The notes under the pieces are model-generated. The model made no database searches. It was not told the origin of the DNA and saw only the letters and a list, made by a program, of their open reading frames with translations. Both the position numbers and the translations under genes were made by a program. From assembly GCA_035084275.1 (NCBI GenBank), contig CM068757.1, forward strand, positions 15,438,001 to 15,502,000: DNA of 64,000 bases, given 5' to 3'. Positions 1-64,000 of this stretch are shown here, piece after piece (positions within the stretch are counted from its first letter, which is position 1; each line of letters opens with the position of its first letter). The stretch comes from Hydrolagus colliei (Eukaryota).

Positions 1-3000
1 GTGGTTGGGGTCTCTGTTGATGTGGTGGTTGGACTCACTGTGGATGTGGTGGTTGGAGCCTCTGTTGATGTGGTGGTTGGACTCACTGTTGATGTGGTGG
101 TTGGAGCCTCTGTTGATGTGGTGGTTGGACTCACTGTTGATGTGGTGGTTGGTAAGGTTGTTGATGTGGTGGTTGGAGCAGCTGTTGATGTGGTGGTTGG
201 AGTCACTGTTGTTGAACAAGACATTGAGCAGCATAGAATACTTATCTGATAATTATCACAAAGTGGAATATCCCCAGCCTGGTCCTTATTGTAGCATTTG
301 AGACCAAATGAAACATTACACTGCGCATTCTGTTTAAGATTATCAAATAGAATGTCTGGAGTTTTTTCTGCTCTACACTTGATATCACTGGGGATCAGAC
401 ATATATTGTGTTTCATTCTGATATTTTCATATGTTTCAAAATCACCACCTGCTTCACCCAGCTGTGGCTGATATACATCAAACCACTTGGTCCATTCACA
501 TCTGGGTACACAAGTTGTAATGGATGTGGAGGTTGGAGCCTCTGTTGATGTGGTGGTTGGAGAAGCTGTCGATGTGGTGGTTGGACTCATTGTTGATGTG
601 GTGGTTGGTAAGTTTGTTGATGTGCTGGTTGGAGCCTCTGTTGAAGTGGAGGTTGGAGCCTCTGTTGATGTTGTGGTTGGACTCACTGTAGATGTGGTTG
701 GAGCAGCTGTTGATGTGGTGGTTGGACTCACTGTGGATGTGGTGGTTGGGGCCTCTGTTGATGTGGTGGTTGGACTCACTGTGGATGTGGTCGTTGGTAA
801 GCTTGTTGATGTGGTGGTTGGAGCAGCTATTGACGTGGTGGTTGGAGCCACTGTTGTTGAACAAGACATTGAGCAGCATAGAATACTTATCTGATAATTA
901 TCACAAAGTGGAATATCCCCAGCCTGGTCCTTATTGTAGCATTTGAGACCAAATGAAACATTACACTGCGCATTCTGTTTAAGATTATCAAATAGAATGT
1001 CTGGAGTTTTTTCTGCTCTGCACTTGATATCACTGGGGATCAGACATATATCGTGTTTCATTCTGATATTTTCATATGTTTCAAAATCACCACCTGCTTC
1101 ACCCAGCTGTGGCTGAGATACATCAAACCACTTGGTCCATTCACATCTGGGAACACAAGTTGTAACGGATGTGGGGGTTCGAGAAGCTGTTGATGTGGTG
1201 GTTGGACTCAATGTTGATGTGGTGGTTGGACTCAATGTTGATGTGGTGGTTGGAGCCTTTGTTGATGTGGTGGTTGGACTCACTGTGGATGTGGTGGTTG
1301 GAGCCTCTGTTGATGTGGTGGTTGGACTCACTGTGGATGTGGTGGTTGGGGTCTCCGTTGATGTGGTGGTTGGACTCACTGTGGATGTGGTGGTTGGAGC
1401 CTCTGTTGATGTGGTGGTTGGACTCACTGTGGATGTGGTGGTTGGAGCCTCTGTTGATGTGGTGGTTGGACTCACTGTGGATGTGGTGGTTGGTAAGGTT
1501 GTTGATGTGGTGGTTGGAGCAGCTGTTGATGTGGTGGTTGGAGCCACTGTTGTTGAACAAGACATTGAGCAGCATAGAATACTTATCTGATAATTATCAC
1601 AAAGTGGAATATCCCCAGCCTGGTCCTTATTGTAGCATTTGAGACCAAATGAAACATTACACTGCGCATTCTGTTTAAGATTATCAAATAGAATGTCTGG
1701 AGTTTTTTCTGCTCTACACTTGATATCACTGGGGATCAGACATATATTGTGTTTCATTCTGATATTTTCATATGTTTCAAAATCACCACCTGCTTCACCC
1801 AGCTGTGGCTGATATACATCAAACCACTTGGTCCATTCACATCTGGGTACACAAGTTGTAATGGATGTGGAGGTTGGAGCCTCTGTTGATGTGGTGGTTG
1901 GAGAAGCTGTCGATGTGGTGGTTGGACTCAATGTTGATGTGGTGGTTGGAGCCTTTGTTGATGTGGTGGTTGGACTCACTGTGGATGTGGTGGTTGGAGC
2001 CCCTGTTGATGTGGTGGTTGGACTCACTGTGGATGTGGTGGTTGGGGTCTCTGTTGATGTGGTGGTTGGACTCACTGTGGATGTGGTGGTTGGAGCCTCT
2101 GTTGATGTGGTGGTTGGACTCACTGTGGATGTGGTGGTTGGAGCCTCTGTTGATGTGGTGGTTGGACTCACTGTGGATGTGGTGGTTGGTAAGGTTGTTG
2201 ATGTGGTGGTTGGAGCAGCTGTTGATGTGGTGGTTGGAGCCACTGTTGTTGAACAAGACATTGAGCAGCATAGAATACTTATCTGATAATTATCACAAAG
2301 TGGAATATCCCCAGCCTGGTCCTTATTGTAGCATTTGAGACCAAATGAAACATTACACTGCGCATTCTGTTTAAGATTATCAAATAGAATGTCTGGAGTT
2401 TTTTCTGCTCTACACTTGATATCACTGGGGATCAGACATATATTGTGTTTCATTCTGATATTTTCATATGTTTCAAAATCACCACCTGCTTCACCCAGCT
2501 GTGGCTGATATACATCAAACCACTTGGTCCATTCACATCTGGGTACACAAGTTGTAATGGATGTGGAGGTTGGAGCCTCTGTTGATGTGGTGGTTGGAGA
2601 AGCTGTCGATGTGGTGGTTGGACTCAATGTTGATGTGGTGGTTGGAGCCTTTGTTGATGTGGTGGTTGGACTCACTGTGGATGTGGTGGTTGGAGCCCCT
2701 GTTGATGTGGTGGTTGGACTCACTGTGGATGTGGTGGTTGGGGTCTCTGTTGATGTGGTGGTTGGACTCACTGTGGATGTGGTGGTTGGAGCCTCTGTTG
2801 ATGTGGTGGTTGGACTCACTGTTGATGTGGTGGTTGGGGCCTCTGTTGATGTGGTGGTTGGACTCACTGTGGATGTGGTGGTTGGTAAGGTTGTTGATGT
2901 GGTGGTTGGAGCAGCTGTTGATGTGGTGGTTGGAGTCACTGTTGTTGAACAAGACATTGAGCAGCATAGAATACTTATCTGATAATTATCACAAAGTGGA

Positions 3001-6000
3001 ATATCCCCAGCCTGGTCCTTATTGTAGCATTTGAGACCAAATGAAACATTACACTGCGCATTCTGTTTAAGATTATCAAATAGAATGTCTGGAGTTTTTT
3101 CTGCTCTACACTTGATATCACTGGGGATCAGACATATATTGTGTTTCATTCTGATATTTTCATATGTTTCAAAATCACCACCTGCTTCACCCAGCTGTGG
3201 CTGATATACATCAAACCATTTGGTCCATTCACATCTGGGTACACAAGTTGTAATGGATGTGGAGGTTGGAGCCTCTGTTGATGTGGTGGTTGGAGAAGCT
3301 GTCGATGTGGTGGTTGGACTCATTGTTGATGTGGTGGTTGGACTCACTGTGGATGTGGTGGTTGGTAAGTTTGTTGATGTGCTGGTTGGAGCCTCTGTTG
3401 ATGTGGAGGTTGGAGCCTCTGTTGATGTTGTGGTTGGACTCACTGTAGATGTGGTTGGAGCAGCTGTTGATGTGGTGGTTGGACTCACTGTGGATGTGGT
3501 GGTTGGGGCCTCTGTTGATGTGGTGGTTGGACTCACTGTGGATGTGGTGGTTGGTAAGCTTGTTGATGTGGTGGTTGGAGCAGCTGTTGACGTGGTGGTT
3601 GGGGCCTCTGTTGATGTGGTGGTTGGACTCGCTGTTGATGTGGTGGTTGGACTCACTGTTGATGTGGTGGTTGGTAAGGTTGTTGATGTGGTGGATGGAG
3701 CAGCTGTTGATGTGGTGGTTGGAGCCACTGTTGTTGAACAAGACATTGAGCAGCATAGAATACTTATCTGATAATTATCACAAAGTGGAATATCCCCAGC
3801 CTGGTCCTTATTGTAGCATTTGAGACCAAATGAAACATTACACTGCGCATTCTGTTTAAGATTATCAAATAGAATGTCTGGAGTTTTTTCTGCTCTGCAC
3901 TTGATATCACTGGGGATCAGACATATATCGTGTTTCATTCTGATATTTTCATATGTTTCAAAATCACCACCTGCTTCACCCAGCTGTGGCTGAGATACAT
4001 CAAACCACTTGGTCCATTCACATCTGGGAACACAAGTTGTAACGGATGTGGGGGTTGGAGAAGCTGTTGATGTGGTGGTTGGGGTCTCTGTTGATGTGGT
4101 GGTTGGACTCACTGTGGATGTGGTGGTTGGAGCCTCTGTTGATGTGGTGGTTGGAGACTCTGTTGATGTGGTTGTTGGACTTACTGTTGATGTGGAGGTT
4201 GGAGCCACTGTTGATGTGGTGGTTGGTAAGGTTGTTGATGTGGTGGTTGGACTCAATGTTGATGTGGTGGTTGCAGCCTCTGTTGATATGGTTGTTGGAG
4301 CAGCTGTTGATGTGGTGGTTGGAGCTGCTGTTGAGTCGCAGGCCGCATAATGGCAACAGTAAATGCTTATTTCATAATTTTTGCAGATTGGTGGAAACTG
4401 GTCATCATTTCTGCAAACAAGTCCAATAGATTTATTGCAAAGTACTATTTGATTCAAATCCTCTAAGTTCACATCTTCATAACCTATTGCTCTGCATTTA
4501 ATGTCATCTGGCTTCAAACAAATATGGTATCCCTTACTTCTAATATTTTCATAGGTTTCAAAATCTCCCTGACCTGATCCATAGTTAGGGTAGCTGACAT
4601 TATACCAGGGAGACCAATCGCACACCATCTGACAGGTGTTAGTTTCAGGAGGTCCTGTTGATGTGGTGATTGAAACAGTTGTTGATGTTGTAGTTGGAGT
4701 CACTGTTAATATGGTGGTTTTAGCAGCTGTTGATGTGGTTGTGGGAGGCACTGTTGATGTGGTGGTTGGTAAGGTTGTTGATGTGTTGGTTGGACTGAAT
4801 GTTGATGTGCTGGTTGGAGCCTCTGTTGATGTAGTGGTTGGAGCCTCTGTTGATGTGGTGGTTGGAGCAGCTGTTGATGTGGTGGTTGGAGCAGCTGTTG
4901 ATGTGGTGGTTGGACTCACTGTGGATGTGGTGGTTGGGGCCTCTGTTGATGTGGTGGTTGGACTCACTGTGGATGTGGTGGTTGGTAAGGTTGTTGATGT
5001 GGTGGTTGGAGCAGCTGTTGATGTGGTGGTTGGAGTCACTGTTGTTGAACAAGACATTGAGCAGCATAGAATACTTATCTGATAATTATCACAAAGTGGA
5101 ACATCCCCAACCTGGTCCTTATTGTAGCATTTGAGACCAAATGAAACATTACACTGCGCATTCTGTTTAAGATTATCAAATAGAATGTCTGGAGTTTTTT
5201 CTGCTCTGCACTTGATATCACTGGGGATCAGACATATATCGTGTTTCATTCTGATATTTTCATATGTTTCAAAATCACCACCTGCTTCACCCAGCTGTGG
5301 CTGAGATACATCAAACCACTTGGTCCATTCACATCTGGGCACACAAGTTGTAATGGATGTGGAGACTGGAGGCACTATTGATGTTGTGGTTGGTAAGGTT
5401 GTTGATGTGGTGGTTGGACTCAATGTTGATGTGCTGGTTGGAGCAACTGTTGATGTGCTTGTTGGAGCCTCTGTTGATTTGGTGGTTGGAGACTCTGTTG
5501 ATGTGGTTGTTGGACTTACTGTTGATGTGGAGGTTGGAGCCACTGTTGATGTGGTGGTTGGTAAGGTTGTTGATGTGGTGGTTGGACTCAATGTTGATGT
5601 GGTGGTTGCAGCCTCTGTTGATATGGTTGTTGGAGCATGTGTTGATGTGGTGGTTGGAGCTGCTGTTGAGTCGCAGGCCGTATAATGGCAACAGTAAATG
5701 CTTATTTCATAATCTTTGCAGATTGGTGGAAACTGGTCATCATTTCTGCAAACAAGTCCAATAGATTTATTGCAAAGTACTATTTGATTCAAATCCTCTA
5801 AGTTCACATCTTCATAACCTATTGCTCTGCATTTAATGTCATCTGGCTTCAAACAAATATGGTATCCCTTACTTCTAATATTTTCATAGGTTTCAAAATC
5901 TCCCTGACCTGATCCATAGTTAGGGTAGCTGACATTATACCAGGGAGACCAATCGCACACCATCTGACAGGTGTTAGTTTCAGGAGGTCCTGTTGATGTG

Positions 6001-6133
6001 GTGATTGAAACAGTTGTTGATGTTGTAGTTGGAGTCACTGTTAATATGGTGGTTGTAGCAGCTGTTGATGTGGTTGTGGAAGGCACTGTTGATGTGGTTG
6101 TGGGAGGCACTGTTGATGTGGTGGTCGAAGAAG
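1..6133 (-). CDS. Central PTS/CysD exon of the MUC5-like mucin (open to window edge)
   Basis: The minus frame reads PTTTSTxx repeats running in frame into CysD domains. It is absent from the ORF track, probably because no stop lies inside the window. The acceptor at 6133 is inferred from phase. Confidence 0.9.
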
Positions 6134-9100
6134 CTGTTGATGTGGTGGTTGGATTCAAGGATAAATTTGTATCAATAAATAATCTTTGCATTTGATATGA
6201 TGTCAATAATATTCTATATTGTATCAAATTTGACTATTTGCAGTTCACCATTCCATGCTTTGATTTGTTATTAATTCTAGGTTATTGGGTCTGAAACACT
6301 CAGAGTCCTGCATCTTGGGATATCATCTGACGTGAAAGGCGCGATACAAATGTAATTTTGTTGTTGCTGTAGGTTCAGATGGATTGAAAGGAGAGGGGTT
6401 ATTTATTTAAGAGGTCCAATTTTTTATTGTGTTTTTATTTCTTGAAGGATTATTTTCATGCATGTGTAGTAAGGAATCTTGCCCTGCCTGGAATCAAACC
6501 CAGGTCTCTTGCTTGTGAAGCGAGCGCTCTAACCACTGAGCTATAGGGCTCTACATATATGGTTTAGTGCTGCAAAGAGCAATTTCAGGATATACACCAG
6601 GAATTTTTTTTACTCTATGGTTAATTAATACTGGAATAGGTTGCTAGGGAGGGTGGTCGAGACCAGGATACTGGATATTTCAAAATAAATTTAATGGTAG
6701 GACAGTAGAGTGGGTATTGTGGATTGACAAGATCAGATGGACTGAAAGTCCATCTTCATCCCAACCAATCTTTTCATTCTTTGTCTTCCGCCAATGCAGC
6801 CCTCATCTGTTACAGCATTGAAATATAAGCCAAACTTTGAGTTTAAAATCTGAACACGGGGCTTTATCCTACAGTGTTTTAAAACATCTGCTGTCTGAGA
6901 TCTACCTGTTGTGGACTCCGTCTGTGTGACTGTAGTGGCTGATGAGATTTCGAAAATCAGTGTTGTACTGGGCACTGTGGAAGGCATTGGAGTACAAGGG
7001 TAGACTTCTCTGTTTATTGTTCCATTCACAGAACAAGTTGCTTTGATGCACCCTCCAATACCATCTGTTGTATGGTAGATTATATCACCTTCGTGGAAGA
7101 TTTTGTCATCATACACACAGGTGCATTCTGCAAAAAATAGAGGTCACAAACATCAGTCACAATCTATGAAATGGATAGTCATAAACTCTGAATAAAAGAT
7201 ACAAGAGATCTAATTGATGCCAAGTGAACCTACCCTCTTTGTTGTAGCTGCATTCTATATCATTGTTGACACATTTGCTAAAATAAATTGAAACCAAAAC
7301 ATTAGTTACATATTTTTATATTTGAAGTGTTTTTTTTGCAAAGTACAATAAAATGGATATAATTGCTTACTTTTCTTTGCACTCATAAATCTCACTGAAT
7401 CAGATACAATTTCATTCTTTGGATGAAATATTAAATCAAGGTCTGTTGGTTCAGGTCGACATTAAGGACGTTAGACCCCACGCACTAGTGAAGGCAGAGA
7501 GTGCCAGTGGTTGGGGGTATAATGACTCAGCAAGGCTCAAGAACTGATGGAATGGACAGGGTGTGCAGCAAGCTTGTGTTAGTTGAGTGGAGGAAGCAGG
7601 CAGGGAATGAGGTTCAAGCAGATCACAGAGACATGGAGGCGCCAGACATGAAACAATTTGCTTATCATAGAATCATAGAATCTTATGGCACAAAAGGAGG
7701 CCATTCGGCCCATCAAGTCTGTGCCAGCAATTTAAAAAGAGCAATTTAATCCCACACCACAGCTCTGTCCCCATAACCTCACAAACCTGTCCTCCCCAAA
7801 TAAATGTCTACCTTTCTTTTAAAAGTTGTTATCGAATCGGCCTCCACCACCTTTTCAGGCAATGCATTCCAGATTTGAACAACTCGCTGGGTGAAAAAAT
7901 TTCTCCTCATCTCCCCTCTGCTTCTTTTTGAAACAATTTTAAATCTGTGACCACGAATTTCACTGATATGCCCACCAGTGGAAACAGTTTATCCCTATCT
8001 ACTCTGTGAAATCCCCACATGATCTTAAAAACCTCTATTAGGCCTCCTCGCAACCTTCTTTGTTCCAATGAGAATAAATCTAACCTCTCTAGCCTTTCCT
8101 CATAGCTGTAGTCCCTCATTCCTGGTACCATCCTAGTAAATCTCCTCTCCATCCTTTCCAATGCCTTAACATCCTTCCTAAAGTGTGGTGACCAGAATTG
8201 TACACAGAACTCTAGCTAAGGCTAGATGTTAGACTAGCAAAGTTTTACAGAGTTTAGTCAGAACTTCCTGACTTTTGTACTCTATGCCCCTATCTATAAA
8301 GCCTAGTATCCCTATCCCATATGCTTTTTTGATAGCCTTGTCTACCTGTCCTGCCCCCTTCAAAGAATCACTCACACGAACTGTCACGTCTCTCTGTTCC
8401 TTCACACCCTTTAAAATTGCACTACCTAGCCTATATTGCCACCCCTCATTTCTCCTCCCAAAATGCATCACCTCACATTTCTCTACATTAAACTTCATCT
8501 GCCATGTGTCTGCCCATTTTACCATTTGGTCTATATCTTCTTGCAGTTGACTACTATCCTCCTCACTATTCACTATTTTTCCTAACTTTGTGTGATCTGC
8601 AAGCTTCGAAATGGTACTCCCTATATCCAAGTCCAGATCATTAATATCAATTAAATAGAGCAGTGGTCCCAATACCGATCCCTGGGGGATGCCACTGTAC
8701 ACTTCCCTACAGTCAGAAAAGCAGCCATTCACCACAACTCCCTGCTTTCTGTCTCCCAGCCAGTTCTGGATCCATGCTGCCACTGTCACTTTTACACCAT
8801 GGGCCTCTATTTTCTTTATAAGCCTTTCATATGGCATTTTATCAAATGCCTTTTGAAAATCCATATAAACTACATCAATTGCACTACGCTCATCCACACA
8901 TTCCGTTACCTCATCAAAATATTCTATCAGATTTGTCAGGCAAGATTTGCCTTTACCAAATCCATGCTGGCTGTCCTTTATTAACCTATATCTTTTGAAG
9001 TGAAGATCTATCTTGTCCTTGATTATAATCCCTAAAAGTTTCCCCACTACTGATGTTAGACTAGCTGGCCTGTTGTTCCCAGGTTTGTTCTTCTGCCCCT

Positions 9101-12100
9101 TTTTGTACAGGGGAGTAACATTAGCAACCTTCTAATCCTCTGGTACCACCCCTGTGTCCAAGGAAGATTGAAAGATTGTGGCCAGAGTCTCTGCTATTTG
9201 CTCCTGTACTTCCCTTAGTAACCTAGGATGCATCCCATGCGGACTGGGCGACTTATCTACCTTGAGCGCCGTCAACCTTTTAGTATTTGCTCTCTGTTTA
9301 TACTAATCCTATCCATTTCCTTTACCCTTTCCTCCGGTACTGGGCATTGGCTGCATCTTCTTCTTTTGTGAAGACAGATGCAAAGTACTCATTCAGTACA
9401 TTAGCCATGCCCTATGCCTCCACAATAAGATTTCTTCCTTGGTCCCTAATTGGTCCCACCCTACCTTTCACTAACCTTTTATTCTTGATATGCTTATAAA
9501 ATACCTTAGGGTTCCCTTTAATGTTACCTGCTAATCGTTTCTCACACATTCTTTTTGCCCCTCTAATTTCCCTTTTCAGTTCCCTCCTGCACTTCCTATA
9601 TTCTAATTGGTTGTCTTCTGTACTTTGGGAATTATATTTGTCATAAGCCTCCTTTTTTTGTTTTATTTTAGTCCTAATTTCCCTAGTCATCCAGGGAGGT
9701 CTGGATGCCCTACTTTTTACCTTTGTGGAAATGTATCTGTTCTGTGCCCGAACTATCTCCTCCTTGCAGACTTCCTACTGCTCCTTAGCTGTTTTACCTA
9801 CCAATCTTTCTCTCCAGTCCACCTTGGCTAGGTCCCTTTTTTAACTTGCTGAAATTAGCCTTCTTCCAGTTGAGTATCCTCAACTTTGATTGTTCCTTGT
9901 CCCTTTCCATAAGTACTTTGAATCTAATGATGTTGTGATCGCTATTGCCCAGATGCTCTCCTACAGAAACCTGCTCTAGTTGACCCGCTTCATTCCCCAA
10001 AACTAGATCCAGCACTGCTTCCTGAAGCACATATGAAGGTGAAGACTTTGAAGTCAGTCTATTTGGAGACAGGATGCCCATTGGAGCACAGCAAGGATTA
10101 GCCTAATGGGTGTGCAGTTTGGTGTGGGTGACATTTTACCTGGGGAATTATTAATCATAACTCTGAGAGAAATTCCTTTCTCTTTATGAATAGTGCTATG
10201 AGCAATTTAACATTGACACAGTACCTCAGTTTAACATCTCATCCAAAGGACAGTACCTCTGACAATGTAGCCCTTCCCCAGCAGCGCAATGCAATGTAGA
10301 CTATATGCTTAATGTCCCATTGTGAGGCTTGAACCCAGAAACTCTTCTTAGAGGTGAGATTATTATCAAGTAAACTAGGCTAACAAATATTAGTCAAATA
10401 AGTAGCTCTCCTTTTGTTACTTTCATAATGGAATTCTATTTATATTTGGGATCCTAGTCCCATTGAGTGGACATGCATACCATTCTGCCTCACTTCAATG
10501 GGCACAATTTGTTTCTCTACACCACAAAAGAGTATCTTGATGTTGTCATTATTGTTCGGTTAATAAATGTGAGACAGCTACAGCAACATTTACCATGATT
10601 GACAGTTCTGAGTTGAAGGAACAATCTGTCCTGGATCATAATGTTTTCCATTGATATAACATGGGCATTGTTCCACTGTAACACACTGCATTCCTTCCTC
10701 ATCCAGTAATGGCTTATCGCTGGGGCAGTCTGGGTAGCAACCTATGGGCAGAACAAACATCTCAAAGGTTTATAAACATATTATTTTTCTGACATTGACA
10801 AACTCTGCAATAATAATCTTTGTATTTGATATAGTGCCTCATCATATCATTGAGACGTCTCAAAGTACTTCACAGAATATCCGGCACAGTGAATTGACTG
10901 TATAAACAGATCATAAACTGCTTTCCCCCCACCCCACAGTTAACAGATATTGGACAATCTATGAATATTTATTGTGTAAAGATTATTTTATACTTTCCAC
11001 TAGAACTAGCAAAACTTTCAGAAATGATAATCTCAGTGTGTAAAGATAAAACTATAATAAATATTAGCTTGTGTTCTTTCCTGCACCAGGCTTTACAAGC
11101 CTATCACCCAGTCCTAGCCCAGCTTCCCTGGTTGCCTATTCCCAGAGGATCGAGGTCAAGATCTTCGTCCTCACTTTTAAATCCCTCCATGGTATTATTT
11201 CAGCCTACCTCTGTGATCTCCTAAAACTACCAAACCGCTTGTTCCATCCATTTGACAGGCACTGGCCTACTTCTCATCTCTGCTCACTAAACCATTGGGA
11301 GTCAGGCCTCCAGCCTTTCTGACTGCACTCTCTGAAACTCTATTCTCGAATCCCTTTGCCTTGCCCTCATTTTCTTCAAGGCCCGTCTCTTTGACCATGC
11401 TTTCATCTTCCCATCCCCACCTGCTTGGCTGCCCAAATCCAACTCCCAGCTCAGCTGCAATCTCTTGACTCTCCAGAGCCTTTGGTCATCCTGCTGATTT
11501 GAAAGGCATTTATATCAATGCAATTTGTTGCTGTTTATACAGTAAATAATACTGAGAACTAGGAGAGTGAATAAAACATACCTTCAAGTTTGGGAATGAT
11601 TTTGGAACATGCTCCACCAGGGTTTCGACAAGTTTTGACACAGAGAACCCCACAGGCTGCATAGTGCCATTTACATTCATCCTCAGGATTATAGTAGTCA
11701 CAAAACAGAGCTGAAAGCAAAGAATTCACTGTATTAATTTATTTCTGTACAATGTCTAGAGAATTCAACATCTCTATCTAATGAGTCCTGTTGAGGTGCC
11801 TCTTGATATATCAGTTGAAGGCTCTGGCTCACCTCAGCTGCTGGATCAAGAGTCATTCCAGGCTGATCTCACTGTCCAGCATAGAGGAAAATCTGACAAA
11901 GTATGTTTCCGTCACCTTTCAGTACACAGCCTGTCTCTACTTAGCTAGGGCAAAGCTGTAGTTATCAAATCCATGGAAAGCCTTTTCACTCAGCCTGCAT
12001 TACATGATAATGTGATGATAAATGAGAAACTGGCTACTGAATACGAATATAGGTAAACCCCGCTTAACGTTGCCTTGGTAAACGTTCTTTCATTATTACA

Positions 12101-15100
12101 CAGTGAAAGACGCTCTATAAATGTAATTTTGTTATTGTTATTGTAATATCTACATGCTCCCCCTTGGTGACATCATTCACAGATATGGGGTCAACTTCCA
12201 CATGTATGAGGATGATACCCATCTTTCTGCCTCTGCCTTTGATTCCAGGAGCTGTCCTGTCAGACATCAAGTTCTGGATGAGAGCTGACTTTCTATAGTT
12301 AAATGTTAGTAAAACCAAGGCCATCCTGACTGCTCATGCCATGCCTTTACACCTCAGGCACTGGCAGCATCGACCTCCAGCATGGTTGCACACTCCATCT
12401 CAGCGAGCCAGTTAGGATCCTAGATGTCTTGTTTCATCCTCAATTGTCTTTTCTACTCCACATCCAAGTCATGACCCGGCCTGCTCCATGTCCCCCGACC
12501 CAGCTGCTCCATCATTGGCAGGAGAGCTTTCAGCCATTCTGCCCCTAACCTCTGGAATTCCATCACGCATTCCCTACATCTCACCCCCTCCCTGGCCTCC
12601 TTCAAATCTCGCTTCAAGACCCTCCTCTTTGATAGTCCCATTGGTCACCCTAAATCCTCTCCTTTCCCTCCACCCTCCCCAATCCCAACCCCAATTTAGG
12701 TCTGAAACACTGACTGTCCAGTGCCTTGTGACGTTCTTCTGACCTGAAGGGCGCTATACAAATGTAATTTTGTTGTTGTTGTCTAGAAGCCATGAAAAGC
12801 GCCATATCAAATGCAAGGATTATTATTCTTATTCTTATCAGGCACGTGGATAAAGAAGGAACTTGCTCAAGGTTTCACCCTGCCCGGAATCAAACCCAGA
12901 GTGTTCTAACCACTGAGCCCATAGTCAATCCAGTCAATCCACTTTACAGCATATTTTGTGCAGCACTTTGCAGCACCTAGAAGATGTGATAAGGCATCTG
13001 TCAAATGCAATATTATTATTACTTCCTCTAATTCCCTTTTTTTATTTTCAGCACCAGACTCTCATCAGGAAATGTTTCAAAGGCTCTTACTGAAATCCAG
13101 GTATACAACAGCTAAGTACCTTGATTAAGCTCCTGAAAATTACCCGCGGTATATTCGCAGTCAAAGAAAACCATTAAGTTAGTTTGGCAGCATCTCCCAT
13201 AGTGACTAGTGACTATCTTTTACAATTTTATTACCAACTAGATGCTCCATGATTCTATTTTTAACATCTTGGTCATTCATTATTAGTGTGAGAATTTATA
13301 TTCAAAATAGAGAGGAAAATGAATGAAAGTCAAATGTTTACTTACGGCAAATGTTAGGGGTCCTCCAGGAAACACACACATCAACCATACTGCAAGCTGA
13401 AGAGTAGGCAGCTACAGCAGTGCAGAAACACTCACAATCTCCACCAGTGTCACAGGCACATGCGTCACGCACACACGCATCATAGTAAGGAGTTGGGTTG
13501 ACCTAAGGATTAAATCAAAAATGACCTGAGTTCTATTCACTATTTTGCTTAGCAATGTTTGTAATGCACTTGTGTTCATGTTTGCTGACACAGTCAGACA
13601 ATGACAAGAAGGAATGGAAATTCTGCAAGAATTTAGGAAAACGTAGAAATGAAAAAGGCTATCTATTTAGTATGCCTTTTCTTAAAGAGTATTAATGAAG
13701 TCAAATAACAATGATCTTACATTTAGAATGATATTGAGAGGATGTCTTGAAGTGCTTCACCTGAACTAGGGCTGTAAGCATAGCCAAGGAAGAAGGAGAA
13801 TGTGATCAAAAACTTGTTTGAAATGAAAGGTCTCAATGTAGATTTTAAACATAAATAAGTAGGGGTGAGCAGAGGGACTCGAGCAAAGAGTTCCAGGGAG
13901 CAAGGCCAGAGTGACTGAAAGCTTGTCCACCAAGAGTGGAGTGGTTTAGGTAGGCATCAAGAAGCATGATAAATTTGTGAAACAATTTGGGTGCAAATAC
14001 ATTGAACATCATACCTGAGCATGGCAAGGTAGGAAAGCCTGGCTTTTGATGATACTGCACTGTTTCTGAGCCCATGCTGCACGATGGGGATTGGTAGAGC
14101 ATGGTTCAGTTACTTTCTTTACATCCGGGCAACTAGGGGACACTTTCCAGCTGTTTCCAAATTCCTGCACATTTACAACCACTAGCTGGCTTCTTGTGGT
14201 GAAATCGTTATAAACATTGCCATCATAATTGCCACACATTCCACAGATTTTACCCTGTAACAATCCAAAAAATATATTTCTTAGGCTGGAATTATGATGA
14301 ATCATTAGATTTACTTCTCTCTTCCTTTAAACATTTTAAGTGCAGAATATTTGGGGGAATATTTCATCATTAGCAAAGGGACGAAATGATACATTTATTT
14401 AATTTATATCATTTTATTTGGAAACCAAGCAAAAGAGTCATCAAATACTAAACTTCGTAGAAGGCTAATACCTCAACAAACAAGTGACAACATAAAGTTT
14501 GTTAATTCTGATTTTTCAGTAACCGTGTCACTCCTCATGCTGTGCTCAATTGGCTGCCACATTTCTCCCTCAAATGTACAGTCAATTCACTTTACAGTAT
14601 ATTAGGTGAAGCACTTTGAGATGTCTAGAAGATGTGATAAGGCGCTGTATCAAATGCAAGGATTATTATTATCTCTTGAAGTAATGCACCAATTCAGTGT
14701 GCCAAACTGACCCTGCAAATTCCTCAAAGCAGCAGCAATAATAATTTCAGGAAGATAAGATAATTTACCATATTCTGCAATTCAAAATGAATACATTTTG
14801 ATGGCTTATTTATTTATTTTTCTATTTTTTGAAAACTCACTATCCCTCTATCAAACGGTTGTCCTATGCACACCCAGGCTTCTCAGCATAACATTACATC
14901 CTGACCAAGCAACTAGAAGTGCTTGTGAGAATGAGTCACTCTCTTAATTTCTTTTTGTGCTTCTTTATGGATTGCAGTGCGATCCTTCCCAGATTCTACT
15001 GTTGAGATTTATAGCTTTCAGCAGTTGTAGACGTGACCCCACAGACAGGAAATGCTGATGATCCCAACACTTTGTGGTAGAGAACATTGGTGTCCCCTGG

Positions 15101-18100
15101 AATACAATCACCATGTTGCTCTCAAATTGCTCATTGCTCTCTAACATAAACATATTTATGTTAGATAAATAACATCCTTGGTAATAAGTACTTACCTTAA
15201 AGGAAGGCTTGAGTTTCACAATCAGGCTTGTTTTCTTGTCCCATATTAACACTAATCCGTTCTCAGCTTCAATTACAAGGTAAATGCCAAGATGACGCAC
15301 TTTGTATGGTATGTGTACATCATTACCAAATGTCACCACCTCATACTTTCCTTCTGAGAGTTTCAGTTCAGTGCTCTGAAAGGGTTTGAATAGTTATAAT
15401 AGGGGAATATGATATGAGACAAGTCATTGGGACCACATCTTCATACTATGTTGCTAATAAACATTCTATTTACTAAAAGAAAGATTTCATATTATTAAAA
15501 CATGTATATTTAAAAATAATTTAATACACCTCCTAATAAAGAAAATATTAAGCTCAAAGCCACTATGAACTCACACATATCAGACTCTCACGTGGATTTA
15601 ACTTACCCCTAAGAAGATCTTGATTGCTTTGGAGCATGTTGTTCCAGTAGTCCCACAAGGGATGTTTTCAGTCATCACTCTAAAGGTTCCATTGGAAGGA
15701 GTTTTACCACAGTGATCCTGAAAGCAAAGACAGAATTAAAGACCAAAATCTTCACATAGAACACAATTTAGAGATCACAGATAGACCTGAAATACAAAAC
15801 CATACGTATTGGTTCTAAAAATATTGAAACGTGAATAGCAGTGTAGGAAATTGACTGATTTGGTATGTATTATTCATTACCGTTATTCTTTCTACATGTT
15901 TTATTCACCAAACTGTGAAGCCTCAGTGTTGGAGAATCAACATTGTTTTCCAGGTCACATGTGGGCTGCTGTGGTAACAATAGACTCTCTGCTCCCACAC
16001 TCTGGAACTCCATCCCTCAATCCCTTCGCCTCACTCCCTCCATTTCCTCCTTCAAGGCCGGCCTCAAGACCTTCCTCTTCGATCGTGCCTTCTGCTGCCC
16101 TCCTAACTCTCCCCTCTTTCCTATTCTCCTTCCCCCGCCCCTACCCCGACTCTTCCCCCCTGCTCGGGTCCCGACCTGACTATTCAGTACCTTGGGACAT
16201 CCTTCCGATGTGAAACGCGCTCTATAAATGTAATTTTGTTATTATTTGTTGTTGTTGTAATCCAATCTCAAAATAGTCTGGTACTATACTGACAAATCTC
16301 ACCAGCCAGCCAGCTTTGTGGTTTCTTTTGCTGTTTTTCAGTCGGCATTTCTGTCTGTCCTGAAACATCATCCTAGCTTTTTCTTTCAGAAGCTGGTAGA
16401 TCTCCCATGGATTTCTGCTTTGATTCAATACTAGATTATGACTTTGCTGAACAATTTTTTTTACTTACCAGGGAGAGAAGGCTTTTACCTCATCATTGCT
16501 GGCTAGATTCAAACTTAGATTGGTGAACTAGCAAATAGCGCAGTAATCCCTCATTCCACTCAAATTCCCAGCAATGATTATTGCATTCCCATTATGAATG
16601 TTTACAACTTGTCATGGCAACACAACTATTGAGTTGAAGACATACTGAATACTTGTAGGGTATAAAATGTAAATGCGCCCAGTGACACACTCCACATTTG
16701 TTCAGTACCTGTGTAACAGTATATTCACAATCTCCATTAAAATTATAGCGTTGGCCATCAAAAGTGATGTAATGCCCATCTCCATAGATAACACAGGTTC
16801 CATGGCATGTGTTGTTGGTGCACTGCCAGTGTCTGTCATTGCATTTACTAAGAAAAAAAAGAGTTAGAATAAAGCCAAGGTTGATTCGCACCTTGCAGTC
16901 TATTACAAAAGTGAAAATATCATTTATGTGCATTTATGTGAGAACAATATACAGTAGTAGTTTGATAGTACCATGTGTTGCAATCCACTTGAATGCTGTC
17001 CCCAGACTGATAACGGACTCCATTATGGAGACAAGGACACTGATTTACAGCAATGCAGCCACCGCTTCCATCCGACACTAATCCTTTAGGGCATACACAC
17101 CCAGAGACGCAGCCTGTGGTGTACTAAACACAAAAAACAATAAGTTCCAAAATAAGATGGTGCTTCAGTTTTTGAACAGATGCACTTAATTCCAGTAGCT
17201 GCACTCATCCTGTAGAGACCTGACAAATCTTAGCAGAAGTTGGCTGAAAGACTGCCTTTTGAAATGCCAAGGATTTATCTTATTGATGTTTAAATTAGTT
17301 TGTAGATTATACGAAGTCCTGTAGCTCAGTGGTTAGAGCACTCGCCTTGCAACCGAGAGTCCTGGATTCTACTTCTAACACGGCAAAGAGTTGGACAAAT
17401 TTCCTTCCTCCACATGCCCCTGTTTACCTAGCACTAAATATGAAGTTGGAACCCGGTTGAAGTCGATTGATGGATCATTTTAATAATCCCTTAAAAGAAA
17501 TAATAATTTGGTCACTAAATCCATGACTGTTTGTGGGATACTGGAAACAAAACAGAAAGACGAAGAGTTGCTCTTCTTCTTGCACCAATACTTCTCATGG
17601 CATAATGTCTTCTCAGGTTTTTTTTCCTTTCATCGGAATATGGAATTCTTAGGTAACTCGCTAAGTGGCAATTGTTCATGTGTGAGCTCTGACAATGAAA
17701 GCCACCAGATTATTGGACGGCAGTGGCTATTACAGGCAAACTTTGCTCCTCATTGTTGTTCTTTAGCACCTAAAATGTTAGAAGGAACACGATTCATGAA
17801 TATTGTACACTGGTACTTACACATTCCATGTCTAGGGTCTGGCAACTCTTCTGACACTCGGTACCAATGCTATCAGCTGGAGCATTGTTGCAATCAAAGT
17901 ATACCATGGGAGCAGCACATTCTGCAAAACACACCCAATTACTGAAGTCAGGTACACAAACTCATTTTATTCTTGAAAATGCATATTATGTTTCATGGTT
18001 GTTACCTTGAGATGTTTCCTCATTTCCAATACACTCTAACTTTCCGTGATTGCAGGTACTAGAACAAAACATTGAAATATCACATTAGTTGCTCAAGTTA

Positions 18101-21100
18101 GTTAGGCATTAGACAGGCATTGCTGGTCCATGAAATTATTCAGTTGTTTCAGAAGCTTACCACATGGCATCATCCTCATGAATGACCTCTCCAGCAGGAA
18201 TGATTGTCCTCTTGTGGTAACATTGACAGTTGGCGGGTGGCACGCATATACCGGTGTCATCCATGTACATTCCATCAGCACAACCACAGCCGTCCACAGG
18301 CACAAAATCAACTGCACACGTGCTATCTGGAACACTGAGGGACCAACATGTGCGGTGGCAGCTCTTCATGTCATAGCTGTAGACTAGAGTCTTGGGGCAG
18401 TTGGTGTATTTGGCTGCAGTAAAAATAATCAAGAAATATTTAAGAATTTATAGACCGTAGAATATTAAAAACAAAATGCTTTTCTGAAAAATAATGTGGT
18501 TTCTGAGATTTTTCTGTAATTCTTAAAACAACAATTTGCATTCATATAGGGTAAAATTTTGGAGCACTCTAAATTGCTGCGTCAGTCACTGCATGCTGCA
18601 CTACTGAGGGTTAGTCACTAGTTACTGCATTATAGAGGATCTATCTCTAACACCCTGTGCTGCTGACTGTGAACTAATGTTACACTCTTCTGGTTATTAC
18701 CATGAGAAGCTATAAATAAAATAATAATAATTCTTGCATTTGACATAGCACTTTTCACATCTTCCGGACATCTTAAAGCACTTCACCGAATGTGCTGTAA
18801 AGTGAATTAACTGTATATTTGTAGGCAAAATGCAGCAGCCAATTGCACACATTAGTGTTCCACAAACACTGTGGATTGGTCATTCAACCCACAGAAGTTG
18901 TGGGTTGAATGACCAAATTATTATTGTTCTTTTCTTGAGGGATTATTATCAGGTGTATGGAGTAAGGAAACTTGCCCAAAGTTTCACCCTGCTGGAAATC
19001 AAACCCAGGTTTCTTGCTTGCAAGGCGAGTTCTCTAACCACTGAGCTGCAGGACTCCCCAAGTTAACCTGTAACCAGCATTAATTGGTTCCACCAAAGAT
19101 ATTTACAGGGAATGTTTTGCTTTTTTTTTGGTAAGCTAGGTGTCTGACGCACATTAAGTGTATCCTAACCTTACTCATGGAAATTTCTGTTGTCTGGAAA
19201 TGGAGTGCACACTCTTTCCCTGGAGAGAGACACCTTCTAAAATAATCCTTGCATTTAATATATTGCCATTCACAGTTGTCAGATGGACAACTCAATGCAA
19301 GTAAAGTATTGTAACTGCATTTGTTGACCTAACCTCTTTTCACCTAATGCTAGATAGTTAGGTGGCAATTTGACAAGAACTAAGTCTTGGGGACTCCAGA
19401 AGGTAGGTTGTAATACTACTGGAATTTATCCAGCTAAAACTAGGTACAGTAACTTGACATTGAGAAGAGTGACTGGTAAACCCTCTACTGGTTGACCAGC
19501 TTGCATCAAGCTGAAACCACTAGATGTTGTGAACACAAAGTGGAAATTTTGGTTATTTCCTTAAAAATGCATTTTTATAGCACATTTCATGTCGAGAGGA
19601 CATCCAACAGAAGTTGCACTGAGTGTAGAAATAGATTATACTTACAGCACACATTTGTTCTCCAGTTGGAAATGGTGATTCCTTTTGCTGCACAAGTCCA
19701 AGCATATGAGGAGAGGGCAGCGCACATGCAGTCTTCACTTTTCTCACAGTTACAGCTGTCATACATACATTGCTGCAAAATTAAAGCTTTCTTTGTTATT
19801 GGCACTCAAGGTGGAAAAAGGATAACAACTGAGACAAAATATTTTAGGTACAAACATGAGGAAGACACATGTCAGAGAACTGGTCATTGAGTTAGAATTT
19901 TGTGCAATTTTAATGACCTTATGTGCCAGATTCCAATCTATGCAGTTTTAGCTGGTTACAGTCCAGCAATACCCCAAAGCACACTCTGCAGCCCCCACGT
20001 CTTGGCTCTTGCCACCCTGTGCCTAATACTGTCTGGAATTAGGTTAGCAGGGTGTGGACATTCCATTATAGACCTGAGAATATCCATGTGTAAGTGGCAT
20101 ACAAGGAACTCTCAGTCTGATTTGGATATTCTTAAGCATAGTGGTGTTTTTCCGCATACATCAGACACACAGCTGACCAAAAAAGTCTCAGCAAGGCTCA
20201 GTTGTTAGGTCTCTTGCTTTTGAATCAGAAAGTTGTGATTTCAAACCTCAAAGTTCAAGTATACAGTTAGGCTGAAACTCCCATGCAGTGAAAAACTCCC
20301 ATGAAATTCCCAAGGTGCCATTCTTTAGCAAAATATCATTTTAAACCAAGGCCTCATGTCCCTATTAAGGTGGAAGTTAAATATCCCTTGACACTATTAA
20401 AGAAGGAAAGTAAGTTTCTCCGGGTGTTCCGGCCAACAATGCCCCAAATACAAAATTGGCCATTCACATCATGGCAGTTTGTGGAATGTTGCTGCGCACA
20501 AATTGGCTGCTATGTTTGCCTACAAATACACACTTCACAGTAGAATCTTGTGAAGCACTTTTAGAAATCTACAACGTTGATATGCTGTTATATCCAATGC
20601 AAGGATTATTACATGTATTATAAGATCTTCGTTTTTTTGCTAATAGATGGAAATAAGACAAATGGCTCTTTTAGAGTAATATTGCCAACACACCAGACTG
20701 TACAGAAATCAACACAAAGTATGCAATTGTTGGGTAATTTATTTGTACATACCTCGAAGTAGAGATTGGGATTGATCCAAGAATGGCACACAGCAAATGG
20801 GGAATCACTATCAAGAAGCAGGGAGCACCAATGCTTTGCATACTGTTCTGTTACAAAAGAACAAGAAAAGGAGCATTTAGAGGGAATGTTTGGGAACTGG
20901 TTATAAATTATGTTGCAGCATCAACACAACCTTCTCCACACCATCTCTTTAGATATTTCATTCAGCCTGAGAGAAACAAGCTCCAGTCAATATATGCTGT
21001 AGGTGATGTTCTATTGTGTACAGTATATTGTGTGATACTGGGGGATAACACTCCTGTGTAATGGAATGTTACATCCAATAATACCTTTTTAATATAACAA

Positions 21101-24100
21101 CTCTGCTATATACTTACCCCACTAATGTATCTTTCACATTACATTACATTGTAATTTTCAGACTGATATTTTAGAGTTAACTGTCATTGTCCTACCATTT
21201 TCAACACTGAGAGAACATGGATTCTCGTGCACATCTTGTTTGTCTGGACAGCTGGCTTTGGTCTTCCATGTGTTTGCGAAAGCAGAAGCTGTTCCTTCTA
21301 TGAGGCCACTGACTGTTTTGAACTCATCATTTAGAACATTGTTGAAGTTTCCACAAAGACCTAAAAGAAGTAAAAGCAACATTTTTTGTGATAATATTTA
21401 AGGTACCATAAAATAATGAGGCAGCTGTGAATCCAGTGGTTAACGATATAGGCAAACAAGTTGAACCGTACCACACATCCGGCTCTCAAAGGATGGATCT
21501 AGAGTTATGAAGAGCTGCATCAGAGGTACCAGTTGTACCTGGAGCTGCAGCCCAAAGTTTGCCTGGAGGATGATGTGGAAGGTGGAGGGTCTGAATATTG
21601 TCACATTGTCTGTGAAGAGTGGACACACAAAAAAAGGTAATGATATAATCTACTTAAACAAAATGCCATAAGTAAATTATTTGGGAAAACAACAATGTGG
21701 GAATTAATTGGTTATTATCAGTGAAAAAATCTTGTAAAGCTCTATTCTGCCCTTCAAAGAACTTTACACATTATCTAAATGTATGCTAAGCAGAATCTAT
21801 ACAGTCTACTTGCTTGTTTAGAGAATCAGAGGAATTTATAGAAAACACAAAATAGAATGCAACAGGGACTGGGAACTGTCCAGCAGAGGATAGACAATAG
21901 ACTCACAATTCTCCAACTCTATAATTCTCCAACTCTATAATTCTCCATGAATTCTAGATTGGTTACAGCATGGAATGAGGCGAAGGCAGCTCAAAGCATA
22001 TACACAGGCTCACCTTATTCAATTACATTTTCTTACATCTTTTAATATTATGTTCCCTGGAATAATTAACCAATTCCTTCTCCAATCTGGGCAGACCCAA
22101 TAACATTCTCAACGATGGGATAGTTGTCAAGAAGGGAAGGGAAATCGAAATTGCATAAAAGTGATTCTACTGAATTTACCTCTGCTGAATGGTAACTGGG
22201 CTAAAATTCCATTGAGAAAGACATTGCCATTGGGTTTAACAGTGATGATCTGTAAACAAAAAGGTTAATTACAACTGATTAATTCAAATATTTATTTGCA
22301 ATTGTTTATCAAACTGTATGTTTAAATAATATTTTATATAAATTAGATTAAAAATCCTTACAGTTTGAGCTCCATGGACAGTGAGTGTTACCGCCTTTAA
22401 GCATGTCTCAGAGTCTGTGATGCCACATGGCTGCAGTTCTCCGAGGATAGTAAACATGCTGTTCTCACAATCCTGGAGGGAAGAATGAGTACAACAAGAC
22501 CTTTTAGATTGAAGAATTAAATTGGGACGAGACTATTGAGTGATTTGAAGCCCAGGAGAAGGATCTTAAGATCAATTTATTAAGGTAAAAAGCTAATGAA
22601 GGTTGGTAAAGACGAAGTAATGAGTGTGCAGATTGATTTTTGGTCCGTAGAGTTGGGAGGAGAATATTAGTGACACTTTGACCTTGGTTTGTAGCCAAAT
22701 GCTGTTATGCTTCTACTTGGTCATGCTATGCTGAGCATCCTATTCTGATTAATATCAGCACCTCATGATTGATTATGGGTTATCTGAAAGCCCAATGGCA
22801 AACTTCTATTGCACTGAGTACAAAAGAAAGTAATGAATTAGAAAGGATTACTAGAAAGGAGTGATTTATAAAGGAGATGACTGTGTTAATGTGCCTAAAA
22901 CACATGCTGAAACTCAGACAGGACTGACTCAGTAAAATGTTCATTAAGTGCTTGAGAGGTACTCAAGCATATAGAAAGGATTACTAGAAAGGAGTGATTT
23001 ATAAAGGAGATGACTGTGTTAATGTGCCTAAAACACATGCTGAAACTCAGACAGGACTGACTCAGTAAAATGTTCATTAAGTGCTTGAGAGGTACTCAAG
23101 CATATACTATAGTCTCCACTTGATCAGTGGTGTGTGGAAGTTGCTCTTGATGTTCTGCTTCATTTAAATTAGTGTTAATATGGAAGGATTTCAACAGTAA
23201 GGAAGATGGAATAATGTAACAACAAATCAATGCTCCAAGAACCTCTTTCAAGAATCACTTTAAGTGAGAGCTCAGCCTAAAATCAGCACCAAGAGACTAA
23301 AGTTAATGTTGGTATTCTCCAGGTTACTACATTTTGAGAACCTTACCTTAGAAAGCACATAATAGCACCTTCCATGGAATGTGTAGTGACTCCCATCAAA
23401 TGTATTAATGTGAGAACCTCCCTCGATAGAACAAGTCCCAGGGCATGATAAATCAGTGCAAGACCACTGTCCTCCTGTGCAAATGCTGTCAGGTTACAGG
23501 GAAGAAATATGTTCGAAATTAGTTACTTTAAAATATTGATGAAACGATAAATTATAGATAACAGTACAACAACTCGCATTTATGTAGTGCCCTTCACATA
23601 ATGCGAGTGTGGGCGAGGTGGAGGGGAAATGGGTTAGCAAGGAGGCACAATCAAAGAGATAAGATTTAGAAAGCTTTTGAGGACAGATAGAGAGAGGTGA
23701 GGGAAGAAGTTCCAGGAAGTGGGAGCACAGCTGCTGAGTATTGCACAGTGGCAGAGAAAGCACAGCAAACCCAATTTTGACAAATGGAGAGGAAACCCAA
23801 GATTGAAGCTGGCGAACATCACAAAAGTGGAAGGGAATGGAGGGATTTTAAGTGATTTCCAGTGATCTTGAAATTAATCTGCATGGAGACAATAGAGCCT
23901 GGTGAAGATGGAGGTGATGGGAATAAAAACTTTCATGTGGGCAGCTGGGGTATGGAAGAGTTGGAGTGTGTGGATAGTGGAGCTAGCAAGATCAGCAAAG
24001 AGGGTGACTGAAAGTTTGAGTCTGGATGTGATGAAGATATGAACAAAATCAGGAGGAGACCATTCAGTCCATAAAGCAAACCTGTTCCACCATTTTATTA

Positions 24101-27100
24101 TATCAGAACAGATCTTTTAGTCCTATTCTGCCCGTAAGGCATTCCACATGGTCACAATTTTCTGGTGATGAAACATTCTCTGAACTCAATAAGTGTTCCA
24201 GTCTTATGTTAAGATTATAGCCTTTTGGAGTTCTTCTAAGACATTCATGAATTGCCCTCTCACTAGCTTATCACATCCCTTGATTATTTTAAACTACTCA
24301 ATCAAATTATCATTTAATTACCTCAACTCTAAGGAATTAAACCCAAATCTACCCAACCTCTGGTAAATGGGTAAAAATCACCTTCATACATTGAGTAGTT
24401 GGCTGATCATTCTCTCAAAAACAGTACATAACAATTAGACATTTTTAGTCAGATGTAGTGATAGTGTTTATTAGTTACCAGTTGCTGCATTTGGTGGAAT
24501 ATTGTTCTCCAGAAGCAAAAGCGAGTCCATTATAGATACAGGAACAGTGTTCAACTGGGATGCATCCCTTGTTGGAAATATCATCAAAAACAGTTCCTGA
24601 AATGTGAAATAAGTAGCTTAGATGTTCATCAGTCTCTTTACATGCAGATTGTTCTGGGTGTTATTACGTTACAAACACTTATTTACCAAATGGTTGATTT
24701 TGTTGATACAATATGGTTTCATATAATCATAATGCAACTGTATGACTGTAGTGTTAGTGTAACAAACCCCTCTCTGTAATGCTTGTATAATACACCCATC
24801 TTTGAAAAACTCGTAAGTAACACATTCATCACTGTAACTCTTATACGCAGTGCTGAGTCCTGTAGCTCAGTGGTTAGAGCACTCGCCTTACAAGTGAGGA
24901 CCCTAGGTTCAGTTGCAGGTAGGGCGAAACCTTGAGCAAGTTTCCTTACTCCACATGCCCGATAATAATCCCTTGAAAAATACAATAATAAATTGGTAAT
25001 TTCAATCCACAATTTCAATTTTTGTGGGACACCGCTGTGCGCAAATGGTTGTCGGATTTTCACCCACAAATATACAGTCAATTCACTTTACAGTATATTC
25101 TGTGAAGCACTTTGAGCCATCTAGAATACATGAAAAGCGCTATATCAAATGCAAGGATTATTATTATGCAGTCATTTCTAATGGTTGACCTCTGAAAGAG
25201 AAACAATATTAACAATCCTTTGCATCACAGACCCTCATCTGATTCACGTTCTTTTTTAAGTCAAAATTCAGTATTATAAATTCCTTAATATCAGAGAAAC
25301 TATGAATTAGACACTCTTCAGAATAAGCATTGCAAAGACATCTAAAGAAATAAGAACAAATGTATTATTTGAAACATGCATTTTGGAATAGAAGTTACGG
25401 TATTTGCATTCTACCTATATATACAGTATATATAGGATTCAAGCACTCAGAGATACTACTTTGTGTGAAGGCACTATATACACCTGTACGTTGTTTTTCT
25501 GAGGTACTTTAACTTACCAGGAGGACAGAAGCAGCCATCAATGCAGTGATCCTCACACATCTGGCTCCTGTCAGGGTTTAAGCATGTGTCTGAACATGGC
25601 GTACCACACTCCTCATAAGTCATATTAAATAGGCACGCCTTTCCTAAAAGAAAAGTAAAGAAAGAGCATCGAGTTTTCAGCACTTTGAAAATTTCAAGCA
25701 ACATTTAGGTTTTAGTTTGCAAGACCTCAAGCATCATTAGTTAAAAAATACTTGCCACAGAATCCATTTGTCCTCCAGTTGCCAGGTTTGCCACCAGCAT
25801 GAGCGCACTGCCTCGCAAATTCCGACATGGTATTGCACAGGCAGAATGATGAATCATCTGCCTCAGAACAGAGACACATGTCTTCCATGCAACTCTCAAT
25901 AAAAGGTGCTATATCTATCAGAGTGTTGCAGTTGGAAAAGGCTTTGCCCGTGAGTAGGATTTCACACTTAGATCTCTGAGGAGGAGGAAAATAAACGATT
26001 CAGTGATATTTTCAATTTTTTTTTACCAGGTTATAATGACTATCTTTTCAAATAAATGTTTATATTGTATCATTTGTGAACATTTTTACACAGGAAAATA
26101 TAGGCTTCCAGTGCTAAGCAACGCAACTTGTTTCCACTTCTGTGATTTCCATTCCTTATCCCATTTAAAGTATTTTACAAGGAGATAAAGCAACCAGATA
26201 CTTTTACCATGGTAAATCATTCACTTACAAAACGTGAACATGTTATGTCCGAATCCGCAGAGAGGATGTCTTCGCATTGTTCCATTGGACCATTCAGCTT
26301 CTGCAGGTTTCCAAACTGGGCTGGTTTCAGAGGATGACCTGTAATAAGGAGTAATTAATATTGAGTGTCTAGCATCAGGCTTGCATTGAATGCTTTCAAA
26401 TCACGAGCTACTGCTTCTTACACATACCATTCGAAACAAACTCATCCCCAGGGATACCATTGAAATCGCCACACAGGCCGCATGTTGTATTTTCATACTT
26501 TTTGTCCAGTTCAAGCTAATTCAAAGAAACAGATATTCATTAGAAAGCACTCTCTAGTAATTTTTAAATACATTATAGATACAATTTTTTTTTGACAAAT
26601 GTACTATTTTACTATTTGCTTTCTTTGAGGTATACATTTGAGTAACATTTTAATAGAAGCCTCCGCAAAAGAAGCCTTTTCTGTAAACATGTGGAAATGT
26701 TCAATGGTTAATACTGTATTAACTAAAATAACCTTCATAATTTTTGTTCCTTTTCTGACACGTTCATCTTGAGTGGTGTTGTTATTGCATCCCACCAATC
26801 AATTTGGGCTGCCTCCCCCCATGATCTACTGTACTCTGCATCATTTCGACAGATAGCACTTGTGAAGAGTGGAGCTTCATTAGGTTGATTATAGAATCAG
26901 ATGAGACAAACAGAGCAGGCAGGTCACGGGGAATATCAGCTAAACTGGAGATAGCCCAAGGGCCACATGCAGCCTCCATGACAATTTTATGCATGAGTAA
27001 TGCAGCCTACAGTCAGTCATCTCTATCATATCACTTTACAATATACTCAACACTTTTGATAACGTGAGCAGTATTTTGATAGTTCCAGCGTGCATCACTC

Positions 27101-30100
27101 GTGGCACCAGATAAGTATTTTTACAAAATTTTGAATCTTTCCAGAAAGCAGTTCGAGTCCAACAGAATGCTAAGATACCAAGAATTGTTTATATGTGGAG
27201 TGCTGTAAATTAAAAATTTGCAGGAAAAAAAGTCTATACCAATTGGATAAACCAGGCAAGTTCACACTGGAGAAGAGAAGATTGAGGGGACATATTATTA
27301 TGATCTTTAAGATTCTGAAGGGAATAGATAACGTAGACCATGATACGCTGTTTTATCTTGTACTTAACAGTAGAACTAGAGAATATGGCCTGTGATTGAA
27401 GGCAAGGTCAATTCATAACAAATCTGTGGAAACCTCACGACAGCGATTGAGTAGTAAAGGTGGATTTCTGCTAGAGTATAATATTTCACGATACAGTAAC
27501 TGTGTATAATTTTGGACACAATATGTCAATCGACTGCCAGGATGGTGGAAGGATAAATAGATGTTCTTATGTACAATGGAGGCTGAGACAGCCCAAACCA
27601 CTCACACACAAACTCAGTTACTGTCTTCAAAGCAGCAAAGGCACAATGCTAGGGGCAAAGCCTGTATGCTTTGTAAAGGGAGAACATTATCCAACAAATG
27701 AGGGAGGAAATTGAAGAAGAAATACAACATTCATCTTTACAAGTTTCTTTTCAAGTAAAAATTTCCAACAAATATGCTTAGTGGCTTAATATTGATTGTT
27801 GCATAAATCCATTCACACAGTTGTCCATGCCAAATGTTTGTACCATGATAGCATCGTCTCCATTCCACATGAAAGTCAGACCGATTTTTGCTGTCACACG
27901 GATGTAAATATTGATTTGTTCTATCATGACGCCAGATTGACTGTAGGGCAGTGTCACTCTGGTGAAAAAAAACATTAAACCTCACTTTTATGCATACTTT
28001 CAAATTCATTGCTTTTTTGACCTGGTATTTATTAAAAAAAAGTGAATTTCCTATTTAATTTGCTTTCGTTAGAGTAAAGAACAATAACAACAACAAAATT
28101 ACACTTGTATAGAGCCTTTCATGTCAGGAGGATGTCCCAAGGTGCTGAAGATTGGGTAAGAAGGAGAACACTGTGGAGCTCCTGTGGCTCAGTGGTTAGA
28201 GCACTTGTCTTGAAAGCTGGGGAGACCAAGCTGGGGAGACCTGTGTTCGAATCCAGGCAGGTCAGGGCAAAACCTTGGGCAAATTCCTTGCTCCACACGC
28301 CTAATAATAATCCCTCCAAAATAAATCCACAATAATAAAATTAGTCATTTTAATCCACGACTGTTTGTGTGACACTGCTAGGCACAATTAGCTGCTGAGA
28401 TTCACCCACAAATACATAGTCAATTCACTTTACAGTATATTCTGTGAAGCGCTTTGGGACGTCGATAAGGTGTGAAAAGTGCTATATCAAATGCAAGGAT
28501 TATAAATTGACTGTTTATTTCTGGGTGAAATGCAGCAGCCAGTTGCATACAGCATGCACTCAGCAGTATCCCACAAACAGTCGTGGATTGAAGTGATCAA
28601 TTTATTATTGTTTTCCTTGAGGGTTTATCAGGCGTGTGGAGTAAAGAAACTTACCCATGGTTTTGCCCTTCCTGGAATCAAACCCAGTCTCTCACTTGTA
28701 AGGCCCTAACTACTGAGCTACAGAACTCCATGAATTCATAAGGTTTTCCTCCCAATTGAGAAATAGATACGCGGATTTTCAATGAGAATAAAACGTATAA
28801 AAGTGAGAGGACCTGGGTTTGATTCCCGAGTGGGACAAAACCGGTCACCACACTTTAGGTAGGATGTTAATGCAATGGAAAGGGTGCAGAGGAGATTTAC
28901 CAGGATGATATCGGAAATGATTTATATTTTATTCAGTTATGAGGAAACGCTAGAGAGACTAGGTTTATTCTCATTGGAATAGAGAAGGTTACGAGGAGAC
29001 TTGAGGGGGTTCGATAGGGTAAACCAGGGAAAACGGTTTCCACTGGTGGGTGTGTTAGTGACCCAAGTTCACAGATTTAAAATAGTTTCTGAAAGAAGCG
29101 GGGTGGTGAGGAATTTTTTTTTCACTCAATGAGTTGTTCGAATCTGGAATGTATTGCCTGAAAAGGTGGTGGAAGCCGATTCGATAACAACTTTTAAACG
29201 AGAGGTAGATGTTTATTTGGGGGAGGATGGGTTTGCGCGGTTATGGGGAGAGAGCTGGGGAGTGGGATTGAATTGCTCTTTTCAAAGAGCCGGTACAGAC
29301 TCGATGGGCCGAATGGCCTCCTTTTGACTGCAAGATTCTATGATGAAAACCTAAGGCAAATTTCCTCACTCTAAACACCTCTGGTTACCTAGATTTGATC
29401 TCTGAAGCCACGACTGTTTGTGGGATACTGTTGTAGGCAATTGGTTGTCATGTTTTGCCCACAAAATACACAGTCAATCGACTTCACAATTATATTCTGT
29501 GAAGTACTTTGAGACATCTCAATGATGCGCTATATCAAATGCAAGGATTGTTATTATTAACAGGGGAATAAGCTAGTGGTGATGTTGAATGGCAATTCTG
29601 CAGTTTTTACTTGGTTAAATTTTTGCAGTCTGTGGGAATGGGGCTGAATACCCTCATTTAGACCCACATACATTCACTAGTGAATGACTGCTGGCAGGAG
29701 TGAGATTGCGAGGCCACACCATGGACACTGCAGCTCCATACCTATTCACCAAAGAGCCAAGCCTCTTGTCCAATGTCACAGAGGCTAACCTAACTGTTAC
29801 TATAGTTTCATTGTGATAGACTGCAGATGTCCCCCACACATAATTTCTACACCTTGCTTCGGATTGTGCTCAACTCCCACTCTAAAACACAAAATGAAAA
29901 ACATTTGTAAAATGCAAACTACTTACATAGTTCCATCCACCGCAATGGTTGAATTAATTATTGCAATAACTAATCCTTCTATTTTCATGACAATCTGACT
30001 GACTTTTGGATGAGCATCTACAATAACACGTTTTATCTGGATGTTGAATTCCTCATAAGTATTTAAACAATCGGAAGCCAGGACGTAATTGCAGAGTCCG

Positions 30101-31834
30101 GGGAAATTGTAAACATCCCCATCAAAGGTCTTAAAGTGGAAATTTCCCCAGGAGCTGCACACGTGATCATTGTGGGCAGGATTATGACCTAGGAATCAAA
30201 CATAATAGATATTTTAAGAATACAAAAGTATAATAGGACAAATAAACACACACGTCGGCGGGCTATCCTGTCGGAACATACTTTAAGGATTGAATGTAGA
30301 ATATACTTGTATAATTAAATGGGAAAAGGAATGTATTCTAAATGCTTCTATTAAATGAATGACTTACTTGAAAAAGTTGTCATGCCTGGAATGGTCATCG
30401 TTGTATCAGGTGGAAAAAATTCCGTTACCAGATCTAAAGAAAAACAGGATATTAAATGTGAAGTATATCTTAATTGAAGGCTATTTTCACTAACAGGCTA
30501 ATTTATATTTGAGTTGTACAATGCCAAGACTGAATAAAATGATCACATGAAATACAGTGTGAACTAATTAGCATTAAGCTAATGCCACAAGCTCCTTCTT
30601 AAATACCTCTTATTTGTTTTCTCAGCTTAACAATAACGCATGACTTTGAATTCATGTAGTAATGTGCAGCTTACCAGTGGAAAGTTCTGTGAAGTTTCAT
30701 CATATTTGTTCAGTTTGGACCATTATAGCTAGCTACTACCAATAATATTAATATTAGTACAATAATCCATGCATACTTGGGATTTGATATGCAAGGATTA
30801 TTATCTCTGATTATAATTTCTGATTATTCAGAGATGTCTGAATCTTCACATCACAGCCTAGTAACCATCAATATTTGCTAGATGTATGTCATAGTCGGGT
30901 GTCCTGGCCATCAATCCTCAAATAGAATTGGTGACTCACTCCATGGCTGTTTGTGGGATATTGCAATGTGCAACTGGCTGCAACATTTTGCCCCGCAAAA
31001 TAAATAGTCACTCCACTTTAGTATAGCCTGTGAAGTGATTTGATGTCGCAATGACTTGCTGAGGCACTACATCAAATGCAAGGATTATTATTACTACAAC
31101 AAAATCCATAGGATTTAAAATATATCCTGTGAATTACTTTGAGATGTCCTCCTCATGTATAAGCAACTACATCAAATGCAAAGGTTATTATTAGCAGTAG
31201 CAGATATCAGATTGTAACTGAATGAATAATGTATTTTTAATAAAGCATAAGCATATCGCAGAAAAATGAAGGTGTTAATGATCATTAATAAATGTAATAA
31301 ATTCTTCAAGATGAGACTCCGAAGCGCCTGAAATATTCAATTAAACATTTTTTAAACCAGAATTTACATAGAGAAATCAATACAGATAAAACTGAATTTG
31401 TATAATTGGAATAACATTAATTCTAATGACTTGCATTAATTCATAAGAATGTGCAATTAATTTTCAAAAAGATTCAGCAAACCATTCTAATAGAATCTAT
31501 ATTTAGTGCTGATGCCAAAATGCTCCCATTAGGGACATCAGATTAAGGCTATTCAGACTGCTGTTACTGCTTAATCATAACATTAACGTTACAAGATTAT
31601 ATAAAAAGTAATACGTCCAAACCAACAAAACAATTAGCTTTAACAATTTCTGAACATTTGTACATTAGTCATTGATAAATCTGTATCTGTATCTAAACCA
31701 CATGATACTTGAAACTACCAAAGTATTTTTTATTTTAAAATAGGAAAACTCTTCTTACGTTGAGAAGCCATGGGGCTGTAAGAGCAGACAATCAGTATAA
31801 GGATCCCTATCGATGCATCTCTGCTTGTCCCCAT
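1..31834 (-). CDS. MUC5-like (MUC5AC/MUC5B-type) gel-forming mucin, 5' part: 30-31 exons, central exon runs off the window start
   Basis: Hand-traced in-frame exons: 31759-31834, (30675-30686?), 30368-30433, 29927-30188, 27844-27958, 26428-26515, 26229-26338, 25756-25975, 25518-25643, 24479-24596, 23347-23485, 22362-22472, 22180-22249, 21472-21609, 21196-21360, 20753-20847, 19646-19772, 18161-18414, 18006-18058, 17821-17921, 16972-17123, 16709-16847, 15607-15717, 15196-15375, 14015-14254, 13346-13502, 11582-11710, 10594-10741, 7234-7277, 6906-7127, <1-6133. Motifs [23 protein letters not shown] and [19 protein letters not shown]...REVYPC resemble MUC5AC/5B; many CysD domains. Orthology to 5AC versus 5B is not resolved. 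Confidence 0.92.
216..5345 (-). other. Seven type-A CysD domains (216-512, 861-1157, 1557-1853, 2253-2549, 2949-3245, 3738-4034, 5049-5345)
   Basis: [13 protein letters not shown](Y/S)[21 protein letters not shown](N/D)[13 protein letters not shown]...[36 protein letters not shown], with the WxxW and GGDFET CysD signatures. Confidence 0.95.
4338..5969 (-). other. Two type-B CysD domains (4338-4634, 5673-5969)
   Basis: [51 protein letters not shown]...[21 protein letters not shown](N/D)[10 protein letters not shown](A/T)AC. Confidence 0.95.
7664..10025 (-). mobile_element. 5'-truncated, degenerate CR1-clade LINE (endonuclease C-terminal part plus reverse transcriptase)
   Basis: ORF fragments DLVLGNE...[66 protein letters not shown]; (GATTCTAT)n-type 3' tail near 7665-7685; stops and frameshifts. 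Confidence 0.95.
10594..16847 (-). CDS. Exons for the D3 assembly (VWD3, C8-3, TIL3, E3) of the MUC5-like mucin
   Basis: [79 protein letters not shown]. The CECFC and CxWHY motifs, which carry the D3 intermolecular cysteines in MUC2, are present. Confidence 0.93.
12110..12781 (+). mobile_element. L2-clade LINE 3' fragments
   Basis: Degenerate RT sequence (TATGAGGATGATACCCATCT, YADD-like), CTCTGGAATTCCAT motif, tail GGCGCTATACAAATGTAATTTTGTTGTTG. Similar L2 ends lie near 6300-6370, 15985-16258, 38130-38675, 43750-43990, 44400-44600 and 50880-51430. Confidence 0.75.
16972..23485 (-). CDS. Exons for the D2 assembly and D' (VWD2, C8, TIL) of the MUC5-like mucin
   Basis: [102 protein letters not shown]; GT-AG boundaries in phase. 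Confidence 0.93.
18720..19062 (-). mobile_element. Full-length tRNA-derived Deu-domain SINE
   Basis: tRNA-like head with A/B boxes (AGCTCAGTGGTTAGAG; GGTTTGATTTCC), Deu-like core GTGTGCAATTGGCTGC, tail CAAATGCAAGAATTATTATT. Confidence 0.85.
22839..23104. repeat. Perfect 133-bp intronic tandem duplication
   Basis: TAGAAAGGATTACTAG...GGTACTCAAGCATA at 22839 and again at 22972. Confidence 0.95.
24479..30188 (-). CDS. Exons for the D1 assembly (VWD1, C8-1, TIL1) of the MUC5-like mucin
   Basis: [90 protein letters not shown]. Confidence 0.93.
24855..25167 (+). mobile_element. Full-length tRNA-derived Deu-domain SINE
   Basis: GAGTCCTGTAGCTCAGTGGTTAGAGCA head, GCTGTGCGCAAATGG core, GCGCTATATCAAATGCAAGGATTATTATT tail. 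Further copies near 34213-34515(+), 47108-47399(-) and 55996-56270(+). Confidence 0.88.
28173..28730. mobile_element. Two SINE copies in inverted, tail-to-tail arrangement (28173-28503 plus; about 28505-28730 minus)
   Basis: The plus copy ends ATCAAATGCAAGGATTAT; a reverse-complement core and head (CTGAGCTACAGAACTCC) follow directly. Confidence 0.8.
28843..29345 (+). mobile_element. CR1 3' fragment inserted into a SINE (host about 28800-29558)
   Basis: CR1 3' end with GATTCTATGATG tail, flanked by AAAACC at 28837-28842 and 29346-29351; the SINE resumes after the insertion. Confidence 0.85.
31759..31834 (-). CDS. Exon 1 (signal peptide) of the MUC5-like mucin
   Basis: ATG at 31834: [25 protein letters not shown] with a hydrophobic core, then donor C|GTAAG. 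Confidence 0.85.
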
Positions 31835-31899
31835 CTTGGACAAAGCTTGGGAACAGTTAGCGATGCCACAGCAAGGTGCAGGTCACCTGCGGCTCAGTC

Positions 31900-31906
31900 T
31901 TTTATA
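31900..31906 (-). promoter_or_regulatory. TATA box of the MUC5-like gene
   Basis: TATAAAA on the minus strand, about 70 nt upstream of the ATG. Confidence 0.75.
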
Positions 31907-32359
31907 CAAGAAAGTAGCTGGCACAGTACCCAGATTGCTAAAGTCTTCAGGGTGGAGCTCCCAAATGCTTCACTTAGTTGTACCCTAATTGTAAACAGTA
32001 AGACATTGCAAGGGGTCTGATTTCTGAAATTCTTTGGTAGCTATTGTTTGCTAAATGGGAGTTTGAACTTTGTAATTTATTTCCTCGACAAAAAGAAAGT
32101 TTATTGGGAAACTACAGTGATTCAAATCAAAGCGTCATTGCCTTTACTTTATGAAGTGATTGGGCAAATTTATAAAAAATCAATATTGTATTTCTTATGT
32201 TAAATAACATCAACCGGCTCTGAACAATACAAGGCGTTGACATTAACTATGGTATTAGTAGATGTTTAATCACCAGCACATACTTCTGCATTGCATTTCA
32301 CTATAACTAATACCATCCTTACAAGTTTTTCCTTTCCAAGTACTGTACCTATCTAATTT

Positions 32360-34590
32360 GTTATTGAATCTGTTTCCATTACCCTTTCAGGCAGTACATT
32401 ACAGAGCTTAACAAATTTCTCTGGGTAAAAAAATTCTCCACATCTCCCCTCTGGTTCTTTTGCCAATTATTTTGAATCCATGTGCCCTTGTTATCAACCC
32501 ATCTGTGAATGAAAACAGTTTCTCTATCTGCTCTATCAAAATGCCTAATTGAGAACACCTCTATTAAATCTCCTCTTAAACTTCTCTGCTCTACGGAGAA
32601 CAATCCCATCTTCTCCAGTCTCTCCACATAACTAAAGCCACTCATCCATGGTATCATTCTGGTAAACCTCTGCATGTTCTCCACGGCTAGAGTATTGTGT
32701 ACAATTCTGGTCACCACACTTTAGGAAGGATGTTAAGGCATTGGAAATGGTGCAGAGGAGATTTACCAGGATGGTACCAGGAATGAGGGACTTCAGCTAT
32801 GAGGAAAGGCTAGGGAGGCTAGGTTTATTCTCATTGGAACAGAGAAGGTTAGGAGGAGACCTAATAGAGATTTTTAAGATCATGAGGGGATTCGACAGAG
32901 TAGATAAGGAAAAACTGTTTCCACTGGTGGGTGTATCAGTGACTCGTGGTCACAGATTTAAAATAGTTTCAAAAAGAAGCAGAGGGAAGATGAGGAGAAA
33001 TGTTTTCACCCAGTGAGTTGTTCGAATCTGGAATGCATTGCCTGAAAAGGTGGTGGAGGCCGATTCGAAAGCAACTTTTAAAGGAGAGGTAGACATTTAT
33101 TTGGGGAGGACAGGTTTGCATGGTTATGGGGAGAGAGCTGGAGAGTGGGGTTAAATTGCTCTTTTTAAATTGCCGGCACAGACGTGATGGGCCGAATGGC
33201 CTCCTTTTGTGCCGTAAGATTCTATGATTCTATAATAAGGCATTGATGACCTTCCTAAAATGTAAGCCAAGCATTGGACACGATACTCCAGCTGCAGCCT
33301 AACCAGTGACTTATAAAGGTTTGAAAGAACGTCCCTGCTTTTGTACTCTGTGACTATTTATAAAGCCAAGGATCCCAATTTTTTTTAATCAAGAAAGGAA
33401 TATATGTGCAAGGCGCATAGCTTGAAGCTTGGAAAAAACAGGAAGGCATTAGACAAAGCTGTCATGAACCAAGAACCAGATGATCGCCTGAGCAAAGAAA
33501 GGCCTCTCAAAATACTTGTGATAAGAAGGAAGTAGCAGTGCTCTAAATGCAAGGTTAAGATTAAGGGAAGTAACCCACTGTGAAACTAACAATAGAATAA
33601 ATAATGTATAAAGAGATAAGAGCAGAACTGTATGAAATGGGAGGCCCACAGGAAGGCGGTCAAGCAAGTACCATCCAAACTGGGTGATTAGAAGATGAGT
33701 GGCACACGGACATAGAGTATAGAATCAACACTCCAGATCGGGGATAAAAGACGTGGTGAGAGAGTTAAGCAGAATAAGACTTGATACCAAGAGCAGCAAC
33801 GACTGGATAGAAGGAATGCCTTTCTCCAACCAGAAGCAACTTCAGGGTATAGTGGCAGGTAATATGGGTTTGTGTTGCTGTGCTTGTTAAACCTATATGC
33901 TAACATGATAATACAATATCAATGTTCATGCATGGAATGTAAGTTGCATGTTTGAATAAATCTTACGAAACTTTGATGATCTTGTGTGTTTAAACTCTTA
34001 TTGAATAAACTGAGACAATTCTACATTCCTACAACCTATCCTACGACCCTCAAAGACCTGTCTTTGTGAACCCCCAGATCTCCCTGCTTCTGAACCCCTT
34101 TTAAAATTGTACTATTTACTGTATATATTGCGCCTGGTGTCCTGATGTGGAAGCAGAATATTCCCAGCAAGTATCTTTGGTAGAACCAATTAATGCTGAT
34201 TACAGGTTAACTTGGGGAGTCTTGTAGCTCAGTGGTCAGAGCATTCACCTCACAAGCGAGAGACCTGGGTTCAATTCACTGTAGGGCGAAACCTCGGGCA
34301 AATTTCCTTACTCCACATGCCTGATAATAATGCCGCACACAAAAATAAATAAATTGGTCACTGCAATCCACGATTGTTCGTGAGACATTGCTGTACGCAA
34401 TTTAGCTGCCGTGTTATGCACACAAATGTAGTCAATTCACTTTAGTATTTTCCGTGAAGTGCTTTGAGACATCTAGAAGGTGTGAAAAGCGCTGTATCAA
34501 ATGTATTATTATTATCTGCTCATTCTCCTTCCAAAATGCATCACCTCACACTTCTCTGCATTAAACGTCATCTGCCCATTTTACCAGTCT
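32360..34590 (-). mobile_element. Older CR1 fragment interrupted by several younger insertions
   Basis: RFTRMIP...LFSVEQRSLRGDLIEVF ORF. Collinear CR1 sequence resumes near 33235-33378, 34030-34125 and 34515-34590. Confidence 0.75.
32690..33232 (+). mobile_element. Well-preserved CR1 3' fragment nested in the older antisense CR1
   Basis: [37 protein letters not shown]...TRGHRFK; tail GATTCTATGATTCTAT. Confidence 0.92.
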
Positions 34591-37500
34591 GTCAACATCC
34601 TCCTGCAGTCTGCTGGACAGGTTGATATCTGTTTAGCAAGTCACAGAGGTAGGAAGGAGCACGGCAATGGGGGGCCTTGAAGGCAAGGATGAAGATTTTT
34701 AATTCCAATCTCTGGGTGTTAGGGAGCCAGTGGAGCCGGGAGAGTATGGGGTTGATAGGGTCATGGAGACTGGTGCAGGAGAAATCACGAGCTGTAGAGT
34801 TCTGAATGATCAGCAGCTTGTGGAGGGGAGAGTTGTGAAAGCCATCAAGCATAAAATTTTGAACATTCAAAATTCACCAAACACAAACATTTAAAATAAT
34901 GTCTATTTTAATATTTGATTACTGTTTCAAGTATTGGTGGGAACGAAGCATCAGTGAGGATTGAAATGGTGTGATTTGGGGTATTTTGTTGGTTAACTCT
35001 CAGCTACTTAATTGTAATAATTGGCATCATCGCTTTTTAAGCCTCCAGTCTCTCTGCCCTCACCTTTGGAACTCCATCCCACTGACCCTTCACCTTCAAG
35101 GCATGTTTCAAGATCCTCCTCTTCATCCGTGCCTTAATAACCACAAAATGATGCTTGTATAGTGCCTTTCATGTCAGGACGTCCCCAGGTGTTGGACAGT
35201 CATTGTTTCAGATCTGAACTGGGGTCAGTGACGGGGAGGTTCGAGGGAAAGGAGGGTGACCAAGTCAAAAAGGAGGGTTTTGAGGTGGGACTTGAACAAA
35301 GCTAGGGATGGGGCAAGGCAGAGGAACTGCGTGATAGAGTTCCAGAGGTTGGGTGCAGAGTGGCTGAAGGCTTGCCCGCTAATGGTGGGGCGAGTGGGTT
35401 GGGGGACATCGAGCAGGATGGAGCCTGCTGAATGGAGGGCCGGGCAAGTTGATAGGGGATTAGGAGGTCACAGAGGTAGGGTTGGGCGAGGTCATAGAGG
35501 GCTTCGAAGGTGAGGATCAGGATCTTTAATTGAATCCTCTGGTTGATAGGGAGCCAACGGAGTCAGGCTTTGCCTTCCCCACCTCGGGAACATCACCTGG
35601 CTCCACAATTGTCTCACATCCTTTCATAACATCTAGGCTCGACCATGCAAAATCCCTGCTCATTGGTCTCCCCAATTCCTCCCTCCATAGGCTAAAGATG
35701 ATCTAGAGCTCTGCAGCCCACATCAGGCTCCATGACCCTATTACCCCCATTCTCATCCGACTCCACTAGCTTCCCGAATCCACTGGCTACACAGAGGATA
35801 CAGTTCAAGGATACCTTCAAAGCCCTCCGTGGCCTTGATCCTCCCCTCTGCAACCTCCTAAATCCCCTACCAACTCCGGCCTGATCACGGCATCCGTCCC
35901 ACCTTGTTCACCCTTTTGAATGCCTTCATAATTTTGAAAACTTCTATTAAGTCTTCTCTTACCCTTCTTTGCTTCAAGGAGAATAATCCTAGCTTCTATA
36001 GCCTCTCCTCATAACTGAAGTTCCTGAATCCTCGTACCGTCCTGGTAAATTGCTTTGCACCCTCACATCCTTGTCAAGCCTTGACATCCTTCCTAAAGTG
36101 TGATACCCAGAACTGAATCTACAGATCTATGAGTCTCAGTCAGCGATGCAAAGTAGATGTGGAAAATAGAGGAATTTGATCTCTGGTTCAAGAGAAATAT
36201 TTTGTACCCTATTATCATTATTTTTAGGAGTATTAAATTATGTGCATTTTAATTAATTCGTTATTTATTTCACTTTCATTGCTGTTGTTTTCGTGATTTT
36301 TTGCATGAAATTTGCATGATTTTTTACATTGCCTATTTCAAGTTTGTACTGGATCTAAAATATAAATGAAATGAAGTAACACAGTTACACCACCTAAAAC
36401 ATAGGATTTCTATATGATTCTTGTGGGTAATGTTTCTGGAAAAGAAACACAAAAATATTGCTTTTGTGGCCCATGGATATTTCTTAAAATGGCATCTGGC
36501 ATTTAGCATCCAAAAGGTTGGACACCCTAATCACTCTTTGTATTTTTGTTTCCAAAATTTAACCAGAAATTAGACACTACTATTTAGCTATGTTGTTTAC
36601 ATAATTTTACTATTAACATCAATTACATGTTCCTTTGTAAATGAAAAAGATGGTAATTTTCAATATTGGTTACATAAGTTCAATCTGTCACAAAAGAAAC
36701 AAGAGCATTCATTAGAAACTCATTAGGTGGTAGAACTTTATCTGTTTTTGCATTGGCCAGACTTGTCTTGCAAGCAATAATAATCCATACATTTGATAAA
36801 GCGAGTTGTCACATCATCGAGACATCTACAAGTGCTTTAAACAATATTCTGTGAACATAAATGTATAAGTTATGGGCAAAATAGTCAATCACCTATGCAT
36901 ATGACCATCATTGTAACTGAACATGGTAGACAGGAATTATGTACGTATTAAATAATTAACCAATTCAAAAACTAGGAACAACTGGAGGCCATTCAGCCTG
37001 TTCTGCTAGTTTACTTGCCTTCAAAAATACACAGTCACTGCACTTTACAGTAATTTTCCTGTGAAGGGCTCTGAAACATCCTCCTGATGTGAAAACTAGT
37101 CTACCAAATGCAATGATAATTATTATTCTATCATGACAAATCTTTTAAATCCATGTTTTCCTGCTTTTCTTCATATCCCTCAATATCCTTATTGGTCTTT
37201 TAACATACCAATAGATTTTACAGGTTTTGTGATATCACATTCTCACAACCCATTGTTTCGCAAAATGTTTTTAATCTCAATTCTAATTCATTTAACTCGT
37301 TTTATTACCCCTTCTTTTGGAACCTGTACTGATTGATCAGTTCTTTTTGGATTGTTTGCGATATATCATAGAGAGGATTACATTATTTGCATTTTGGTTA
37401 TTTCACAACTAGAAACAAATGACTCAATACAAAATTACGTGGGTGGTCAGGGCTGAACCAGGAACAGGATCCTGTTGTGAAATGTTACTATAGAAGTACA

Positions 37501-39976
37501 ATGTTGAAACTGACTGAAAAGAACATAACTTATTCTAAAAATAAAAGCCCCACCTGGTGAAAGAAACTGTGGTATAGACTGTGGTATCGATTTTTAAAGA
37601 ATTATGTTAACTTTCTTAAGGTTATTCTTTCGGTTTCAGACTTACTACTCCTACATGTTACAAGTCAACTGTGTTCCACAAAATAATTGACATAAGATAT
37701 TTGTGTCATTTTTCAGAATCCTGGAACATTGCTGTGCGCAAACTGCCTGCTGTGTTTGCCTACAATTGCAAAATCACTACACTTCACAATAAAATCCCTA
37801 TCAATTGTTTTGAAGCATCTTAACGATGTGAAAATGTGCTACATCAAACAGAAGGGATATAGTTCTGAAGTTGGTGAGACAAGCCAGTCCTTTCTTTTGA
37901 AATAGCTTTGTTCATACTCACAAGCATTTTGCAGTATTTATTATAAAGCTTACAGTATTTTTTAGGCAAACACAATCACACAATTACTATTGTACAATAA
38001 TGTCCCACAACAGATATGAATCGTATCATCGTATGCGAATGATCCAGGAGATTGTTGGCCACAACATCAGAAGGAACTCACTTCTCATTTCAAATTGTGC
38101 CACATACATGGTTTGACCCTTCCACTTTCTCTTCAGTCAGAAACCCAGGTGTCTTGTTTGATCCTGGTTTGATCACCCAGACCTCGGTAGCTAATGTCTT
38201 CTCCCGCACCAAGCTCCGGGACCCCATCTGTTCCATTGTATTCTTGCCCGACTCCATTGGCTCCCCTTCGTTCAGATGATTCAATTCAAAATGCTGGTTG
38301 GTCCTCACCTTTAAAGCCCTCCATGGCTTTGCCCCACCCTCCCTCTGCGACCTCCTAACCCCCTACCAACCTGTCTGCCTCCTCTGCTCAGCCGGCTCCG
38401 GCCTGCTCCATGTCCTCCGACTCACCTGCCCCACCATTGGCTGGCGATCCTTCAGACATTCTGCCCCCAATCTCTGGAAATCCATTCCGCAGTCCCTCCT
38501 TCAAGTCCTGCTTCAAGACATTACTCTTCGACAGCCCCATTAGCCACTCCAAATCCCTCCCTTTCCCTCTATCCTCCGTGTCCCCACCTCGGGTCTGAAA
38601 CAATGATTGTCCAGCGCCGTGTGATGTCCTCCTGATGTGAAAGGCGCTATACAAGTGTAATTTTGCTGTTGTTGTTGTCTCCATCACTAGCTTCCCCGGG
38701 TTGTTGAGATTGCTTTTATCTCAGCTTTTATCTCCAGGCCAATACTTGCTCGCAGGGCATCCCATCACTTCTCTCCCCAAGCTGTAGCCTGATCTGAAGT
38801 CTGCTACTCATTTCCTCTCCCACACAAGGTGCCACAAGCCTTTAAGTATGTGTCCGGATCAACTGCCTCCCCATACCCCAGAGGATCAAGTTCTCACTAC
38901 TAAATCCCTCTGCAGTCTTTTCCCACCATAGTTGTATGATCTTCTAAAACCATTCCAACCCGCCCTATAAAGGCACTATACAAATGCAATTTGTTGTTGT
39001 TGATATTCAGAAACAGCCGTCAATATTAAGCTTTCCAGTCTCTGGTGTACATAGATTTTTAAAAAAGTATTTGTCTCTTATTTTTAATCTCTCAGGTACC
39101 CCAGGAAAAAGTTCTCACTCTTCCTACTTTTGAAACCATTCCCAATCTTGCACATTTCCTTCAGTGCATTTCTTTCAGTTTCTTACCTTCTCTGGCTATT
39201 ACTTTTACTGTGAGATGTTTGTTACTCAAACACTGTAGCTCCCCCCACTCTTTGGTTGTCCTTTTCTTTCTCAACTGGTTCTCCTTTGTGTTGACCATGT
39301 TGGAGTGAGACATTTATTTGTATCGCTTTCCTTTTGCCAGACTCCAAACCTTTGCCCACCCATTCCCTCCTCATGCTGCTGTTGTCATTTCCAAACCTAT
39401 AACTTTCTCTGAGAGGTCCTGAAGCAGTGGGAGCTCCAACGGTCGCGGCGCGAGCTGCAGCTGTGCAGTTAGGCAGGAACAGTCAGCGTCAGGAGATTCG
39501 TTCATGAGGTAAATTGCCCCAAGACCGCCCTCACCCGAGCCGGCTGGCCCAGCCCACTCCTGGTCCCCAAACGGAGTTGTTTAAGTAAAATAGAACGGGA
39601 ACCGTCAAGTGAAGCGGCCACCTGTCCTGTGGTTTCTTAGAGTTCTCCATATTTGGAGAAAGGTCAGGAGCCAGCTGAGAGTCAGTATTATTTGGAACCA
39701 GGGTAGACAATCAACCCCAGGTATAAAAGCCGAAGCCAACTTTGTAAAGTGCCGTACCCTTGACATTGCCCTGGCATCAGTGAGCATCCTGCATCACAGA
39801 CAGAGAAGATATTGGACATCTAGAATGTTCTTTGAGGGTGTCAGGTTGCCTGAAAACATCACCTGGAACTTAGATTAATGGTCAGAGAAATAATAATAAA
39901 TAATCAAATTTCAGGTGGTGTAAATACATCATGTTACGAGTATATCTAAAGATGCTAAATGGGATACACTGTAAGG

Positions 39977-40355
39977 CAGTGGCTTCCAAACTTTGAATAG
40001 TAGCGCCCCCCCCACAACCCAGCAACATTTCTGTTGCACTCCCCACTTCTGCACACTCATCTCCACACAGTCAGGTCCTCGGCTCCACCCCTGCCCGCCG
40101 GGTCGGGAAGCCGGGGGCTTCACCGGTGACTGGATCACCGAAAATGACTTCCAAACTTTGAATAGCAGCGACCTCTCTCCTTCACATTTAGATCCACACA
40201 CTCTGGTCCTCAGCTCCTCCTCGGCTTCTCTCGGGTCCTTGGCTATGCCTTGGCTCCACATGCACTCAGGGGCTCAAGACGCTATAGCTCCGTGCCCCCC
40301 CAGCCAACAGTATGCGCCCTCAAGGCATGCACACCCTACAGTTTGGAAACCACTG
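39977..40355. mobile_element. Non-autonomous hAT (Charlie-like) DNA transposon / MITE, 379 bp
   Basis: TIRs CAGTGGCTTCCAAACT and AGTTTGGAAACCACTG (15/16 match); perfect 8-bp TSD CTGTAAGG at 39969-39976 and 40356-40363. Confidence 0.93.
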
Positions 40356-40627
40356 CTGTAAGGTGTAGTGATTGATTTTGTAGATGAATGTTGCAATGAA
40401 TTTGACCACAGCAATGCCATGACATAAATGCCGAATTCCTAAATGAGGAATTCTTGGCAAGGACAGCAGGAGAGAGAAACTTCCTTCTTTTTTCTAAAAG
40501 TGCCAAGGAAGTCTTTAATATCCATCTGAAATGGCAGACAACACCTCGGTTTAATGTCCTATCTGAAGGATCCGATTTCCAACAATGCGCTAGAGACTCC
40601 CCAGCATAGTGTTCAAGCATCAGCCTA

Positions 40628-41972
40628 GACAGTGGCAGCATGGGTCCAGAACTGGCTGGGAGACAGAAACCAGAGAGTTGTGGTGAACGGCTGTTTTGCT
40701 GACTGGAGGGAAGTGTACAGTGGAGTCCCCCAGGGATCGTTATTGGGACCACTGCTCTTTTTAATTGATATTAATGATCTGGACTTGGGTATAGGGAGTA
40801 CAATTTCAAAGTTTGCAGATGACACAAAGTTAGAAAAAATAGTAAATAGTGAGGATAGTAACCCATCTGCAAGAATATATAGACAGAATGCTAAAATGGG
40901 CGGACACATGGCAGATGAAGTTTAATGTGGAGAAATGTGAGGTGATGCATTTTGGGAGGAGGAATGAGAAGAGGATAGGCTAGATAGTACAATTTTAAGT
41001 AGTGTGAAGGAACAGACAGACCTGGGGGTTTGTGTAAGTGAATCTTTGAAGGTGGCAGGACAGGTAGATAAGGCTATTAAAAAAGCATACGGGGTAGTAA
41101 GCTTTATAAATAGGGGCATAGAGTAGAAAGAAAGTAGAATGGAAAAGCCAGGAAGTTCTGACTAACCTCTATAAAACTTAGGCCTCAGCTGTGTTTAATT
41201 CTGGTCACCACACTTTAGGAAGGATGTTAAGGCATTGGAAAGGAGAGATTTACGAGGATGGTAAAGCCCGATTATCCTTGACCCGATCAACCGGATTGCG
41301 CTATCCCCTCCTGAGGCATTCCAGCAATCGCGAGTATGCGCACTTTGCGCATGAGCGCGATGTGTGCGCATGCGCACTTATTAAACTTACGAACTCTGGG
41401 TTTTTACCGATTAGCAAAAAATGCTTTTTTACTGAATATTTTACAGAGTGTGCTGGAATGCTTATTGGTAAGTATCCATTAGTATATTATTAATATGGTA
41501 TGTTTTAAAATAAGTAAACTTTTTTGTGTTGGATTTTCGGCAACTTGCTGCCCGATTATCCGACACAGTCACTTAGTCGACCCCCGGAGAGTGCTGGATA
41601 AACTGTACCAAGAATGAGGGACTTCAGTGATGAGGAAAGGCTAGAGAGGCTAGGTTTATTCTCATTGGAACAGAGAAGGTTATGAGAAGGCTTAATAGAG
41701 GTTTTCAAGATCATGAGGGGATTCGATAGGGTAAATAGGGAAAAACTATTTCTATTGGTGGGTGTGTCAATGACCCGAGGTCACAGATTTAAAATAGTTT
41801 CTAAAAGAAGCAGAGGGGAGATGAGGAGAAGTTTTTTCACTCAACGAATTGTTCGAATCTGGAATGCATTGCCTGAAAAGGTGGTGGAGGCCGATTCGAT
41901 AACAGCTTAACAGGTTTGTTCACATATTGGGAGAGAGCTGGGGAGTGAGATTGAGTTGCTCTTTTCAAAGAG
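40628..41972 (+). mobile_element. CR1 LINE 3' part (RT), degenerate, interrupted by a MITE-like insert
   Basis: [20 protein letters not shown]...[16 protein letters not shown]...SKFADDTKL, plus a C-terminal TRGHRFK segment. Confidence 0.93.
41264..41605. mobile_element. Probable Tc1/mariner (Tigger/pogo-like) MITE inside the CR1
   Basis: Splits the CR1 motif GGATGGTA|CCA with TA on both sides; CCCGATTATCC motifs near both ends; termini degenerate. Confidence 0.6.
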
Positions 41973-42635
41973 CATGCAAACGGAATGCAAACCTAGACAC
42001 TCCAGATGTCTGACTTTTCATTTTTGACTTTAATAATAATAATAATTCTTGCATTTGATGTAGCACCTCATCATGTCTTTAAGACATATCAAAGTCCTTC
42101 ACAGAATATATTGTTAAGTGAATCGACTGTATTTTGTGGGCAAAACGTGAAATATAGAGTGAAAGTAATTGGTTTTGCAAGATCTAACCCCCCTCTTTTT
42201 AACAAATTGTCTCTCTCAGGTAATACAATACAATTTACATTCATATAGTGTATTTTACGTCAGCAGGACATCACAAGGTGTTTCATGTATTGTGTCCAGA
42301 ATTGTGAATGTGCTATTGAAGATTTTTCTCATACTGTAGTTAGAAACCGTACATAATCCTTCTGCAGACTTAGGGTATATAGAGATGTAAGAATTATTGA
42401 GAGGAAGAGAAATGTTTATAAACCACAGTAACAAAATTACATTTGCAATAGAAAACCAAACTTGGTTGAGAAGATAGGACTATACTGTCATTTGAGACCA
42501 AAGATGATTGAAAGGTTATAAATGTCAGCAGATAAAAGGACATGGTGGATGGTGCTTGAGACTTGAAGAAACTATTGCTACAAAAAAAATCCTTTAAGGA
42601 CACCCAAATATGGCTTATTAAAAGTATATGGTTGA

Positions 42636-42699
42636 TTTATTTATTAGAAATATTAGCAGTGGATACACATTTTTTGCACAGAGAATAAGAATATTTATT
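42636..42699 (-). terminator. Candidate polyadenylation signals of the MUC2-like gene
   Basis: AATAAA on the minus strand at 42694-42699 and 42636-42645, 220-285 nt after the stop codon. Confidence 0.6.
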
Positions 42700-42919
42700 T
42701 ATCATCTAAAGTAATAAATAAAAGTTCATTTGGTGTTAAAAGTAAAATTGTAACACTAGAAAGAGACTATTCACTAAGCAGAATAAAAGAAGAATGAATA
42801 ATAAACAGTAATAGTGTAAGCTTTGAAACTGCAAAGTTGCCAAATTTTGCTAACAAAATTAATTTAATTTTCTGTTTTATCTTAGTTGAGGATCTTTTGT
42901 TTAAGATCTTTGGTTTAAT

Positions 42920-43585
42920 TTATGCATGCTTTAACTGCCTCTTCATATTTGCTCGCTGAACACGTCTTCGCTTTCTTTCCTCTGGTTTGTAGTCTTGAGA
43001 CCCATTTTTGAGGCTTTCTGATTTATTTTTGTTACTGTTATTGGATGATGTACCACCTTTACTCAATGATAGGTTATGTTTGTTTGCTTTTGAATTATTC
43101 AAGGTAGATTTTTCAACAACCAGGCTGCTTGTACCTGAGCTTGATTTTTCTGAAGACATCCTGCTTTGACTGGTTATGTTTGTTATTTCCTCACAGTCCA
43201 GTTTTACACAATTACATTCATCAACATAGATGTAATGGTGTTGAATAAAGCTTCCATCAGGGCACATCAAGAGAATTTCCTTGTCATGGGTCTTTGTCTC
43301 TCGACAGCAAGTGCACTTGTGGTCCATTGAATTTGCTTCTGTAGAATACCTATTGATGATGAGAGATGACATAAGAGGATGAAATATGGAATATGGGACA
43401 CTTTTAGGCAAATGAAACGACTAAACTGGTGGCAGATATTCCTAATGAAAAGCTTGATACTTACATGGAGTAAGCATCACACGTCCCTTCACATGATGCG
43501 GTTTCCACCACCTCTGGAGCCACACAGCCTTGGTACTTAATCTGGGTCTTTTGTTTTAGACGCTTACAATTCTCCTTCTGATGAC
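42920..43585 (-). CDS. Cystine-knot (CK) exons and C-terminal tail
   Basis: CEGTCDAYSMYSTEANSMDHKCTCCRETKT...LMCPDGSFIQHHYIYVDECNC, then the tail to the stop at 42920. Confidence 0.93.
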
Positions 43586-46500
43586 CTATAGTTATGAGTT
43601 AAATGTGTCAATTTAGAATACCATATTGGACTTATTGTGGAATGGTAGTTATGTAAATTATAGATGACAAAAACATTACTTTTCAGCCTGAAAAAAGAAT
43701 GTTCAAAAAAGGATGTTCAAGAATGTTTCCACAATGGAGTCCATCCTGTAGCCTCTCCTCCTCCCTTTCCTCCTTCAAGGCCGGTCTCAAGACCTTCCTC
43801 TTCGACCGCGCCTTTGCCTGCCCCACTAACTCTTCCCCCTCTCCCACTCTCCTTCCCCGAACTTCGACCCTCCCCCCACCCCCCCTGCCCCCCCCATCCC
43901 CGCTCCGACCAGACTGTTCAGCGCTTTGGGACGTCCTCCCGACGTGAAAGACCCTATATAAGCGCAATGTTTTTTTTTTTGTTGTTGTTGTGTTCATTAA
44001 GACTTGTAGATGTACACAAGTCCTCAAACTTGTAAGGCAAATCTCTAATAGTTTTGGGTAGATAAGTTTCACGAAATGTAGCAATATTTCATACAATTTC
44101 ATGATTTGATGATGCAAATAGTTAGCAATTTATAAAACAGCCTTACATTGATCATATAGAAAACATAAAAGATTATAAATATTCAGCACTCACATATTTT
44201 ACAGCAGCCATTTTCACTTGTAGTAATTGTTCCCTGTAACAGAAACCACAATGTTCTTTGCAAAATAATGTCATTAAAATCTGTTACATTTAATTATATT
44301 TCCTAAAATGAAACTGCCAACCTGATGGCAGGAAGAATGCTCAAATTTATATTCTTTATAACAAGAGAAATAATTTTCCAATTCCAATTTTTATTTCGGT
44401 CAGCCGGGTGACTGGACTCCCTTCCTCACTCCCTTCGCCTCTCCCCCTCTCTTCTCAGTTTCAGGTCCCAGCTAAAGAACTTTCTCTTCAACCGTGCCTT
44501 TGGTCACCTTTCTACCCCTGCCCCTGGCTCGGTCCCAGGATTCGTTGTTGTGAAGCGCTCTGAGACACTGTCCGCTATATAAATCGAAGTTGTTGTTGTT
44601 GCCTAACACACATAGAAACCCATCACTGTATTTACGTATCTCCATATTGAGCAGAGTTTCACTATGTATGCCACATGGGAAATTTAGGGCTATCATGTGC
44701 AGAACTGAGTGAGAAGATTTCCTGCCTCAATTGACTAGATGTCCCCCACCCGCCACCCACCTCTTCTTCTGTCTTAAATCTAAACAAACATGTTTAATTT
44801 AAAATTCACGTAAAACTACAATCAAGCAGTTACTTAGAATTTGTGCACACTTACTGGCTCACAGTCATCTTCATCAAAATCAGGGCAAATTACGTTGGAA
44901 ACATTAAGTAAAATAATGTTGTGGATTTGCGTGCATCCAAAAACCGTACAGTTGTTGTAAGGTGACGGCAACTCATCCCCAGGCTAGAATGTTATGGAAA
45001 TAAAGATAGAAATGAGATGTAAAAAGTAGCCATAAGACTAACTAAAATAATACGATTGGTTCTAAGGATAAATCGTAATGAATCTCTTTATTTATTATCT
45101 AATTTAAAAAAAAGTAAAATTATACAAACCGGCAGTAGAATGACAGATTGGTCGCCAAGATCTACCAAGCATTTAACTTGGACACATGTACCACAACATG
45201 CATCTGTCATTTCTTGATATTCAAAACCCTGTTGCAAAATAATGAGATACTTCCATTAAAAAGTTTGGAATGATAATAGCTTTCCATAATTTTTTTTCAT
45301 CAGATTTTACAATTTTGTCCCATACATATCCAGCATTAATCTTTTTGGGGTTGTTAAGAGTTTTTCTTAATCCTAGTTTTCTCTTGTCTATATTAGGGCA
45401 CATGCCATTCATGGACAATCTGCTCTGAGGTTCGTTTGGATTGACCATTAAGCTTGCATCCTACTCCGGTCCCCACCTGATTGTTCAGCACCTAGGGACA
45501 TCCTCCCGACGTGAAAGGCGCTCTAAAAATGTAATTTTGTTGTTGTTGGCTCCTAGTCAGCTCTGTAAAGCGACTATGAGACAACATCCTGATATGAAAG
45601 GTGCTATAAATATGTAAAATTGTGGTTGTAGTTCCAGCGTTCTCCCCCCATATATTCACTACAAAAAAATATTTGAATAAGTATCAAATATATGAATTCT
45701 TACTTGTTCACACTCCTTGTTACATTCAACATTTTGGCAACTAATTTTGTTCAGCTGAGTTTCTGGGTTGGTTTCATTGGTACATGTACACTTTAGACAT
45801 TTGCTCAAAGGAATATCTGCTCCGGGCTGTACACAGGAGAGAGAACAGGTTAATCAATTGCTATATTTTTACTTAAATTCAACTAAGTAAATAACATTTC
45901 TTAAAATTGCAAAGTGGAACAGGTTGGTAAGATTTCAGACGGTTACAAATGTTAACTGATAAAAAGAAAATCAACTTACACGATACTCGGCCCCTTCATT
46001 TACACAAACACCCATTGGCTCTGCAATGCACAAATCAAACAATACATTCAGTAAAATAATTTAATTCAAGTACCAAATTAATCCTACAGAATAATAGTAT
46101 TATTTCATGGCCAAAAGAATTCCATATTGAACACTGAAAGGCGCTCTATAAATGCAATTTTGTTGTTGAAAGTTACTATACAAATACAATTTTCTTGTTG
46201 TTGATATAAAACACTGATAGGTAACTTATACTAATATTAATTTGCATTTTAAAAGTGCTTTTCAAATAAAACAATGTCTCAAAGCACTTGACAAATAAAA
46301 TACAATTTACATTTATGAAAATTGTAGTTCACATTATTGGCTGAAAATCACTTTCAGCCATGTATTATTGGAAGAATTTTATTCATCCCAAAATATCCCA
46401 AATTCAGTTCTTACACAACTAAGTTAAATATCTGGAGTTCTGACAAAGGATTGTGGATCCGAAATGTTGACTCACTTTCCTTTCTCCATAGATGCTCTCT

Positions 46501-49500
46501 GATCTGCTGAGTGTTCCCAGCGATTTCTGTTTTCTTTATGTTGAATATCTAGTACTTTTATCATAATAATCCTGGCATTTGGTGTAGTCTCAAATATTGA
46601 GACATCTCATAGCATTTCACAGGATATACAGTGAATTTACTATATTTTGGGCGAAATGTGGCAACCAATTCCGCACACTTTTGCCAAGGTTTCTCTATGT
46701 GTTCAGAAAAACAAAATACTTCTTTAACTTACCACATGTAGAAACTGGACAGCACTTTCCATCTGGGGTTTTTGTTACAATGTTAAATCCAAGGTCACAT
46801 TTAATTTCCGTTGAATTGCAAAGGCTGATGATGCACTCTAGGTAAACCACAGTGCATATGTTAGGCAAATGAAATTGCTGCAAATTTCTCCCAAATTAAT
46901 TTTGCTTTTACCCCATGAAATCAAATTAGATAAGTTGATCACAATGTGTGACTGAGCCCTGGAGACTGGAACACTTCCAATTTTGGAAACAAATAGCTTG
47001 TCTAACACTTAGTCAGTTATAGCATGATTTGTGCAGAATGAAATTTCCGATAAATTCTCCTATCAAATACAATAAAACCCTGAGAACTTGACCCGGCTTC
47101 ACTCGTCAATAATAGTAATAATCTTTGCATTTGACATAATACTTTTGACATCTTCTAGATGTCTCAAAGCGCTTCAAGGAATATACAGTGTCTGTATATT
47201 TGATGACGAAATGCGACGGCCATTTGCGCACAGCAGTGTCCCATAAACAGTCTAGGATTGACATAACCAATTTATTATTGATGTTTTTCTTCGGATTATT
47301 ATCAGGCGTGTGGGGTAAGAAAACTTTTCCCCTGATGGGAATTGAACCCAGGTTTCTCACTTGCAAAGCGAGTGCTCTAACCACTGATCTACAGGACTCG
47401 ATACTGTCAACATTCTGGCCATATTAATTTAAGTATTTGTACATACGACTAACTTGCAACTCAAGCACTTTGTCCTTGAAGCAACCATTATCCAGAGTTT
47501 AAAGTACTTGCAAATTGTGTACAGCATGACATTTTACTTCCACAACAGACACTCGCTGAGAGAGATTTGGATACTATGTGCTGAACTACAGACAGTATTA
47601 TACCCTGCACGTTAGTTAGTAAGACTGGACAGAATGCTAAAATCATGGTGGGGGTGGGATTGTCATTTTTGAGCTCTCACATGAATTGTTTCTTCCAAGA
47701 CGTATTGTAGAAATGTACCGATCGCAGATTTGAAAAATCCATTGTCCAAATGTTTTATAATAGTAATCTTATTGTGTAACATTTCAATAAGCAACTTACT
47801 GCACTCTGTTTCCAAGCAACAATGATCCTCTGGGTTTGTCACTGTAGCCATAACAAATCCATCTCCGTCACAGGTTATCGTCGGGGAAGATGCACATTCG
47901 TGTGGCTGACAGATAACTTGTTGTGTAACGTTATCACAGATGCAATCTTGACATTGAAATTCAAAGCTTTCTCCAAACTGTTGGAAAAAAGTACTAAGAG
48001 TAAAACAATGGATTCTCATAGTGCTTTAGAAATTTGCAGAAAATTACAAGCTGTGTTGCTGATATCATCAACAATAGGATAACAGTATTTCAGATAACCT
48101 TTATAAATGGAAGAGGGACATGGATAGGAGTTTCATCCCACCAGTTTGGGCTGGATTTAATTCCAGGTTCCACAGACTCAATAAACATAATGATAGTTCA
48201 TATAATATCTTATCACTCTACATGTAAAATGCTTTACACAATCACTTTGAAGTGAGTTCTGATGAAAGATCATCGACCTGAAATGTTAACTCACTTGCCT
48301 CTCTCCATAGCTGCTGTATGGCCTGCTGAATGTTCTATTTTTATTTTGAGTAGCTGTGACACAATTGTAAGTGGGAACCCTAATTTGCACAAGTAATGTT
48401 CTAGAAACAGCAATGATATAAATCAATGTTTTTTTCCCCCCAATCACTAGGGAGAATAACGTTCTCCTTTTGGAATGGATCAGAAAACTCCAGCAAGGAG
48501 TTGGTGAAGACAGGTATAATGGTTTGGGTGCATTTAGTAGGGTGATAGGAGCAGAGGCGGTGGATGTAGTGGAGGTGAAGCAAAGCAGTTTTGGTTAGAG
48601 AACGGATGTGAGGGGAAAAAGGAAAGCTGAAGTTTAAACTAAGTACAAGGATGCACACTTGAAAGAGTTTAGTTAGTTTGTTTGAGAGGTCAGGGAGCTT
48701 GAGGAGGTCAGAGCCAGAAGTGGTGGACGGAGGATAACAACAGCTCAACAACTTGCACTTATATAGTGCCCTCCATGCAGTGTGGCATCTCAGGGCTTAA
48801 ATGCTCAGATGATAATAATAGTAATTCTTGCTTTTGATCTAACGCTTTTCAAGTCTTCTACATGTCTAAAAGTGCTTCACAGAATATACTGTAAAGTGAA
48901 TTGACTGTACATTTGTGGGCCACAGTGTCCCACAGCACAGCAGTGTCCCACAAACAGTTGTGGATTGAAATGACCAATTTATTATAGTTTTACTGTATGT
49001 CTTGTCCATATTTAGTTGCAGGAAATCTTGGCTCATTGATGCCTTCATGTGTGCCAGGCAAGTGGACAAAATATCAGTGATAAACGGATGATGTCACTAA
49101 GAAGGAGTATGTAGATGAGGAAGAGCAGCAGGCCGAGAATAGAGACCTAAGGTACTCCACAGGTGAGAGGATGAGACGAGAAAGGTTGGAGGAGATGAAG
49201 TGAAGTTAGTGGGTTAAATAGGATTAAAACTAGGAGAGTGACGTCCCATGGAGGTGGATGAGGCTAGGTGATTGTAATCACCGAGTGATTACAATTACTT
49301 CACTGAGTGATCAGCAGTGAAGTGACAGAGGAGTGGAGCTCCTGTGGCTTAGTGGTTAGAGCACTTGTCTTGCAAGCTGGGGAGACCGAGCTGGGGAAAC
49401 CTGTGTTCGAATCCAGGCAGGTCAGGGCAAAACCTTGGGCAAGTTTCCTTACACCACATGCCTAATAATAATCTGTCCAAAAAAACCCACAATAAATAAA

Positions 49501-52500
49501 ATTGGTCATTCACTCCATGACTGTTGGTGGGACACTGCTGTGCGCAATTGGCTGCCGCGATTCGCCCACAAATATACAGTCAATTCACTTTACAGTATAT
49601 TCTGTGAAGCGTTTTGGGACGTTGATAAGATGTGAAAAGCGCTATATCAAATGCAAAGATTATTAGAGAGGCATGGTGGAAGCTAGACTAGAATTTCTGA
49701 GGGAGTGGAGGGAAAGATGGGAATGGAATTGCGTGGCAACAACACGTTCCAAGGCTTTGAAATAGCAAGGGTAGGTTGACTATGGGATGAGTTTGGAAAG
49801 ATTAAGGGTAGTTTGAGGAGGTGGTGACTATTTAATTTTCATCATGTTAATAATATTGATTGTATAGTGTATTTATCGATGTAGAATCAATGGAATCAAC
49901 ATAAATATTGTTAATAGCTTTGTTAATTCTAATAGTAGAACATGGTATTACAAACAAGGATTTTGATCAGAATGTATACCTCTCTGTGTACTCCATCAGG
50001 TCCCATGCATCCTTCTGTAGACAGAAACAAACATACTTCCGCTTAGACTAAAACTTTTCTGACTGTACATAAGTAACATTTGAAATCACATCTAAAAAAT
50101 AGAAAAAAATGAGAATTATTTAGAATATTTACCCCATTTGTCTACACATATATCACTCCCGGGGCTGAAATTGATGGTATTGCCTGGACAGAAGCATCCT
50201 TCTGGCTGTAGAACATTTTCATTGCTTTTAAAAAAAAATACTGTTAATAATAATTGTTTAAACAAATCATATTCCAACTTTACCAATGTGTTAGTTTTTG
50301 GTATTGTAACTAACCTTGAAGTGCAAGTTTGTTCCTTAGAACTCTCACATGTTTTGTAAATCTTGTTTGCTGGACATTTGAAGGCTGTATTGAAGAATAA
50401 GAAAGAAAACATTAACTCAGAATAATGAATAAGTGTGTTGCAAAACTACAGTTGGAGGATATGGTTGATAAGGGGACCTGCTTTTCCTTCTCCTCAGCTC
50501 CAGAGGGACATCTTAACACACAGCATCCTCTCTGCGCTGCATCCACCCAACTGTGGTTCTTGCCGCTGCCATGAGAGGACAGTTGTTGAGGAGGCAGGGA
50601 GTGGCAGCCCGAAGTTGGAAATGGTTCTCAGACTAGATTAAATCATCCCCTAGACTGGATGCGGCCCACGGTTGGCAAGTTGGACCACTATGGTGTATGT
50701 AGTTATGTATCTAAATCTGTAAGATTCAGATACATTTGGAATTGAAAGCTTATTTGTTAATTGGAAATAGATTCAGTGTGATACCTGATATATTTCCGTT
50801 CTTATTTTGTGGCGACTAAAGAGCGATTTCCCGTGGTTTTATTGAGTTAGTCCGAGCTTGATCTTTTGTGCTAATATCTTTTCCCTCATGCTGCTGAGAC
50901 CCTCATTCATGCAATCATTATGTCCAGGCTTGACAATGCTAACTCCCTGCTCACTGGACTTCCTAATTCTTTCCTCCACAAGCCGCAGATTATTGCAAAT
51001 TGTCCTGTCTTAAATCAAGCTTGCCGGGCTCCATTGGCTCCCAATCCCTCAAAGGATTGAGTTTAAAATCCTCCTTTTCACTTTTAAAGTTCCCTATGGT
51101 CTTACACCTCCTTTTTAACACTGTACCAACCTGTCCAGTCCCTTTACTTGGTGGGCACTGGCCTGTTTCTTGTCCTCCACACTGCCTGCCCATCATTGAT
51201 TTCAGCTTTTCTACACCCACCCCCTGGTACTCCATCGTGAATTCCTCTGGCTCATCCTCTCACTTGCCTTCTTCAAGGCCTGTCTCAACAACTTCTTCTT
51301 TGACCATGCTTTCGGCCACCCTCTACCCTTCATTCATCTTGATTCCATCCCCCAGCTCAGGTGCAAACCCATAATTATCCAGCAGCTTAGAATATCCTTC
51401 CATTTTGTAAGGCACTTGTAAAGTTGTTGTTCCTAAGGTACAGAATAATTAAATAAGTCATGTATTTTGTTTTACTTACAGCATTGTCCTCCGGTGTAAT
51501 TTCTCCAGTCAATGCAGAGTTGTTTCTTTGACATGCACTCAGCTGCATACATTTGCAAACTACTGCATGCCTTTTGGGTATCTTGGTTTACACATCCATC
51601 AATGACGCAAGCATCGTAGTAAAAGTTTGATGAAAAGCCATGGTCGCACAATTCAAACAATCTGAAAGCATTAAGCATCATTCATTAGGCTTCCAGATGA
51701 ATTATTGTTCAACACATTATTGATATAAACGAAACATTCTGTTTCCTCCTCCAAGAGTTTGTTCATTCATTAAATTATTTATTTATTTAATTAATTAAAG
51801 TGGAGTTTTATTAAATGTAAACAATTTTCTGAAATAAATCTGTTTACTAGATCCAGTAGAAATTCCACAATGGTAGATTTATAGCTTTTCCATTTGACTT
51901 TGGCCATTTTTTTTATCAAGCATGTCTAGCGGACTTTACAGCATTGCCCCTATGTCCCATTAAAACCTTCATATCATGTATTGTATTTGTTAGATGCAGA
52001 GAAGCATCCTCAACTGTATCGAGGGCTACTCACAGAAGAAAATCAATTATAGTACTTACAGCTTTACAATGGCTTTTGGAATTAGACTTTAATTAAATAA
52101 TTTTCTACAATTCCATGGTATCTTAAGGTGTCAGCCCTTCTGAATTGAAACCACTTATTTCTGACTGAGGAAATGATAGTCTCAAGTCTGATGTCAGGAC
52201 CTTTAAAATCATATAATCTGTGCTGACACTACAATGCAATCCTGGGGTGGGCTGCATTGTTGGAGCTGTTGTCCTTCAGAAAAGATGTTAAAACCAAGTT
52301 CCTCTTTCGAGATGGTGTTAAAGATCCCATAGAACTACTGTATTGAAAGTAATCAGTCAAAATGACCTTCAATGTTTAGAAAAGTTTAAATATTTGGCAC
52401 AGTCCAATCCCTTACTTGCTTTTAAACAGGTTGCAGACAGAATTTGAGCTGCAAGGATGTTGTGTTATTTGGTCATTGGGTGTCACTTGGGGTCGTGGAG

Positions 52501-55500
52501 TTGCAGGTGGTGAGGGTGGAGCATTACAGTTTGGCTTGTTGGGATCGTTGATTTGCCAGTGAGCAGCCATTTCAGAGCAGGAGGATGCCTGATTTCCATT
52601 TGGTAGCATACAGTCATCACTTTGGTCATTAGTGCATGTTCCTGTGAAGACATGATATGAGAGCATGTCAATTATATTTATATAGATGTATTCAAAATAT
52701 TCTTTAATGGATATTACACTTAATCGTTTGTGAATTGCACTTATCCTACTTTGTATTTCACCCACACAACACACACTATAATTTTACAGTATATCCTGTG
52801 AAGTGCATTGAGACTCTTTGATGACGTAAAAAGATTAAGTAGAAGGATTATTACATTTCATATGAAAGTTGGATGAACAAACCCATAAGTGATCTTGATC
52901 TGATCATAGAATCGTAGAATTATACAGCACAGAAGGAGGCCATTTGGCCCAACTTGTCTGTGCTGGCTCTTTGAATAAAGCTATCCTAATCAATCTCACT
53001 TCCCCATGCTCTTCCCATAGCCTTGCAAACCTGTCCTTCCCAAATAATTTTCTACCTCTCTCTTAAAAGTTGTTACCAAATCGGCTTCCACCACTCTTTG
53101 ATTATGGCTTTGCTATATATATATATATCACCAACATTTTTTTCTTTTATAAGTCAAAGCTCTTAAGTGCCCTTTTTAATGAATAAGAAAACAAAGAGCA
53201 TTCTTACCACACTGTCCCTGTGTATTGTTTCCAAAAAATTTGTTTGGGAGTTTGACTGAGAAACCCATGCCATTGAAGATAATCTGTGCCTCTATTTCAG
53301 GAATTTCTACTGTTACATGAGTGGTTAAACTGAAGATGCTCACTCCATAATTTGAGTATGGCAGTGAAACATTAGTTCCTTTTACAGTCACCTGGTGATA
53401 GAATAAAGAATCAAAAAATTATGTTTAATTAGCACATGGCTGTAGTCTAGTAACACATACGGTAAAATATTCCTATGGAAGAATAGATGTAAAAATGATA
53501 GTTACCAGAAATTGACCTCCATTCGTACTATTGTTTTTTATTTGTATTTCTACTTTGTTGAATTTAACAATCATGGTACGTGGACAGGATGATCCTTCCT
53601 GTGCATTGCATTCATAATTGTCGATGTAAACTCCAAAGTTATGTACTGCATTGATTTCCTCTACGAGAACATAAGTACAACTTCCTTCATAATTGTACTG
53701 TTGCCCATCAAATGTAACATAATGTGAGCCACCCCATCCGCTGCAATGGCCTGTGTGAACATTATGTTTGGTTAATATTCATTTAATCTCAGTAACAATG
53801 TAACATTGCCTCACTCAAAAAAAGACATTAAAAGCTTATTTTGTATTTGTCGGAAACGTTATGTTCATGCAGGGACAGGCCCTTACAGTGGGGTTTCTCA
53901 TTCTAAGCATTTCTTCCTAAAGTAATTATATTCCCTGAGAAGTGGAAAATAACTCCCATTTTAGAATTCGCTTCATTTTCAGATAATCATTCTCCTCAAT
54001 TGATGGTGCTGACTCTTGCTGTTGTTCAGGTATTTTCTGAAATACCTTTCTTAATGCACTCTACCTATCACACTTTGGCTTACAAGGTTCACAGGAGCTG
54101 AGTGGGAAGAATTCCTGCCACACCAAGGTCTGCGAATGCGCTTGGTGTACTTATCTGTAATCAGCAGTGCCATTGAGACTGGCACAGAAATTAATTCTAA
54201 AATTCTGTTAGCAAGCACATTTGGAGCCAGTTCAGCTCCAAAGATGCCCCACCTAGATGTGTGTCTAAGCTGCACAACAACAACAAAATTACATTTATAG
54301 AGCGCCTTTCACGTCAGGAGGACAGTCAGGACACAAGTATGCTGGGAATGTTTTCCTTCATTTAATGCTGATCATGCTCATCAACAAAAAGCTTGCAGGG
54401 AGTTTCCTGGTGCCTGTTTTCCTAGAGAGGGTTCAAACCTTTTCTTGTTGGATGTCAAATCACCAGCTTAGCTGGCTTCAAGTTGATGTGCTGTGTTGGA
54501 ATGGAGTCTACTTTGACAAACTTATTCATTTTTCTTATGATAATAATATTGATATTCAATTATATGTACTACAGTGCTTTTATGTAAAGTTCACCCTCTC
54601 AAATCTTAAGGTTTTTAAAAGTATGTATACAAAGCAAAACCAGAAGATGTCTGGCAGACATTTTTTGGCACCCAAAGTAAGTAAGGGGAATTAAGTTAAG
54701 TATTGGTGTAAAATATTCTCATGGGATAACATTCAAACATAACAAAACATTATATAAACAAAATATTTCCATCATATATCATTATTCAAATGTACATAAT
54801 AAGCAAATGATTACATGAAATGGAAAATATTTGGAAAAATGTGCTTTTAGAAAGGATTCCATGCAATTTGAAAATACTTACAGCTACATTCAGATTGGAG
54901 ACAGCAGTGGTACTCATCATAAACTTGGGCAGGTGAATAGCCATTGGCACAGATGATATTTTCAACAGGGGGACATACTATAGGTGTTATAGCTACTACA
55001 TTATTTATGATGCATGTTGCCATGAGACAGTCACAGATATGCCAGGTCTCATTATGCTAAATTAAAGAAAAGTACAGAAGTTAAAAGGACCTTGATAAAT
55101 TCACTTACAAAATATCAAACATTTGTTATCAGTTAGTAAGTCTTGACAACCATAAATGCATTGTTCAATCAGTTATCTAAATCTCCGACAATTAGGATAT
55201 GTACAATAATACACATGTAAGTTGCACTTATTTTATAGCTACTATGTTGGTTCTTGCTCATTCGCATTTTTTTTATATCAGGTAGTTTGTGGATTATTGT
55301 TCAGTCATATTTTCCTCTCCAAAAACACCATCCTAAACATTATTTCTGTATTTCTTATTGTGTTAAAATCAAAATTAATTGCATTAACCTATTCTTTTCT
55401 AGGACCTCAATAACTGGTTAACCTCTGAGACTGATATAGAGGAGGTGCCTAGCTGGGAGACACACCTGAAATGTGAAATACTTACCAGTCTTGGCGGATC

Positions 55501-58500
55501 AAAATCAGGACAATCTGGTGTTGTGGTTATTGTGGATTCAACTGTTGTTTGTTCAGCAGTAGTCATAGATTCGGTTGATGTTTCAGTCTTGGAGCTTGTA
55601 GTTGGTTGAGTTGTTATGCTGACACAAGGTTCAATATGTTTTTCGATAATGCATGTTTCATTACAGAATGCCCAAATACAGTACCCTGTTTTATCAGTGT
55701 AGTTGTACAAAATTGCACCTAAAATGTACACAAAAGATGATGTTTCATAGTAGAAATAGTTCAAACTTATTTAGTTATTATCACAGAAAACATTAACCTA
55801 AACAATTGTAAACACACTGTGTCTACAATAAAATGAATATTTTACACCTAATGGATGTTTCAAAGCATAATTTTAATTAAGATGTTCAAAAAGGAAGTTG
55901 AATTCTTAAGAAAAAAAAGGTTATAACAGACAAAATGTATTTCCAGGATATGATAACTAAGTTTTTGAAAGAGATTATAGATTTAATGTCTTTGTGGAGA
56001 CCTGTAGCTCAGTGGTTAGAGCACTTGTCTTGCAAGGAAGAGGTTCGATTCCAGGCAAGGCGGAACCTTAGGCAAGTTTCCTTACTCCACACGCCTACTA
56101 ATAATCCCTCAAAAAAAACAATAACGAATTGGTCATTTCAATCCATGTCTATTTGTGTGCAATTGGGTGTCGCGTTTTGCTTACACATACAGTCAATTCA
56201 CTTTACAGTATACTACGTGAACCGCTTTGAGATGTCTAGAAGACGTGAAAAGTGCTACATCAAATGCAAGGTAATCCTTGCATTTGATGTAGCACTTTTC
56301 ACGTCTTCTCATTATTATACTTTCAGGATTCTCTCTCTACCACCTTTTCATCAAACTTCCCATTAAACTGGAGCAACTGGGATTTTTTTCCATTTGAACA
56401 AAAAAGGTTGAGAGATTTGGTTGATTGAAGTTTGGGGGTATTTAAAACTCTGAAAAGTTTTCACAGTCAACAGAGGGTTTGTTGTTATTTGAGGTTTTTA
56501 AAATTATGAAGGGTTTTCATGGAGTCAATAGGTAGAAATTGTTTGCACCATTAGTTGTGACTTGAATGCAACAATTGAGCAAATGAGAAGATTAAATGCT
56601 GTGAGTAGTGTTTGATGTAGAATCCATATTAGCTTTCAAAAGGGAACTAGATAAATATCTGATATGGAGTAAGATACATAGATTTGGGGGTAAGGGCGGA
56701 TAAATTAAATTGAAGAGATTTGAATTGCTCTTTTCAAAGGGCCAGCACAGACTCGATGGGTCAAATGGCCTCCTTTTGTGCCGTAACATTCTATGATTTG
56801 TCTTATAAGAACCAACACCAACAGAATGGTCTGAATGCTATTCTTCTGTGCTGCAAATATCTGTGGTTCCATGGCGCATTTCCTTATTGTAACTTTTAAG
56901 TAATTCAATATAGATGTCAGCCTGACTCAATTAGTAGTATTCGTGCATCTGAGCCAGAAAAGTATGAGTTCAAGCTTCATGTTGGAAGTGTGAGCTCAGT
57001 TGATGATGACACGCACATTTAGTGTTGGAGGAGGGTTGTAATGTTGGAGGTACCGATCTTCCGATAATATGTTGAAATCAAGTTTACATTTACTTGTTTA
57101 GATGGATATTAAAGGTACTATCATACTATTTGAAAAAGTGAAGGCAGGTTTTCTCCAACAACAATCCACCAGATAAAAAAATGATAAGTCACCTTGTCAA
57201 ATGCAAGGATTATGATTAGAATTAATAACTTTAATGTTATTAAATATAGCAATAATATAATGCTTAGTTTGTAATAGTTATTGGTTTGAATTTTCTGGAA
57301 CACATTAAAAGTATTATACTATGATCTGCACAGGGGAACACAGATATGTTTTTACTCTGAAATGTTCAATTTCAAGATCTCAAAATTAAATACAGGACAG
57401 GGTTTACCTATTTTGCGAATTGTGCTAGAGTTCCTAACTTCCTCACTATTTGATGTTTTGGCAAAGAGAGGCGAAGAAGTGAAATAAAAAATTTAAAACA
57501 TGAATAAAACATAATTTACCTTGTGGATAGACTGTGCCATTCAAGATACAGAAGCATTCTGTAGTAGAAGGCAAATATCTTGTACTCGGTGAAGTGGAGG
57601 AAGAAAATAATACCGAACTAGAGGTAAATGCAGAACTACTTGAAGGAAACTTGATAGTAGTTCCAGTTAAGGAAGTTGTTGGTGTGAGTGTGGATGGGGT
57701 TACTGCAACAGTAATAGTGGCAATTGTCGTCCATACAGTGGAGGTGCTAGATGATACGTTCCTTGTAGTCACACTGCTAGATGTAACTGAAATAGAAGGC
57801 GATTGAGATGGAGTTGTGAAGGAAGCTGGTGATTCTGGAGACAATGTTGTCTGAAGAGATTTTTCGGACGTAGTGCTTGTCAGTTCTGTGGTCTCTGCAA
57901 CATCAGTTGTTTCTGACATTTCTGTTGTACAAATTGTAGTTGTCTCTGTGTAAGCAGTTGGTGATGATGTTGCAGGAGTTGCTGTCGAGACAGAAGTGCT
58001 GGTTGTTGTAGACGGTATAGATGGAGTAACATGGCTTACAGGTGATGAAGGAATTGAAGTTATTTCTGTGGGTGATTCTGTTGTGAACGTAGATGACTGA
58101 GAAACAGTTGTGTACGTTGCTTCTGTTTTGACTGGAGGAAATGTTTTGGAGACCATGGGGGTGCTTGTTGTTGGTGAAGCTGTTGGAACACTTGCACTTG
58201 GAGTTGTTGATGGAGTTCCAGCAGTTGGTGTGGAGCCAGCAGTGCTGATTGTCTCAGGTGTTTTTGATCCTGGTGAGGTTGATGATAGAATTGGTGTCTC
58301 TGTCATTACAGAAGTCGTGCCTGAAGAAGTTGTTGTTTCAATGACTTTAGTTGTGGATAGTGCAGACGTAGAAAAGGAGCTCTTGCTTGTTTCTTCAGTA
58401 GGGCTAGGAGGAGTGGGTCCAGTACTAGTTGTGGACGTGGGGGTTGCAGAAGAAGGAGTACCAATGGATACAGTTGGAGTCGTTGGGTTAATAATTACAG

Positions 58501-61500
58501 TGGTGGAAGATGTATGTGGAGAAATATTGGTCTTGGTGCTTGTTTCTGCAGTGGCGTTTGGAAAAGTTGGTGGAGTTCCAGGTGTGCTCTTGGGCGTTGG
58601 AGACGACGGAGTACCTGTGGATCTGGTAGGAGATGGCTCAGTTATTTCAGTGATGAATGGTGTTGATGTAGAAAATGTTCCTTCCTCTGGTGTACCAGTC
58701 TGTATTTCTCCAATAGGTGGTGTTGTTATGGAGTGAATGGTTGTTTTCTGTGTGCTAGATGATGTTGTTGGTGGGCCAGCGGTGCTTGTTGTTGTGGGTG
58801 TTTCGGATGGTGTAACTGTGGGTGTCCCAGTTGTGGTTGGGGTCGAAGTGGAAGGAGTGGTTGATGTGCTGCTTGTTGCTTCTGTTGGAGTTGTTGGAAC
58901 ACCTATGGTTGTTGTTGGTGTGTGTGTTGTTGGTGTGTGTGTCGGACTCTCTGTCGTTTCTGTGGGTTCGGATGTACAGATTGTGGTTGTTTCCTCTGTG
59001 CTAGCTGATGTTGTTGGCGGGCCAGGGGTGCTCGTTGTTTTGGGTGTTTTGGATGGTGTAACTGTGGGTGTCCCAGTCGTGCTCAATGATGTTGATGGTG
59101 GAAACGGCGTCCCTGTACTAACAGATGTTGATGGAGTTGAAGTTGACAATATTGGTGTTTGAGTGGTTGAAAAGGTAGATGGAGAAAATGTGCTCTTGCT
59201 GCTTGTTCCTTCAGTTGGTGTAGTGGATGGAGTTCCAATTGTTGTGGTTGGCGTCGAAGTGGTAGGAGTGGTTGTTGTCCTACTTGTTCCTTCTGTTGGA
59301 GTTGTTGGAATGCCTGTGGGTGTTGCTGTTGATATTGTAGTGGTCGAGCTGGGGGGTGGAACCTTTGGTGTTTCTGTGGTTTTGGATGTAGAGATTGTGG
59401 TTGTTTCCTCTGTGCTAGATGATGTTGTTGGTGGGCCAGCGGTGCTTGTTGTTGTGGGTGTTTTGGGTGGTGTAACTGTGGGTGTCCCAGTTGTGGTTGG
59501 GGTCGAAGTAGAAGGAGTGGTTGATGTGCTGCTTGTTCCTTCTGTTGGAGTTGTTGGAATACCTATGGTTGTTGTTTTTGTGTGTGTTGTTGGTGTGTGT
59601 GTCGGACTCTCTGTCGTTTCTGTGGGTTCGGATGTACAGATTGTGGTTGTTTCCTCTGTGCTAGCTGATGTTGTTGGCGGGCCAGGGGTGCTCGTTGTTT
59701 TGGATGGTGTAACTGTGGGTGTCCCAGTCGTGCTCAATGATGTTGATGGTGGAAACGGCGTCCCTGTGCTAACAGATGTTGATTGAGTTGAAGTTGACAA
59801 TGTTGGTGTTTGAGTGGTTGATAAGGTAGATGGAGAAAACGTGCTCTTGCTGCTTGTTCCTTCGATTGGTGCAGTGGATGGAGTTCCAATTGTTGTGGTT
59901 GGGGTTGAAGTGGTAGGAGTGGTTGTTGTCCTACTTGTTCCTTCTGTTGGAGTTGTTGGAATGCCTGTGGGTGTTGTTGGTGTGTGTGTTGAAGTTGTAG
60001 TGGTCGGACTCTCTGTCGTTTCTGTGGTTTTGGATGTAGAGATTGTGGTTGTTTCCTCTGTGCTAGATGATGTTGTTGGTGGACTAGCGGTGCTTGTTGT
60101 TGTGGGTGTTTTGGATGGTGTAACTGTGGGTGTCCCAGTTGTGGTTGGGGTCGAAGTAGAAGGAGTGGTTGATGTGCTGCTTGTTCCTTCTGTTGGCGTT
60201 GTTGGAAAACCTATGGTTGTTGTTGGTGTGTGTGTTGTAGTGGTCGGACTCTCTGTCGTTTCTGTGGGTTCGGATGTACAGATTGTGGTTGTTTCCTCTG
60301 TGCTAGCTGATGTTGTTGGCGGGCCAGGGGTGCTCGTTGTTTTGGGTGTTTTGGATGGTGTAACTGTGGGTGTCCCAGTCGTGCTCAATGATGTTGATGG
60401 TGGAAACGGCGTCCCTGTACTAACAGATGTTGATGGAGTTGAAGTTGACAATATTGGTGTTTGAGTGGTTGATAAGGTAGATGGAGAAAATGTGCTCTTG
60501 CTGCTTGTTCCTTCAGTTGGTGTAGTGGATGGAGTTCCAATTGTTGTGGTTGGCGTCGAAGTGGTAGGAGTGGTTGTTGTCCTACTTGTTCCTTCTGTTG
60601 GAGTTGTTGGAATGCCTGTGGGTGTTGCTGTTGATATTGTAGTGGTCGAGCTGGGGGGTGGAACCTTTGGTGTTTCTGTGGTTTTGGATGTAGAGATTGT
60701 GGTTGTTTCCTCTGTGCTAGATGATGTTGTTGGTGGGCCAGCGGTGCTTGTTGTTGTGGGTGTTTTGGGTGGTGTAACTGTGGGTGTCCCAGTTGTGGTT
60801 GGGGTCGAAGTAGAAGGAGTGGTTGATGTGCTGCTTGTTCCTTCTGTTGGAGTTGTTGGAATACCTATGGTTGTTGTTGGTGTGTTTGTTGTTGGTGTGT
60901 GTGTCGGACTCTCTGTCGTTTCTGTGGGTTCGGATGTACAGATTGTGGTTGTTTCCTCTGTGCTAGCTGATGTTGTTGGCGGGCCAGGGGTGCTCGTTGT
61001 TTTGGATGGTGTAACTGTGGGTGTCCCAGTCGTGCTCAATGATGTTGATGGTGGAAACGGCGTCCCTGTGCTAACAGATGTTGATTGAGTTGAAGTTGAC
61101 AATGTTGGTGTTTGAGTGGTTGATAAGGTAGATGGAGAAAACGTGCTCTTGCTGCTTGTTCCTTCGATTGGTGCAGTGGATGGAGTTCCAATTGTTGTGG
61201 TTGGGGTTGAAGTGGTAGGAGTGGTTGTTGTCCTACTTGTTCCTTCTGTTGGAGTTGTTGGAATGCCTGTGGGTGTTGTTGGTGTGTGTGTTGAAGTTGT
61301 AGTGGTCGGACTCTCTGTCGTTTCTGTGGTTTTGGATGTAGAGATTGTGGTTGTTTCCTCTGTGCTAGATGATGTTGTTGGTGGACTAGCGGTGCTTGTT
61401 GTTGTGGGTGTTTTGGATGGTGTAACTGTGGGTGTCCCAGTTGTGGTTGGGGTCGAAGTAGAAGGAGTGGTTGATGTGCTGCTTGTTCCTTCTGTTGGCG

Positions 61501-64000
61501 TTGTTGGAAAACCTATGGTTGTTGTTGGTGTGTGTGTTGTAGTGGTCGGACTCTCTGTCGTTTCTGTGGGTTCGGATGTACAGATTGTGGTTGTTTCCTC
61601 TGTGCTAGCTGATGTTGTTGGCGGGCCAGGGGTGCTCGTTGTTTTGGGTGTTTTGGATGGTGTAACTGTGGGTGTCCCAGTCGTGCTCAATGATGTTGAT
61701 GGTGGAAACGGCGTCCCTGTACTAACAGATGTTGATGGAGTTGAAGTTGACAATATTGGTGTTTGAGTGGTTGATAAGGTAGATGGAGAAAATGTGCTCT
61801 TGCTGCTTGTTCCTTCAGTTGGTGTAGTGGATGGAGTTCCAATTGTTGTGGTTGGCGTCGAAGTGGTAGGAGTGGTTGTTGTCCTACTTGTTCCTTCTGT
61901 TGGAGTTGTTGGAATGCCTGTGGGTGTTGCTGTTGATATTGTAGTGGTCGAGCTGGGGGGTGGAACCTTTGGTGTTTCTGTGGTTTTGGATGTAGAGATT
62001 GTGGTTGTTTCCTCTGTGCTAGATGATGTTGTTGGTGGGCCAGCGGTGCTTGTTGTTGTGGGTGTTTTGGGTGGTGTAACTGTGGGTGTCCCAGTTGTGG
62101 TTGGGGTCGAAGTAGAAGGAGTGGTTGATGTGCTGCTTGTTCCTTCTGTTGGAGTTGTTGGAATACCTATGGTTGTTGTTTTTGTGTGTGTTGTTGGTGT
62201 GTGTGTCGGACTCTCTGTCGTTTCTGTGGGTTCGGATGTACAGATTGTGGTTGTTTCCTCTGTGCTAGCTGATGTTGTTGGCGGGCCAGGGGTGCTCGTT
62301 GTTTTGGATGGTGTAACTGTGGGTGTCCCAGTCGTGCTCAATGATGTTGATGGTGGAAACGGCGTCCCTGTGCTAACAGATGTTGATTGAGTTGAAGTTG
62401 ACAATGTTGGTGTTTGAGTGGTTGATAAGGTAGATGGAGAAAACGTGCTCTTGCTGCTTGTTCCTTCGATTGGTGCAGTGGATGGAGTTCCAATTGTTGT
62501 GGTTGGGGTTGAAGTGGTAGGAGTGGTTGTTGTCCTACTTGTTCCTTCTGTTGGAGTTGTTGGAATGCCTGTGGGTGTTGTTGGTGTGTGTGTTGAAGTT
62601 GTAGTGGTCGGACTCTCTGTCGTTTCTGTGGTTTTGGATGTAGAGATTGTGGTTGTTTCCTCTGTGCTAGATGATGTTGTTGGTGGACTAGCGGTGCTTG
62701 TTGTTGTGGGTGTTTTGGATGGTGTAACTGTGGGTGTCCCAGTTGTGGTTGGGGTCGAAGTAGAAGGAGTGGTTGATGTGCTGCTTGTTCCTTCTGTTGG
62801 CGTTGTTGGAAAACCTATGGTTGTTGTTGGTGTGTGTGTTGTAGTGGTCAGACTCTCTGTCGTTTCTGTGGGTTCGGATGTACAGATTGTGGTTGTTTCC
62901 TCTGTGCTAGCTGATGTTGTTGGCGGGCCAGGGGTGCTCGTTGTTTTGGGTGTTTTGGATGGTGTAACTGTGGGTGTCCCAGTCGTGCTCAATGATGTTG
63001 ATGGTGGAAACGGCGTCCCTGTGCTAACAGATGTTGATGGAGTTGAAGTTGACAATATTGGTGTTTGAGTGGTTGATAAGGTAGATGGAGAAAATGTGCT
63101 CTTGCTGCTTGTTCCTTCAGTTGGTGTAGTGGATGGAGTTCCAATTGTTGTGGTTGGCGTCGAAGTGGTAGGAGTGGTTGTTGTCCTACTTGTTCCTTCT
63201 GTTGGAGTTGTTGGAATGCCTGTGGGTGTTGCTGTTGATATTGTAGTGGTCGAGCTGGGGGGTGGAACCTTTGGTGTTTCTGTGGTTTTGGATGTAGAGA
63301 TTGTGGTTGTTTCCTCTGTGCTAGATGATGTTGTTGGTGGGCCAGCGGTGCTTGTTGTTGTGGGTGTTTTGGGTGGTGTAACTGTGGGTGTCCCAGTTGT
63401 GGTTGGGGTCGAAGTAGAAGGAGTGGTTGATGTGCTGCTTGTTCCTTCTGTTGGAGTTGTTGGAATACCTATGGTTGTTGTTGGTGTGTGTGTTGTTGGT
63501 GTGTGTGTCGGACTCTCTGTCGTTTCTGTGGGTTCGGATGTACAGATTGTGGTTGTTTCCTCTGTGCTAGCTGATGTTGTTGGCGGGCCAGGGGTGCTCG
63601 TTGTTTTGGATGGTGTAACTGTGGGTGTCCCAGTCGTGCTCAATGATGTTGATGGTGGAAACGGCGTCCCTGTGCTAACAGATGTTGATTGAGTTGAAGT
63701 TGACAATGTTGGTGTTTGAGTGGTTGATAAGGTAGATGGAGAAAACGTGCTCTTGCTGCTTGTTCCTTCGATTGGTGCAGTGGATGGAGTTCCAATTGTT
63801 GTGGTTGGGGTTGAAGTGGTAGGAGTGGTTGTTGTCCTACTTGTTCCTTCTGTTGGAGTTGTTGGAATGCCTGTGGGTGTTGTTGGTGTGTGTGTTGAAG
63901 TTGTAGTGGTCGGACTCTCTGTCGTTTCTGTGGTTTTGGATGTAGAGATTGTGGTTGTTTCCTCTGTGCTAGATGATGTTGTTGGTGGACTCGCGGTGCT
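42920..64000 (-). CDS. MUC2: MUC2-like gel-forming mucin, 3' part: PTS exon plus 18 exons for VWD4, C8, TIL, VWC-like and cystine knot
   Basis: In-frame exons: 57520->64000, 55486-55718, 54882-55056, 53506-53750, 53208-53391, 52416-52641, 51480-51661, 50315-50384, 50133-50224, 49980-50011/50014, 47800-47977, 46733-46837, 45980-46020, 45704-45826, 45130-45228, 44855-44983, 44194-44233, 43465-43585, 42920-43349. MUC2-type motifs CPDFDPPR, NETW..CDC.MATC, TYVLVEEI...NFGVYIDNY, SCPRT, FGNNTQGQCGTCTN..SDDC, REFGESFEF. It lies upstream of a MUC5-like gene in the same orientation, as in the MUC6-MUC2-MUC5AC-MUC5B cluster. Confidence 0.88.
46438..46535 (+). mobile_element. Short dispersed repeat resembling a Penelope-like element terminus (second copy near 48258-48350)
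   Basis: Both copies share TTCTGA...GAAATGTT.ACTCACTT..CTCCATAG.TGCT...CTGCTGA; family assignment is from recall only. Confidence 0.45.
49333..49665 (+). mobile_element. Full-length SINE inserted in an antisense L2 fragment
   Basis: tRNA head, Deu core GCTGTGCGCAATTGGCTGCCGCG, tail GCTATATCAAATGCAAAGATTATT; flanks near 48990-49830 are purine-rich and L2-like. Confidence 0.85.
57520..64000 (-). CDS. Large PTS (mucin domain) exon of the MUC2-like gene
   Basis: >2000-aa Thr/Ser/Pro-rich ORF ending ECFCILNGTVYPQ, with donor G|GTAAAT at 57520. Confidence 0.95.
58740..64000 (-). repeat. Coding tandem repeat: 1302-bp unit made of two alternating 651-bp (217-aa) subunits
   Basis: Homologous positions at 59163, 59814, 60465, 61116, 61767, 62418 and 63069; alternate units are near-identical. 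Confidence 0.96.

What the first reader, a model, noticed from the sequence alone, without database searches (positions are those of the whole stretch)
53722..53733. MUC2-like mucin has GGSH in place of the autocatalytic GDPH site in VWD4
Seen: the exon reads CHCSGWGGSHYVTFDG, while the flanking sequence is strongly MUC2-type (TYVLVEEI, NFGVYIDNY, SCPRT, CPDFDPPR). Known: mammalian MUC2 and MUC5AC carry GDPH here and undergo Asp-Pro self-cleavage, proposed to yield a reactive anhydride for cross-linking; human MUC5B has GGSH. Inference: this protein cannot self-cleave there. Either GGSH arose convergently or this is a distinct paralogue.
Basis: partly seen in the sequence, partly recalled or inferred. 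Interest (0 to 1): 0.7.

Follow-up and report, generated by a model that had tools for sequence, protein, structure and literature searches.

The report
Cartilaginous-fish MUC2 lacks self-cleavage motif
This is the MUC2 mucus gene of a chimaera-like cartilaginous fish, and where most bony-vertebrate MUC2 proteins carry the self-cutting motif GDPH it carries GGSH, as do all six cartilaginous-fish MUC2 sequences found, so the protein likely stays uncut there, a change that several other mucins, human MUC5B among them, likely made independently.

Summary
GGSH is real: minus strand 53733-53722, inside an open spliced exon, and unchanged in contigs of independent runs. The gene is the genome's single MUC2 orthologue, not MUC5B or an odd paralogue. 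N- and C-terminal trees place it with MUC2 (100/99-100), an AU test rejects grouping with MUC5B (p=3e-5), and it has the MUC2-specific extra VWCN cysteine, a basic tail and a head-to-head MUC6-like neighbour. GGSH is not peculiar to this animal: 6 of 6 cartilaginous-fish MUC2 sequences have it, elephant shark included, against 202 of 220 bony-vertebrate MUC2-type D4 domains with GDPH. The next gene (MUC5-type, 5' part in the window) keeps GDPH; its five shark and ray orthologues do not. GGSH sits in six separate places on the tree, so it is a recurrent, probably convergent 'off' state, two transitions from GDPH. Loss of cleavage is inferred from published Asp mutants of FCGBP, not tested. I found no paper noting this distribution; earlier scan notes hold no mucin case like it. 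Verdict: real, modest, a new variant of a known kind.

The parts
53722..53733 (-). GGSH tetrapeptide in the beta1-beta2 turn of VWD4 of gene A (MUC2), at the position of GDPH in human MUC2
   Evidence: turn position from PMC10880436
53506..53750 (-). First VWD4 exon of gene A, AG/GT bounded; keeps the Cys before the motif
54882..55056 (-). VWCN exon of gene A; its first Cys (about 55035-55033, in WHICDC) aligns with human MUC2 C4379, the MUC2-specific inter-chain disulfide
   Evidence: C4379 from PMC10082768
55486..55718 (-). Linker exon of gene A ending in CPDFDPPRL
57520..64000 (-). 3' end of the giant PTS exon of gene A; the open frame is 7338 codons (G000:C24:15517462-15495449), 73% T+S+P, with one CysD at its start, and runs beyond the window
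50133..53391 (-). Remaining VWD4, C8 and TIL exons of gene A (53391-53208, 52641-52416, 51661-51480, 50384-50315, 50224-50133)
44194..50014 (-). Cys-rich stalk (VWC-type) exons of gene A, eight exons
42920..43585 (-). Cystine-knot exons and long tail of gene A ending ...ERKRRRVQRANMKRQLKHA*, a furin-type basic tail as in MUC2
   Evidence: MUC2 tail from PMC10082768
10596..30183 (-). D1-D2-D3 exons of gene B, the downstream MUC5-type mucin; its D2 turn also reads GGSH (23421-23410); start codon not located
1..6233 (-). PTS/CysD exon of gene B (2340 codons, 10 CysD), running off the window; the VWD4 of gene B, just outside (G000:C24:15431904-15431893), reads GDPH

Best explanation
The exon encodes the VWD4 domain of the single MUC2 gene of a chimaera-like cartilaginous fish, with GGSH in place of GDPH, so the chain is predicted to stay uncut at this turn while the mucin likely still polymerises through disulfides. 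Shown: the sequence, an intact C-terminal reading frame, MUC2 orthology, and GGSH in every cartilaginous-fish MUC2 found. Inferred: (1) no Asp means no nucleophile and no Asp-Pro bond, hence no self-cleavage; (2) the polymer is held, as in human MUC2, by the cystine knot and the C4379-type VWCN disulfide, both conserved, so cleavage is dispensable; (3) the change was fixed once in the MUC2 of the common ancestor of chimaeras, sharks and rays, and arose separately in shark and ray MUC5-type mucins, in mammalian MUC5B and in several teleost mucins; (4) GGSH recurs because it is two single transitions from GDPH (GAY to GGY, CCN to TCN) and is a turn that uncleaved D2 domains of the same proteins already use.
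For: C-terminal tree without the two motif columns: gene A with Callorhinchus, Chiloscyllium, Scyliorhinus and Mobula (100/99), inside MUC2 (100/100; 62 rows; 100/99 under a mixture model, 34 rows). N-terminal tree: gene A sister to 9 named MUC2 (100/99). AU tests reject joining the clade with MUC5B (p 2.9e-5) or with gene B's clade (p 4e-9). C4379 equivalent in gene A and 182 of 194 scored MUC2-type rows, against 1 of 117 MUC5-type. One CysD against ten in gene B. Head-to-head with a D1-D3-only mucin, the Muc6-Muc2 layout of PMC4948705. Only two VWCN exons in the assembly, genes A and B. GGSH in 6 of 6 cartilaginous-fish MUC2. Asp-to-Ala/Asn blocks cleavage in FCGBP D10 (PMC10880436). GDSH (6 rows) and GGPH (1 row) intermediates exist among 357 rows.
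Against: Cleavage and expression were not tested. The mutant data are from FCGBP, not MUC2. No lamprey or hagfish D4 was identified, so direction rests on GDPH being the majority state in MUC2, MUC5AC, teleost Muc5 and gene B; change counts do not give direction. Only six cartilaginous-fish MUC2 sequences, one (Rhincodon P0390) from an apparently fused model that was left out of the D4 trees. TOLLIP, the usual neighbour of the cluster, lies 8.7 Mb away, so synteny supports from one side only. The branching of the cartilaginous clade within MUC2 is unresolved. The D3 polymerising cysteines were not checked.
Confidence: 0.88

Rival explanations
1. The gene is a MUC5B-type gene, or a paralogue allied to MUC5B, and inherited GGSH from a common ancestor with MUC5B.
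For: Same tetrapeptide as human MUC5B (PMC6851316) and as bonobo and sifaka MUC5B.
Against: D4 region 47.6% identical to a human-type MUC2, 37.6% to bonobo MUC5B. Both trees place it in MUC2. AU p 2.9e-5. Non-primate members of the MUC5B clade have GNSH, GQSH, DNSN or SNSD, so GGSH there is not basal.
Confidence: 0.02
2. GGSH is a positively selected, pre-stabilised 'off' turn: once Asp is lost an uncleaved X-Pro turn is harmful, so selection drives the site to GGSH, and cartilaginous fishes were under a shared pressure to drop D4 cleavage.
For: Uncleavable GNPH and GDPN mutants of FCGBP are less stable and protease-sensitive (PMC10880436). Of 77 D4 rows without Asp-Pro, 61 lack both residues, 12 keep only Asp, 4 only Pro. 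GGSH is the commonest alternative (21 of 357). Sharks and rays: 0 of 9 D4 with GDPH.
Against: Rows are not independent events; more than 40 other tetrapeptides occur; mutational ease predicts the same end point; the chimaera's gene B keeps GDPH under the same physiology.
Confidence: 0.35
3. GGSH is ancestral for jawed-vertebrate MUC2 and GDPH was regained in bony vertebrates, or GGSH was copied in by short gene conversion from a D2 exon or the neighbouring mucin.
For: Cartilaginous fishes branch first in the N-terminal MUC2 tree. D2 turns in the cluster read GGSH or GGAH. Sharks have GGSH in both tandem genes.
Against: Bichir, gar, bowfin, coelacanth and tetrapod MUC2, MUC5AC, many teleost Muc5 and gene B all have GDPH. 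Residues on both sides of the motif stay gene-specific (YVTFDGQ in A-type, YLTFDGT in B-type). Gene A's own D2 is GGAH. A tract of a few codons cannot be excluded.
Confidence: 0.07
4. Sequencing or assembly error, or a decaying copy.
For: None found.
Against: Two base changes are needed; the same protein motif stands in contigs of a second study and two other organisms and in five other species' proteins; the frame is open over 19 exons and a 7338-codon exon.
Confidence: 0.01

Closest known systems
Callorhinchus milii intestinal mucin-like protein XP_007909903.1 (P0002)
   Same: 90% identical over the D4 region; same GGSH, same extra VWCN Cys; a second C. milii model holds the same basic tail (P0151).
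   Different: A different species; the public record is an automatic prediction and I found no comment on the motif.
Human MUC2 (C-terminal structures 7QCN, 7QCL, 7QCU; PMC10082768)
   Same: Domain order D1-D2-D3-CysD-PTS-VWCN-D4-stalk-CK, C4379 equivalent, multibasic tail, tree position.
   Different: GDPH, cleaved at acid pH, is replaced by GGSH; only one CysD was found in gene A (human MUC2 has two; recalled).
Human MUC5B
   Same: Works alike at this site: GGSH in D4, with no reported C-terminal cleavage (PMC6851316).
   Different: Different clade (AU p 2.9e-5); MUC5B lacks the extra VWCN Cys and the basic tail.
GDPH-cleaved VWD domains (FCGBP, MUC5AC, BMPER, RGM)
   Same: Same fold position; Gly and His and the tethering Cys before the motif are kept.
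   Different: The catalytic Asp and the Pro are absent.

Membership tests
MUC2 orthologues | Groups with named MUC2 in the D4-region tree, motif columns removed | tested here: met
   100/100, 100/99 with mixture model
MUC2 orthologues | Groups with named MUC2 in the D1-D3 tree | tested here: met
   100/99, 971 columns, rooted on three D1-D3-only mucins
MUC2 orthologues | Domain order D1-D2-D3-CysD/PTS-VWCN-D4-CK | tested here: met
   the signal-peptide exon was not located
MUC2 orthologues | Extra VWCN cysteine (human C4379) | tested here: met
   WHICDC aligns with WWLCDC; C4379 defined in PMC10082768
MUC2 orthologues | Multibasic furin-type tail after the cystine knot | tested here: met
   RKRRR in the last exon; cleavage itself not tested
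MUC2 orthologues | Head-to-head with MUC6 and followed by MUC5 | tested here: met
   + strand D1-D3 mucin without VWCN/D4 at C24:15572-15613 kb, gene B downstream; no named MUC6 was in the tree, so 'MUC6-like' rests on architecture, orientation and outgroup position
MUC2 orthologues | TOLLIP tail-to-tail at the end of the cluster | tested here: not met
   The CUE exon that I read as TOLLIP (name recalled) is at C24:6.72 Mb with no mucin in the next 120 kb; this concerns gene B's side and suggests a rearrangement or scaffolding join
MUC2 orthologues | Main expression in intestinal goblet cells | not testable with these tools
   No RNA holder listed
MUC2 orthologues | D3 cysteines for N-terminal polymerisation | not tested
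   D3 exons are present; the cysteines were not mapped
MUC5B orthologues | Forms a clade with amniote MUC5B | tested here: not met
   AU p 2.9e-5
MUC5B orthologues | GGSH in D4 | tested here: met
   but the motif occurs in six separate places of the tree, so it does not define the family
MUC5B orthologues | Many CysD domains, no extra VWCN Cys | tested here: not met
   One CysD, extra Cys present
Self-cleaving (GDPH) VWD domains | Asp-Pro bond in the beta1-beta2 turn | tested here: not met
   Gly-Ser instead
Self-cleaving (GDPH) VWD domains | Cleavage seen on reduced gels at low pH | not testable with these tools
   needs recombinant protein

The most novel reading that the evidence does not exclude
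Cartilaginous fishes dropped D4 self-cleavage twice in parallel: in MUC2 before chimaeras and sharks split, and in the MUC5-type gene in sharks and rays, leaving them with no self-cleaving gel mucin (0 of 9 D4 sampled). GGSH is a selected, stable 'off' turn that vertebrate mucins reached about six times. It offers a natural, well-folded non-cleaving substitution with which to test what MUC2's GDPH cleavage is for.
Probability: 0.35. Interest if true: 0.5.

Novelty: new variant of a known kind. Interest (0 to 1): 0.3.

Why it matters
The purpose of GDPH cleavage in VWD domains is stated to be unknown (PMC10880436). A whole vertebrate class whose MUC2 apparently lacks it argues that cleavage is not needed to build a MUC2 gel, and fits the newer view that the anhydride is hydrolysed rather than cross-linked. 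GGSH also gives experimenters a substitution tested by evolution, where laboratory mutants such as GNPH are destabilised. It warns that GGSH does not identify MUC5B and that automatic names for shark mucins mislead. The effect is modest: MUC5B already shows a gel mucin working without the site, and GDPH loss is common among fish and frog paralogues.

Tried and rejected
Expression: no RNA holder listed; no evidence either way. Raw reads: only contigs were offered. GDPH of gene B in other organisms: confirmed only in X5 (organism A); X11 and X7 do not cover the motif, and no X6 contig bridges it, so whether other chimaeras keep it is open. A second MUC2 with GDPH: three own-genome searches found only genes A and B; candidates were capped at 48, 50 and 5 and the assembly may be incomplete. 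TOLLIP synteny failed. The protein atlas gave no answer for a MUC6-like exon. The primary MUC5AC cleavage paper (PMC1570170) is not held; it and the 2003 MUC2 paper are known to me only as citations. Paper search matched 'eggshell' and was useless. The FastTree grouping of gene B's clade beside MUC2 (long outgroup) was not reproduced as a supported group in the rooted N-terminal tree, so gene B is called MUC5-type on identity (54% to sparrow MUC5AC, 48% to chicken MUC2), ten CysD and position; its exact place is unresolved. A link to stomach loss in chimaeras (recalled) was rejected because sharks, which have stomachs, share GGSH. No structure was predicted, since a model cannot show cleavage. 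Earlier scan notes concern GDPH in microbes and viruses and did not bear on this.

Full report
Observation. The minus strand at 53733-53722 reads GGT GGC TCA CAT, Gly-Gly-Ser-His. It lies in an AG/GT-bounded exon at 53750-53506. A spliced model of 19 exons from the end of the PTS exon (57559) to the stop (42920) is open throughout and gives ...ECSCHCSGWGGSHYVTFDGQQYNYEGSCTYVLVEEI.... The best single-domain match among solved structures is human MUC2 D4 (7qcn, E 1.9e-25), with GGSH opposite GDPH. Of 12 runs listed, 4 were laid on this stretch, all contigs. X5 (organism A, second study) spans the exon with 0 differences. X6 (organism B) differs in the motif only by a silent base. X11 (organism C) agrees at depth 2 near a contig end. 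X4 agrees but may be the source.

The locus. The window is G000:C24:15438001-15502000. I read 464 kb around it. Gene A runs on the minus strand from about 15545 kb to 15481 kb: D1, D2, D3, one 7338-codon exon with a single CysD and 73% Thr+Ser+Pro, then VWCN, D4, stalk and cystine knot. Gene B follows on the same strand (15468-15419 kb), has ten CysD, and its D4 reads GDPH. Upstream, head-to-head with gene A, lie three plus-strand mucins with D1-D3 and no VWCN or D4 match. PMC4948705 (abstract, passages, sections 12 and 13 read; supplements not read) describes Muc6 head-to-head with Muc2, then Muc5, then Tollip, also in cartilaginous fish. The first three fit. The Tollip-like CUE exon is instead 8.7 Mb away with no mucin in the 120 kb behind it (the gene name is my recall from the sequence). 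A search with the VWCN exon found 2 matches among 5 candidates, genes A and B; searches with both D4 exons found the same two as the only strong hits. So the assembly holds one MUC2-type gene and no MUC2 with GDPH. The closest protein is Callorhinchus milii XP_007909903 (87% over the exon; 90% over the D4 region), so the animal is probably another holocephalan (inference).

Orthology. I aligned 357 D4-type assemblies found among the proteins plus genes A and B. For the careful tree I chose 62 of the 357, mostly named and spread over lineages, and dropped the two variable motif columns. Gene A joins Callorhinchus, Chiloscyllium, Scyliorhinus and Mobula (100/99), inside a 27-row MUC2 group (100/100). 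A 34-row mixture-model tree agrees. An independent D1-D3 tree (32 rows, 971 columns, rooted on the three plus-strand genes) puts gene A beside 9 named MUC2 (100/99) and gene B with Pristis, Cetorhinus and Rhincodon. Gene A keeps the cysteine that aligns with human C4379, which makes a MUC2-specific inter-chain disulfide (PMC10082768, passages read). That column is Cys in 182 of 194 scored MUC2-type rows and 1 of 117 MUC5-type rows; 45 rows had a gap. Gene A also ends in a long tail with RKRRR, like the furin-cut MUC2 tail; gene B does not.

Distribution of the motif. Of 357 rows, 279 have Asp-Pro and 21 have GGSH, the commonest alternative; over 40 other tetrapeptides occur. With one non-mucin row (P0194) dropped and rows sorted by nearest anchor: MUC2-type 226 rows, 202 GDPH, 10 GGSH; MUC5-type 130 rows, 77 with Asp-Pro, 11 GGSH. 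Rows include isoforms and are weighted to amniote MUC2, so these are not species counts. All 6 cartilaginous MUC2-type rows have GGSH: gene A, Callorhinchus, Chiloscyllium, Scyliorhinus, Mobula, Rhincodon. The other 220 hold 202 GDPH. In gene B's clade the chimaera has GDPH but Heptranchias, Scyliorhinus and Cetorhinus have GGSH, Pristiophorus GGTH and Pristis AGTY, so sharks and rays show 0 of 9. On the 62-row tree GGSH sits in six separate places: cartilaginous MUC2, shark MUC5-type, grass carp, Gouania, a teleost Muc5 clade (Scleropages, chum salmon, Acanthochromis) and primate MUC5B. It needs at least 8 changes for GGSH against the rest and 9 for GDPH against the rest; such counts do not give direction.

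Mechanism. PMC6851316 (passages) states that MUC2 and MUC5AC have GDPH in D4, that MUC5B has GGSH, and that no MUC5B C-terminal cleavage is reported. PMC10880436 (parts 1-4 of 7 read: abstract, introduction, results, discussion) shows in FCGBP D10 that Asp-to-Ala or Asn and His-to-Asn block cleavage, that uncleaved mutants are less stable and trypsin-sensitive, and says the purpose of cleavage is unknown. From this I infer that gene A's D4 is not cut. The polymer would still form through the cystine knot and the VWCN cysteine, both conserved. The cross-linking role is doubtful in print: the FCGBP anhydride was found hydrolysed (PMC8267560, passages) and the Asp buried (PMC11796319, passages). 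Why GGSH recurs is open. It is two single transitions from GDPH (genetic code), the intermediates GDSH (6 rows) and GGPH (1 row) exist, and D2 domains in this cluster already use GGSH or GGAH. Of 77 rows without Asp-Pro, 61 have lost both residues, which fits either drift after loss of function or selection against an uncleaved proline turn. I favour an easy path to a tolerated turn; active selection gets 0.35.

Novelty. The motif has been in a public elephant-shark model, and the MUC5B precedent is in print. I found no paper noting GGSH in cartilaginous-fish MUC2 or mapping GDPH across fish mucins in eight searches (for only the top 20 of 32 and 25 of 4,852 papers were listed). PMC4948705 has 0 occurrences of GDPH in its main text, and PMC10707392 on shark skin mucus has 0 (passages). 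Subscription papers, and the alignments and supplements of PMC4948705, were not seen and could show it. Scan notes held nothing near this place and no vertebrate mucin case.

Verdict. Real; a true MUC2 orthologue with a class-wide, probably convergent loss of the self-cleavage motif. New variant of a known kind. Interest 0.3.

Noticed in passing
L002:1454-1656 (G000:C24:15431699-15431901), run X6: In organism B the contigs break inside gene B's D4 exon: this stretch has twice the flanking depth, one contig runs on from 1456 into sequence matching a later gene B exon about 10 kb away on the opposite strand, and no contig bridges the GDPH codons (compared). Possibly an inversion or rearranged duplicate of the MUC5-type gene.
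   Followed up: no
G000:C24:15572-15613 kb, 15638-15666 kb, 15765-15799 kb: Three plus-strand D1-D3 mucins without D4 (MUC6-like); PMC4948705 reports two in C. milii. No plus-strand open frame of 300 codons or more with over 40% T+S+P was printed for the region, so their PTS parts are short, atypical or broken.
   Followed up: partly
G000:C24:6720091-6720210 and 15358-15382 kb: The TOLLIP-like CUE exon lies 8.7 Mb from the mucin cluster; beyond gene B lie a 200-N gap (15381763-15381962) and exons that I recall as NUP160-like. A rearrangement or a scaffolding join.
   Followed up: partly
window 57520-64000 and beyond (C24:15517462-15495449): Gene A's PTS exon is one 22-kb open frame; its repeats carry single cysteines every 135-296 residues.
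   Followed up: no
P0153 (Discoglossus pictus), P0154: Mucins with five and three tandem VWCN-D4 assemblies, each with GDPH.
   Followed up: no
P0390 (Rhincodon typus 'mucin-5B-like'): Its N-terminus groups with gene B while its D4 is MUC2-type with GGSH: probably a fused annotation of two tandem genes.
   Followed up: partly
P0074 (spotted gar): Gar MUC2-type protein lacks the C4379-equivalent cysteine; 12 of 194 scored MUC2-type rows do.
   Followed up: no
window 8232-9131 (-) and 22839-23106: A 300-codon frame resembling a LINE reverse transcriptase (recalled) in an intron of gene B, and an exact 133-base tandem duplication in another intron.
   Followed up: no
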